The notes below the pieces were generated by a model. It had not been told where the DNA came from. It did not search any database and worked only from the letters and a program-made list of their open reading frames with translations. A program made the position numbers and the translations under genes. A stretch of DNA of 37,317 nucleotides from an uncultured bacterium (GTDB taxonomy: Bacteria; Hydrogenedentota; Hydrogenedentia; Hydrogenedentales; JAEUWI01), in the NCBI GenBank assembly GCA_963977445.1, contig CAXBPH010000036.1, positions 1 through 37,317 on the forward strand, written 5' to 3'. Positions 1 through 37,317 of the stretch are shown one piece after another; position 1 is the first letter of the stretch; each line of letters opens with the position of its first letter.

Positions 1-60
1 CTTCACCCTCGCCTTCACCCTCGCCTTCACCCTCGCCTTCACCCTCGCCTTCACCCTCGC
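1..60 (-). repeat. 5 x 12-bp tandem repeat (CTTCACCCTCGC on +) encoding a Glu-Gly (EGEG) linker
   Basis: Five exact copies read directly, in frame with the giant ORF; probably continues beyond the edge. Confidence 0.95.
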
Positions 61-3000
61 CCGAATTTACAGGGGACAATAATACCCGCGTAGCGACCAG
101 CCCGGAATCAAGAACATGTACGGTAACGTCATTCTCTAAGTGGGCGTCGGAAGTTGTGACAATACGCTGATTTCCAATTTCCACGTCATTGAGAATAAAT
201 AGTTTTGACTCGCTATCACGTACACCCATTTGCCCAGACGCTTCAATACGAACTATCGGATTTGACGCATCTAAGACATCCGATGACAATCGCCCGTCCC
301 AAAGCTGCACCACTACGGCTGGGAGTTCTACTCGCTCGGCAATAAATGGTTCAACGGCGACGCCGCCGATTATGTTCGCTTCAATATCACCTATGAATGC
401 ACTCCCCCAATCGTTGTAAGGAGCGTCGACAGAAATGGAACTCTCGTTCCGGACAAATCTGCCCGCTACATTCCGAAATCTATTGGCACCGGCGACGTCC
501 AGATCTTCGAAAGACCCAAGTATTGGTCCCAAACCCGCGCTCTTAGTATTGCCGCTCGGGCGAACAACTATGGCATCGCCATCCATATCTCGGAATGTTG
601 TCGTACTGATCCAGATGGAAGCGCCACCAGTTTCGATTGCTGTAAGGAAGCTTTCAATCACACTGGACGTCAAATAGACGGGCCCTTCAAGTCCGAGGTC
701 CACATAAAGTCCAGTCTGGCTCATGTTGCTACCCGTCACTACACAATCCAGAATTGTTACGTTGTCTCCGGCGATTCGAATTCCGGGGGCCTTTCCATTC
801 GCGACTATACTAAGATTCTTAAGCTGAGTTTCAGCCTCCATCGTGACTACGGCGGACCCTGTAGCGTCGTTCCCCCCTTGACTGACCGGGGAGAGTATTC
901 GGCTTATTTCACCATCGGAACCCACAAGTTCGACGTAATTGGCCACCACGACGTTCTCTTTGAAATCCCCGCCCAAGAGGACGATTGTCATTGGATAGGC
1001 TTCTGAGACAATGCGTTTCGCGCGACTCATCGCGAAGTAAATGGAGCCCAAGGGGTCTTCATAGGTGCCCGATCCAAAAAAATCACTTCCGTCGGGCGAG
1101 ACATAGAGAGCCAGAGGCGGGTCAAGTGGGTCACAGGGATTTGTACCCATCTCATATTCCCGAAGATTTGTATGAGAATCTGAGTCATGGTCCAGGTGCC
1201 CATCGGCAACTGTCGGCAGGAGACAGGCGTCCGCCTCCCATCCGTCTGGGAGCCCGTCGCCATCACTATCTGGGTCCCCGGGATCCGTGCCCAGCGCCGA
1301 CTCACGTCGGTTGCTAAGCTGATCCTGATCTGGGTCAGCATCAGCGAGACCTTCGTCACGATAGGGATCAAATCCATAGGTATGCTCAAAACGATCCGAC
1401 AACTGATCATTATCGCTGTCCCCATCTTCATAGTTGGGCAGACCATCGTTGTCGTAGTCGGCCACACCTTCTTCACTATCCAATAGGCCATCCCCATCCA
1501 GGTCATTTGAGGGATCATAGTAGATTTGAATCGTGGCCGATGGGGAGGTGGCCCCACCAGCAATTAAGGAATCGAAAGTGAATACATTAACACCGGGAAG
1601 AAGCGTAGCATCCAACGACCACGTACTCGTCGCCTGCGAAAAGTTCACCGGCGTTCCACCCAGTCGTACCGAAGTCGCATCGGCCGCTGCATAGCCCCAG
1701 ATTGGGAAAGGCGAAATTCCGATGCGAAAATCCACGCCACCATTCGTCACAATGCGCGGCGCAGCCCCTGAGGTAACGTAGCCGGTTCCGGACACGTTAA
1801 CGCCAATGATCGGTTGAAGCGGATCGTTGCTCGATATCAGCAACTTGACCAGCCGGGCACCCACCTTATCCGGGTCAAACACGACCGGTAGAATGCGGGT
1901 CGCGCCCGGTGCTAGCGGCTCACGCGACACGGCAGCAGAGAACCCGAATACCTCGGAGCCCTTGCCCTCAAAACTGAAGGCCGGATCACGGAAGAGCACG
2001 GGTTCTGTCCCCGAATTTGTCAGCGTTAACTCCTGCGGGGGCGTCGGACCGCCATCGATGGATTGAGCGCCAAGCAACAGCGAAGCGGGGGAAACCTCCA
2101 AATCAGGTCCTTCAATTTCATCAAAGGTGACGGTATAGCTGCCGGTACCATCAAAGTCCAGCAGATGGAAACGGTGTTGTGGCTCGGCGGACTCCCCAGC
2201 AGGGCGGTAGACACGGTGGGTAGTCCACGCGTTCTCACCCACCCGAATTTCCTTGCCATCCGATCGCGTCACGCGGCTTACGCGATAGTCCCCGCCAGTT
2301 GGATCCTCAATGCGGAGGTAAGTCCATCCTGCCGGCATGGCCGCAGTGAGCGAAAAGGTCTTAGAATCCGCCTTCATGGCCGAGGCGAAAACCCCCGACT
2401 CCACGGAGCGTACCAATGCTAACGAGCCATCACTTCCATAGAGTAGGTCGGGAAGGTCATTAAACACAAAGGTCTCATTGGCGAGGAAGTCCGGTTTCCC
2501 GTCGTCGCTGGGAACGTCAATTCTTACGGTATGCGCCAACTCGTGGATTCCCAAACTCTCAATACTCGACAATCGCGAGTCACCCAGCGGGCCTTTGTAC
2601 GCGTAAGAGGCGTCATACTCCACAAATCGACCTTGCAGTGAAGAAGTTAAGAACCATTGAACTACGGTGCTCGCGTCTGGAGCGAGATCACCCAAGGCCA
2701 CGGAAAGCGCCGGCGTCGCCGCCTCATCGTTGACCTGAGAGCCAATCAGTGCGAAGTCGATGACTAAACCCCGCTTGTTCTCAATTATTCGTGGCTGGCT
2801 CGACTTGACGCTCAGGTTGCTTGCAAGACCTGCCCCATTATTTTTCACCAGCAGACCAACGGTGAAGGGCAAACTGGGTTCAACAATCTCTGTAAACGGG
2901 TCGTCGCCGTAAACGTCCCTTTCCCAAAAATAATCAAGTGCCAACCTCGGGCTGGGTCGTACCGTAATTGGCGTCGATGACAGCGGAGCCAGCTCGGTGC

Positions 3001-6000
3001 GATCACCATGAACAAATGAAATTATACCGCTGACGTAGTAGACTTCGGGGCCTTCGGCCGCTGCCTCGGGAAGTGGCATTATCAGCCACTCTGCGGATCC
3101 CGACGTCGCGGGCGCGAGGGTACCACTGCCATCGGTTGCGGTAATTCCCTGGAGCTCCGGGAACCCGATGACAAACCGGTCGTTGGCAGACAAGCCGTCT
3201 TCATCCACAACGTCGACACTGACAAGCAACATCTCGACGGCGGTCACTCCATCAGGATTTTCCATGGCAATACGAGCCGTAAAGGCCTGCCGCGTAAGGG
3301 CAACTTCCTGTTCGAGCTGGAGCCGCACAAAAACGCAGGCGCCTTCCTCTTCCCCGCTCTTCTGTGACGTCTTGGGCGACATCTTATATTGCGATACTGA
3401 TGTTGGGAGGCCCGATAGCACATATTCATCCAGATCTATACGCTGATAGGCGCCACCCTTATCGCCACCCAGCTTGATAGTCGCGCCAGGTATAGGACAC
3501 CATTTTTCGGGCATTCCGAGTACGATCTCTTTCCCATTTAAGGAACCCTTCAGAGAGGCGTTAACGCAAAGTCCGTCGGAAGTTATTTCTCCGCTCCCTT
3601 TCCCGTTGGCATAAGAATAGCTCGCGCCAAGACCCAGTACGGCCGAACCGTCGAGTGCAAGTTGACCATTAAATATCGTTTGTCCGAGCAAGGTCGCCGT
3701 GATTCCGGCTTCGCCCCACACGCCGGATCGCGCTTCGTAATGACCGGACACCATCGCGCTAAAAGAGGGCTCCCCTGTACAGCCCGACTCCAAGCGTCCC
3801 GAAACCCCGATATTTCCCGTGGTCTTCAGTCCTGCAAGCGTAGCCGAACCCGAATTAATCTTTACGGAGGCATTTCCGGAATAGTCGCCAAAGGTCGATG
3901 CCGGTAGGGTCCAGGAAAATTGGGGAAGACTGAACGATTTGCCGCCAAGTATGACCGATGCCTCTATTTCACCATCCCCCTGCGCCACCAACTGGTATCC
4001 AGAGCCGCCCGGCTCACAGCATTCCTCAATGCATCCCTCGAGACTGGCGGACACATCGAACTCCACAATGCCAGCTCCGAGGGTATTCAGGGCCTCCTGA
4101 GCGGGTGCCACGACGCCTTCGAGAAGACCGGAAAAGTCCCGGCAGAATTTTAACGGATTTTCGGGGTCACACGGATCGCATTTCAGCCCACCTGATACGG
4201 CGGGTCGTGGACCAAAGACGGCACCCGGCCCCGTGTTCGCCGTCGGGCATGTGCCATAGAAGCTGCACCCGCCTAAACCGCCTTGGCCGCCGGGACAGTT
4301 GTATCCAATATTGTGAATTGGAATAGGTACCGCATAATTGCGGTCGACGCCACAAAATACCGTGTGAGTTACCCGTGCTCCAAGGTCACAGAGACCACCT
4401 CCGCCCCCTTTGTTCTGAGAGTCCCCGCTTTCAACTCGTGTAATGACTACGGGAACAACGACGGTAGTCAAGGCTGTGAGCGTACCGAGATTCTCAACTA
4501 CTGGGACGATTTTCCAGACGGGGTGGTCATCAAAAATCATTGCTACGTTATCGACATTGATGAGTCCGTGATTGGTAATTTCAAAGTCGATCACCGTGAC
4601 GTCCTGATCGATCTGGGAAAGGTCGATCAACGGCGGATCGACGGTAACCACCGGGAAAGGCACATGGGTTTCAAACCCAACGTCCAACGTCACAAGATTT
4701 ATTTCATTCACCGTCGTTTCCCGTACATCCCAGGTGTAGGTGACGGTTTCCTTGGGAATAAACGCATCGAACTCTGTCGTTGTCCCGGGTTCGATATGAA
4801 CCAATTCGGTCGTTGACTGGGACCCGGGAGCCCCGGCGCGTAGGAGATAGTCCCCAGACGGTATATCCGTAAAACGGGCCGTTCCGGGAGCCAGATCATT
4901 GTCGGCCTTGGCAGCCGTTGCCGCGTTCTGTTCGTAGAGCACGGTCGCTTCGTCTGTGGGATCGAAAAGTTGCAGAAGCGCCCCTTCCACCAGTGGTCCA
5001 TCCGTACGATACTGCCCCTCTTCGCTCCAGTAAGTATGCTCGTCGGTGACTCGAACAAACAGGTCTCCCAGTTCTCCCGAGACCACCCTGAATTCGAAAT
5101 CTATATCACGAACGACTGTATCGTGATCGGTCAACCGCACCGCACCCTTGTATTCGCCAAGAAGCATTTCCGGACGCGGAGTAATAGCGAGGCTCACCGA
5201 AATAGATTCGCTAGGCGCTAACGGGGGAAGTTTTTTCGGTGTCACCAGAACAATCCAGGGAGGCAGCGAGGGGTCTCCGCCCGCCAATTGAACGGAAGGC
5301 AACAAGACATCGAGCGACCCGGTAGACGCGCCACCCGTATTGGTTACGGTGAATTCGGCAAAGGTCTGTGCTCCCCGAACCAAGCCACGGAGCAGTGCGC
5401 TTGGGGCGAAAGTCACTTCGGGAGCAGCAGATTGAACTTCCGCTTCCAGCCGAAACTCTGCTACCACATCTCCCGCAGTGGCCCGAATCAGCGTGGAGAG
5501 ATTCCGGTCGCTGTCATCGGCTACCGAGACCCGATAGTGAAAAACGCTAACATCATTGGCCGAAAGAGCCGTGGGCGGGTCGACGAATTTGACATTGAGC
5601 GAAGACGGTCCATCAATAGTCATAGCGATTTCGGTCACGGGCGCGTCGGAAAGATTCCGAAGGTAGAGTTCCCCCTCGGCAATAATGCCGGGTTTCAAAT
5701 GGACTTGCGCTTGGTTCGGGGCGAACGCCATTCCATAGAGGCGGAACGTGTCATCCACCCGCTCCTCGGTTACGCCCGGATGGTGCGCACTCACTTCGAA
5801 GACCCCGCCTTCTTTCGCTCCTGGCGTAAACACGGCAGAGAATTTTCCGTCACTTCCCGAATAGGCGGTCAACGTGCGGCGGGTCGAGATAACGCCTTGC
5901 TTAACGACGCGGATTTCCACGGGAACATGAGCTGCCGGACTGCCCCCGCTCCCTGGCAAAAAGGCGTCGCCCCGCAGCAATACAGGCGTGCCCGCGGGAG

Positions 6001-9000
6001 CTGATTCCACATCGGCACTGACCGTGGCGGTATACGGAGATGGCACGGAAAGTTGGAAGCTTGTCTGGTCGCTGCCCGCAACGTTCTCGGCCCGAATCGC
6101 TATTGTGTAACTATCGAGCACGGGGACGGCATTGGGCCACTGAATCACCCCGGTTGAGTTGTCAATCACCATGCCCGAGGGACCCGATACCAGGCTCCAG
6201 GCTAACGGTTGGGTACCACTGACGAGCGTCGGCGCACCGCTGGTATATGTTTCTCCTGCGGTCGCCGAAGCGTTGCCCATGGGAGCGATCTGGGGCGGTA
6301 TGGTCGTCGTGATCGCTATCGAACGCAATCCACTCGTGTTGTTCCCTTCGGTTTCCTCCTGGAGCACGTTTTCGCTATCCGCGACGACATAGAGCCAGTA
6401 GTTCCCCGCCGCGACATCAAGCGGGATAGTCACGGATTCAGCGCGTTCGTATGCGGATCCGATGGGAACCACGTCGGTACGCTGCCGGCTGTAGAGTGCA
6501 CGATCGCCACCAACGGTGGCGTCGTCGGATAGATATACAACATCGTTCCAGGCGGGCCGGGCCGTTGCGCTGCCAGTGTTGGTCACGGTCCAGGAAACCT
6601 GAACGGAGGCCCCCGTGCCAATCGACGCGGCGGCTCCTATTCCACTTGTAGTGAGATCGGGCCGCAAAATAGTCACGACACCGTCACTCGTAGCGCAGTT
6701 ATCCTGTTCCGTAACCTCATAGACGGAATCATCCGCGTCTATACACACCTCTACGGCGAACCTATCGTCTAATAGGGCGGGTATGACGGTAGTCGCTGTT
6801 TGTGGCAGGCTCGTCCCGGCTGCCAGTCCTTCATCAAAAACAGATTCGGAAAGAAGTGTTCTCTCCTCAGATCCCTCAACTACGGCATAAATACGCGTAT
6901 TCCAAGCCACGGTGGCAGGTGCGTCACCATCGTTGATGAGATCCCATGCGACAATAAATTCACCATCTACGGGTCCCTCGCTGGTTGTCTCGATGGACGT
7001 CACTCTCAGGTTGGGTAGTTGGGGCTGTTGTATATGCACCAGCGAAGCAGTAACATTATTACGCTCTTCCCCTTCCAAGAGTTCCTTCTCGCCGTCGGCT
7101 TCTACCAGAAAGTAGGCGTCGCCCGGGGGGTAATTGATGGGGACTTCGGTTAGTCTGGATAGATCATAGCTCGCCCCAGACGCTAGCGGAATCTCAAGTG
7201 CCGCCTCCACGTCTAGAAGATGGTCATTCTCATCAAGTCGTTCATCGTTGGAGAGATAGATCCGGTCGCTCCAGGGGCCAGGCGCAGATTCGATCCCATA
7301 ATTGCGAACGGTCCATGCCACCAGAATTTCACTGCCCGCCGGGAAAGAATCTTCCATTTGTATAGATTCGACCACCAGGTCTGCGATGGCATAGCTTATC
7401 GGTGTGGAGAAACACAAATTGTCGAGCGCCGCCGTATCGGTCCCCTGTCCCAGGTTAAAGACAATACGATTCATCTTTGGGTGGTCGAATTCAGCAAATT
7501 CTTGGGAAGCGCCGCCGAGGTGGAAGTTTCGGATCTCAAGTACGTCACCGATACTGTTATATACCGTGGCCGTGGCCCCCGTCTCTTCCGCATCAATGAC
7601 GTAGCAGGAGAAATGGTCGGCTACGCCGTTGTTGGCGGTTCCCGGTTCTACAAAGCGCAATTCCACCACAACCTCTTCCACGGGGTCTACACGCGGATCG
7701 GCAAACACACGCGTTCCTGACACGGGGACGAATTCGCCCGGGCGCGTTTCCGTTACCTGTGGCTGCCCGCTTATAGTCGTCAGAATCAAGCCTTTGTCGG
7801 CAAGTTCGTCGGTCAGGACGGTCCCGTTTTCGAATTCGTCGAATTGCACCAAGGTGTCGCAGCCGGGTGCGGATTGAAACAAGTCGTCTTGCGCGATCAG
7901 CGATTCGCCCGCAGCCACGCGCCAGGCCAATTCCAGCCCGCTGTACCCGCTGGCGTTGGCGGCAAACAGCAGGTCCAAGGGATACAGCCCCTCCCCTTCG
8001 AAACGCATTTTGTGCCACGAATAGCTAAAGCCCCGGTCGCCGGTCATGCCCAGAAAATGATTCCCAACCTCAAGATAGTAGCCATCGTCCGAGCCAACAC
8101 CGATTTCCAAGTCGATTTCCGGTGTATCGAGGTCGGTATCCAGATCTTCCGTTATCCTGAGCAGCCCTTGGGACCGAAGGATAAATTGTTGCGGCTGAAG
8201 TTCCTGAACGGCATCGGGCGCTGTCGCTGTACTGGCAAAAAATTCGTTGAAACTGCTGGATATGGTCACCGTGCTTCCGGGGTTTGGGAAGTCAAGATAG
8301 GGTGCGAAAAAACTCCCGTCCGGCTCCCGGCCTTCCAGATTGTCGGGATGGGGCGCGACGCCGCCACCAATACCCAAGAAGATTTCCAGACCGATGCCAT
8401 CACCGCTAAAAGACGGTACGAGCGTCGTTACGGCATCGCTCGAACGCGTGAGCGCGGGAAGGATCTCGACAGGGCCGAAGGACATCCAATTATTCTGTTC
8501 GTCATCCTCTTTCACGGCGTATTCGGCATCGATTGCCAGGAGTATCCAATAGGTACCCGGAGCCAACGCTGGTAATACAACCTCGGCGGTTCCGGCGTAG
8601 GTTGTCAGTACGTCCAGCGGCGCTTCACCAAGCCGACAGGCCAGGGCGACATCGTTACCCAATACCGCGTCGGTGGAAAGGTAGAGACAGTCCATCCACG
8701 TTGCGGCCGCCACGCCATTGCCAACATTTCGGACCTCCCAATCGATGCTAATCGTATCGCCGATTCCACCCCGCTCGGGCGCGTCGAGAGAAATCACCTG
8801 CAGGTCTGGTTGGGGCTGATAAACCGAAAACTCGCGGGAGACGGCGTCCACATAGGGAATCTCGGAATCCGGGTCCCCCTTGTTCACCGAGAACTCCCGG
8901 GAAATGGCGTCTACCGACGGGATGACGGCGGTCGGGTCGCCACGGTTCACCGAGAACTCCCGGGAGATGGCGTCGACCGATGGGATGACAGCGGTCGGGT

Positions 9001-11572
9001 CGCCCCGGTTCACCGAAAACTCGCGGGAAATCGCGTCGGTAATCGGCAAGGGATCAGGTGAGCTTTCTGCCCGTACCTCGACGTTCACGAAAATTCCCGC
9101 TGAGCTGCCGTTTCCATCGCTCACTTGCACTTCAAAGGCATCTGTGCCCATAAAACCACTGTCCGGCAGGTAGTCAAACGCGTCTGGGGTCGGCCCCGTG
9201 CCACTGACAGTAGCCGAACCGTTGGAGGCGGCCGATGCAACGAACCAGACTAGTTCGTCCCCGTCCGCGTCGATTGCATCAAGCTCTGGCGCGGGAAAAG
9301 TTTTGCCTTGTTCCATCACGACGGAAATTGGGCTGCTTTGTGTAATCTCGGGCGCATCATTCTGGGCATTTACCGTCACCTGCACCGTGATCGAATCTGT
9401 GAGCAGGCTGGTATCTATCACTTGCACCGTGAAACTGTCCGAACCGTTCGCATTGGGATTGGGGGTATACGTGAACACACCCGGCGAATTTCCCGTGCCC
9501 GAAACCATCGCCGTGCCTTTGTTTGGACTGGTTCCAAGTGACCATGTGAGTTCCTCTCCATCCGGATCGGTCGCGAAAAGTTTTGGCGCGACGAACGCTA
9601 CAGGAAACGAATCTTCGTCTATTTCCGTTGAAATGGCCGCAAGATCGCTGGTTTCCTCGGTTTGAAACGATTGAATTCGGTGATTCCCCAGCTCGGACAC
9701 ATACACGTTTGTGTTCCGCGCCGCGATGCCCCAGGGCCCATCAAATTCTCCATCGCCTGTCCCGATAGTACCCCACGCTTCGACCAACGTACCCGCAGAC
9801 AGGAAACGCTGAATGCGGTGGTTGCCTGAATCGACCACAAACACCGACTCGCCGCTCGTGGCAATCCCATTTGGGCTATCAAACTGGCCCCCCCCACTTC
9901 CGTAACTCCCCCACATGGAAAGAAAGCTTCCGCCGGAATCAAAACGTTGTATGCGATGGTTGCCGGTGTCCGCCACATACACCACCCCGGAGCTGGTCGT
10001 TGCAATACCTACGGGTGAATTAAACTGTCCCGTGCCACTACCCGAACTGCCCCATGTCCCAACGAAGCTACCGTCTGAATCAAATAATTGTATACGGTCA
10101 TTGCCCGTATCGGCCACATATACCGTCCCGCTAGCGTCGACCGCAATGCCCGTTGGACTGTCGAATTCGCCGTGCCCGGCACCTTGCGAACCCCATGTAG
10201 AAATATATGCCCCGTCATTTCCGGTAAACTTCTGGATGCGATTGTTGCCAAAGTCGGTCACATATACCATGCCGGATCCATCAACCGCGACCCCATAAGG
10301 CGCGTCGAAAAGGCCGTTAGCCGTACCTTGCGCTCCCCACGTGAACAAATATTCCCCGTCCGCGTCAAACACTTGTATTCGATCATTTTCCGAATCCACA
10401 ACATATACGGAGTCGTCGCCGCTCACAGCAATGGCAGTCGGGGCATTAAATTCACTCGCACTACTTCCCGGATTCCCCCAAGTCTGCACATGCGTAACCT
10501 CGTGTTCCAAGGCCAAGATCACGGGCGCGCCTGATTCATCTGGTACGTTATCCAGGCCACTTTCCCAAAGACGGGCGGTGTTGTCGTACGATTCCGTCAG
10601 CACCGTGGTTCCGTCGGGGGAGAACGCCGCAGATAGAACTGCGCCGGTGTGTCCACTAAATACACGAATCACGTCGCCCGTGGTTATATTCAGCAGACGT
10701 GCAGTCTTGTCGAGCGATCCCGTCAGAAGCTGCGCGCCATCCGGTGAAAACACAGCGGAGAAAACTCTACTCGTGTGCCCGGTAGAAAAACTTCGAATTA
10801 GTCCCCCTGATTCCACGTCAAGAAGTGCTGCGGTACCGTCGACTAGCCCCCTAATCAGCTGTGTGCCGGCCGGCGAATAGGATATACTAAAAGTAGATCC
10901 ACCAATATCGCGTAGCAATTCACCTGTCGTTACGTTCCAAATGCTGGCAACACTGTCGCCAACGCCGACAACGTGCGTGCCATCCGGCGAAAACTTGGGG
11001 GATCTCCAGACCACGTTATTTTGGAACGTCAGAATATAATCCCCAGTTTCGGCATTCCACAGGCGGGCAGGCGCATCAGTCCCCGTGAATATTTTCGACC
11101 CGTCCGGCGAATAAGCGACGGTAAGTGCACCACCGGTATGCCCGGTTAATGTATGTACAACGGCCCCCGTCTCGACATTCCAAACCCGTACGGTTTCATC
11201 TCCCGATGCGGTTAGGATATGGAGGCCGTCTGGAGCGTAAGCCACAGACCGAACGCTGCCGGTATGTCCCGAAAAGGTGCGGACTAGATTCCCGGTTGAC
11301 GCGTCCCAAAGCTTTGCGGTATTTCCGGATCCTGTCGTGAGGATGTATCTGCCGTCGGGCGAAAACGTCGCTGTGTCGACAGGGCCGTCCGTCGTGAAAG
11401 TGAGTAACGACTCAGTGATTACTTCCTGAGCGCTGGTCTGAAATCCGACCAGAGCCGCCATTACCCAAGTAGCGATAGCCAAGTGCGCGCACAGCCATCG
11501 AATAGACGTGGATAGCCCCGAGGCGATGCGCACCCACGCTATGGCGGTATGTAGTTTTCCGTCGACGTTCAT
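1..11572 (-). CDS. Giant secreted multidomain surface protein (>3857 aa, 3' end beyond window): signal peptide, WD40 repeats (~11400-10560), NHL repeats (~10480-9660), Ig/cadherin-like domains, 21-aa repeats, CARDB domains, PA14-like domain, putative Ig domain, Asp-rich TSP3-like Ca-binding repeats (~1520-1100), beta-helix-like region, EG linker
   Basis: ATG at 11572 with GGAAAGG RBS. Manual translation starts MNVDGKLHT...WVMAALVGFQTSAQE then FSPDGRYILT...AKLWDASTG...GHTGSVRSVAYAPDG (WD40). The same frame reads sensibly at spot checks (~9000, ~4000) and gives EGEGEG at 1-60. It is absent from the ORF track, as expected if it has no stop inside the window. Not every codon was checked. Confidence 0.9.
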   Translation of the reverse strand, partial: MNVDGKLHTAIAWVRIASGLSTSIRWLCAHLAIATWVMAALVGFQTSAQEVITESLLTFTTDGPVDTATFSPDGRYILTTGSGNTAKLWDASTGNLVRTFSGHTGSVRSVAYAPDGLHILTASGDETVRVWNVETGAVVHTLTGHTGGALTVAYSPDGSKIFTGTDAPARLWNAETGDYILTFQNNVVWRSPKFSPDGTHVVGVGDSVASIWNVTTGELLRDIGGSTFSISYSPAGTQLIRGLVDGTAALLDVESGGLIRSFSTGHTSRVFSAVFSPDGAQLLTGSLDKTARLLNITTGDVIRVFSGHTGAVLSAAFSPDGTTVLTESYDNTARLWESGLDNVPDESGAPVILALEHEVTHVQTWGNPGSSASEFNAPTAIAVSGDDSVYVVDSENDRIQVFDADGEYLFTWGAQGTANGLFDAPYGVAVDGSGMVYVTDFGNNRIQKFTGNDGAYISTWGSQGAGHGEFDSPTGIAVDASGTVYVADTGNDRIQLFDSDGSFVGTWGSSGSGTGQFNSPVGIATTSSGVVYVADTGNHRIQRFDSGGSFLSMWGSYGSGGGQFDSPNGIATSGESVFVVDSGNHRIQRFLSAGTLVEAWGTIGTGDGEFDGPWGIAARNTNVYVSELGNHRIQSFQTEETSDLAAISTEIDEDSFPVAFVAPKLFATDPDGEELTWSLGTSPNKGTAMVSGTGNSPGVFTYTPNPNANGSDSFTVQVIDTSLLTDSITVQVTVNAQNDAPEITQSSPISVVMEQGKTFPAPELDAIDADGDELVWFVASAASNGSATVSGTGPTPDAFDYLPDSGFMGTDAFEVQVSDGNGSSAGIFVNVEVRAESSPDPLPITDAISREFSVNRGDPTAVIPSVDAISREFSVNRGDPTAVIPSVDAISREFSVNKGDPDSEIPYVDAVSREFSVYQPQPDLQVISLDAPERGGIGDTISIDWEVRNVGNGVAAATWMDCLYLSTDAVLGNDVALACRLGEAPLDVLTTYAGTAEVVLPALAPGTYWILLAIDAEYAVKEDDEQNNWMSFGPVEILPALTRSSDAVTTLVPSFSGDGIGLEIFLGIGGGVAPHPDNLEGREPDGSFFAPYLDFPNPGSTVTISSSFNEFFASTATAPDAVQELQPQQFILRSQGLLRITEDLDTDLDTPEIDLEIGVGSDDGYYLEVGNHFLGMTGDRGFSYSWHKMRFEGEGLYPLDLLFAANASGYSGLELAWRVAAGESLIAQDDLFQSAPGCDTLVQFDEFENGTVLTDELADKGLILTTISGQPQVTETRPGEFVPVSGTRVFADPRVDPVEEVVVELRFVEPGTANNGVADHFSCYVIDAEETGATATVYNSIGDVLEIRNFHLGGASQEFAEFDHPKMNRIVFNLGQGTDTAALDNLCFSTPISYAIADLVVESIQMEDSFPAGSEILVAWTVRNYGIESAPGPWSDRIYLSNDERLDENDHLLDVEAALEIPLASGASYDLSRLTEVPINYPPGDAYFLVEADGEKELLEGEERNNVTASLVHIQQPQLPNLRVTSIETTSEGPVDGEFIVAWDLINDGDAPATVAWNTRIYAVVEGSEERTLLSESVFDEGLAAGTSLPQTATTVIPALLDDRFAVEVCIDADDSVYEVTEQDNCATSDGVVTILRPDLTTSGIGAAASIGTGASVQVSWTVTNTGSATARPAWNDVVYLSDDATVGGDRALYSRQRTDVVPIGSAYERAESVTIPLDVAAGNYWLYVVADSENVLQEETEGNNTSGLRSIAITTTIPPQIAPMGNASATAGETYTSGAPTLVSGTQPLAWSLVSGPSGMVIDNSTGVIQWPNAVPVLDSYTIAIRAENVAGSDQTSFQLSVPSPYTATVSADVESAPAGTPVLLRGDAFLPGSGGSPAAHVPVEIRVVKQGVISTRRTLTAYSGSDGKFSAVFTPGAKEGGVFEVSAHHPGVTEERVDDTFRLYGMAFAPNQAQVHLKPGIIAEGELYLRNLSDAPVTEIAMTIDGPSSLNVKFVDPPTALSANDVSVFHYRVSVADDSDRNLSTLIRATAGDVVAEFRLEAEVQSAAPEVTFAPSALLRGLVRGAQTFAEFTVTNTGGASTGSLDVLLPSVQLAGGDPSLPPWIVLVTPKKLPPLAPSESISVSLAITPRPEMLLGEYKGAVRLTDHDTVVRDIDFEFRVVSGELGDLFVRVTDEHTYWSEEGQYRTDGPLVEGALLQLFDPTDEATVLYEQNAATAAKADNDLAPGTARFTDIPSGDYLLRAGAPGSQSTTELVHIEPGTTTEFDAFIPKETVTYTWDVRETTVNEINLVTLDVGFETHVPFPVVTVDPPLIDLSQIDQDVTVIDFEITNHGLINVDNVAMIFDDHPVWKIVPVVENLGTLTALTTVVVPVVITRVESGDSQNKGGGGGLCDLGARVTHTVFCGVDRNYAVPIPIHNIGYNCPGGQGGLGGCSFYGTCPTANTGPGAVFGPRPAVSGGLKCDPCDPENPLKFCRDFSGLLEGVVAPAQEALNTLGAGIVEFDVSASLEGCIEECCEPGGSGYQLVAQGDGEIEASVILGGKSFSLPQFSWTLPASTFGDYSGNASVKINSGSATLAGLKTTGNIGVSGRLESGCTGEPSFSAMVSGHYEARSGVWGEAGITATLLGQTIFNGQLALDGSAVLGLGASYSYANGKGSGEITSDGLCVNASLKGSLNGKEIVLGMPEKWCPIPGATIKLGGDKGGAYQRIDLDEYVLSGLPTSVSQYKMSPKTSQKSGEEEGACVFVRLQLEQEVALTRQAFTARIAMENPDGVTAVEMLLVSVDVVDEDGLSANDRFVIGFPELQGITATDGSGTLAPATSGSAEWLIMPLPEAAAEGPEVYYVSGIISFVHGDRTELAPLSSTPITVRPSPRLALDYFWERDVYGDDPFTEIVEPSLPFTVGLLVKNNGAGLASNLSVKSSQPRIIENKRGLVIDFALIGSQVNDEAATPALSVALGDLAPDASTVVQWFLTSSLQGRFVEYDASYAYKGPLGDSRLSSIESLGIHELAHTVRIDVPSDDGKPDFLANETFVFNDLPDLLYGSDGSLALVRSVESGVFASAMKADSKTFSLTAAMPAGWTYLRIEDPTGGDYRVSRVTRSDGKEIRVGENAWTTHRVYRPAGESAEPQHRFHLLDFDGTGSYTVTFDEIEGPDLEVSPASLLLGAQSIDGGPTPPQELTLTNSGTEPVLFRDPAFSFEGKGSEVFGFSAAVSREPLAPGATRILPVVFDPDKVGARLVKLLISSNDPLQPIIGVNVSGTGYVTSGAAPRIVTNGGVDFRIGISPFPIWGYAAADATSVRLGGTPVNFSQATSTWSLDATLLPGVNVFTFDSLIAGGATSPSATIQIYYDPSNDLDGDGLLDSEEGVADYDNDGLPNYEDGDSDNDQLSDRFEHTYGFDPYRDEGLADADPDQDQLSNRRESALGTDPGDPDSDGDGLPDGWEADACLLPTVADGHLDHDSDSHTNLREYEMGTNPCDPLDPPLALYVSPDGSDFFGSGTYEDPLGSIYFAMSRAKRIVSEAYPMTIVLLGGDFKENVVVANYVELVGSDGEISRILSPVSQGGNDATGSAVVTMEAETQLKNLSIVANGKAPGIRIAGDNVTILDCVVTGSNMSQTGLYVDLGLEGPVYLTSSVIESFLTAIETGGASIWISTTTFRDMDGDAIVVRPSGNTKSAGLGPILGSFEDLDVAGANRFRNVAGRFVRNESSISVDAPYNDWGSAFIGDIEANIIGGVAVEPFIAERVELPAVVVQLWDGRLSSDVLDASNPIVRIEASGQMGVRDSESKLFILNDVEIGNQRIVTTSDAHLENDVTVHVLDSGLVATRVLLSPVNSGEGEGEGEGEGEGEGEGEGE
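8820..9040 (-). repeat. Four intragenic 63-bp (21-aa) repeats, core DA[IV]SREFSV[NY]
   Basis: Translation: PITDAISREFSVNRGD-PTAVIPSVDAISREFSVNRGD-PTAVIPSVDAISREFSVNKGD-PDSEIPYVDAVSREFSVY. Confidence 0.9.
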
Positions 11573-11655
11573 CCCTGGACCTTTCCGTGATACGATTTCC
11601 CGCTGCAGCAATGCCTTGTCACGCGCCGCCGGTATCCAGGCGGCAACCCGCGCGA

Positions 11656-12885
11656 CTACGGCAATACCGCGTGCACCTGAATCGTGGAAAAGCCCCCGGC
11701 CACCGCAATCTCGGCGTTCCAGAAAGTTTCGTTGCCCGCGCTGCCGGCAAAGTCCGCGGCGATTATCTCTTCGACACCAGAAAGTCGGACGACCCGTGCG
11801 TTGACCGTGCTTCCTTCCGGGACGAATTCCGCTGTGATCGCCAGGGTTACGGTATCTTCATCGTCCACGCCAACCAAAGCCACGTCCTGCAGGGGGTACG
11901 ATTTGGGATCGGTGGGCACCGTCTGACCGTTCAATACCATTGCGGAAATAGTGGGGACCTCATCCGCAGGCTCCCGAAAGATACGCGGCGGCGCGGTGGG
12001 CACGCCCGTCGAGTGGAGATGGGCTGCGGTGAGGGTGATGGTATTGGCTTCAACGCGGACGCGACCCAAGCCACCAGCGTTGCCGCCAGCTACACTGATC
12101 GACCCAGAACCATCAACCGTTTCGGCGACTATTCGAACCGCCCCTCCACTTCCTCCGATTCGGTAATAACCTGCGGCCCCCCCTGTAGCGCTTATCACGC
12201 CATTTAGTGTCAAGGTACCACCCAACGCAATCAATATCGCTCCGCCTCCAGCTCCCCCGCCCTCACCGTAAATCTGACCAGCCCCACCCGATCCGCCTAT
12301 CAGTGGAAAAATACCCTCGTTGCCATAAACGCTTCCCGCACTCCCGGAACCACTAGTTCCATAACTTCCATGCGAGTTGGGATAACCGCCACCACCGGGT
12401 CCCATTCCTGCGGACCCCAGGATGCCCGAACCAGGCGCACGCCCACCACGAAAACCACCGGGGCCAGGTTCCGAAAAGAGCATGGTGCCGCCTTGCCCGT
12501 CTAGTCTCAGCGTACCTGCAATAACCACGTCTCCCTGCACCAGCCAGATCACGGGTGCGCGGGATGGATGGTTCTTGAAGGTCACCGTCCTCCCCCCGGC
12601 AATCGTCACGGACGTGTAACGAAAGATGACGGCCCACTGGTCGGGGTCGTAGACCCCTTCTCCGGTGGAATTGGTCGTATCCCATTGCCCGGTGACGGCC
12701 TGGGACAGGTCCACTTCAATATTGCTGCTCGGATCGAAGGCACCGTCCTGTCCGTTGGCGCCGGGGATCGTTATCTGGGCATTCGCCGCGCCTGCGATTA
12801 GTAGGACGAACACCGCAAGATGAATTCCTATCGGATTGCAGACTCGCTTCAGTGGATTGTAGTATCGACTCGAGGACGAATGCAT
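11656..12885 (-). CDS. Secreted Gly-rich hypothetical protein (~409 aa)
   Basis: ORF track 11656..12927; ATG at 12885 preferred because of the AGGGAG RBS. Signal peptide LAVFVLLIAGAANA-Q; GGSGG/GGGAGGG motifs. Confidence 0.85.
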   Translation of the reverse strand: MHSSSSRYYNPLKRVCNPIGIHLAVFVLLIAGAANAQITIPGANGQDGAFDPSSNIEVDLSQAVTGQWDTTNSTGEGVYDPDQWAVIFRYTSVTIAGGRTVTFKNHPSRAPVIWLVQGDVVIAGTLRLDGQGGTMLFSEPGPGGFRGGRAPGSGILGSAGMGPGGGGYPNSHGSYGTSGSGSAGSVYGNEGIFPLIGGSGGAGQIYGEGGGAGGGAILIALGGTLTLNGVISATGGAAGYYRIGGSGGAVRIVAETVDGSGSISVAGGNAGGLGRVRVEANTITLTAAHLHSTGVPTAPPRIFREPADEVPTISAMVLNGQTVPTDPKSYPLQDVALVGVDDEDTVTLAITAEFVPEGSTVNARVVRLSGVEEIIAADFAGSAGNETFWNAEIAVAGGFSTIQVHAVLP

Positions 12886-13109
12886 TGCTGAATGCTCCCT
12901 TGTGTGCTGTGCCGGAACCTCTGGCACGCGTACGATCCATTATTTAACCGATTTGGCGAAGGGGTACGCTCAAGCCTTGAGCATAACCGTGTTCAACGCG
13001 TTTCCCCATTTCGTTCGTCTACGTAGAGAAATCTGTGGCCGCGAGACAGCCGGACCCGTGGAGATGCCCTACGATAGACGAATTGGTTTAAGATTGCGGA
13101 AAATAGTTA

Positions 13110-13126
13110 CGCAAGAACGTTGCCAA
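13110..13126 (-). promoter_or_regulatory. sigma54 (-24/-12) promoter for the secreted-protein operon
   Basis: Minus strand TTGGCAACGTTCTTGCG matches TGGC-N7-TTGC with exact spacing, ~225 nt upstream of the 12885 start. Confidence 0.65.
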
Positions 13127-13563
13127 TAGACACTTTTTCGAAGAGTATTTTATTCTGGGTCAATCCCCACAAGGATCAGCGAGGAAGTTTGGTGCAACAT
13201 CGTACGCGTAACACCTTAATTCAAAGCCTGTTACAGTAGTCTTTCCAATGGGGCGTTGCGCGCCATTGTCATGATTCAGCCTGCTACGTCCGCAGGCGTT
13301 GGAAACCCCCAAAAGCCGTTTGCACTCCATACGGGTGTGCGTTCGAAGAGTTTGAGTGTCGCACTTGTCGCAGGATCGCACGCCTGTTGTGTTCGATCCG
13401 TATACATTAGGCATTTGAGCGGCAGGTTAAGGAAAGTGGTTTACTGCGATTATCCGTCATAGAAGCGGAGCGACAACACCCCCCAGTCCGCTCGCACCGT
13501 CGGATACGCTATCGTGGCCTGAGCGCGTGTGCCTATGCGCGCTGGCCAATGTATAGATAAATC

Positions 13564-13604
13564 TTGCTATGCACACTAAAATATGTTAATTTAGCGTGTG
13601 ATAG
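13564..13604 (+). promoter_or_regulatory. Candidate sigma70 promoter overlapped by an imperfect inverted repeat (possible autorepression operator)
   Basis: TTGCTA-N17-TAATTT; arms CTATGCACACTAAA / TTTAGCGTGTGATAG. Confidence 0.35.
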
Positions 13605-13626
13605 TAACTTTAGTTTGGTGGCAGCA

Positions 13627-14616
13627 ATGAGCCCGATTGACGACCTAAAAAAATACGTTGATGAAATCACGGGCACCTCCCCCGTTATACAGCCTGTGGC
13701 GAAGAGCGCCCTGGCCACGCTTCCGTTGTACCTCACCAGCCAGTTCGACATCCGGCAACTGTATCTCTTTGGCGAACCCCTCCTGATAGCCCTGATCGAT
13801 GCCCACACCAAGCCGGACCTGGCGAAGCTCGCCCGGCAACGCGAATCCATAGAGGAAAAACTGGGCGCATCCGTTGTGCTCGTTATTCCTCAGCTCAAGT
13901 CTTACGAGCGCAAGCGCCTTATCCAGAAGCAGATTCCCTTCATTGTGCCGGGGCGGCAAATGTATCTGCCCATGTTGTTGACGGATCTGCGCGAGTCCTT
14001 TCCTGCCCGCGTAGATGCGACGGCGACGACCATGAGTTGGGTGGCACAGGTCATCGTGTTAAGGCACCTCATTTTTCACGATGTGATAGAACGGCCACTC
14101 TCGCATATTGCCACCATGCTCGGATATACCCCCATGGCGATATCCCAAGCCGTGGACGCGCTGGTCGCACTGCAACTGTGCGAACGGGTTCGGCTGGGGC
14201 GTGAGAAAAGAATTTATTTTCATTCAGCGCCGGATAAGCTCTGGCGCATGGCCCGGCCTTACCTGCGCGCACCGGTAAAAAAGTCGGTGCTTGCATGCAA
14301 ACTGGGCAATCGACTGGAACAGGCGCTGCGGGCAGGCCTGCCCGCGCTTGCGGACCTGACGGATATAGCATCGACCGAAAAACTTACCATTGCGCTGAGC
14401 GAATCGGAATTCCGCACGGCTCTGGAAGAAGGAGCAATTGAAATCTGTCCTTTGGAAGAAGACGCCTTGGCCGTAGTGCAGGTCTGGGCTTATACGCCCA
14501 AGGTACTTACCATCGGCCGGGCGGTCGACCCATTGTCACTCTATCTCTGTTTCCAGGATGATCAGGATGAACGGGTACAAACGGCCTTGGAGCAACTCTT
14601 GGAGTTAGTAGAATGA
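13627..14616 (+). CDS. wHTH (MarR-like/AbiEi-like) protein, putative antitoxin of a type IV-like TA pair
   Basis: ATG at 13627 (329 aa). Motifs RKRLIQKQIPFIVPGRQMYLP, HTH LSHIATMLGYTPMAISQAVDAL, C-terminal VDPLSLYL...DERVQ. ATGA overlap with the nucleotidyltransferase gene. Confidence 0.75.
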   Translation: MSPIDDLKKYVDEITGTSPVIQPVAKSALATLPLYLTSQFDIRQLYLFGEPLLIALIDAHTKPDLAKLARQRESIEEKLGASVVLVIPQLKSYERKRLIQKQIPFIVPGRQMYLPMLLTDLRESFPARVDATATTMSWVAQVIVLRHLIFHDVIERPLSHIATMLGYTPMAISQAVDALVALQLCERVRLGREKRIYFHSAPDKLWRMARPYLRAPVKKSVLACKLGNRLEQALRAGLPALADLTDIASTEKLTIALSESEFRTALEEGAIEICPLEEDALAVVQVWAYTPKVLTIGRAVDPLSLYLCFQDDQDERVQTALEQLLELVE

Positions 14617-15386
14617 TCAACGGTCTGGAACGTTTCCGTGATCACTTCAGCGGGTACGTGGAGCACTTCGTACTGATCGGTGGCGTGGCGGCCATGCAGT
14701 GGCTGGATGACGCGGACCTGAGTCCACGGGCTACGAAAGACTTCGATCTGGTATTGCTTGTCGAACGCCTCAACGATCAATTTCTCAATCACTTTTGGGA
14801 TTTCGTCAAGGCCGGCGCATACGACAATCTGAATAAGAGCACGGGGGAGAGGGTGTACTATCGCTTCACGGCACCCCTTGCTGATTATCCATCGATGCTT
14901 GAGATATTCTCTCGCGCGCCCGAGGCCCTCCAACTTTGGGACGACCCAAAAATAGTTCCGATACCCGCAAATGAAGACGCATCGAGCCTGTCCGCGATCC
15001 TCATGGACGAGGACTACTATGGCGTCGTACGAGACAATAGGCGAGAACACGAGGGATTGCCGTTATTGTCACCCCAAGGGCTTATCCTGCTCAAGGCCAG
15101 GGCATTCCTTGACCTCAGCAGCCGGCGAGCGAACGGTGCGCAGGTGGATGAGAAACAAATTAAGAAGCACCGCAACGATGTGTTCAAGCTTGCGTTGCTC
15201 CTGACGGCCGATCAACGGATGCTGATACCTAGCTCAGTTCATGCAGACTTACAGGCGTTTCTGGACACCTTTCCCGAGGCAGCGCCAGCGTGGGGGAGTA
15301 TTCGCCAGGCGTCCGGTTTGCGTGGAAACCAGATGAATCCCGCAACCGTTCTGCGAGTTCTCGCCGATGAGTTTCAGGGGGCCTGA
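14613..15386 (+). CDS. Pol-beta-fold nucleotidyltransferase (AbiEii-like putative toxin)
   Basis: LIGGVA...RATKDFD (GG...DxD motif), LILLKARA, KHRNDV; translationally coupled to the upstream gene. Confidence 0.8.
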   Translation: MINGLERFRDHFSGYVEHFVLIGGVAAMQWLDDADLSPRATKDFDLVLLVERLNDQFLNHFWDFVKAGAYDNLNKSTGERVYYRFTAPLADYPSMLEIFSRAPEALQLWDDPKIVPIPANEDASSLSAILMDEDYYGVVRDNRREHEGLPLLSPQGLILLKARAFLDLSSRRANGAQVDEKQIKKHRNDVFKLALLLTADQRMLIPSSVHADLQAFLDTFPEAAPAWGSIRQASGLRGNQMNPATVLRVLADEFQGA

Positions 15387-15409
15387 TTAATTGGGTTGAC
15401 CAAGTGAAT

Positions 15410-15429
15410 AACTTCGGACGTCCGAAGTT
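15410..15429. repeat. Palindrome copy 1, AACTTCGGACGTCCGAAGTT
   Basis: Perfect 20-bp palindrome, 23 bp after the toxin stop. Confidence 0.95.
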
Positions 15430-15624
15430 GTTTATCCGGCGTGGGGGAGTACGCTCCATGATTTTCGGTACGGCCCACCCGACGCCCGTGTCTTTTGCGC
15501 TGAAGGGAAGCTTTGCGCGGTACGATGTGCCGAAGTAACGGATGATTCTCGTAGATGCCAAAAGACTCTCGAACGGGGCCTCCCAACCGAATTCTAAAAG
15601 CAATCACTCCGGTAGCAGCCATTC

Positions 15625-15650
15625 GAAAACTTCGGACGTCCGAAGTTTTC
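15625..15650. repeat. Palindrome copy 2, GAAAACTTCGGACGTCCGAAGTTTTC
   Basis: Perfect 26-bp palindrome. Confidence 0.95.
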
Positions 15651-16082
15651 TGATCGGAGTGGGGGAGATCCCCCGAGGCTTTTGTATGTCGGTGACAATC
15701 GGCGACCGCCTCCATAGTCATCGCTCGTCGGATTCAAGATACGTGTCAGCCGTTGTCTCTTGCACAATCTTCCGTATTGTTTGAGATTGGTTCCAGCAGG
15801 CGCAACCGCGATTTGCGAAGATCTTGGTCAGCCTCAAGTATTTGGGTTTGCGACGATCGATCCCAAAAGTTTTGCTGTCGTTGTGGGGCGCTGGCCAATA
15901 TCGTAACGCGAAGCTGTTTTCAACGTCGTTCGGTAGTCAATCGGTCACGGCACGAACCACGTTGACCGCCTGTGCATACGTCCTGGGAATTTACATGCAA
16001 TTGCTGTAGCGGAGCGGCAGAGCACTGCGGGTCCAGTGCCGCGGAGAGGCTAAAGTGGGGGATCAATACCGTCCTCTCGTCA

Positions 16083-16110
16083 ACGTCTGATAATCTATCT
16101 TATGTTGCTT
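16083..16110 (+). other. dif-like XerC/XerD recombination site
   Basis: ACGTCTGATAA-TCTATC-TTATGTTGCTT has the 11-6-11 layout with ATAA/TTAT inner inverted core and TTATGTT XerD arm (cf. E. coli GGTGCGCATAA-TGTATA-TTATGTTAAAT); AT-rich intergenic context. Confidence 0.5.
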
Positions 16111-16650
16111 TGTATACTAAAATAGTAGCTATATATTACATAGTTGACACCGCATGCCTTCGTCGTGCCCTTATTGCGGGTATCAAGTCCATTCTCATCG
16201 GTCTTCCAATGCCGTGTATGACGCAATCGGGATTAGATGGGGCTCCGTATGGCCTCGCAGCAGGAACGCGCCACAGCTGATTTTAGCACCCGGGGTGTTT
16301 CATCGTTTTTCAGTAACTCTCAAAGTATAGCAACCCTTGACCTGTCTCATCGTCTTTGCGCCTTGGATTACGCACGTTCCGTCTCATTCCGTGCCGGTTG
16401 CGGTTAGGCACCACCCGATGCCTTTTCGGAAGATTCAGTTTCCTGTCCATGTCGCGTCGACTTCGAATACCAGGTTGACTTTCCGGAGTGTTCTCCCGTG
16501 GTTTCCCTTTCTGGTTCACCCGCTGGCGCGTGCGGTCTGGTCTTCGCATCGTCAAGGACCTACCTGCTAGCGCACGTTCCTCCGTGACTTCGCCATAACC
16601 ACCCCGACTGGTGCAAGCCAGAATAGAAACCTCTCATAGGAGAAAACATC

Positions 16651-16887
16651 ATGGAAAAAAACAAACCAGCATACGAAATACGAATGGGCGTCATTAAGGC
16701 AACCATCTGGGCCAACCCATCCGAAAACGGCGTCTTTTACAGTGCCACCTTTACCCGGCTCTATAGAGACGGAGACGAATGGAAATTCTCGGATAGCTTT
16801 CGGCGGGATGACCTGCCCTTGATCGCCAAAGTAGCCGACAAGACTTTCGAGTGGATCTTGAATCCCGTCTTGGAACCACAGGAGTAA
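16651..16887 (+). CDS. Small conserved mobile-element protein, putative ssDNA-binding (PC4/SpoVG-like fold inferred)
   Basis: AGGAG RBS; IKATIWAN...TRLYRDGDEWKFSDSFRRDDLP; clear paralogue at 29705. Confidence 0.85.
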   Translation: MEKNKPAYEIRMGVIKATIWANPSENGVFYSATFTRLYRDGDEWKFSDSFRRDDLPLIAKVADKTFEWILNPVLEPQE

Positions 16888-17536
16888 TGCTCTTGCGAAA
16901 TCAGCCGGGCGGTCTCGTGCCGCTCGGCACATTCACCACGCAGCCATCGGTGGAGATGTTCATCCAATTGCTGGACAAGGGAAATCTAAAATGTTAAGGA
17001 GTAAATCATGGAATCGGATAAGAAAGAAAATCGGAAGCAACTCTTGCGCGATATTCTCATAAGTTTTGTTGTTGGAATGCTTCTGGCGGTTATCGCAGCG
17101 GCCTGGCGTTATCTCTAGGCCTGAAAAAAGAACCGCATCCCAAAGGATGCGGTTCAAAACCTTGAAAACAGTCTACAGAATTGACTGAATTAATCCGAGA
17201 CCGACCAGAAACCCAGCCAACCCGGAGATCAGTGCTACTTTCAACCGTTTCCATCGGGGGAAGCCCCCGTTTGACCCGTGATTGTGAACAACCACGTGTA
17301 ATGCACCATCGTATTCTCCCATTTTTTCCTCCTTTTCCACGTTAACAAACCGTAATTAGCTAACCTGAAAAGGCGACTGGGTGGATGGTGCAGCTGCCGT
17401 GTTTTGTCTCCTGGCAACAAGGGAGTTAAGGAACGGATTAAACTTTCCAACTAAGTTTAGTGTACCATAAAGTCTCGAAATTCCAACGAAAAATCTGTGG
17501 GTTGTCACCGTGTGACCAGCGTGATACCCAGGGGAC

Positions 17537-18382
17537 ATGTCACGTTCCACCCCGAAGCCCCGACCTCCGGAAACTCACCCTGCCACAGCAACTTCAACGC
17601 TGCCGCCGCTCCTGAAATGGCTGGGCGGTAAGCGCTGGCTCGTCCCCGAACTTGTCGCCCTCTATGCGGGCCACCGACATCGCCGCCTCGTCGAGCCCTT
17701 CTGCGGCGGCTTGGCCGTCGCCTTGGGGCTTTGCCCCGGCGAAGCCCTGTTGAACGACGCAAACCCGCACCTCGTCAACTTCTACACGTGGGTTCAGCGC
17801 GGCCTTGAAATGAAACTCGACCTAGCCAACGACGCAGCGACCTACTACTGCCATCGTGATCGTTTCAACCAACTTATCGCCGAAGGCGACGTGCGCTCGT
17901 GCGAGGCGGCGTCCCTGTTCTACTACCTCAATCGCACCGGTTTCAACGGCCTTTGTCGCTTTAATCGTAAGGGCACTTTCAACGTGCCCTTTGGTCGCTA
18001 TCACGGTATCCGTTATGCAAGCTCCTTTGAAACCCATCGCCGCGCGTTCGCGCCCTGGTGTTTCTCATCCAATGACTTTGGATTCCTGACCCTTAAGCCG
18101 GATGATTTCATTTATGCTGACCCGCCATACGATGCCGCCTTCACCCAATACAGCGCCGACGGATTTTCGTGGGACGATCAGGTGCGTCTCGCCCAATGGC
18201 TCGCGCGCCATCCCGGCCCGGTGGTGCTGTCCAATAACGACACAGATCGCGTGCGCTCCCTCTATCAGCATCTTGGCTTCCGTATCGTGTTGCTTCATGC
18301 CCCGCGACGGGTCAGCGCCAACGGCGACCGGACACCTGCCCGAGAATTGCTGGCGTTGAGAAATCTCGATGGCCGCGAGTGA
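17537..18382 (+). CDS. Orphan Dam-family (D12 class) N6-adenine DNA methyltransferase
   Basis: PLLKWLGGK, VEPFCGG (motif I), FYYLNRTGFNGLCRFN, YADPPY (motif IV); no adjacent endonuclease. Confidence 0.92.
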   Translation: MSRSTPKPRPPETHPATATSTLPPLLKWLGGKRWLVPELVALYAGHRHRRLVEPFCGGLAVALGLCPGEALLNDANPHLVNFYTWVQRGLEMKLDLANDAATYYCHRDRFNQLIAEGDVRSCEAASLFYYLNRTGFNGLCRFNRKGTFNVPFGRYHGIRYASSFETHRRAFAPWCFSSNDFGFLTLKPDDFIYADPPYDAAFTQYSADGFSWDDQVRLAQWLARHPGPVVLSNNDTDRVRSLYQHLGFRIVLLHAPRRVSANGDRTPARELLALRNLDGRE

Positions 18383-18401
18383 TTGTTGGCGTGCCCGGAG
18401 A

Positions 18402-18422
18402 GCTTCGGACCTCGGAAGTTTT
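18402..18422. repeat. Degenerate palindrome copy, GCTTCGGACCTCGGAAGTTTT
   Basis: 15/18 match to the core, between the convergent methylase and AbiEii 3' ends. Confidence 0.75.
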
Positions 18423-18447
18423 GTCCACCCTCCACTGTGCCTGAAGG

Positions 18448-19326
18448 TCACGTTAACGAGCGAGGACCGTCGCTTAAGTTTTCAAGGAACTCCCGAACGG
18501 TTCTTACAATTTCCGGCAGGTCTGGTGGCGCAGGTTGTCGTCGTTGGCGCTTGACAAACCCGGCCCATTGAAGGCGCTTCGACTCATTATTTGCGAACTC
18601 GTCCGTGAGGGCTAAAGGCGTTGACTCTGGAAGCGGTGTTTGCCGGCGGATAAAGGTGCTCCTGATCGCTTCACACAAGCTATTTTCATTCAAGGGGAAC
18701 GTCTGGCTCAACATCCAGATATCGAAGTAGTCCTTCATACGACTGTTGGCCATGCCGAGTAGAACCATGGCGTGGAATTTCTCCGCGATAACTGTTTCCG
18801 GTGAGTATGTAGCGATTATGGGGCCCCGTTCGGCCAACAGTGCTGGGAACTCTGCTTGCCTGGGCTCGGGGACAATGATGTCGCCAAAGCCCACATCCAC
18901 TTGAAGCCGGATTGGCATTACACCGAGATAGACCGGTACGACGACGCGCACGCCGTCATAGACCGAATCCTCCCGGATGGCGGAAGCAGCGACTTTTGTA
19001 CCATCAAATTCGAGACCATCGTCCTCCATCGTGACGGTACAAACGCTCCCAATCACTTCGGCAAGATGCTTCGGGTCGGGATTGCCGAAGCCCAAGAGAT
19101 CAAGGTCCATGGTTGTGCGTTTGTCATCGAGCCGCCATGCGACGTAGAGCATTGCCCCTTTCAGGACGAACTGATTTCGGTGTGGGCTCGTAGCCAGGCG
19201 GGCCAGGAATCGCTCCACCGCGTAGCGGAGAACAATAGCTTGAAAGTCCTCGCCCGTTGCCTTCGCCAGATTCAGGAGCCGTGCCCGAACCGAGGCGCTC
19301 ATGTTCTTACGTGAGGGATCTCTCAT
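18448..19326 (-). CDS. abiEii: AbiEii/AbiGii-family nucleotidyltransferase toxin (292 aa)
   Basis: True start MRDPSRKNMSASVRARLLN at the ATGA overlap with abiEi. Motifs FVLKGAML, RTTMDLDLLG, ETVIAEKFHAM, NSRMKDYFDI. Confidence 0.9.
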   Translation of the reverse strand: MRDPSRKNMSASVRARLLNLAKATGEDFQAIVLRYAVERFLARLATSPHRNQFVLKGAMLYVAWRLDDKRTTMDLDLLGFGNPDPKHLAEVIGSVCTVTMEDDGLEFDGTKVAASAIREDSVYDGVRVVVPVYLGVMPIRLQVDVGFGDIIVPEPRQAEFPALLAERGPIIATYSPETVIAEKFHAMVLLGMANSRMKDYFDIWMLSQTFPLNENSLCEAIRSTFIRRQTPLPESTPLALTDEFANNESKRLQWAGFVKRQRRQPAPPDLPEIVRTVREFLENLSDGPRSLT

Positions 19327-19928
19327 TCGACCAGCATTTCCAGGTAGGGTTGGATGATGCCCTGCACACGGCAGACGCTCGCCGCCGCCCAGAGTTCGTC
19401 CATGGTGAAACGTTTCGCGCGCCAGCCTTCGCGGAGCGCCTCGATGGCGACATCCAGGCCGATCTTGTTTCGATACTTGAAGCAGTCCGCAATCGTTCTG
19501 GCCGGGGTGTAGATGTGTACCGCCACGCCCTCGATCACGTGCTCCTCCATGCCATGCTCGAAATGGGGACCCGTGCAGTAGAGAAAACGAACACCCCCCT
19601 CGCTTGGTGGCATCTTTCGGTCTCGCCGCATCATCCAGGTTTCGTGGGGCATCTGCGTGCCGATGCCATGAAATACGAGCGCCGAGATGACACAAATCAC
19701 GCCGCCGGGATAGCGGCGGGTGGCCTCTACAAAAGTGTGGTTCACGCTCAGCTCTCCATCGGGCAGTCCATAGAGTCCCCGTCCGGGCTGGACAAGCTGT
19801 CCGCTCCGAACCATGCGCTGGAGCGTGGATCTCGGATCCCGCGCATCGCGGATGTCCCGCGCGCGAAAGACGGATTGACGCCGTGCGGTTCTCAGTATCT
19901 TGTCGGCAATGTGCTCCATAGAGGGCAT
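19323..19928 (-). CDS. abiEi: AbiEi-family type IV TA antitoxin / transcriptional regulator
   Basis: LQRMVRSGQLVQPGRGLY, ISALVFHGIGTQMP, YTPARTIADCFKYRNKIGLDVAIEALR. Start uncertain (19919, 19928 or 19937). Confidence 0.9.
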   Translation of the reverse strand: MPSMEHIADKILRTARRQSVFRARDIRDARDPRSTLQRMVRSGQLVQPGRGLYGLPDGELSVNHTFVEATRRYPGGVICVISALVFHGIGTQMPHETWMMRRDRKMPPSEGGVRFLYCTGPHFEHGMEEHVIEGVAVHIYTPARTIADCFKYRNKIGLDVAIEALREGWRAKRFTMDELWAAASVCRVQGIIQPYLEMLVE

Positions 19929-19961
19929 ACTCTCCAAAGAATAAAGTTATTACTATTCTCC

Positions 19962-19991
19962 AATATGAGCCAACTCGATGGGAAATGTCAA
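19962..19991 (-). promoter_or_regulatory. sigma70 promoter of the abiEi-abiEii operon
   Basis: Minus strand TTGACA-N18-CATATT. Confidence 0.55.
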
Positions 19992-20012
19992 GGCCGGGAT
20001 TTGCCATGACAG

Positions 20013-20032
20013 AACTTCGGACGTCCGAAGTT
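20013..20032. repeat. Palindrome copy 3, AACTTCGGACGTCCGAAGTT
   Basis: Perfect 20-bp palindrome between the abiE promoter and the esterase stop. Confidence 0.95.
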
Positions 20033-20049
20033 TTGCAGGAGTCCAGGGG

Positions 20050-21033
20050 TTACTCTTCCGAAAGGCGTGATACAGCCGCCCCAGTGCGGGTCAGGGGTGC
20101 AAAAAAGTCCCAGAGGGCTTCGCTGGCGCTGAAATCATGAGAGGTCTTTCCCACGATGACCTCGGGGATGCTGCTGCGGCCTCCAGGCCAGGTGTGGCCA
20201 CCTTCCTGCACCGTGTAGAGCACGACCGGCGTGTTCGCTGGACAGGAATAGGTCAAAATCGTGCTGGTGGTGCCATCGCGGACACTATCCTCAATCGGAA
20301 CCTCGCTGCCCTCGGTGCTGCAGTCATCGCGCGTACGCCAGTAGTCGACCGATTCGTCTACCGGTAGCAGAGCGAGAGGCGGGCCGGGCCCGGCAAAAAC
20401 TTCGCCACCTTCCCAGGGGAGGATCGGGTCCGCCGTGCCGTGGATGAGCAGCAACGGAATATGTAGCGCCGACGTGCATCGCTCCTGGATCTCCCGGGGC
20501 ATCGTGGCACCCATGACCACGGCGGCTCCCGCGAAACGATCTCCGGCTTCGCACATCAGACGATAGGTCATGGAGGCCCCGTTCGATGCACCGGCGAGAA
20601 AGACCCGAGTTTCATCGATGGCGTAGTTTTCCGAGATCCTATCCACAAGCACAAGAATAAACTTCACATCATTGGGCTCGTCTGATTTATACCCGTAGTT
20701 CCAGCTGCGGCGGAGGCCGTCAGGATAGGCCACAATGAAACCTTCGGTATCGGCCACCACATTCAACCCCGTCATGGTCTCCATGCTGCGACCACTGCCC
20801 GTGAACGGATGCAGGGCAAGCACGAGTGGCCATTCCGTATCCGGTGAATACGTGGGCGGCACGTGAAGGCGGTAGCTGCGCTCTGTGCCGTCGACGTCAA
20901 TGGAATTGCCGCAGCCTGTACAGCAGACCAGCAGAGTAACGGCAAGCAGATAAATGGCGCGGTTGACGTATACAATCCAACTTCTCCGCTGGAGACGGCA
21001 ACGGGCCCTTGTTTTCTTCGTGTGTGAACCCAT
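20050..21033 (-). CDS. PHB-depolymerase/LpqC-like alpha/beta-hydrolase esterase, probable lipoprotein (327 aa)
   Basis: ATG at 21033 with AGGAGG RBS; LLVCCTGC lipobox-like; GASNG nucleophile, IHGTADP, GGHTWPG. Confidence 0.88.
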   Translation of the reverse strand: MGSHTKKTRARCRLQRRSWIVYVNRAIYLLAVTLLVCCTGCGNSIDVDGTERSYRLHVPPTYSPDTEWPLVLALHPFTGSGRSMETMTGLNVVADTEGFIVAYPDGLRRSWNYGYKSDEPNDVKFILVLVDRISENYAIDETRVFLAGASNGASMTYRLMCEAGDRFAGAAVVMGATMPREIQERCTSALHIPLLLIHGTADPILPWEGGEVFAGPGPPLALLPVDESVDYWRTRDDCSTEGSEVPIEDSVRDGTTSTILTYSCPANTPVVLYTVQEGGHTWPGGRSSIPEVIVGKTSHDFSASEALWDFFAPLTRTGAAVSRLSEE

Positions 21034-21166
21034 ATGCCCTCCTATGCACCCGTCTGTGACAGCTACGGACGTTGTAGCCTTGATTATGGACGGCATGATT
21101 CGCGGTATCAAGATCGATTTCCGACATAGTCATTCCCTATATCGCGCGCCAGGCGTGCCGTCCCGG

Positions 21167-21184
21167 ACTTCGGACGTCCGAAGT
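21167..21184. repeat. Palindrome copy 4, ACTTCGGACGTCCGAAGT
   Basis: Perfect 18-bp palindrome upstream of the esterase. Confidence 0.95.
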
Positions 21185-21262
21185 TTTGGACGATACCCCT
21201 CGACAAGAAAAGTACCGTGTGCGATATTCTGGGCCTGCTAACAACCCTTCTGAGGTACCTCC

Positions 21263-21469
21263 ATGAACCCAACTCCAGCACAACTCGCCTACATCGCTAC
21301 TATGCTTTTCCAGCTTGACTTGGGTCTCGCCGAGGGCTTGCGGCTGGCCCGGGCCCGGTCGGCGATCGATAGTCTCTGGATGCTACAACCTGGTGAAGCT
21401 TTCCGCCTGATGCATGCTCTGGAACAGGAGAAGCGCCGTCGGAGTTATCCACAGCTTCACCTGAACTGA
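21263..21469 (+). CDS. Small hypothetical protein (68 aa), possibly nucleic-acid binding
   Basis: GAGGT RBS; PTPAQLAYIATML...EAFRLMHAL resembles the short helical T-x-x-Q-x-x-Y-I motif of phage/plasmid proteins. Confidence 0.6.
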   Translation: MNPTPAQLAYIATMLFQLDLGLAEGLRLARARSAIDSLWMLQPGEAFRLMHALEQEKRRRSYPQLHLN

Positions 21470-21495
21470 CGAACCCCGCAAAGGTCCCAGATCGA

Positions 21496-22365
21496 CCGGG
21501 CTTTTAGCCCGGCAGTGTCTATGGCGCGCGCGGACGGTGAAGAGATCACCGTCCGCCACGCGTGGTACACCCCACGCGACCCCTCCTCGGTGCGGGCCTT
21601 CGGCCCGGCCTTGTTGCCGCTCGCGTCTCGCGATTCCCGACCCTTGGTCAGGACATCGCTCGATCGCTCGCACAACCGATCACTTCAAGCCGCTGGCTTG
21701 GCGTGGTCTGTCAGTGCCCCGCAGCCCCGCCCCGAATAAGACCAAGGTCGCACGCTTCGCGTGCGTAGTCTATATGGCTCGCCAGCTCGCGATTCCCGAC
21801 CGTTGGCCAGGATATCGCTCGCCCGCTCTCCTCGCCTCCAGCCCCGGAACTCCGCGCGCGCCCCTCCCTCCGTTCCGGCACCTCCGGCATGTACCCCGCC
21901 GCTTCCACCACCATACCCGCCCAGTCCTCGCCCCACCGGCTGCGCGAACGCGCCGCCGCCTTTTCTTCGGACGCACGCTTTGCGTGCGCCTGGTCTATGG
22001 GTCGAACCCGGCTCGGATTTCCGCCTTGCGGAACTTCCTCATCCGGGTTCTCACCGAGCTCTCGGCATTCCCGACCCTTCGCCCTGGTCAGGACATGCTG
22101 TCGACTCGGCCCCGACCCCGAGGCCTCGCTTATTCCGCGCCCGGAAGTTGCTCAGCCTCTTTCACTGGCAGCCACGCCCTGGGAGCGAGGCGCGCGCCAG
22201 CGTCGCTGTCACGCCCCTCGCCCGTTCCCAGGCCGCCCCCATGCCGGGCTCCTGAACGGAGCCTCCGCGCTGAACGCGCGGTTGTCGCCTCGCGATTGGG
22301 CGCGAGGGCTCCCGGCCCTGAACGGGCCTGCGCTCGCTGGGCTGCTCGCGCCTGCGCTGAACGCT
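21496..22365 (-). other. Array of repeated hairpins (structured ssDNA or ncRNA) upstream of the relaxase-like gene
   Basis: Three units of hairpin + GTCTAT(AT)GG + conserved 36-39-nt hairpin, and three different stems sharing a TGAAC loop (see findings). Confidence 0.65.
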
Positions 22366-22534
22366 CCGGCCCCTTTCGCCCTACGTCTTCTTCGCGCTCA
22401 AACTGGCGGTCCACAGCACACTTAAGCGACCGCCCAGTCAGGGGTTAGACACAGCCCAACAACCATCTTCCAATCCCCTCTAAAGGTGGTGTACACTTGG
22501 GTCGAGGCTTGGGTGAGGGTCAGGCTGTGGGCTC

Positions 22535-23179
22535 ATGCTGACCATCTCTTCACGAGACGACGAAATCCTCGATTCACTGACCTTGCGTGTGCGCTTGCTC
22601 ACGCTGGACCAGGTCGCACGCTGCTGGTGGTCCGACGTAAAGTCGGCCAGGCAGTTGGCCCTTAACCGTCTGCGCGAACTCGAATTGGCGGACAAAGTCC
22701 ACCTCTTGGACTTGCCCGCTCACCCCGAACTCTCGCTCACGGAACCCGAGGCGATCTGGAAGCCGAAGGCCCCTGTCCCAAACTTTCACCAGCTCAGCTA
22801 CCGCCTTTCCAGCCGGTGGAAGCAGCCTCCAATCCTCCACCTGGGGGTCATCGCTTCCCGCGCTTCCGGGCGTCACTACGGTGGCTGGGGCGGGCGCAAA
22901 CCCCGCCCGACAGAGCGCACCCACGACCTCCATATGGGCACGGTGTTCCTTCTGAAGCGGGCCCGGGATCCGGAATCGGTAATTCACTGGATGTCCGAGG
23001 AGAAGGTCCGCGAGTGGCAGCGGCAGCGTCGGAGCGACGGCACCCATCACGTGCCCGATGCCATCGTGAAGCGGCCCAGACGAACCGCCATCGAGTTTGG
23101 GGGCTCCTATCCCGCAGACAAGCTGTCCACCTTCCATGACTACTGCGTGACGCAGGGGTGGCCTTACGAAATATGGTAG
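22535..23179 (+). CDS. Replication-relaxation (Replic_Relax / MOBC-like, PD-(D/E)xK fold) putative relaxase
   Basis: N-terminal wHTH (RDDEILDSL..VRLLTLDQVAR..ALNRLREL), then THDL, VPDAIV, AIEFGGSY..KL; first gene of an operon with a coupling ATPase. Confidence 0.7.
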   Translation: MLTISSRDDEILDSLTLRVRLLTLDQVARCWWSDVKSARQLALNRLRELELADKVHLLDLPAHPELSLTEPEAIWKPKAPVPNFHQLSYRLSSRWKQPPILHLGVIASRASGRHYGGWGGRKPRPTERTHDLHMGTVFLLKRARDPESVIHWMSEEKVREWQRQRRSDGTHHVPDAIVKRPRRTAIEFGGSYPADKLSTFHDYCVTQGWPYEIW

Positions 23180-23877
23180 AGCGGGACGATACAATCGATC
23201 TGAGGGCCCTGATCCTCGAACATATTGGGCGCTATCGCATCTCCTTCCTACCCGTGATGGAGCGTGTCTTCGCTGGGCTCGGCGACGTGAAGGGAACGGT
23301 CCAGAAACTCCAGAAAGCTGGTCTAATCACCGCCCTGGGACGGACGGCGGGCTACGGAAGCATCTTCGGCGGCTACACCGCATACCAGACCACGGCGAAG
23401 GGCGCCAAGCAGGCCGGCTTCACGGTGAAACGCGCAAAGAAGCTCGAAGAGAACGCACTGGAGATTTCCTTTCGGATCCTCTGGCTCTGCTGCATGGGTA
23501 AGCCACGCTACCGTCGTCTGGAGGAAAGGCACCTCGTGCAATTGTTCGGCCATCCCCTCAAGTCGAAAAATGGCTACTACTGCATGGAGATGAAAGGAGA
23601 ACGCCGGGTCTACCGCATCCGCCTGATCGGTCAGGAATCGGACGACGAATACGCGCTCCGTGAAACCCGAAAGGATCTCGTCGAATGCGGCGAGTTACCC
23701 ATACTGAAGGAATTCTGTCAGCACGCTCGCTACGGAAACCTGCTGGTGGTCAGCAAGCCGGAGCGGCGGCGGCGGCTCGAAGAACGGGTGAACAAGCAGG
23801 GTCTGAAGCAATTAGGACACGTTCGGGTGGCGCAGGTACCCGACCTCGCCGAGATAGGAGGAGCCTTCCGTGATTGA
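23173..23877 (+). CDS. wHTH hypothetical protein, possible relaxosome accessory factor (234 aa)
   Basis: ATG overlaps the upstream stop and the 3' end overlaps the next gene; ILEHIGRYR...VQKLQKAGLI...YQTTAKG wHTH pattern. Confidence 0.75.
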   Translation: MVERDDTIDLRALILEHIGRYRISFLPVMERVFAGLGDVKGTVQKLQKAGLITALGRTAGYGSIFGGYTAYQTTAKGAKQAGFTVKRAKKLEENALEISFRILWLCCMGKPRYRRLEERHLVQLFGHPLKSKNGYYCMEMKGERRVYRIRLIGQESDDEYALRETRKDLVECGELPILKEFCQHARYGNLLVVSKPERRRRLEERVNKQGLKQLGHVRVAQVPDLAEIGGAFRD

Positions 23878-26845
23878 TGATCTTTTTAACGTTGGTTCCT
23901 ATGCCGCCAAGGCGTTGCGGCGCAGCGTCCTTCGGTATACCCGTCGGCCCGTCGAGTATAATTTTAAACGCCTTCCCGAGCCCGAACACTACCGCGACAT
24001 GGAACTTGCCTTTCGCGAAGACTACTTCGATCCGCCGCCCTTTTCCTTCAAGCACATGTTCCCCTACTTTAAATACGCGTCCCTTTTGCTGCTTTTTTTG
24101 ATGGGGTACAACGCCTTCGGCCTGAGTATTGTCCTTGCAATATCTAGTCTCGTGGTTCTGGCGCTGCCAAATATTTTTATTGGGCGCAGCTTCATGCTCT
24201 TGTTCCGCTCTCAAGTCCAATTATCGCTTGCCATTTTCTTTGTTATCCTGGTCGGCCTGGCCTACATCGCCACCGATTCCATGGAATATAGCGCGCTGGC
24301 GGTATTCGCAGTTGGCGCCCCGATGCTCTTTGTCCTGAAACGCGTCACCTACGATTTCATGGCCTTTTGCGTCCTGTGGCTTCACACGCACCCTTGCCTA
24401 ACGAACAAGGAACGCCAGGATAGTCGTGAAACACTGTATCCGGCGTTCAGCCTACTTTTGCCTGAGATTGTCGTCGTCGTCCTCGCACTGGGCCCAGCAT
24501 ACTCGTCTTTCCTGGCGCTAACCGCTGTGTACGCGATCCTCCTCGCCAGCTTGATCTTTGGGCCACTGCAGAAAATTTTTCGCGAGCAAACACAGATAAC
24601 GTGGTACAGGTTCGCCAGCACGACGACCGAGCTTCTTGTAGAGTATTTTACCTACGGCAGAAGGTTCTCTCGCCCCTTGCCCGGTGTCTTCGTTTACCCA
24701 CGAGGATATCACGTGCGGCGCCGGTACGCTGTCCTGCTGCTCATCCTGACGCTATTCACCTTTTCCGCCGGTACCAGCTTCTTCTTTGCATGGGACACGC
24801 CAGGTTTTCGTGGCCAGTATGTCGCCATGTTCAGTGAGACCATCTATGCGGATCCGAATGCGTGGAACGGGATGAAAGAAGAAATGCCCCTTCTCGACTG
24901 GTCCAAGGCACCAGATCAAGGTGAACGCGAAAGGATGCAGCAGCGTCTGGATAATCTGCGCGAGGCGCGCGATGACGCAACATCAGACGACAGAATCGCG
25001 ATTGGCATCGAAGTGGAGAAGTTGAGCAGACAAGTGCCTGCCGGTGGGCCCGAACTCGACCATATCGCCAATGCTTGGTACGGGCGCGCCACCACGGCGT
25101 GGATGAAGATGGCCTTGCGCAATGTGCGAACACACCCTGTTACCGTTTCTGCAAGCTTTCTCTTGGCCATCGCTCATGCCCTCCTGCTTCCCGCGCTCTT
25201 CTTCCTTGCCACCCTGCAACATCAATTACTCGCGATTGGGTTACTACGAGAAAAGCTTGTAGCCCGCGTCGCCACGGAAACTACGTGCAGCCCATGGGAG
25301 TGGTTCGTGGAGCGACTCAGGAATTCGCGCCACGCGGCACCCGACCCGCTCAACGCCGATTCCGCCATCCGCGAAGCAGATCACCTCTTTCTTGGTCTGG
25401 AGGCCGAAAACGGATTTCCCGTTCTGTTACATCGTGATATCGTCGCGGACCACGTCTACATAACCGGGGGTACCGGCACGGGCAAAACTTCGCTCGGCAT
25501 TCTCTCGCTGTTGGTCCAACTGATCCGCGCCGGCTCGACGGACCCCGACGAATCCGAAGGCGGCACGCCGCCCATCGTCATTATTGATCTCAAGGGTGAC
25601 TACGCCCTGCTGCACACAGTGCGCGAGGAGGTGCGAAAGAAAGCAGAACAGGAAGGACGGAATTTCGAGGACTGCTTCCGCCTCTTCACCTCCGAGAAGG
25701 GTATGCCCACCCACTACTTCAACCCGCTCGGGGACATGAGCCACCCGGATCGTTACGTGGCGGATCTCGCCAATCTGCTGCTGGATGCGCTGGAACTCAA
25801 CCACGGCCCGGGCTATGGCCGCTCGTTTTACAGCCGCAAGAATTACATGCTCCTGCACGAAGTCCTGAAGGCCAATGACCCGGCGACTATCGATGAGTTA
25901 TGCAAGCGCATCTCCAAGAATACCCTACGCAACAAAGATGATCGGCATCAGGCATTTGAACTCGTGGCCACCCTTTACGGGCTCACGGAGTTCACGCAAC
26001 TCATGCCGCCCCCTAACATCCCCGAATCCGATACCATTTCCATGCGCACGGTGATCGAGGAACGGCAGGTCGTATACTTCTGGCTTCCCACGGTGGAAAG
26101 CAGCATCGTTGCGCGTGAGATCGCCAATCTTGCCCTTTTCTCGTACTTCTCGGCCATGCGGGCCCGGGCGAAGACGCGTGTGCCGCTGCGCCAGGCCTAT
26201 CTGGTCGTGGATGAGTTTCAGAAACTTGCCGGCGACCGTTTTAGCGTCATCCTGGAGCAGGCTCGAGGATTCGGGCTTTCGGCGATCCTGTCAAACCAGT
26301 CTATCTCTGACCTGAAAACCCCCTCTTTCGACTTGCGTTCCACCGTGTTTCAGAACACGCGCCTCAAGCTCTATTTTTCCTTTGCCGACTGCCGCGAAAT
26401 GGCCGATTTCGCCAAACGTTCCGGCGATGAGTTGGCCTATATGCGTTCCGGCATTTATAACCTTGCCGGGGACGAGCAACCCGACGCGCCACTATTTGAC
26501 CGGTGGTCGCACGCCATCAAGCCTCGCGTTACCACCAACGATATGCTCAGCGTTACGGATCACCCACTCCAGGCCTACATGGACGTCCGTTCCGGCAGCG
26601 GCTACACCCAGTTTGGCGGCGCTACGATTCCATTGCAGATGTTTCATCCGGTTCGATGGTCGGACTTTCAGGAGCGACGCGATACCTTGTCCTGGCCTAC
26701 GTTGGAAGAGTTGGGGATCACAAGATCGGTATGCGCCGCCGTATCGCCAGAGGAGGTGGATGAACGGGCCGTTGCGCAGATCGCGCGGCTCGACGAGCGC
26801 ATCCAGGCGTTTGATGACGAGCATCCGCAGTTTCGTTTTTCATAA
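23870..26845 (+). CDS. Polytopic membrane VirD4/TraD-like type IV coupling ATPase (991 aa)
   Basis: AGGAG RBS and GTG start; roughly 8-9 hydrophobic segments; Walker A GGTGTGKT, IIDLKGD, Walker B LVVDEFQ, EQARGFGLSAILSNQSISDL. Confidence 0.88.
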   Translation: MIDDLFNVGSYAAKALRRSVLRYTRRPVEYNFKRLPEPEHYRDMELAFREDYFDPPPFSFKHMFPYFKYASLLLLFLMGYNAFGLSIVLAISSLVVLALPNIFIGRSFMLLFRSQVQLSLAIFFVILVGLAYIATDSMEYSALAVFAVGAPMLFVLKRVTYDFMAFCVLWLHTHPCLTNKERQDSRETLYPAFSLLLPEIVVVVLALGPAYSSFLALTAVYAILLASLIFGPLQKIFREQTQITWYRFASTTTELLVEYFTYGRRFSRPLPGVFVYPRGYHVRRRYAVLLLILTLFTFSAGTSFFFAWDTPGFRGQYVAMFSETIYADPNAWNGMKEEMPLLDWSKAPDQGERERMQQRLDNLREARDDATSDDRIAIGIEVEKLSRQVPAGGPELDHIANAWYGRATTAWMKMALRNVRTHPVTVSASFLLAIAHALLLPALFFLATLQHQLLAIGLLREKLVARVATETTCSPWEWFVERLRNSRHAAPDPLNADSAIREADHLFLGLEAENGFPVLLHRDIVADHVYITGGTGTGKTSLGILSLLVQLIRAGSTDPDESEGGTPPIVIIDLKGDYALLHTVREEVRKKAEQEGRNFEDCFRLFTSEKGMPTHYFNPLGDMSHPDRYVADLANLLLDALELNHGPGYGRSFYSRKNYMLLHEVLKANDPATIDELCKRISKNTLRNKDDRHQAFELVATLYGLTEFTQLMPPPNIPESDTISMRTVIEERQVVYFWLPTVESSIVAREIANLALFSYFSAMRARAKTRVPLRQAYLVVDEFQKLAGDRFSVILEQARGFGLSAILSNQSISDLKTPSFDLRSTVFQNTRLKLYFSFADCREMADFAKRSGDELAYMRSGIYNLAGDEQPDAPLFDRWSHAIKPRVTTNDMLSVTDHPLQAYMDVRSGSGYTQFGGATIPLQMFHPVRWSDFQERRDTLSWPTLEELGITRSVCAAVSPEEVDERAVAQIARLDERIQAFDDEHPQFRFS

Positions 26846-26928
26846 CAAAGCCCGATGGCGGGCTTAGGGTACGGTGCGGCATACCGCTGCACGTGCAATG
26901 TATCTAAAACACATGCAAGGAGCGATTC

Positions 26929-28068
26929 ATGAAACATAGTGTATTCATTCTGGCGGGAGTGTTGCTCCCCGGACTCGCCGGCTTGGTGGCGGGCTGTTCC
27001 CAGGGCACCGGTGCCAACGGCACAAGCGACTTGGATAAAATCACGAGTGCCCGCGAGTCGAACCAATTACAGGAAGACCTCGCCCTTGCGACGAGCAGGT
27101 ATAGCGAACTTCTAGAAAAGGGAAGCCGCACCCAGACGGCGCTTGACGAGTTACGCCGGTTGCATACCCAATGGAATACCGAGGTTATGGCGTTACTTCA
27201 AAGTGAGGACGGACGTTTCTTGGCCGCTGACGAAGCCGACGTCAAGGCCTTCCGCGCTCATGTCGAATCCATGAACCCCGTCTCGGAAGACACCATCGGC
27301 AACCTCTCAACTTCACTCAATACCCTGATCGCTCCCGTTAAAACTGCGATGACGGAAGGTTCAGTAGCTGGTATGCCTAATCCCGAACTTGTCACCCGGT
27401 TAGCCGACCTCGACGTGAGAATACAAGATTCGCTGTTACCCTACGAAAGCGCCGTTTCCGCGATACAGGCCCTGGCGGCCACGGCCAAGAGCCGTGGTAC
27501 GCGTGGTATGCAAACATTGCAGCAAGAGGTTGACGTTCTCAAAAGTGCCGAGGCTGCGGCACGCGCCGCAAAGATAGAGTCCGCACGCCTGGAGGCCGAA
27601 GAGGAAGTGACGCAGCAGCTTGCTAAGGCTGAGCAGGACTTGGTCCGGGTACAAGGGGAAAAAAAGCGACAGGAGTTGGAATCCCAGGCTCATGAACTCC
27701 GTGCGCAAGCAGAGGCCGACGCCATCAAGGCCCGGGCCACCAATTCGGATACCATCAAACGCCTCGCGCCTTTCGTGAAGAAGACCAAGGTCATTTTTGA
27801 ATGTTACAGCCCGAGCAATTGCCGATGGATACCGGGACAGACGCTGGCGGCACCGCTATCTTTCGGAGCCCTTACACGGCTTGGTGCCTTGGAACCAACG
27901 CAGCTTGGATTTGAACAGCTCCAATCGGTCGCGACATCCTATGAAAATGACCGTCCAAAGTGGGGCTCTGCCGACACCCCGGAAGATTGGGAACGGGTCA
28001 AGGACAATCAGAAACTGCTTCGAGAGCTAGGACCCACACTCGTGGAACTGGGCCATCTGGCACCTTGA
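26929..28068 (+). CDS. Coiled-coil lipoprotein, hypothetical (379 aa)
   Basis: AAGGAG RBS; signal peptide ending LVAG-C (lipobox); long A/E/Q/K-rich helical stretches. Confidence 0.85.
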   Translation: MKHSVFILAGVLLPGLAGLVAGCSQGTGANGTSDLDKITSARESNQLQEDLALATSRYSELLEKGSRTQTALDELRRLHTQWNTEVMALLQSEDGRFLAADEADVKAFRAHVESMNPVSEDTIGNLSTSLNTLIAPVKTAMTEGSVAGMPNPELVTRLADLDVRIQDSLLPYESAVSAIQALAATAKSRGTRGMQTLQQEVDVLKSAEAAARAAKIESARLEAEEEVTQQLAKAEQDLVRVQGEKKRQELESQAHELRAQAEADAIKARATNSDTIKRLAPFVKKTKVIFECYSPSNCRWIPGQTLAAPLSFGALTRLGALEPTQLGFEQLQSVATSYENDRPKWGSADTPEDWERVKDNQKLLRELGPTLVELGHLAP

Positions 28069-28401
28069 CCAGGTGCACGGGCCGCCTACCGAGGCTCCTG
28101 CGTCGCCTCCGAAAGCGTCAGCGCTCATAACCCGGCTTCCGATGGGCCTGCGGCCCAACCGAATCCCACGAAGACCCTCGGACTCGGAACCGATCCGGTA
28201 GCATGAGGGCGTGCGCACCCACCGTCCCTGGACGCCGTGCGTCGGGCCCGTGCCGGGGTGAGACCCGACGACGACGTCCGAAGACGGTAGGAACGGGTCC
28301 TCGATGTCTGTGAGCACAGATCAGCCGTGAATCGTTTACGGCACAAGGGGCAATCACCGCAGGAACGCAGTCTCCATCAATCGGGTTCACCGCTGTGAGA
28401 T

Positions 28402-28419
28402 ACTTCGGACGTCCGAAGT
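28402..28419. repeat. Palindrome copy 5, ACTTCGGACGTCCGAAGT
   Basis: Perfect 18-bp palindrome between the transfer cluster and the DUF932-like gene. Confidence 0.95.
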
Positions 28420-28653
28420 TTCCTGTGTCCAATCGAAAATTCGGATCAGCGTGCATAGCCTACACTCTGCCCCCTCTTCCCCATGTTGAATAAATGTCAC
28501 GCCTACGGATGACTTCCGCATAACGTTTCCAAATAGATGCTCTTTGATAACCCAACACGAGTAGACGGGAAACCCCCGTCTCCCAATCACTATGGGAGAC
28601 CGGTGGTGCAATCACGGTTTTTCATTGGGTTTTTCAACAACAAGGAGACAGCT

Positions 28654-29679
28654 ATGCAAACGTTAACACGGGCTCATGACGAGCTCTACCGGCGTACGCC
28701 AGACGAACAGTTCCCCAACTTGGACGCATTGGTGCAGCATTGTCAGACGCAAAAGGAAGCGTCGCAAGAGCAGTGGCACGCACCCCATACCATTCGTCCG
28801 GAATCGACGGGCGGAGAACTTACTCTTCGCCTGGATCAGGAAGGCGTATACGGCCTGAATGATTGGAGTTTCACCCAGGTATGCGGACTGGCCAAGGTCA
28901 GCAAGGATACGGTGAACAAACTTCGGCCCCAAACGGCCGATGCCGTGCTCGCGGAGACCCTCCCGAGCGGCACGCGGCCCATCCAGACGCTGATTCAGGG
29001 CGATCAGGTTCGTTCTATTCATGGTGCCAGCTATACGCGACTCTACAACGCGGATCTGCTCGGCGTCGTGAACGAATTCGCCTCCCATTTCAGCGCGCCT
29101 CAGGAGGCTGTTGGCGGTGCCAGTGGGCTCTATTGCGGGGAGCAGGACATGTTTTGCTTCCTCATCGACCCCACGGGCTGGGCGGAAATCGACGGTGAGG
29201 CCTTCGCCCCCGGATTCTTCTTGTGGAATTCGGAGGTGGGCAAACGCTCTATCGGTATCCAGACCTTTTGGTTTCAGGCCATCTGCCGGAATCACATCGT
29301 TTGGGATGCGGTCGAAGTCGTTGAATTCACCCGCAATCATACGGCACGGGTTTACGAATCTCTCGATGGCATACGGCGGATCATAGAGAATTTGGTCTAC
29401 AAGGTCGACGCCCGGCGGGATGGATTCATCCACGTCATTGAGAAGGCTATGCGGAAACGCTTGGGTTCTGATGCCGAGGAGGTGCTTAAGGCCCTACACA
29501 AGCACGGTATCCCCCGCAACCTGGCCCAGGAGGCCATGAAAATGGCCAAGGCCCAAGGAGAGTTTACCCTCTTCGCCCTCATTGATGCCCTTACCCGGAT
29601 GGCTGGAAAAATTCCAAACGCCGGGGACCGCATCGAACTGGACACCAAGGCGGCAGGCCTTTTGGCCCTCGCTGCGTAA
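28654..29679 (+). CDS. DUF932-like phage/plasmid protein (341 aa)
   Basis: ATG at 28654 with AAGGAG RBS; RSIHGASYTRLYNADL, GFFLWNSEVGKRS, FQAICRNHIVW, FTRNH. Confidence 0.78.
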   Translation: MQTLTRAHDELYRRTPDEQFPNLDALVQHCQTQKEASQEQWHAPHTIRPESTGGELTLRLDQEGVYGLNDWSFTQVCGLAKVSKDTVNKLRPQTADAVLAETLPSGTRPIQTLIQGDQVRSIHGASYTRLYNADLLGVVNEFASHFSAPQEAVGGASGLYCGEQDMFCFLIDPTGWAEIDGEAFAPGFFLWNSEVGKRSIGIQTFWFQAICRNHIVWDAVEVVEFTRNHTARVYESLDGIRRIIENLVYKVDARRDGFIHVIEKAMRKRLGSDAEEVLKALHKHGIPRNLAQEAMKMAKAQGEFTLFALIDALTRMAGKIPNAGDRIELDTKAAGLLALAA

Positions 29680-29704
29680 CCAAAACCAAGGAAAGGAGGC
29701 CATC

Positions 29705-29971
29705 ATGGCCGACAATAAGAAAGCCACGGCGAACAAACCCGTGGAAGAGCTCCGTCTGGGGGCCATCAAGGCTGCTATCTGGCAGAACGAAGCGAAGAAC
29801 GGGCACCGTTACAATGTCCGGATCACCCGCCTCTACAAGGATGGCGACGAGTGGAAAACGTCGGATTCCTTCGGGCGCGACGAACTGCCCATGGTCGCCA
29901 AGATCGCGGACATGGCCCATACCTGGATCTTCGGAGCCAGCCAGCGCACGGAGGAGAACGACGACGAATAG
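29705..29971 (+). CDS. Small putative ssDNA-binding protein, paralogue of 16651..16887 (88 aa)
   Basis: AAGGAGG RBS; IKAAIWQN...TRLYKDGDEWKTSDSFGRDELP; acidic tail EENDDE. Confidence 0.88.
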   Translation: MADNKKATANKPVEELRLGAIKAAIWQNEAKNGHRYNVRITRLYKDGDEWKTSDSFGRDELPMVAKIADMAHTWIFGASQRTEENDDE

Positions 29972-29995
29972 TTGCTTTTGGTAGGTTCTATACCA

Positions 29996-30100
29996 AGGTC
30001 CAATGCACCACCGGACCTCCCTACCCTACTTGCTTCGCTTTGAGAAGTTCACTATGAACTCCTCGTTTGGTGCCTCTATATCCGCCATTGCATTGGACCT
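29996..30100. repeat. 12-bp perfect inverted repeat AGGTCCAATGCA / TGCATTGGACCT in a convergent intergenic region
   Basis: Arms at 29996-30007 and 30089-30100. Confidence 0.7.
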
Positions 30101-30142
30101 GATTGAATACTTCGCACGGGCAGGCCGACCGGTCGGATGTCC

Positions 30143-32272
30143 CTATTCCCGCTGGAATCCAGCAGGGCGGCCAATTCCAAATGCGATATCCTTAACCGGC
30201 GCTGGCCGGTCCTCATTCTCTACATAGCGCCACAGTTCGATTCCCTGGGAGCTACTTCCCGCTGCCATGAAAAGGGCATTGGCTGCGGGCGCCAAAACTT
30301 CGAATCGAATCTCCTCGTAGGGCACCTCCACAATATCCCGCACCATGACGGTTCCCGCCTCCGTTCCGTCACAGCGCCAGAGCTCTTCGCCGTGAATTCC
30401 GTCGTCCGCGAGGAAATAGAGCGCTCCCTGGAACACGACGAGGTTGCGTGGCGTGCTGGATGCCGCGCCCTTGGCAATATCCCGGAGCAATCCCGCCGGC
30501 CGACCGGGTCTGGCAACCCACAATTCGAGGCCGGTTCCATCGCTTTGTGCACAGAAAAAAAGCGTGCTTTCCAGCGCAGTGAGGTTCTGTGGGTTTGCCG
30601 CATCCAGGCTGACGATTACGGTACCCTCGTCTGAGCCATCGGTCTGCCACAGGCGGAAGCCGTTGGCCCCGTCTTCTGCTGTGAAATACAGGAGCGATTC
30701 GGCGGGCGTCAATTCGTCCGGGGAACTGCCCGCACGGCCCGGAAAAACGTCTTTCACGAGCCGTGTTCCAGTTCCCTTACCGTCCGACACCCACAGCTCC
30801 GCGCCGTGGGCAATGTCGTTGGCCACGAAATAGAGGAGATTCCCGGCCGGCGTCAGTTGTTGGGGCGATGATGAGGGGTTGACGTTGCCGTCGGTGTAGA
30901 TATCCGCCAGGAGCCGCGCCTGCCCGTCCCCATCGGCGCACCAAAGCTCGCGCCCATGCACCGGATCGGTGGCCGCGAAAATCACGAGATTGCCAATGGC
31001 AACGGTGTAATACGGCGAAGAACTTTTTTCACCGGGGTAGATGTCGCGGACCAGTGTTGCGTGTTCCCCGCTGGCGTCGGCCATGTAGATCTCTTCACCC
31101 AAACCATCACCGAGCGCGCTAAAAAAGACACCATGACCTGGAAGTGCACATAGCGCATAAGGGTCCGACCCTTCCACCCCAGGGCGAATGTCACCGACCG
31201 CGCTGGCGGTTTCGTACGGGGGGCCGACGGACCACAGTTCTTTACCAATATCCAGACCTTTCGCCGCAAAGAAAACCCGGTAGCCTAGAACGACGAAAGC
31301 GCTGGGACTCCCGCTGTCCCGACCCGGCCATAGGTCCGTGACCATTCGTGTGCCAGGGCCGGTTCCGTCGGTAATCCAAAGTTCCCGGCCGTGCACGCCA
31401 TCGTCTGCAACAAATACGATCTGCGGGGCCCTATCGGGAAAGCTGATGACCGTAAATAGAGTTGGGGCGCTCTCTAAGGGACCGGCGGCGATATCGTGTA
31501 CCATAAATGTGTGCTCTGCCGTCCCCCCGGACACAAACAACTCCTCGCCATTCATATTGTCGGAGCTGCGAAAGATCAATCGATTGGCGTCGATTTCGGT
31601 TATATCTCTTGCGTGCGTTGTGAGCTGATCTATTTCCGTAACCATTCGCCCTTCCGCGTCACATCGAGCGAGGATTGGACCACGAATTGGATGCTGCCCG
31701 GCGAAGTAGAAAAACCCGCGCTGGATCACACCGGCATAGTCGGCACCGATTGGGCCCTGCCATTCCGTTGTCATCGGAAGTGGCTGCGTTCCTTCCTCAG
31801 TGCCATCGGTCTGCCAGAATGCGGGCGTGCCGCTCACTACCCGAATGAACGCTTTCCCGCTATCCCAGACCCCGCATACGCCATCAAATCCTTCCTTGAT
31901 GTCCCCGTTAAACTGCTTGACGCGCCGGGTGCCTTCCGCCGTACCATCCGTTTTCCAGAGTTCGCTGCCCCCACCCGCAGGATCGACCCGGAACAGCAAG
32001 AGTTCGCCAAAATTGGAAAGCTTGCTGATTTCGGTACTTTCCGGTCCTGGGGTGATATCCGCGACCAACGCCACAGTCCCTTGAGCGTCTGATCGCCAGA
32101 TCTCCCGGCCATGAATTCCATCATCCGCGGTGAAATACACAAAATCCCGTAAGACATGAAGGTCCTGAGGATTGGATGAAGGCGGCGAGTAACTTTCCTC
32201 AGCAAAAGCCCCTGGTGCAAAGACCAACGTAGCGGCTCCAAGTAGATACGGAAACAAGCAACAATACCTCAT
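30143..32272 (-). CDS. Secreted ELWxxDGT-repeat beta-propeller protein (709 aa)
   Basis: Signal peptide; many ELWKTDGT / ELWITDGT / ELWRCDGT repeats; ATGA overlap with the kinase stop. Confidence 0.93.
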   Translation of the reverse strand: MRYCCLFPYLLGAATLVFAPGAFAEESYSPPSSNPQDLHVLRDFVYFTADDGIHGREIWRSDAQGTVALVADITPGPESTEISKLSNFGELLLFRVDPAGGGSELWKTDGTAEGTRRVKQFNGDIKEGFDGVCGVWDSGKAFIRVVSGTPAFWQTDGTEEGTQPLPMTTEWQGPIGADYAGVIQRGFFYFAGQHPIRGPILARCDAEGRMVTEIDQLTTHARDITEIDANRLIFRSSDNMNGEELFVSGGTAEHTFMVHDIAAGPLESAPTLFTVISFPDRAPQIVFVADDGVHGRELWITDGTGPGTRMVTDLWPGRDSGSPSAFVVLGYRVFFAAKGLDIGKELWSVGPPYETASAVGDIRPGVEGSDPYALCALPGHGVFFSALGDGLGEEIYMADASGEHATLVRDIYPGEKSSSPYYTVAIGNLVIFAATDPVHGRELWCADGDGQARLLADIYTDGNVNPSSSPQQLTPAGNLLYFVANDIAHGAELWVSDGKGTGTRLVKDVFPGRAGSSPDELTPAESLLYFTAEDGANGFRLWQTDGSDEGTVIVSLDAANPQNLTALESTLFFCAQSDGTGLELWVARPGRPAGLLRDIAKGAASSTPRNLVVFQGALYFLADDGIHGEELWRCDGTEAGTVMVRDIVEVPYEEIRFEVLAPAANALFMAAGSSSQGIELWRYVENEDRPAPVKDIAFGIGRPAGFQRE

Positions 32273-34353
32273 GACAGATCCTCGCTAAAGGTCATGATTA
32301 CCCCATGTTCAACCGCCCCCAATTCGTCATAACCCCAATACGTCACGGGGCGGCCGTTCTCCGTGTCCTGGAGGCTGGCGTTGATGCGCCACCGTCTTCC
32401 TGCTTCGGGTTTTAGCGTTGGACTGAAATTTGCCAGGGGTATCCGAATCTCCACCTGCCAACCGTCGTCCCACACAGCTGTTGCCGCTTCCCAATCACAG
32501 TTCCACGGCAGCTCCCCCGCGCCCGCTTGATAGTTTCCGGTGATCTCGCCGTCACGGTCTATCCCCACGACGAAACGTCCTGATTGAATGTTGGCGGATT
32601 CCAAGCCAGGTTCCAAGACTATTTCCAGCCGCGTTCCAAGTGTAACGTGATCGGTGTCGAGACCGAGGTAGACCGCCTCGGGTGACCACAAGGCCCGGAT
32701 TCCAGGCACCGCGGTACCGTCGTCGATTTCAGTATTCTCGCGGGGACGCCTCCATGCGAATTCATCGAGCGCTCCGTCTACGACTATTGCGGTTTCCAGC
32801 GGAAAAACCGTCAAGCGGCCTGCCGGAAAGCTGGGCATGAGCGCCTCGATATCTCGGGCCCAGGGCAGCTTTCTGGGAAGCAACTCGTTGTACAGCAGGC
32901 ATTGTACCGATTGATTGGATTCCAGGGCGAGAACAAACTGTGACTGGTCCATGGGAATGTCGATGGGTTTAGCCTGCAGGTGCAATGACGTGCGGGCATT
33001 GTCTCGCGTGTTTAATTTAGTTAGTGTAAAGGAGAATTTATTGTCGCTAGGATCCAGCAAGGCCGCACCGTGAAAGGTCCCGTAGCGAATACTCCCGATC
33101 GCGGGCCTTAGGTACTCCCCCCACTCCCCCCGGACCGTATAGCGCCCCTTCTCCGCGCCCGGTTTCAGTGCCAATTTCCACAGGCCCATGTCGGCAAGTA
33201 CGACAATACTCGCGGGACCACCTTTGGTAGCCTGGGAAAACATCCAGGTCGCTTCCTCCGTTGCGGGTCCCTCCACGGGTTCGGGTCGCAGAAATACGAC
33301 GGTATTGTCGAGAATGGAACTCGTTGCTGTCGGCTTCGGGCGTGCTGGCCCGGACGGCCGCGTGGCGGTAACCCATAGTGTTGCGGCCACTGCAAGGAAG
33401 AGGACGGCGAACAGGCCTCTGACCAACGGGCGTTGTAAGGGCCTGCCGCGGCGCACGAGCCATTCCCGGCGACGTGCCACCCGGACCGTCCTGGCTGAAT
33501 CGCCTTCTTGCATCTTTTCATATTCCGGCGTACCCTGAATCGTGCGCAGAACGTCGGCCGCCGAAGCCGATCCGTTCATTCCGTCGTTCGCCACCAAGGA
33601 ATCCACGCATTCACAAAGCTCTCGCGAAGCGGTTGGCGCTACCGTGGAGAGTGACGGCAGGGGCGACATGAGGTGTTGTCGCATGATGGCCATGGGGGTC
33701 TCACCGGGATAGGCAACCTGGCCGCTGAGCAACTCGAACAGTATGACACCCAGGGAATAGAGGTCCCACCCTGGGAGTGGCTTCAGTCCGTCCCACGCGG
33801 CTGGCGGCGCGTAACGCGGGGTACCCATGAAGAATCCGCTCGCGGAGTGCCCCTTGACGGAATCCATAAGATGGCCAGCGTAAGCCGTGGCCAGGCCAAA
33901 ATCTGTGATCTTGGCGGTGCCGTTCTGCGTGAGCAATACGTTCGCCGGTTTGATGTCCCGGTGGATAACGCCGACGCTATGGCATGCGGCCAACCCTTCC
34001 AGGATGTCAACGGCGATTCGAACGGCAACGGGCGGCGCAATCGTCTTGGAGCGGGCGATCTTGTCCAGAGAGTGCCCCTCGACATATTCCATGTCGATAA
34101 GAAACGTGTCTTTTACAAGCTCCAGGCCGTGGACAAATACAACATTGGGATGATGGAGGGATGACACCGACCGGGCTTCTTCTTGAAACCGATTGACAAA
34201 CGAGGCATCCCGGTTCAGGTGATCGTACAGCACTTTTAAGGCGACGGTCCGTTTGAGCAGCAGGTCCTCGGCAAGGTACACCACCCCCATGCCGCCGCGC
34301 CCCAATTCACGAATGATTTTGTACTTCTCTGATTCCAGGACAAACGTGCCCAA
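32269..34353 (-). CDS. Hanks-type Ser/Thr kinase with TM helix and C-terminal CBM9-like extracytoplasmic domain
   Basis: LGRGGMGVVY, VALK, HRDIKPAN, DFG, GTPRY; TM GLFAVLFLAVAATLWV; IVVDGALDEFAW...WQVEIRIPL; AAGGGAG RBS before TTG. Confidence 0.93.
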   Translation of the reverse strand: MGTFVLESEKYKIIRELGRGGMGVVYLAEDLLLKRTVALKVLYDHLNRDASFVNRFQEEARSVSSLHHPNVVFVHGLELVKDTFLIDMEYVEGHSLDKIARSKTIAPPVAVRIAVDILEGLAACHSVGVIHRDIKPANVLLTQNGTAKITDFGLATAYAGHLMDSVKGHSASGFFMGTPRYAPPAAWDGLKPLPGWDLYSLGVILFELLSGQVAYPGETPMAIMRQHLMSPLPSLSTVAPTASRELCECVDSLVANDGMNGSASAADVLRTIQGTPEYEKMQEGDSARTVRVARRREWLVRRGRPLQRPLVRGLFAVLFLAVAATLWVTATRPSGPARPKPTATSSILDNTVVFLRPEPVEGPATEEATWMFSQATKGGPASIVVLADMGLWKLALKPGAEKGRYTVRGEWGEYLRPAIGSIRYGTFHGAALLDPSDNKFSFTLTKLNTRDNARTSLHLQAKPIDIPMDQSQFVLALESNQSVQCLLYNELLPRKLPWARDIEALMPSFPAGRLTVFPLETAIVVDGALDEFAWRRPRENTEIDDGTAVPGIRALWSPEAVYLGLDTDHVTLGTRLEIVLEPGLESANIQSGRFVVGIDRDGEITGNYQAGAGELPWNCDWEAATAVWDDGWQVEIRIPLANFSPTLKPEAGRRWRINASLQDTENGRPVTYWGYDELGAVEHGVIMTFSEDLS

Positions 34354-34547
34354 TATCGGGGCTCCCTTATTTCCAAGTGTACCCGAAAACTTATCCAGTG
34401 TTCGGTCTACTCCTCACCTCATGTCTCGAATTCTATTGAACAGAATGTATTGTGCATAAATCGCTACTTCCATGTACAATAACGGCCACCGGGTTTGACT
34501 CCTAATTTTCTGGGCAGGCATTGATTCAATCGGGAGGTGTTCCAACC

Positions 34548-36392
34548 ATGTTCATCGTTCTTCGGAACCTTTCCGCCAACGGCTTCAGCTGGAAGTTGGG
34601 CACCGAGCCCCTGCTCATCGGACGCGGACACGATTGTGATATCCGGGTATTCGATTCGGAGTTGTCGCGGCAACACGCCAAAGTCTGGCTGGATAGGGAC
34701 TTGGTTCATTTCGAGGATCTGGGTTCCAGCAATGCCACGTTGGCAAATGGGAAACCGTGCATCGCGGGCACCTTGAAGCCGGGAGACACGCTCGGCGCGG
34801 GGTCGACCATATTCCTGATCGCCGAGGATCTCGATGATTTTGAATCCGATCAGTCCACGAACCCCGAGAAAACGCCCATAACACTTTCTGCCCGGATTGA
34901 ATCCTATGTGGGGGCTCCAGGCGAGGACGGCCAAGAGTCCTCCACCCACCGCACGGTGCATGAGCTCCATGACCTGTTTCAATTTGGGCGGGCGATGGGT
35001 GCCGTGGAAACCGTGTGCGAGCTGGCGGGATTGTTGGAGCGAACACTGCGCGAACAGTTTGAGCCTCATGACCTGTGGATCGCCTGGCGCTATGCGAACG
35101 ACCAGCCCATGCTATTAGAGGGAACAGAACCCCTCGAAAGGCGGGATGATCCCCCACTCGATCTCCTGCACCGCGCCCTCAATTCACGGGAAGGCGTGGT
35201 TACCCCTTCCGTGTATCGATCCGGGGACCTCCGGATTCGTGAAACGCTTATGGCCGTTCCCCTGGTCCACGCGGACCAGGCCTTGGGCGGCTTCGTGCTG
35301 CGCGGACGGATGCCCGGTCGCCTCTACGCCGAAGACGACCTGCACTATGCCTTGGGGATCGCCGCCATCGTCGCGCCGCACGTCCGGGCCGTGCGCCATG
35401 CGGAACAACTCCGCCGCGACAATCGGGTCCTGCAATCCCGCGTTGGCTACAGTGAAGCCCTCCTGGGAGAAAGTCCGCTCATGGCGGAGGTGCGGGTCAA
35501 GCTGGCACGCGCGGGCACCAGCGCCCTGCCTGTACTTCTCCACGGCGAGACGGGCACGGGAAAGGAACTGGCCGCGCGGATGCTCCACGACGCAAGTCCC
35601 CGGCGAGAAGGGCCGTATGTGGTGGTGAATTGCGCGGCTATCCCCGACCATCTCTTCGAGAGTGAATTCTTCGGCCATGAAATAGGTGCCTTCACCGGAG
35701 CCACAAAACAGCGCCTGGGCTACTTTGAGGAGGCCCACGGCGGCACCCTTTTCCTTGATGAGGTGGGCGATCTCTCCACGGAAAATCAGGCCCGCATCCT
35801 GCGCGCCATTGAGACCAACACCTTTCGGCGGGTGGGCGGCAACGCGCCCATTCATGTCGATGTCCGCATCGTGTCCGCCACCAACAAATCCCTGGAGGCC
35901 CCTGACTTTCGTCTCGATCTGCTTCACCGGCTGAATAATATTACTATCTCAATGCCACCGCTACGGGAACGCCCAGAAGATATCCCCATGTTCATCGAGC
36001 ACTTCATGCGCATCAGCGGCAGCCACGGGCCGGAGCGCGTAACCCATGTCCATCCAGACGCCCTCATTCACCTCCAAAAACATCCCTGGCCGGGAAACGT
36101 GCGCGAACTCAAGGCCCTCATCGACCGCGCCATCGTTTTCGCCACGAGCCACGAACTCCGCTCCAAAGACTTCCCCTTTGCGCCCGGCGAATTCTCAGGA
36201 TCGAACACTTCGGATGTGCAATCACGCGACAACTGCGACACTCCTGCCCCCCTTCCCTTGGCCGAAATCGAGCGCGTACACATCCAGCACGTGCTGCAGA
36301 TCTGCGATGGAAACATCGCCGAAGCCGCCCGAATACTGCAAATGAACCGGGCCACGCTCTACCGACGGATCGCGGAATATGGTGTGAACTAA
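34548..36392 (+). CDS. FHA-GAF-sigma54 enhancer-binding transcriptional activator with Fis-type HTH
   Basis: ATG at 34548 with GGGAGG RBS; FHA (IGR..SRQHA..DLGSSNAT), GETGTGKE, GAFTGA, LFLDEVG, WPGNVREL, GNIAEAARILQMNRATLYRR. Confidence 0.95.
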   Translation: MFIVLRNLSANGFSWKLGTEPLLIGRGHDCDIRVFDSELSRQHAKVWLDRDLVHFEDLGSSNATLANGKPCIAGTLKPGDTLGAGSTIFLIAEDLDDFESDQSTNPEKTPITLSARIESYVGAPGEDGQESSTHRTVHELHDLFQFGRAMGAVETVCELAGLLERTLREQFEPHDLWIAWRYANDQPMLLEGTEPLERRDDPPLDLLHRALNSREGVVTPSVYRSGDLRIRETLMAVPLVHADQALGGFVLRGRMPGRLYAEDDLHYALGIAAIVAPHVRAVRHAEQLRRDNRVLQSRVGYSEALLGESPLMAEVRVKLARAGTSALPVLLHGETGTGKELAARMLHDASPRREGPYVVVNCAAIPDHLFESEFFGHEIGAFTGATKQRLGYFEEAHGGTLFLDEVGDLSTENQARILRAIETNTFRRVGGNAPIHVDVRIVSATNKSLEAPDFRLDLLHRLNNITISMPPLRERPEDIPMFIEHFMRISGSHGPERVTHVHPDALIHLQKHPWPGNVRELKALIDRAIVFATSHELRSKDFPFAPGEFSGSNTSDVQSRDNCDTPAPLPLAEIERVHIQHVLQICDGNIAEAARILQMNRATLYRRIAEYGVN

Positions 36393-36484
36393 CGGGTTAC
36401 ACGCATTTCTTGCGGCATAATTTCGCTGTTACCTTCTGAGTAAGACCTCACCCCCCGCAACACAGCCGTCAACTATTTGTCACC

Positions 36485-36501
36485 TTGGCCAGAATCTTGC
36501 T
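36485..36501 (+). promoter_or_regulatory. sigma54 (-24/-12) promoter, with an IHF-like site just upstream
   Basis: TTGGCCAGAATCTTGCT = TGGC-N7-TTGC; CGTCAACTATTTG at ~36467-36479 resembles WATCAANNNNTTR. Confidence 0.65.
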
Positions 36502-36723
36502 CTATATCCTCGATGATGCAAGTGCATAAATCCTTTCGGATCGTTGCAATTGTATCGGTGATCAAGGTGGCAGTTACTTCCCACGAGAGAATCCGTCGTT
36601 GTAGATGGACCAGTGCTACGTCCGGCTTCGCGCAAGTGCTGAGGTGAACTGCGGCACCGATGGTTACGGATGTATGGAGTAGGTAGTGGGCCGGTGCGAT
36701 CCAAACTTGGGAAGGGAATTGAG

Positions 36724-37317
36724 ATGCGGGGACTCTTGGGCGCGTTGAATCCAGTTATTCTGGTGGTTGCACTTTGCGCGGGAATGTTGAACGAGGCATC
36801 GGCTGCAGAGCCGGCGACCGTTGGGGCTACACCGGAAATCCGCCGGACCGTCCCGCTCGACACGCAGTTCGAAGGGGATGAGGAGCATATCGGCTTTGAT
36901 GCGGTTCGAAAAGCCATTGGGCTGGGCAACGTCAGGTCGATTCCCCCGGAAAAAAGTACCGTTGCTTCATCGAACTCGGTACAGATTGCAACCAAGCCCT
37001 TGGCGGGCACTTCCGTCGCGACGGGAAAAAGCTCCGGGGTAAATCCTGAAGGTAAGACGGATAGCGGAAAAACCGTGGGTGCAAATCCAGAAGACGTATT
37101 GGTCTATCATCCCGAGGTATTGCTGACGGACAGTTCCTACTTCATTCTCAGCAATGGCATGGAGTCATTTGGCCCGTATACATCCATTAACAACGCGGGT
37201 ACGATCGCATTCAAGACCGCCATGCGACGTAGTGACGGACTGTTGGGACAGAATCTGGCGATCGTCGAGGACTACAACTTCGCCGAATTCCTGTACAACA
37301 GAACTGACGTCTTCATG
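36724..37317 (+). CDS. Secreted hypothetical protein, N-terminal 198 aa (truncated by window edge)
   Basis: Manual translation MRGLLGALNPVILVVALCAGMLNEASAAEP... is open to the end; signal peptide ASA-A; purine-rich RBS. Confidence 0.8.
   Translation, partial: MRGLLGALNPVILVVALCAGMLNEASAAEPATVGATPEIRRTVPLDTQFEGDEEHIGFDAVRKAIGLGNVRSIPPEKSTVASSNSVQIATKPLAGTSVATGKSSGVNPEGKTDSGKTVGANPEDVLVYHPEVLLTDSSYFILSNGMESFGPYTSINNAGTIAFKTAMRRSDGLLGQNLAIVEDYNFAEFLYNRTDVFM

Follow-up and report, generated by a model that had tools for sequence, protein, structure and literature searches.

Background

The canonical chromosomal parS site is TGTTNCACGTGAAACA, and in B. subtilis the spo0J gene holds a parS site within its own sequence. 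The plasmid RK2 carries 12 OB sites. A pdif site has a length of 28 bp and consists of XerC-spacer-XerD, that is, two different 11-bp arms around a 6-bp asymmetric spacer. The KorB protein of RK2 acts at 16-bp OB sites found ahead of the target promoters, at distances of either 4-10 bp or 45 to >1,000 bp (PMC11790492). In IncC/IncA the plasmid ParB is reported to bind the plasmid parS, and copies borne by SGI1 can hijack partition (PMC10954446). BisD, a ParB-like CTP clamp of the integrative element ICEclc, is reported to be an activator and to control transfer genes from a distance (PMC12409273).

Here we describe a palindrome, ACTTCGGACGTCCGAAGT, which is repeated in a stretch of 37,317 bases (the window; contig C36) from a Hydrogenedentota genome of 7.1 Mb (G000). 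Judging from sequence comparison, it is very probably a parS-type site for a ParB that is encoded on another contig of the same plasmid-like element. ParABS is a known kind of system; what is unusual is the strictly intergenic placement of the sites at the borders of gene modules, together with exact swaps of cargo.

Results

Palindrome copies and gene modules in the window

The window contains five perfect copies of ACTTCGGACGTCCGAAGT and one copy with three mismatches (Table 1). This number is far above chance, with a mean of 0.01 in 100 shuffles of the window. No further match with up to three mismatches was found anywhere in the window, and gene calls based on codon usage place all six copies between genes. 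An earlier reading of this DNA, made from the sequence alone, had listed the same five perfect copies and the degenerate one, had called all of them intergenic and had seen no full copy outside 15.4-28.4 kb; all of this was confirmed. Its observation that the copies bracket modules also holds, namely for the abiEi-abiEii pair, the esterase and the block with the hairpin array and the T4CP-like gene. Two supposed partial sites at 21965 and 28273 turned out to be single half-sites, which differ from the full site at 6 and 7 positions. The window has 7 such 7-mer half-sites standing alone, and a hand-calculated estimate predicts about 4.6. The polarity that had been read from the T tracts next to the copies is a small-sample effect. 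Among the 34 exact sites found in the genus (see below), the flanks are symmetric: there is an A at position -1 in 28 of 34 and a T at position +1 in 31 of 34, and the doublets AA on the left and TT on the right are found in 17 sites each. Therefore, the real unit is a 20-bp palindrome with A/T-rich shoulders, (A)ACTTCGGACGTCCGAAGT(T).

Table 1. Palindrome copies and genes in the 37,317-base window
Feature	Position	Strand	Remarks
F02-F09 two-gene module	13627..15386	+	329 + 257 aa; F09 has a weak, sub-threshold AbiEii match (E = 0.001)
Palindrome copy 1	15411..15428	.	perfect; 24 nt past the stop of the F02-F09 pair
Palindrome copy 2	15629..15646	.	perfect; 24-bp palindrome if the AAA/TTT shoulders are counted
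Dam-family N6-adenine DNA methyltransferase	17537..18382	+	element backbone in 4 relatives
Degenerate palindrome copy	18402..18419	.	3 mismatches; between convergent Dam methylase and abiEii
abiEii (18448-19302) and abiEi (19323-19919)	18448..19919	-	toxin-antitoxin/abortive-infection pair; between degenerate copy and copy 3
Palindrome copy 3	20014..20031	.	perfect; 18 nt past the esterase stop
PHB-depolymerase-family esterase	20050..21033	-	cargo cassette between copies 3 and 4
Palindrome copy 4	21167..21184	.	perfect; in a divergent region
Backbone block	21263..28068	+	68-aa ORF, hairpin array, 214-aa and 234-aa genes, coupling ATPase, 379-aa gene
Non-coding hairpin array	~21470-22450		inside the backbone block
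TraG/VirD4-like (T4CP-like) coupling ATPase	23870-26845	+	991 aa
379-aa gene	26929-28068	+	homolog on the G004 element
Palindrome copy 5	28402..28419	.	perfect; between the 379-aa gene and the 341/380-aa gene
341/380-aa gene	28654-29679		homolog on the G004 element

Copies 1 and 2 form a doublet with a spacing of 218 bp, and comparable doublets are found in G2C429, G6C422 and G008. Each of the two is followed by a terminator-like hairpin (15440-15460 and 15660-15675, respectively). The first of these hairpins holds the GTGGGGGAG box, which we had considered as a second protein site; it proved to be nothing more than the 5' arm that ordinary terminator-like hairpins have. In three relatives the site orthologous to the degenerate copy is likewise degenerate, with 1, 2 and 4 mismatches.

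For most of the backbone proteins, including the 630/640-aa, 72-aa, F02, F03 and 68-aa products, we were not able to find a match in Pfam, NCBIfam or PADLOC. A search of the window and of contig C84 against Rfam gave no RNA family at gathering thresholds, and the relaxed mode gave one match at chance level (E = 0.2). On C84, a conserved structured region (88-950) lies beside the single-copy 'class 1' site; it may be an RNA, an oriV or an oriT. The F02-F09 module lies directly downstream of parB in the metagenome locus L105. A search for the source of the esterase cassette found no paralog or second copy of it in this genome.

A mobile element in part of the genus

In the whole 7.1-Mb genome the exact 18-mer occurs six times, five of these inside the window, and ten copies are found if up to three mismatches are allowed. 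The sequence-only reading had suggested mapping the motif genome-wide; these counts refute a uniform abundance and rule out a REP-type repeat of the host, and the element specificity stands. The exact palindrome is present in five of the eight other genomes of the same Hydrogenedentota genus and in none of the 52 genomes searched outside it, and three genomes of the genus have no copy at all. The closed chromosome of G008 has one exact copy and one copy with one mismatch.

A large mobile element with the palindromes is found in five of the nine genomes of the genus. The DNA that bears them also carries genes for conjugation, anti-restriction, defence and partition, and the sites are spread over at least 70 kb of the element, strictly between genes save for a copy within parB. 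For example, the 83.5-kb contig of G004 (G4C26) has four exact palindromes and four with one mismatch. The element is probably a large conjugative one of plasmid type, with a length of 70-80 kb or more, and in the present assembly its parts would lie on three contigs at least, C36 (the window), C84 and C261. In the two 83.5-kb contigs we looked for a terminal overlap as a sign of circularity and found none.

In total, DNA of the same genus holds 34 exact copies, all of them intergenic, though their flanks are only 67-86% identical. Since the exact sequence is kept while the flanks diverge, we take this as selection on the sequence of the palindrome. Degenerate copies in the genus differ mainly at positions 1, 9/10 and 17/18, and the changes are not compensated.

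The ParA-ParB pair of the element

One particular ParA-ParB pair is encoded by exactly the five element-bearing genomes of the genus. The five genomes that have 4-8 exact copies (G000, G001, G002, G004 and G006) encode a ParB of this type (86-100% identity), whereas G003, G005, G007 and G008 have only the chromosomal ParB, about 30% identical to it. Multi-copy sites and the element-type ParB thus go together in 5/5 against 0/4 genomes; within one genus, any gene of the element should show the same pattern, and the genomes, being kin, are not independent. The sequence-only reading had seen no ParB in the window and had proposed checking for co-occurrence with a parB. In this genome parA and parB (product of 273 aa) lie on contig C261, apart from the window, and C261 also encodes a putative replication initiator. 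ParA, ParB and palindromes are found together on one contig in G004 and in L105.

ParA is encoded directly upstream of parB in G4C26 (with AAA_31, CbiA and ParA matches), in C261 (90% identical), in L049/L095 and in L105. The ParB ortholog of G004 matches ParB_N (E = 2.4e-13) and HTH_ParB (E = 7.8e-9), and the boxes EDPxNERK, GHRRLRAA and SNVQRED, which we take to be the CTPase boxes of ParB, are invariant or nearly so across nine sequences. Among solved structures, the Spo0J/ParB clamps are closest (E = 1.6e-23), and no KorB-specific Pfam domain was found on the protein. In PLSDB, with 72,556 sequenced plasmids, there is no close relative, the best match having 31% identity. The palindrome lies inside parB in two of the five orthologs of the genus (G000 and G004). 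Our assumption that the copy within parB is kept in all orthologs was therefore false, though such a copy recurs in distant relatives.

Sites of ParB relatives outside the genus

Palindromes of 18 bp and of the same design also accompany ParB relatives with as little as about 40% identity, both in other phyla and among 46 metagenome loci. These palindromes carry paired symmetric substitutions and often lie within parB or about 1.5 kb upstream of it. The 46 metagenome loci contain 28 perfect 18-bp palindromes, 26 of them of this design; shuffled sequences gave 1.55 (at most 4), and host-genome DNA of the same length 2.2. Twelve control loci with a chromosomal ParB (42 kb) contain none. At least one family palindrome is present in 19 of the 46 loci and none in the other 27, many of which are only 1-3 kb long; one lies inside parB in 13 of the 46, and the same is true of four genome loci. 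For example, in G062 (71% ortholog) and G064 (45% partial ortholog) the palindrome is found within parB, at the same codon position as in G000 and G004. In G061, two exact copies are followed by ParA and then by a 49% ParB paralog, while the two other ParB paralogs of this genome are accompanied by AGTTCGGATATCCGAACT and ACTTCAGACGCCTGAAGT. The distant relatives have one or two sites at fixed places in or near parAB, without a cassette array.

The variants of the half-site track the helix-turn-helix (HTH) of the ParB: TTCGG is found with GKRExWVSD, TTGGG with GKDxxWVSG, TTGAG with WVSH and TTGCG with WVSR. TTCAG is a further symmetric variant. The covariation partly follows subclades, and shared descent may be its source. 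In two MAGs of uncertain completeness the ParB that we found is only about 32% identical; G063 has three exact copies on one 6.7-kb contig and G065 has one. A parS-like or KorB-like operator had been among the earlier hypotheses. The ParB on C261, the linkage on the same contig in G004 and L105 and the co-varying palindromes of the relatives all support it, the operator role being the less certain part.

Proposed mechanism and promoter-like sequences

The element's own ParB, a dimeric HTH protein with CTP-clamp boxes, would load at (A)ACTTCGGACGTCCGAAGT(T). Its dimers would dock at each of the sites and turn into closed CTP clamps there, and the partition complexes formed in this way would be segregated by ParA.

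Two of the copies lie close to promoter-like sequences. A TTGACA-18-CATATT site (19991-19962, minus strand), with copy 3 located 22 bp upstream, reads into abiEi, and a TCGACA-17-GATATT site (21200-21228, plus strand), with copy 4 located 15 bp upstream, faces the small ORF, followed by the hairpin array and the T4CP-like operon. These promoters are predictions, and promoter-like matches are not above background in the region (8 compared to 6.6 +/- 2.5 in shuffles). The flank of copy 4 is conserved beside the palindrome in five further loci with a spacing that varies between 10 and 14 nt; RNA polymerase is therefore unlikely to make a fixed contact here. Because the sites are dispersed and intergenic and several of them lie 15-22 bp upstream of promoter-like sequences, we infer, with less confidence than the partition function, a second role similar to that of KorB, in which the ParB would silence or insulate the neighbouring transcription units, including the transfer operon and the defence cargo.

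Cargo swaps at the palindromes

For at least two cargo swaps, the breakpoints coincide exactly with palindromes. In the first, homology between the window and G1C529 extends on either side as far as the palindrome (19322-20036 and 21167-21608), and between the palindromes G1C529 has two unrelated genes in place of the esterase. In G004, a two-gene module of 2.9 kb lies between two palindromes, compared to only about 300 nt in G002 and G006. Furthermore, the two flanks of the palindrome assort independently between genomes, and the flank H01 faces at least four different partners. The short identical sites at module borders may also provide crossover points for the exchange of cargo between related elements. 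One could go further and suppose that the ParB sites are placed as borders of cargo modules (defence, esterase and giant surface-protein genes), that the clamp silences or insulates newly arrived genes and that the 20-bp sites double as crossover points without a dedicated recombinase. We think that this is possible, yet rather unlikely; if true, it would extend the KorB idea of a partition protein as genome-wide regulator to the management of cargo.

The same observations would fit palindromes that are the crossover sites of a site-specific recombination similar to pdif or integrons, with an incidental co-occurrence of ParB. Of 137 internal HSP ends, 31 lie within 30 nt of a palindrome, compared to 15.2 expected for random intergenic positions; the other 106 ends are away from any palindrome, and the 137 ends are not independent. 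We were not able to find a recombinase, tyrosine recombinase/Xer included, among 45/46 called genes of the G004 contig, which bears the four exact and four one-mismatch copies. The only integrase that we saw is on C84, beside BREX and 24 kb from the nearest palindrome. A perfect palindrome without an asymmetric spacer could not give directional recombination, and the fixed sites of the distant ParB relatives without a cassette array speak against this explanation as well. We therefore regard it as improbable, and cassette recombination as at best a secondary property of the sites and not their primary function. Of the earlier cassette-capture hypothesis, the coincidence of breakpoints with the palindrome stood at some junctions; most synteny breaks are elsewhere, no recombinase was found on the G004 contig, and the site has no asymmetric spacer of the Xer type.

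Other element proteins and terminators

Potentially, the palindrome could be the operator of an element protein other than ParB, such as AbiEi or one of two products (72 aa and 630 aa) encoded upstream of parA, which would then be the global regulator in place of ParB. The genes of the latter two preceded parA-parB in all loci seen, and they co-occur with the sites as well as ParB does. As a lead only, winged-helix HTH_36, RepA_N or RP-C domains are present in atlas neighbours of the 630-aa protein. Copy 3 is located just upstream of abiEi. On the other hand, it is the HTH residues of ParB that the site variants track, it is parB in which a copy is embedded in metagenome and genome loci, and AbiE pairs are absent from most of the site-bearing loci. 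A perfect palindrome of 18-20 bp is also the usual form of ParB sites. We consider it hardly probable that another protein of the element owns the site.

We also considered whether the palindromes are bidirectional intrinsic terminators or insulators between transcription units, which would be identical only because they spread with the modules. The RNA of either strand can form a hairpin at the palindromes (-11 to -21.6 kcal/mol), and they have A/T-rich shoulders. At least one gene 3' end adjoins 18 of 34 sites, 7 of these being convergent, and 11 sites lie between divergent starts. In a terminator scan that needs at least five T in eight bases, none of the five window copies passed, the U tracts being only 2-4 long. 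Loop and stem are unchanged at 67-86% flank identity and the variants are uncompensated, whereas a terminator would tolerate compensatory changes. Moreover, copies 1 and 2 already have their separate terminator-like hairpins, and terminators would leave unexplained both the copy inside parB and the symmetric variants beside the ParB paralogs. This makes a terminator function very improbable.

The same 18-mer in other taxa

An ordinary REP repeat of the host, or a chromosome-organising site near the terminus or dif as the sequence-only reading had also proposed, would fit the palindromic form and the REP-like repeats described below, but we reject it as having practically no chance, because three genomes of the genus have no copy, the closed G008 chromosome has one exact copy, this genome has six in 7.1 Mb, and the copies belong to a mobile element, whose other genes serve conjugation, anti-restriction, defence and partition.

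The exact 18-mer was also found in MAGs of Anaeromyxobacter and Hymenobacteraceae, inside host-specific REP-like repeats between housekeeping genes; in Anaeromyxobacter the sites sit within a longer host-specific palindrome. Therefore, the sequence of the 18-mer alone does not mark a ParB site. The Anaeromyxobacter sites, like the singletons, are unrelated uses or chance; about 9 exact matches are expected in 596 Gb (calculated by hand). Mis-binned contigs were considered as the source of the matches in other phyla and were rejected, the GC content of the loci (40-75%) fitting the labelled hosts and not the 56% of the window. A text search of the searchable library for the 18-, 16- and 14-mer of the palindrome found none of them in print.

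Discussion

With the KorB-OB system of the IncP-1 plasmid RK2 the element shares a ParB-family CTP clamp with a ParA-type partner and a palindrome repeated across a conjugative replicon, with some copies close to transfer or maintenance promoters, here at 15 and 22 bp from predicted -35 boxes (PMC11790492). It differs in that its ParB resembles KorB (E = 1.4e-10) less closely in sequence than it does the chromosomal Spo0J/ParB (E = 1.6e-23) and in that the site is unrelated to OB; neither a KorA-like gene nor a second operator was noticed in passing. BisD is also a ParB-family clamp on a conjugative element, though an integrative one, where it is reported to activate (PMC12409273); we see no sign of activation here.

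The type Ia ParABS systems (1vz0, 4umk, 6t1f) have in common with the element ParB_N and HTH_ParB domains, a GHRRLRAA-type box, an adjacent Walker-type ParA and a palindromic site of 16-20 bp, of which one copy is embedded in parB. The difference is that the sites of the element are not clustered near parAB but spread between genes over at least 70 kb. The canonical TGTTNCACGTGAAACA is absent from the whole assembly. As in Acinetobacter pdif modules or integron attC cassettes, cargo that includes a toxin-antitoxin pair is bracketed by one short repeat and can be swapped between the same flanks. In contrast to these, the site of the element is an 18-20-bp perfect palindrome without the XerC-spacer-XerD arrangement or a folded attC structure, no integrase or Xer was found among 45/46 called genes of the G004 contig, and the sites co-vary with ParB.

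These results would assign a binding site to an uncharacterised clade of ParB proteins on mobile elements of uncultured phyla (Hydrogenedentota, MAGs labelled Verrucomicrobiota, and others). They would also join three MAG contigs (C36, C84 and C261) into one plasmid-like element, with BREX, AbiE and ArdC as well as a Dam methylase and a gene of T4CP-like type. The symmetric site variants, together with the variants of the HTH, form a natural series that offers material for studying the evolution of ParB-parS specificity and plasmid incompatibility.

The ParB-parS system of IncC/IncA is different from that of the element, with another site and another ParB clade, and the best PLSDB match to the element ParB has 31% identity. 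Still, a mimicry of parS of the SGI1 type (PMC10954446) is a possible reading, by analogy, of the orphan copies in G008.

Copies and form of the palindrome

A pattern search found ACTTCGGACGTCCGAAGT in the window five times as a perfect match and once with three mismatches, as the sequence-only reading had claimed, and no further match with up to three mismatches elsewhere in the window (shuffle mean 0.01). Gene calls were made with a codon-usage scorer trained on the genome (GCA_963977445.1, here G000). According to these calls all six copies are indeed intergenic, and they flank abiEi-abiEii, the esterase and the block from a small ORF to a 379-aa gene, so that the claimed bracketing of modules was reproduced as well. 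Two other claims did not hold. The supposed partial sites are lone half-sites, whose frequency is about that of chance, and the polarity read from T-tracts vanishes once all 34 genus sites are taken together: A is found at -1 in 28 and T at +1 in 31 of them, with AA on the left in 17 and TT on the right in 17. Since the flanks are symmetric, the repeat unit is a 20-bp palindrome with A/T-rich shoulders. A GTGGGGGAG box near copies 1 and 2 is part of separate terminator-like hairpins and not of the palindrome.

These 34 exact copies were collected from 339 kb of same-genus DNA, and all of them are intergenic. The flanking DNA is 67-86% identical between genomes; the 18-mer is unchanged. The copies lie at divergent gene starts (11), convergent ends (7), between tandem genes (11) or at contig ends (5), a mixture that is not what a pure terminator or a pure promoter operator would give. 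RNA folding of the sites gives -11 to -21.6 kcal/mol, and none of the five perfect window copies passes a terminator scan. The near copies in the same 339 kb (eight with one mismatch, three with two) carry uncompensated changes, mostly at positions 1, 9/10 and 17/18, with the half-site core CTTCGGA nearly intact. Such a pattern would be expected from a dimeric protein that reads the sequence, not from selection for a hairpin.

Coordinates of the palindrome copies and of other features (C84: a further G000 contig; G004, G008: genomes of the same genus; L numbers: loci)
Feature	Location	Remarks
Perfect copies 1-5	window 15411, 15629, 20014, 21167, 28402	
Degenerate copy	window 18402	
Lone half-sites	window 21965, 28273	
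Sixth exact copy	C84:70	
Orphan doublet	G008 C1:5076577 and ~193 bp further (L018 10078, 10271)	one exact, one one-mismatch copy
Exact 18-mer, Anaeromyxobacter MAGs	L022-L024, L031, L038, L040, L042, L053, L055	
Exact 18-mer, Hymenobacteraceae MAG	L033, L037	
Element genes	window 13.6-29.7 kb	F02-F09 pair, Dam methylase, AbiEi/AbiEii, esterase, TraG/VirD4-like ATPase, further unknown genes; non-coding hairpin array
Additional genes, G004 element contig	G004:C26	further AbiE pair, ArdC, helicases, deaminase-domain protein, 6,464-aa gene; 72-aa and 643-aa genes preceding ParA-ParB
Palindromes, G004 element contig	G004:C26, from 2.6 to 79.3 kb	four exact, four one-mismatch
Genes on C84	C84:1893-24736	ArdC, type-1-like BREX set (BrxA, BrxB, 1,213-aa gene, PglX-like methylase, PglZ, BrxL), GmrSD-type nuclease, UvrD-like helicase, tyrosine integrase
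Conserved region beside "class 1" palindrome	C84:88-950 (L064)	counterparts L008 10030+, L010 2670+, L013 925+, L017 10098+, L026 1708+; minus strand, L105 3900-4372 and L030
Hairpin-rich region	window 21470-22450	G+C 62-65%; no gene (codon scorer)
Region with almost no coding signal	window 15650-17530	1.9 kb; single 78-aa call
Region upstream of Dam methylase	window 16546-17537	72-75% conserved in four relatives
Giant gene	window 1-11461 (minus)	>3,819 aa, cut by contig end
Giant gene	G004:C26:24825-44219	6,464 aa
ELWxxDGT-repeat protein and Ser/Thr kinase	window 30143-34353	adjacent genes

Association with ParB

A ParB of the type encoded on C261, a further contig of G000, is found (86-100% identity) in exactly those five genomes of the genus that have 4-8 exact copies (G000, G001, G002, G004 and G006). 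Three genomes with no copy (G003, G005 and G007) and G008 with one copy have only a chromosomal ParB of about 30% identity. Within the genus this co-occurrence could simply mirror the presence or absence of the whole element, and therefore we examined more distant relatives of this ParB, in genomes outside the genus. In G062 there is a 71% ortholog; its parB contains a palindrome, and the codon position of this copy matches that in G000 and G004. A partial ortholog in G064 (45%) has an exact copy at this position of parB and an adjoining gene for a coupling-ATPase-like protein. Three paralogs (46-49% identity) occur in G061. One lies behind ParA, with two exact copies upstream; its two companions are found with AGTTCGGATATCCGAACT and ACTTCAGACGCCTGAAGT. 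In G063 and G065, copy-bearing MAGs of unknown completeness, no ParB of this type was found.

An independent set of 46 metagenome loci (289 kb), with ParB relatives at 38-100% identity, contains 28 perfect 18-bp palindromes. In 20 shuffles there were 1.55 (at most 4), and an equal length of host genome has 2.2. Nearly all (26 of the 28) have the same design, with paired symmetric substitutions. At least one palindrome is present in 19 of the loci, in 13 inside parB, and another position that recurs lies about 1.45-1.5 kb upstream of this gene. Around chromosomal-type ParBs, in 12 control loci, we found none. The half-site variants go together with variants of the ParB helix-turn-helix (TTCGG with GKRExWVSD, TTGGG with GKDxxWVSG, TTGAG with WVSH, TTGCG with WVSR); a part of this covariation may be due to shared descent.

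The element ParB has the domains ParB_N and HTH_ParB and the conserved boxes EDPxNERK, GHRRLRAA and SNVQRED, which we take to be CTP-clamp boxes. Its nearest solved relatives are Spo0J/ParB clamps, with KorB farther away. The sequence TGTTNCACGTGNAACA, which we assume to be the canonical chromosomal parS consensus, does not occur in the 7.1-Mb G000 assembly despite a chromosomal-type ParAB on contig C32; the host's own parS may be non-canonical.

The co-occurrence with ParB, the co-located symmetric variants and the control loci without palindromes argue for a parS-like centromere, one of three proposals made from the sequence alone. Most probably the palindrome is a parS-type loading site of the element ParB, which would bind it and clamp on the DNA in a CTP-dependent manner; ParA, ParB and parS would together partition the replicon. 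The system has the testable defining features of type Ia ParABS. The palindrome is a real and, most probably, functional feature, of a ParB-site kind that is already known. Its exact sequence occurs in no paper of the searchable literature, and a close relative of the ParB in none of 72,556 sequenced plasmids.

An additional, KorB-like regulatory role of the sites is possible, if somewhat doubtful. It is suggested because the sites are element-wide, strictly intergenic and placed 15 bp (transfer-side operon) and 22 bp (abiE) upstream of predicted promoter-like hexamers. The flank of copy 4 is kept beside the palindrome in five further loci. Against such a role, the spacing between palindrome and conserved flank is variable (10-14 nt), and promoter-like matches are no commoner in the region than in shuffles. 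We saw no KorA-like partner. According to PMC11790492, the OB sites of KorB are placed either 4-10 bp or 45 to >1,000 bp upstream of the promoters they control; KorB slides to these as a CTP clamp, which KorA locks. The layout of KorB-OB is similar, but those KorB/KorA features that were testable were not found here. The part worth testing is the placement of the sites at module borders.

Possible cargo exchange at the sites

Alternatively, the sites could serve primarily for the exchange of cargo by recombination, as in the cassette model proposed earlier. The two flanks of a site assort independently between genomes, and there are clean swaps bounded by palindromes. Between the window and a G001 contig (C529), homology extends on both sides as far as the palindrome, with unrelated cargo in between (the esterase in the window, two other genes in G001). 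Likewise, two palindromes enclose a 2.9-kb module in G004, against about 300 nt in G002 and G006. Internal alignment ends fall within 30 nt of a palindrome in 31 of 137 cases, compared with 15.2 expected for random intergenic positions (the ends are not independent). On the other hand, the other 106 ends lie elsewhere, no recombinase was found in the 45 of 46 genes scanned on the G004 contig, the palindrome has no asymmetric spacer, and distant relatives retain palindromes without a cassette array. Thus, the coincidence of some cargo breakpoints with palindromes stands, but for these reasons we do not treat cargo exchange as the primary function. It is possibly a by-product, e.g. of crossover where diverged elements share their only identical stretches, or else part of a more novel and rather unlikely arrangement, in which ParB sites would fence the cargo units and double as points of exchange.

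Distribution of the 18-mer

The window comprises contig C36 of the G000 assembly (464 contigs) in full. This assembly contains six exact copies, five in the window and one on C84, and no more than ten when up to three mismatches are allowed. Of 60 related genomes searched for the exact 18-mer, five of the eight others in the genus carry it (4, 5, 7, 8 and 1 copies) and all 52 outside lack it; it is always grouped on few contigs. The motif is not uniformly abundant in the genome, and these counts rule out both an ordinary host repeat and the proposed host terminus function.

An orphan doublet is present on the closed chromosome (7.9 Mb) of G008, with one flank homologous to that of a G002 site and no element-type ParB in the genome. 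Perhaps part of the element was once integrated there and the doublet is what remains of it, or the doublet is a parS mimic.

Across all species-representative genomes, 45 stretches with the 18-mer were returned, many of them in Hydrogenedentota MAGs. Others, in Anaeromyxobacter and Hymenobacteraceae MAGs, have the host's own GC content, and there the 18-mer forms the middle of longer REP-like palindromes that are specific to the host and lie between housekeeping genes (...TCCTTCGCA-18mer-TGCGAAAGG... in Anaeromyxobacter; tandem arrays with 42-bp spacing in a Hymenobacteraceae MAG). These look like REP-like families that have the core in common by convergence or another cause. The remaining matches are singletons, roughly as many as chance would give (by our own arithmetic, about 9 in 596 Gb). 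Therefore, the 18-mer alone is not diagnostic; its context is.

The element and its non-coding regions

Homologs of the element genes of the window are found together on one 83.5-kb contig of G004. C261 encodes a ParA-ParB module 84-90% identical to that of G004. After the sixth copy, C84 carries a conserved non-coding region, ArdC, a BREX system, complete if the 1,213-aa gene is a BrxC as presumed, and a tyrosine integrase. The metagenome locus L105 has the backbone in a single piece, in the order ArdC, conserved non-coding region, palindrome, 640-aa gene, ParA, ParB (palindrome inside), F02-F09, palindrome, further genes, palindrome, small ORF. Replication-initiator-type domains are found in the atlas neighbours of a 630-aa protein and give no more than a lead. 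We read the element as a putative large plasmid-like conjugative replicon; a terminal overlap (circularity) was sought on the 83.5-kb element contigs and not found.

The region on C84, about 850 nt adjoining a single-copy palindrome, is conserved at the nucleotide level in eight genomes or contigs and contains no long ORF. RNAalifold gives 152 predicted pairs for its first 470 nt, of which 31 are maintained despite changes on both sides, and there is no match to an Rfam family. In L105 such a region sits between ArdC and the rep-like/parA/parB operon. It is a candidate for a large structured RNA or for structured DNA of the oriV/oriT type.

The hairpin-rich region of the window, between a small ORF and the operon of the coupling-ATPase-like gene, has many short hairpins and is 86% conserved in G004 and G002, above its coding neighbours. 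It holds a unit of about 118 nt, of which G004 has three repeats (94-95% identity). The region is a candidate for an oriT or for a single-strand promoter.

Giant genes lie on the same DNA as the element backbone in both the window and G004. The neighbour of parB on C261 encodes a 1,590-aa PKD/Ig-like surface protein.

Follow-up and report, generated by a model that had tools for sequence, protein, structure and literature searches.

Transfer origins and hairpin systems closest to the locus

PF13814 is the domain of MOB_C relaxases, and IMEs of this class are described in PMC5357655 as compact and as carrying a VirD4 coupling protein. The MOB_C relaxase TraX binds five direct repeats that lie 70-120 bp from nic, according to PMC12857230, and two reviews report that a covalent DNA intermediate has not been observed and that the relaxase binds far from the cut (PMC6736028, PMC12857230). 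The locus described here resembles the MOB_C transfer origins of pAD1 (TraX) and CloDF13 (MobC) in that an array of hairpins adjoins a coupling protein of the VirD4/TraD type and a relaxase candidate that is small and restriction-endonuclease-like; the repeats of the array could be a binding site apart from the cut, as PMC12857230 describes for the TraX repeats. Unlike those origins, which are set apart from it by description and not by sequence, the array spans 0.6-1 kb with 15-20 hairpins, has co-varying stems and fixed loops, and yielded no nick site. To our knowledge, MOB_C is the least understood relaxase class, and hardly any study has addressed the mobile elements of Planctomycetota, Hydrogenedentota and their neighbours.

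In the leading regions of F, ColIb-P9 and pESBL, the ssi and Frpo sequences adjoin the transfer origin as folded single-stranded DNA, and two reports propose that they prime the complementary strand or early transcription (PMC11541004, PMC12672017). The array would be similar if, as we propose below by analogy, it is folded single-stranded DNA by a transfer origin, but it is a string of short G+C-rich hairpins, whereas each Frpo or ssi is one large stem-loop in which -35 and -10 boxes are re-formed. The ssoA-type sso of rolling-circle plasmids and ICEBs1 are strand-specific, heavily folded non-coding DNAs of a few hundred nucleotides that serve the transferred or displaced strand and carry CS-6 (TAGCGT/A) in a terminal loop. 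In contrast, the array is much longer and modular, and CS-6, taken as TAGCG[TA], is absent from both of its strands. RNAs of the CsrB/RsmZ type have many hairpins with a constant loop motif in variable repeat number; the array differs in that its loops are TGAAC, TGGG or TNC instead of GGA, with no G.U excess, promoter, terminator or Rfam match. The hairpins of attC sites, IS200/IS605 and REP are recognized strand-specifically through extrahelical bases or non-Watson-Crick features, and one hairpin of the array, hairpin B, likewise keeps a single bulged base and a fixed non-Watson-Crick position. The attC cores R''/L''...L'/R' (RYYYAAC ... GTTRRRY) flank their hairpin; with the cores defined in this way, the sole matches lie at 22444-22460, outside all copies of hairpins A and B, and the scanned ORFs include no integron integrase or HUH transposase. 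Unlike REP and IS200/IS605, the array is not dispersed and has its three copies at one locus. We know of no other described transfer origin with so many co-varying, fixed-loop hairpins, so any label of a known kind is an analogy.

Organization, conservation and covariation of the array

The window, meaning the whole stretch of DNA that was analysed, is 37,317 nt long. The hairpin array occupies the entire 1065-nt gap (21470-22534) between two reading frames designated P68 and P214; it measures ~0.9 kb (0.6-1 kb) and consists of 15-20 short G+C-rich hairpins. The first-pass annotation had described three units, each formed by a hairpin A, a GTCTAT(AT)GG motif and a hairpin B, and every feature of that layout was recovered at the same positions. 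These units (21496-22099) make up the left two thirds of the array, which continues in conserved form to ~22400, and they are not its natural divisions: unit 1 is a genus-level duplication, the array runs past the units, and distant relatives are without unit 1 and have two copies of hairpin B.

Unit 1 (21496..21662) contains hairpin A1 (21496-21512), the motif GTCTATGG (21517-21524), a perfect 11-bp hairpin (21530-21556), another hairpin (21559-21578), a TTC-triloop hairpin that reads GAA on the minus strand (21593-21607) and hairpin B1 (21627-21662). The widely conserved core starts with unit 2 (21749..21821), made of hairpin A2 (21749-21765, also with a TTC triloop, GAA on the minus strand), the motif GTCTATATGG (21768-21777) and hairpin B2 (21786-21821), which is identical to B1 at 33 of 36 positions. 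A hairpin with a conserved 23-nt loop, CTCCGCNCGCGCCCCTCCCTNCG, follows at 21844..21878; its 6-bp stem CCGGAA/TTCCGG co-varies, being replaced in the alignment by CAATC/GATTG (G103), CCAGGT/ACCTGG (L054) and CAGGC/GCCTG (L062). Next come a C/A-rich linker (21894..21937), nearly free of G on the plus strand and with a conserved GCACCCGCC-like motif inside, and unit 3 (21972..22104), which comprises hairpin A3 (21972-21988), the motif GTCTATGGGT (21993-22002), a TTCC...GGAA hairpin (22015-22038) within CCCGG/CCGGG (22007-22047), and hairpin B3 (22061-22104) seated in an extended stem (22054-22109). Beyond the units, a TTCCG...CGGAA hairpin (22133..22146) has a co-varying stem with T.G intermediates on the plus strand (alignment columns 480-483 with 491-494). 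At 22185..22221, a nested stem GCGAGG...CCCCTCGC encloses a CAGC-loop-GCTG hairpin and is followed by a conserved TCAC; aligned counterparts of this stem are GCAAGGG/CCCTTGC (L062), GCAAGGC/GCCTTGC (L091) and GCAATGA/TCATTGC (G103). The last part is a cluster of TGAAC pentaloops (22247..22375) with hairpins at 22247-22263, 22265-22281 and 22314-22328, a weaker one at 22354-22366 and a further hairpin at 22288-22307. This cluster matches one partial copy of a 171-nt unit that is repeated in tandem in the relatives G004 (three copies) and G002 (at least two). The first ~100 nt of unit 1 also occur in tandem, twice in G004 and three times in G002, so that the numbers of both the 100-nt and the 171-nt modules differ between genomes ~86% identical, and the assemblies break at these modules.

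The array core (~21777-22370) is found at 60-73% identity in contigs labelled Hydrogenedentales, Eisenbacteria and Phycisphaerae and in unlabelled metagenome contigs, while hairpin-B clusters are the sole part that Planctomycetota loci have in common with it. Its occurrence is otherwise sporadic (3 of 151 Planctomycetota genomes), and one carrier at least is in culture (Tautonia sociabilis, record L056). Metagenome loci that looked alike from sequence alone (L092/L115/L116/L118; L102/L109/L111; L108/L113/L125) were left out of later counts by eye. Exact-pattern scans were noisy: most of the 55 genome-contig loci they returned were judged on reading to be chance or coding matches, with acyl-CoA-synthetase-like genes in L040 and L081 as examples. 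Keyword searches of the open-access literature did not find a description of the array, which leaves the absence of one unproven.

Placement and orientation upstream of P214 are fixed. Ten other loci (G004, G103, L054, L097, L099, L105, L110, L112, L114 and L122; L107, a duplicate row of G103, was not counted) encode a P214 homologue 450-1100 nt downstream of the array and on the same strand, and a 29-aa fragment of it is present in L121 and L124. It is ~4.7 kb downstream, again on the same strand, in two Planctomycetota genomes, whereas the homologue closest to the array at one Gemmataceae locus lies on the other strand. G095 carries a P214 homologue and the palindrome described below without an array, which some members can therefore do without.

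Hairpin B recurs beyond chance. Its 36-nt pattern (up to 3 mismatches) has two matches compared with none in 100 shuffles, and ATTCCCGACC occurs exactly at 21633, 21792 and 22067 alone. A covariance model gives three matches in the window (E ≤ 1.6e-11), and the same three with no others in the whole 7.1-Mb genome; they are direct copies spaced by 159 and 275 nt, and relatives have 1-3 copies per locus. With all matches of the model at one locus and the 1065-nt gap matching only itself in its own genome, a dispersed repeat (REP, MITE or IS end) was rejected. A weak R1 match (30121-30167, minus strand, E 0.027) is unlike hairpin B on inspection.

In copy 3 of hairpin B the outer stem is GCAT/ATGC and the loop is longer. 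The compensatory nature of this change, recognized in the first-pass annotation, proved to be part of a general pattern across 46 hairpin-B-type sequences. At the two outer pairs, which every search pattern left free, the counts are 19 GC, 16 CG, 3 AU and 8 other for the first and 21 GC, 16 CG, 6 AU and 3 other for the second. Over the family, 89.3% of cells are paired versus 73.0% in shuffles, and both-sided changes affect 84 cells versus 26.6; the covariation score was reached by none of 500 shuffles, and slid controls gave 26-40% pairing. The constant parts of hairpin B are an ATTCC/GGA-N-AT box, the one-base bulge and a fixed wobble.

Other stems of the array behave in the same way around loops that stay constant. 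In a survey of 25 regions, mismatch-free stems with 5 bp or more close a TGAAC loop 26 times (13 distinct stem ends), TGGAC 17 times (13 distinct ends), TGGG 22 times (11) and TTC 21 times (15). At least 8 distinct sequences of a two-tier TGGG hairpin show covariation of each tier, and this hairpin conserves a 1x2 internal loop (A / TG). Between G000 and G103 whole stems are replaced outright, GGCTCC/GGAGCC by GGGACGAC/GTCGTCCC and CCGCGC/GCGCGG by CCGGTC/GACCGG. The conservation and covariation that the first-pass annotation proposed to look for in homologous elements were thus present across several phyla, and its idea of a selected single-stranded structure agrees with stems that co-vary around constant loops in homologous loci. 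The bulge, the fixed wobble and the constant loops give this conserved and highly structured cis region distinct features for recognition.

Folding energies also set the region apart. For 21496-22099, the z-scores were -6.7 (plus) and -5.6 (minus) with RNA parameters and -5.4 (plus) and -6.2 (minus) with DNA parameters, and a coding control scored 0.0, 1.7, -0.5 and 0.4 (20 dinucleotide shuffles each). A blind hairpin scan was unspecific, with 12.1 hairpins per region in shuffles versus 9-19 in the real sequences, which makes its counts of 217 A.C and 182 G.T weak evidence. The whole window has no Rfam 15 match at the gathering score. At E ≤ 10, 21100-22600 gave three chance-level rows far below gathering: RT-15 (17.6 versus 82 bits), SorX (13.3 versus 46.6) and ZFAT-AS1_3 (13.2 versus 70). 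The array therefore matches no Rfam family, in line with the first impression of an unrecognized one.

The array is non-coding, which answers an objection that had been raised from the start. An open frame of 303 aa runs through it (21537-22448, plus strand), and as a real gene it would turn the repeats into peptide repeats; the 171-nt repeat length is indeed a multiple of 3. We virtually discount this reading. Internal gaps in the alignments are 1 nt in every case (5/5 against G004 and 3/3 against G002), the remaining 100-nt modules repeat every 98 and 101 nt, the Arg/Pro/Ala-rich product has no family match, and each strand has long open stretches in more than one frame, which a G+C content of 68% would lead one to expect.

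Folded strand and nature of the structure

The covariation had been taken to point to the minus strand, which held for hairpin B and not for the rest of the array. On the minus strand hairpin B forms a continuous helix with one bulged base, given T.G at one position, which on the plus strand is C.A in 35 of the 46 sequences and C-G in 11. Its pair totals are 568 Watson-Crick, 47 G.T and 57 mismatches on the minus strand versus 568, 7 and 97 on the plus strand, and minus-strand folds are better by 2-7 kcal/mol. Over the array core, pair sets chosen without strand bias contain 55 G.U and 52 A.C on the plus strand, the folding z-scores do not separate the strands, and some stems pass through T.A, T.G and C.G on the plus strand.

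In DNA, a C:G closing pair makes GNA triloops very stable. Minus-strand C-GAA-G triloops had been noted at 21593-21607 and 21749-21765 and are present there, but relatives also have plus-strand cases (CAGC-GAA-GCTG). Among 117 perfect-stem triloops, 34 are C-TNC-G on the plus strand (C-GNA-G on the minus strand) and 3 are C-GNA-G on the plus strand, a bias that stems from only three or four independent hairpin types. The strand signals are in conflict; the minus strand would probably be the main folded one.

Our preferred reading, to which we give about an even chance, is by analogy that the array acts in cis, as a structure formed by single-stranded DNA in the region of the transfer origin. 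Its hairpins would fold when the strand is unwound for transfer or rolling-circle copying. Their constant parts (the ATTCC/GGA-N-AT box with its bulge and fixed wobble, the TGAAC and TGGG loops and the 23-nt loop) could then be read by proteins of the element (P214, P239, perhaps P68), by host priming enzymes, or by both. The repeats would be several binding or priming sites whose number shifts fast through tandem duplication, and the stems, needing only to pair, therefore would drift by compensatory change. We infer that the array acts as DNA and not RNA, as we do any nicking or priming at it. Several properties are DNA-like. The helices are nearly all Watson-Crick, with G.U no commoner than A.C over the core, which contrasts with the wobble tolerance generally established for RNA helices; in the hairpin-B family there are 511 Watson-Crick cells with 7 G.T and 12 A.C on the plus strand, so that wobbles make up 1-2% of cells, one fixed position aside. 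The gap (21470-22534) has no promoter or terminator match and, on either strand, no -10-like hexamer (TATAAT with up to 1 mismatch, a sigma-70-type consensus that may not be the host's). Module copy number varies among close relatives, and in G103 a minus-strand terminator abuts the array.

The same observations weigh on the reading of the array as a large structured non-coding RNA of 0.6-0.9 kb, which we regard as possible but rather doubtful. On the plus strand such an RNA could be the 3' part of a P68 transcript or a leader of the P214 operon, on the minus strand an antisense RNA, and the hairpins with constant loops would serve to bind or titrate a protein or as a scaffold for the transfer machinery. 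Deep covariation with loops and internal-loop bases invariant across phyla would suit it, as would the fixed orientation relative to P214 and the 60-73% nucleotide identity of the array in loci where P214 is only 33-38% identical (P214 identity is 88% in G002 and 58% in G004). Hairpin B keeps a G.U-type wobble on the minus strand, some stems show the U.A, U.G, C.G series on the plus strand, and the minus strand resembles many structured RNAs in being rich in G and having loops enriched in A. Transcription of the plus strand may occur in any case, because a promoter-like site precedes P68 and no terminator intervenes before the array. A search for sequencing runs gave five of DNA with small shares (0.05-0.08) and none of RNA, and no transcript of the array came to light. 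Against an RNA, however, stand the lack of Rfam matches above chance level, the low wobble content of hairpin B and of the unbiased pair sets, a block unframed by a -10-like box or terminator, the G103 terminator just outside the array, and module numbers that differ between close relatives.

Equal G.T and A.C counts over the core and equal z-scores on both strands are also what extruded cruciforms or palindromic sites predict. The array would then be double-stranded DNA with iterons, centromere-like or operator sites for the winged-helix proteins P214 and P239 and no single-strand stage; both proteins look like DNA binders, and copy-number variation is typical of iterons. This is unlikely, because duplex sites keep the sequence of their arms, whereas here arms swap GC to CG freely around constant loops that a reader of duplex DNA would not see as special, and conservation extends to bulges, to the fixed C.A / T.G position and to the 1x2 internal loop (A / TG). 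A single-stranded DNA promoter of the Frpo type, one of the functions first suggested, is disfavoured by the absence of a -10-like hexamer from the gap on either strand.

Folded single-stranded DNA near a transfer origin, our preferred reading, would add to the conjugation signals that act on single strands (ssi, Frpo, sso) one that is built quite differently and lies outside Proteobacteria and Firmicutes; an RNA, if that is what the array is, would found a new large structured family. Under either reading the hairpin-B model is a handy metagenome marker for the element family. We put forward, tentatively and as the less probable case, that large, modular structured nucleic acids of a new class accompany MOB_C-like relaxase/coupling-protein modules of Hydrogenedentota, Planctomycetota and related phyla and that the array is one of them. 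It would be, with equal claim, either a 0.6-1 kb non-coding RNA that scaffolds or regulates the transfer machinery or a programmed fold of the transferred strand with hairpins read singly by element proteins, and we know of no described counterpart of such an ornate scaffold RNA or of such a programmed fold.

Flanking genes, the GTCTAT motif and the upstream palindrome

P214 (22535..23179, plus strand) is a 214-aa winged-helix protein and a candidate MOB_C-like (Replic_Relax, PD-(D/E)XK) relaxase. PF13814 (Replic_Relax) matches 2 of 14 aligned homologues weakly (best E 0.0035), and P214 itself has no Pfam match even at E ≤ 10. Its fold has no Foldseek match in the PDB at E ≤ 0.001, and VIA-align returned MarR-like winged-helix matches only (best Z 9.9), in which the winged-helix half alone aligned. 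H130-D131, E155, P174-D175 and Y192 are invariant in the alignment and E187 nearly so, residues that would fit the DEE motif and essential tyrosine of MOB_C relaxases (PMC6736028). We infer from these sequence features that P214 may be the relaxase; the first-pass placement beside a relaxase gene thus stands in that the array adjoins the relaxase-like P214 and a coupling-protein gene, although the assignment is weak (2 of 14 in Pfam).

P239 (23158..23877, plus strand) is conserved beside P214, with 62% identity in G004 and a weak match in L105. It gave nothing usable against PDB sequences (best E 0.027) and has no similarity to P214 (E 0.5). The same module as P214 includes a VirD4/TraD-type coupling protein, a 991-aa TraD/VirD4-like ATPase (23870..26845, plus strand) identified by profile matches: TrwB_AAD_bind (E 3.2e-8, 33.3 bits against a cut-off of 20.5), TraG-D_C (22.1 bits against 22), DUF87, and SXT_TraD (E 2.5e-15, under the curated cut-off). 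Searches of the 94%-complete genome with PF08751 (TrwC) and PF03135 (VirB4) found neither, so no helper machinery is in view. The host element is probably a small integrated mobilisable element.

The GTCTAT(AT)GG motif, at 21517, 21768 and 21993, raises the question of a nick site. In PMC4176350, the R388 substrate is the hairpin GCGCACC-GAAA-GGTGCGT followed by ATT and GTCT|ATAG. The array shares with this MOB_F site a 6-7 bp hairpin, a 2-4 nt spacer and GTCTAT. The start of each unit (hairpin A, then a short spacer and GTCT|AT) might accordingly be a nick site of the MOB_F type on the plus strand, cut by a helper's TrwC-like relaxase and making the plus strand the transferred one. Counted by eye against the R388 sequence, unit 2 has GTGCGTA then GTCTATA, 14 of 18 positions with a 2-nt gap, and unit 3 has GTGCG, 4 nt and GTCTATGG at R388 spacing; hairpins followed by GTCTAT also occur in G001, G006 and L097. 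We nevertheless consider this reading very unlikely. The motif is no commoner than chance (6 matches with up to 1 mismatch versus 4.8 expected; 33 of 100 shuffles reach 6), it is missing from distant arrays, and it is not the conserved part of the units it had seemed, varying even at 86% identity. In G002 and G004 it is altered to GTCTCT, GTCCAT, TTTCGCT or GTATAC despite P214 identities of 88% and 58%, respectively. As reported for TrwC, position 26 of its substrate must be a purine, and the pyrimidine after the would-be cut in these two genomes therefore speaks against TrwC processing. Unlike R388, the genome has no TrwC-family gene by the PF08751 search. The combination that marks a MOB_F nick site, namely a hairpin, ~9 nt of invariant single strand, G-T-C/G-T, the cut, a purine and a TrwC-family relaxase, is absent.

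Upstream of the array, P68 (21263..21469, plus strand) is a 68-aa ORF that ends 27 nt before it. P68 has no Pfam, NCBIfam or PHROG match, and its best PDB sequence hit has E 0.55; its look-alikes in the atlas are leads only. Homologues stand upstream of the array in G002, G004, L090, L097 and L117. The ORF is preceded by a promoter-like site (21200-21228, plus strand) with promoter-like hexamers, which follows the 18-nt palindrome ACTTCGGACGTCCGAAGT (21167..21184). This palindrome has five exact copies in the window (15411, 15629, 20014, 21167 and 28402) and one degenerate copy (18402), and it recurs exactly in the distant relatives G095, G103, L090 and L097.

Extent and conservation of the hairpin array

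The hairpin array in the gap at 21470-22534 is genuine: a structured element conserved across several phyla. It has no match in Rfam, the first-pass annotation did not recognise the family, and keyword searches of the open literature found no described counterpart. The window is an entire contig of a 7.1 Mb genome that is 94% complete, and the gap (1065 nt, 68% G+C, much richer in C than in G on the plus strand) matches nowhere else in that genome. The sequence itself, together with a repeat finder that recovers the same repeat families, bears out the proposed units of hairpin A, a GTCTAT(AT)GG motif and hairpin B. Hairpin A lies at 21496-21512 (CCGGGC-TTTTA-GCCCGG) and at 21749-21765 and 21972-21988 (CGCACGC-TTC/TTT-GCGTGCG), the motif starts at 21517, 21768 and 21993, and hairpin B occupies 21627-21662, 21786-21821 (33/36 identical to the first) and 22061-22104, where the outer stem is GCAT/ATGC and the loop is longer. 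The 36-nt hairpin-B pattern with up to three mismatches has two matches in the window versus none in 100 shuffles, and its 10-nt core matches exactly at the three hairpin-B sites only; the GTCTAT motif alone, with six matches versus 4.8 expected, is not above chance. Relative to 20 dinucleotide shuffles, the region 21496-22099 has folding z-scores of -6.7 (plus) and -5.6 (minus) with RNA parameters and of -5.4 and -6.2 with DNA parameters, compared with -0.5 to 1.7 for an equal-length coding control (20 shuffles each).

Strong matches to the gap occur in four of eight genomes of the same genus, with 86% identity over about 865 nt in G002 and G004. G002 has three and G004 two tandem copies of the initial 100 nt of unit 1, and a 171-nt block that comprises about seven hairpins, single and truncated at 22243-22360 of the window, is repeated in tandem on the reverse strand (three copies in G004, locus L023; at least two in G002, locus L004). 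Contigs of G001, G002 and G006 end within the array, and copy numbers in the assemblies may be too low. More distantly, G103 (another family; 34% identity in P214, the 214-aa protein encoded 3' of the array) retains hairpin A, hairpin B in two copies and the hairpins downstream, while G095 (41% identity) has P214 and an 18-nt palindrome with neither the array nor the 68-aa ORF P68. G103 also carries an extra small minus-strand ORF between array and P214 homologue (locus L034, about 1870-2090; about 45 aa and hydrophobic, by eye); at its end, a clear terminator hairpin (GGGGCTTAGAG...CTCTAAGCCCC with a T-run, on minus) abuts the array.

Exact-pattern scans returned 55 loci in the genome collection and 36 in the metagenome collection, and most of the former were judged by eye to be chance or coding. 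Read in context, the exact hairpin-B pattern falls by chance within acyl-CoA-synthetase-like coding sequence at L040 and L081, and probably also, judging from the motif, at L092, L115, L116 and L118; pattern-only searches for the element have to be filtered by the outer stem or by context. Real relatives are found in MAGs labelled Eisenbacteria, Phycisphaerae, Gemmataceae and Pirellulaceae, in Tautonia and in about 20 metagenome contigs. By BLASTN, the core shared with L054, L062, L091, L097, L110, L119, L121 and L122 (60-73% identity) spans about 21777-22370, so that units 2 and 3 belong to the old core and unit 1 is a recent duplication. The three units are present as first described, within an array that is larger and older. 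A covariance model built from 46 hairpin-B instances (alignment A2) recovers the three copies and nothing else from the entire source genome; under strict filters it has matches in 3 of 151 sampled Planctomycetota genomes.

Covariation, strand and coding potential

Across a 17-sequence alignment, the array is a chain of local hairpins in which stems swap by compensatory substitution and unpaired parts stay constant. The 23-nt loop CTCCGCNCGCGCCCCTCCCTNCG is closed by CCGGAA/TTCCGG, CAATC/GATTG, CCAGGT/ACCTGG or CAGGC/GCCTG; the other elements are a C/A-rich, G-free linker, TTCC...GGAA hairpins, a nested stem enclosing CAGC-loop-GCTG and then TCAC, and TGAAC pentaloop hairpins. Relatives, though not the window's own genome, also have a two-tier hairpin (stem1-A-stem2-TGGG-stem2'-TG-stem1') with both tiers co-varying over at least eight distinct sequences. 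A census of perfect stems of at least 5 bp in 25 regions found TGAAC on 26 hairpins (13 distinct stem ends), TGGAC on 17 (13), TGGG on 22 (11) and TTC on 21 (15). In hairpin B, 89.3% of cells in A2 are paired versus 73.0% in shuffles and 26-40% with slid partners, 84 cells are changed on both sides versus 26.6 in shuffles, and none of 500 shuffles reached the observed covariation score. The inner stem is partly fixed by the patterns used to find the sequences; the two outer pairs are fixed by none and form a fair test, and here GC and CG interchange freely among the 46 instances.

The first-pass annotation had taken the covariation to point to the minus strand, which is right for hairpin B but not general over the array. 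If hairpin B is taken as one uninterrupted helix with a single variable bulged base, it totals 568 Watson-Crick pairs, 47 G.T pairs and 57 mismatches on minus versus 568, 7 and 97 on plus, and folds 2-7 kcal/mol better on minus; at one position, 35 of the 46 instances have C.A and 11 have C-G on plus, corresponding to T.G or C-G on minus. For base pairs present in the consensus folds of both strands, the counts on plus are 55 G.U versus 52 A.C; in folds computed with G.U forbidden they are 44 versus 47. Some helices show T.A/T.G/C.G series on plus. The consensus energy favours minus (-198.6 versus -159.2), but shuffles of the G-rich strand do the same. Among 117 triloops, 34 are C-TNC-G on plus (C-GNA-G on minus) versus three C-GNA-G on plus, a lopsidedness that stems from few independent hairpin types, and a CAGC-GAA-GCTG triloop is found on plus in relatives. 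The gap 21470-22534 contains no promoter or terminator signals. This absence, the near lack of a wobble excess, the fast change in copy number and the terminator shielding the array in G103 each argue for, rather than prove, action as DNA instead of RNA.

A 303-aa frame at 21537-22448 was considered as a gene and rejected, since 1-nt indels interrupt it in alignments with G004 (5/5 gaps) and G002 (3/3 gaps) and its Arg/Pro/Ala-rich product matches nothing in family searches; judged on sequence, the array region is non-coding.

A candidate relaxase and the proposed role

P214 (22535-23179, plus) has no match on its own in protein-family searches, while 2 of 14 aligned homologues match Pfam Replic_Relax (PF13814; best E 0.0035), a domain described in PMC5357655 as the defining feature of MOB_C relaxases, which occur with VirD4-type coupling proteins in compact IMEs. 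In the same alignment H130-D131, E155, P174-D175 and Y192 are invariant and E187 nearly so, a pattern that may correspond to the TraX metal site (DEE) and essential tyrosine reported in PMC6736028. The AlphaFold model is confident (pLDDT 92.6), and fold searches align the winged-helix half only. Ten other loci have a P214 homologue 450-1100 nt downstream of the array on the same strand (omitting L107, which duplicates G103; L121 and L124 carry a 29-aa fragment). In two Planctomycetota genomes it is about 4.7 kb downstream, again on the same strand, and in one Gemmataceae locus it is on the opposite strand; in Tautonia, one P214 copy is preceded by hairpin-B and TGGAC hairpins of its own. To the right follow P239 (23158-23877, plus) and a 991-aa ATPase with the coupling-protein domains TrwB_AAD_bind and TraG-D_C and a sub-threshold SXT_TraD match.

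Our favoured reading, at about even odds, is that the array acts in cis, folded as a single strand, and belongs to a MOB_C-like mobilisable element whose transfer origin it contains or adjoins. Proteins of the element, priming enzymes of the host, or both would recognise its constant features. Hairpin A with GTCTAT resembles the R388 nick site shown in PMC4176350, but the motif drifts in close relatives, the drifted form would break the TrwC purine rule, and no TrwC gene was found in the 94%-complete genome; an R388-type site is unlikely. VirB4 was likewise not found there, so that no helper is in view. The conjugation ssDNA signals Frpo and ssi are described in PMC11541004 and PMC12672017 as single long stem-loops that rebuild promoter boxes; no promoter-like site lies in the array gap. 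We group the array provisionally with the known origin-proximal single-strand signals, and give a smaller chance to its being something categorically new. The original observation is confirmed and extended, and its interpretation as a single-stranded structure beside a relaxase gene is partly supported.

Other features of the surrounding element

Left of the array is P68 (21263-21469, plus), with an 18-nt palindrome and a promoter-like site upstream of it. Its closest Atlas structural look-alikes, all scoring under the naming bar, are small helical domains on phage or plasmid DNA-metabolism proteins (GemA-like, topoisomerase, ERF and Rad52-like clusters); this is only a lead that P68 may bind DNA. 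Further left are a hydrolase and three ORFs of defence or anti-defence cargo: an orphan D12 N6-adenine methyltransferase (17537-18382, plus), an AbiEii-family protein of 519 aa, extended far at its N-terminus (18448-20007, minus), and a second, weakly matching AbiEii-like ORF (14613-15386, plus). If transfer moves the minus strand, this cargo would form the leading region. Further right are a lipoprotein-like protein and a 380-aa, weakly DUF932-like and phrog_1362-like protein (28537-29679, plus); the latter has homologues about 1 kb upstream of hairpin-B clusters in Tautonia-type loci (L056, 1495-1980; L103, 1008-1478) and is apparently part of the same element family. An open frame of at least 3870 aa (2-11611, minus) that runs off the contig end and, downstream, an ELWxxDGT-repeat protein (30143-32272), a Ser/Thr kinase and an FHA-sigma54 activator are probably chromosomal flanks.

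The palindrome ACTTCGGACGTCCGAAGT has five exact copies (15411-15428, 15629-15646, 20014-20031, 21167-21184 and 28402-28419) and one degenerate copy (18402-18419) in the window, all intergenic and within 15.4-28.4 kb. In the distant relatives G095, G103, L090 and L097 it is letter-perfect, with TTT mostly following it. As a candidate operator or bidirectional terminator, it may delimit the mobile element.
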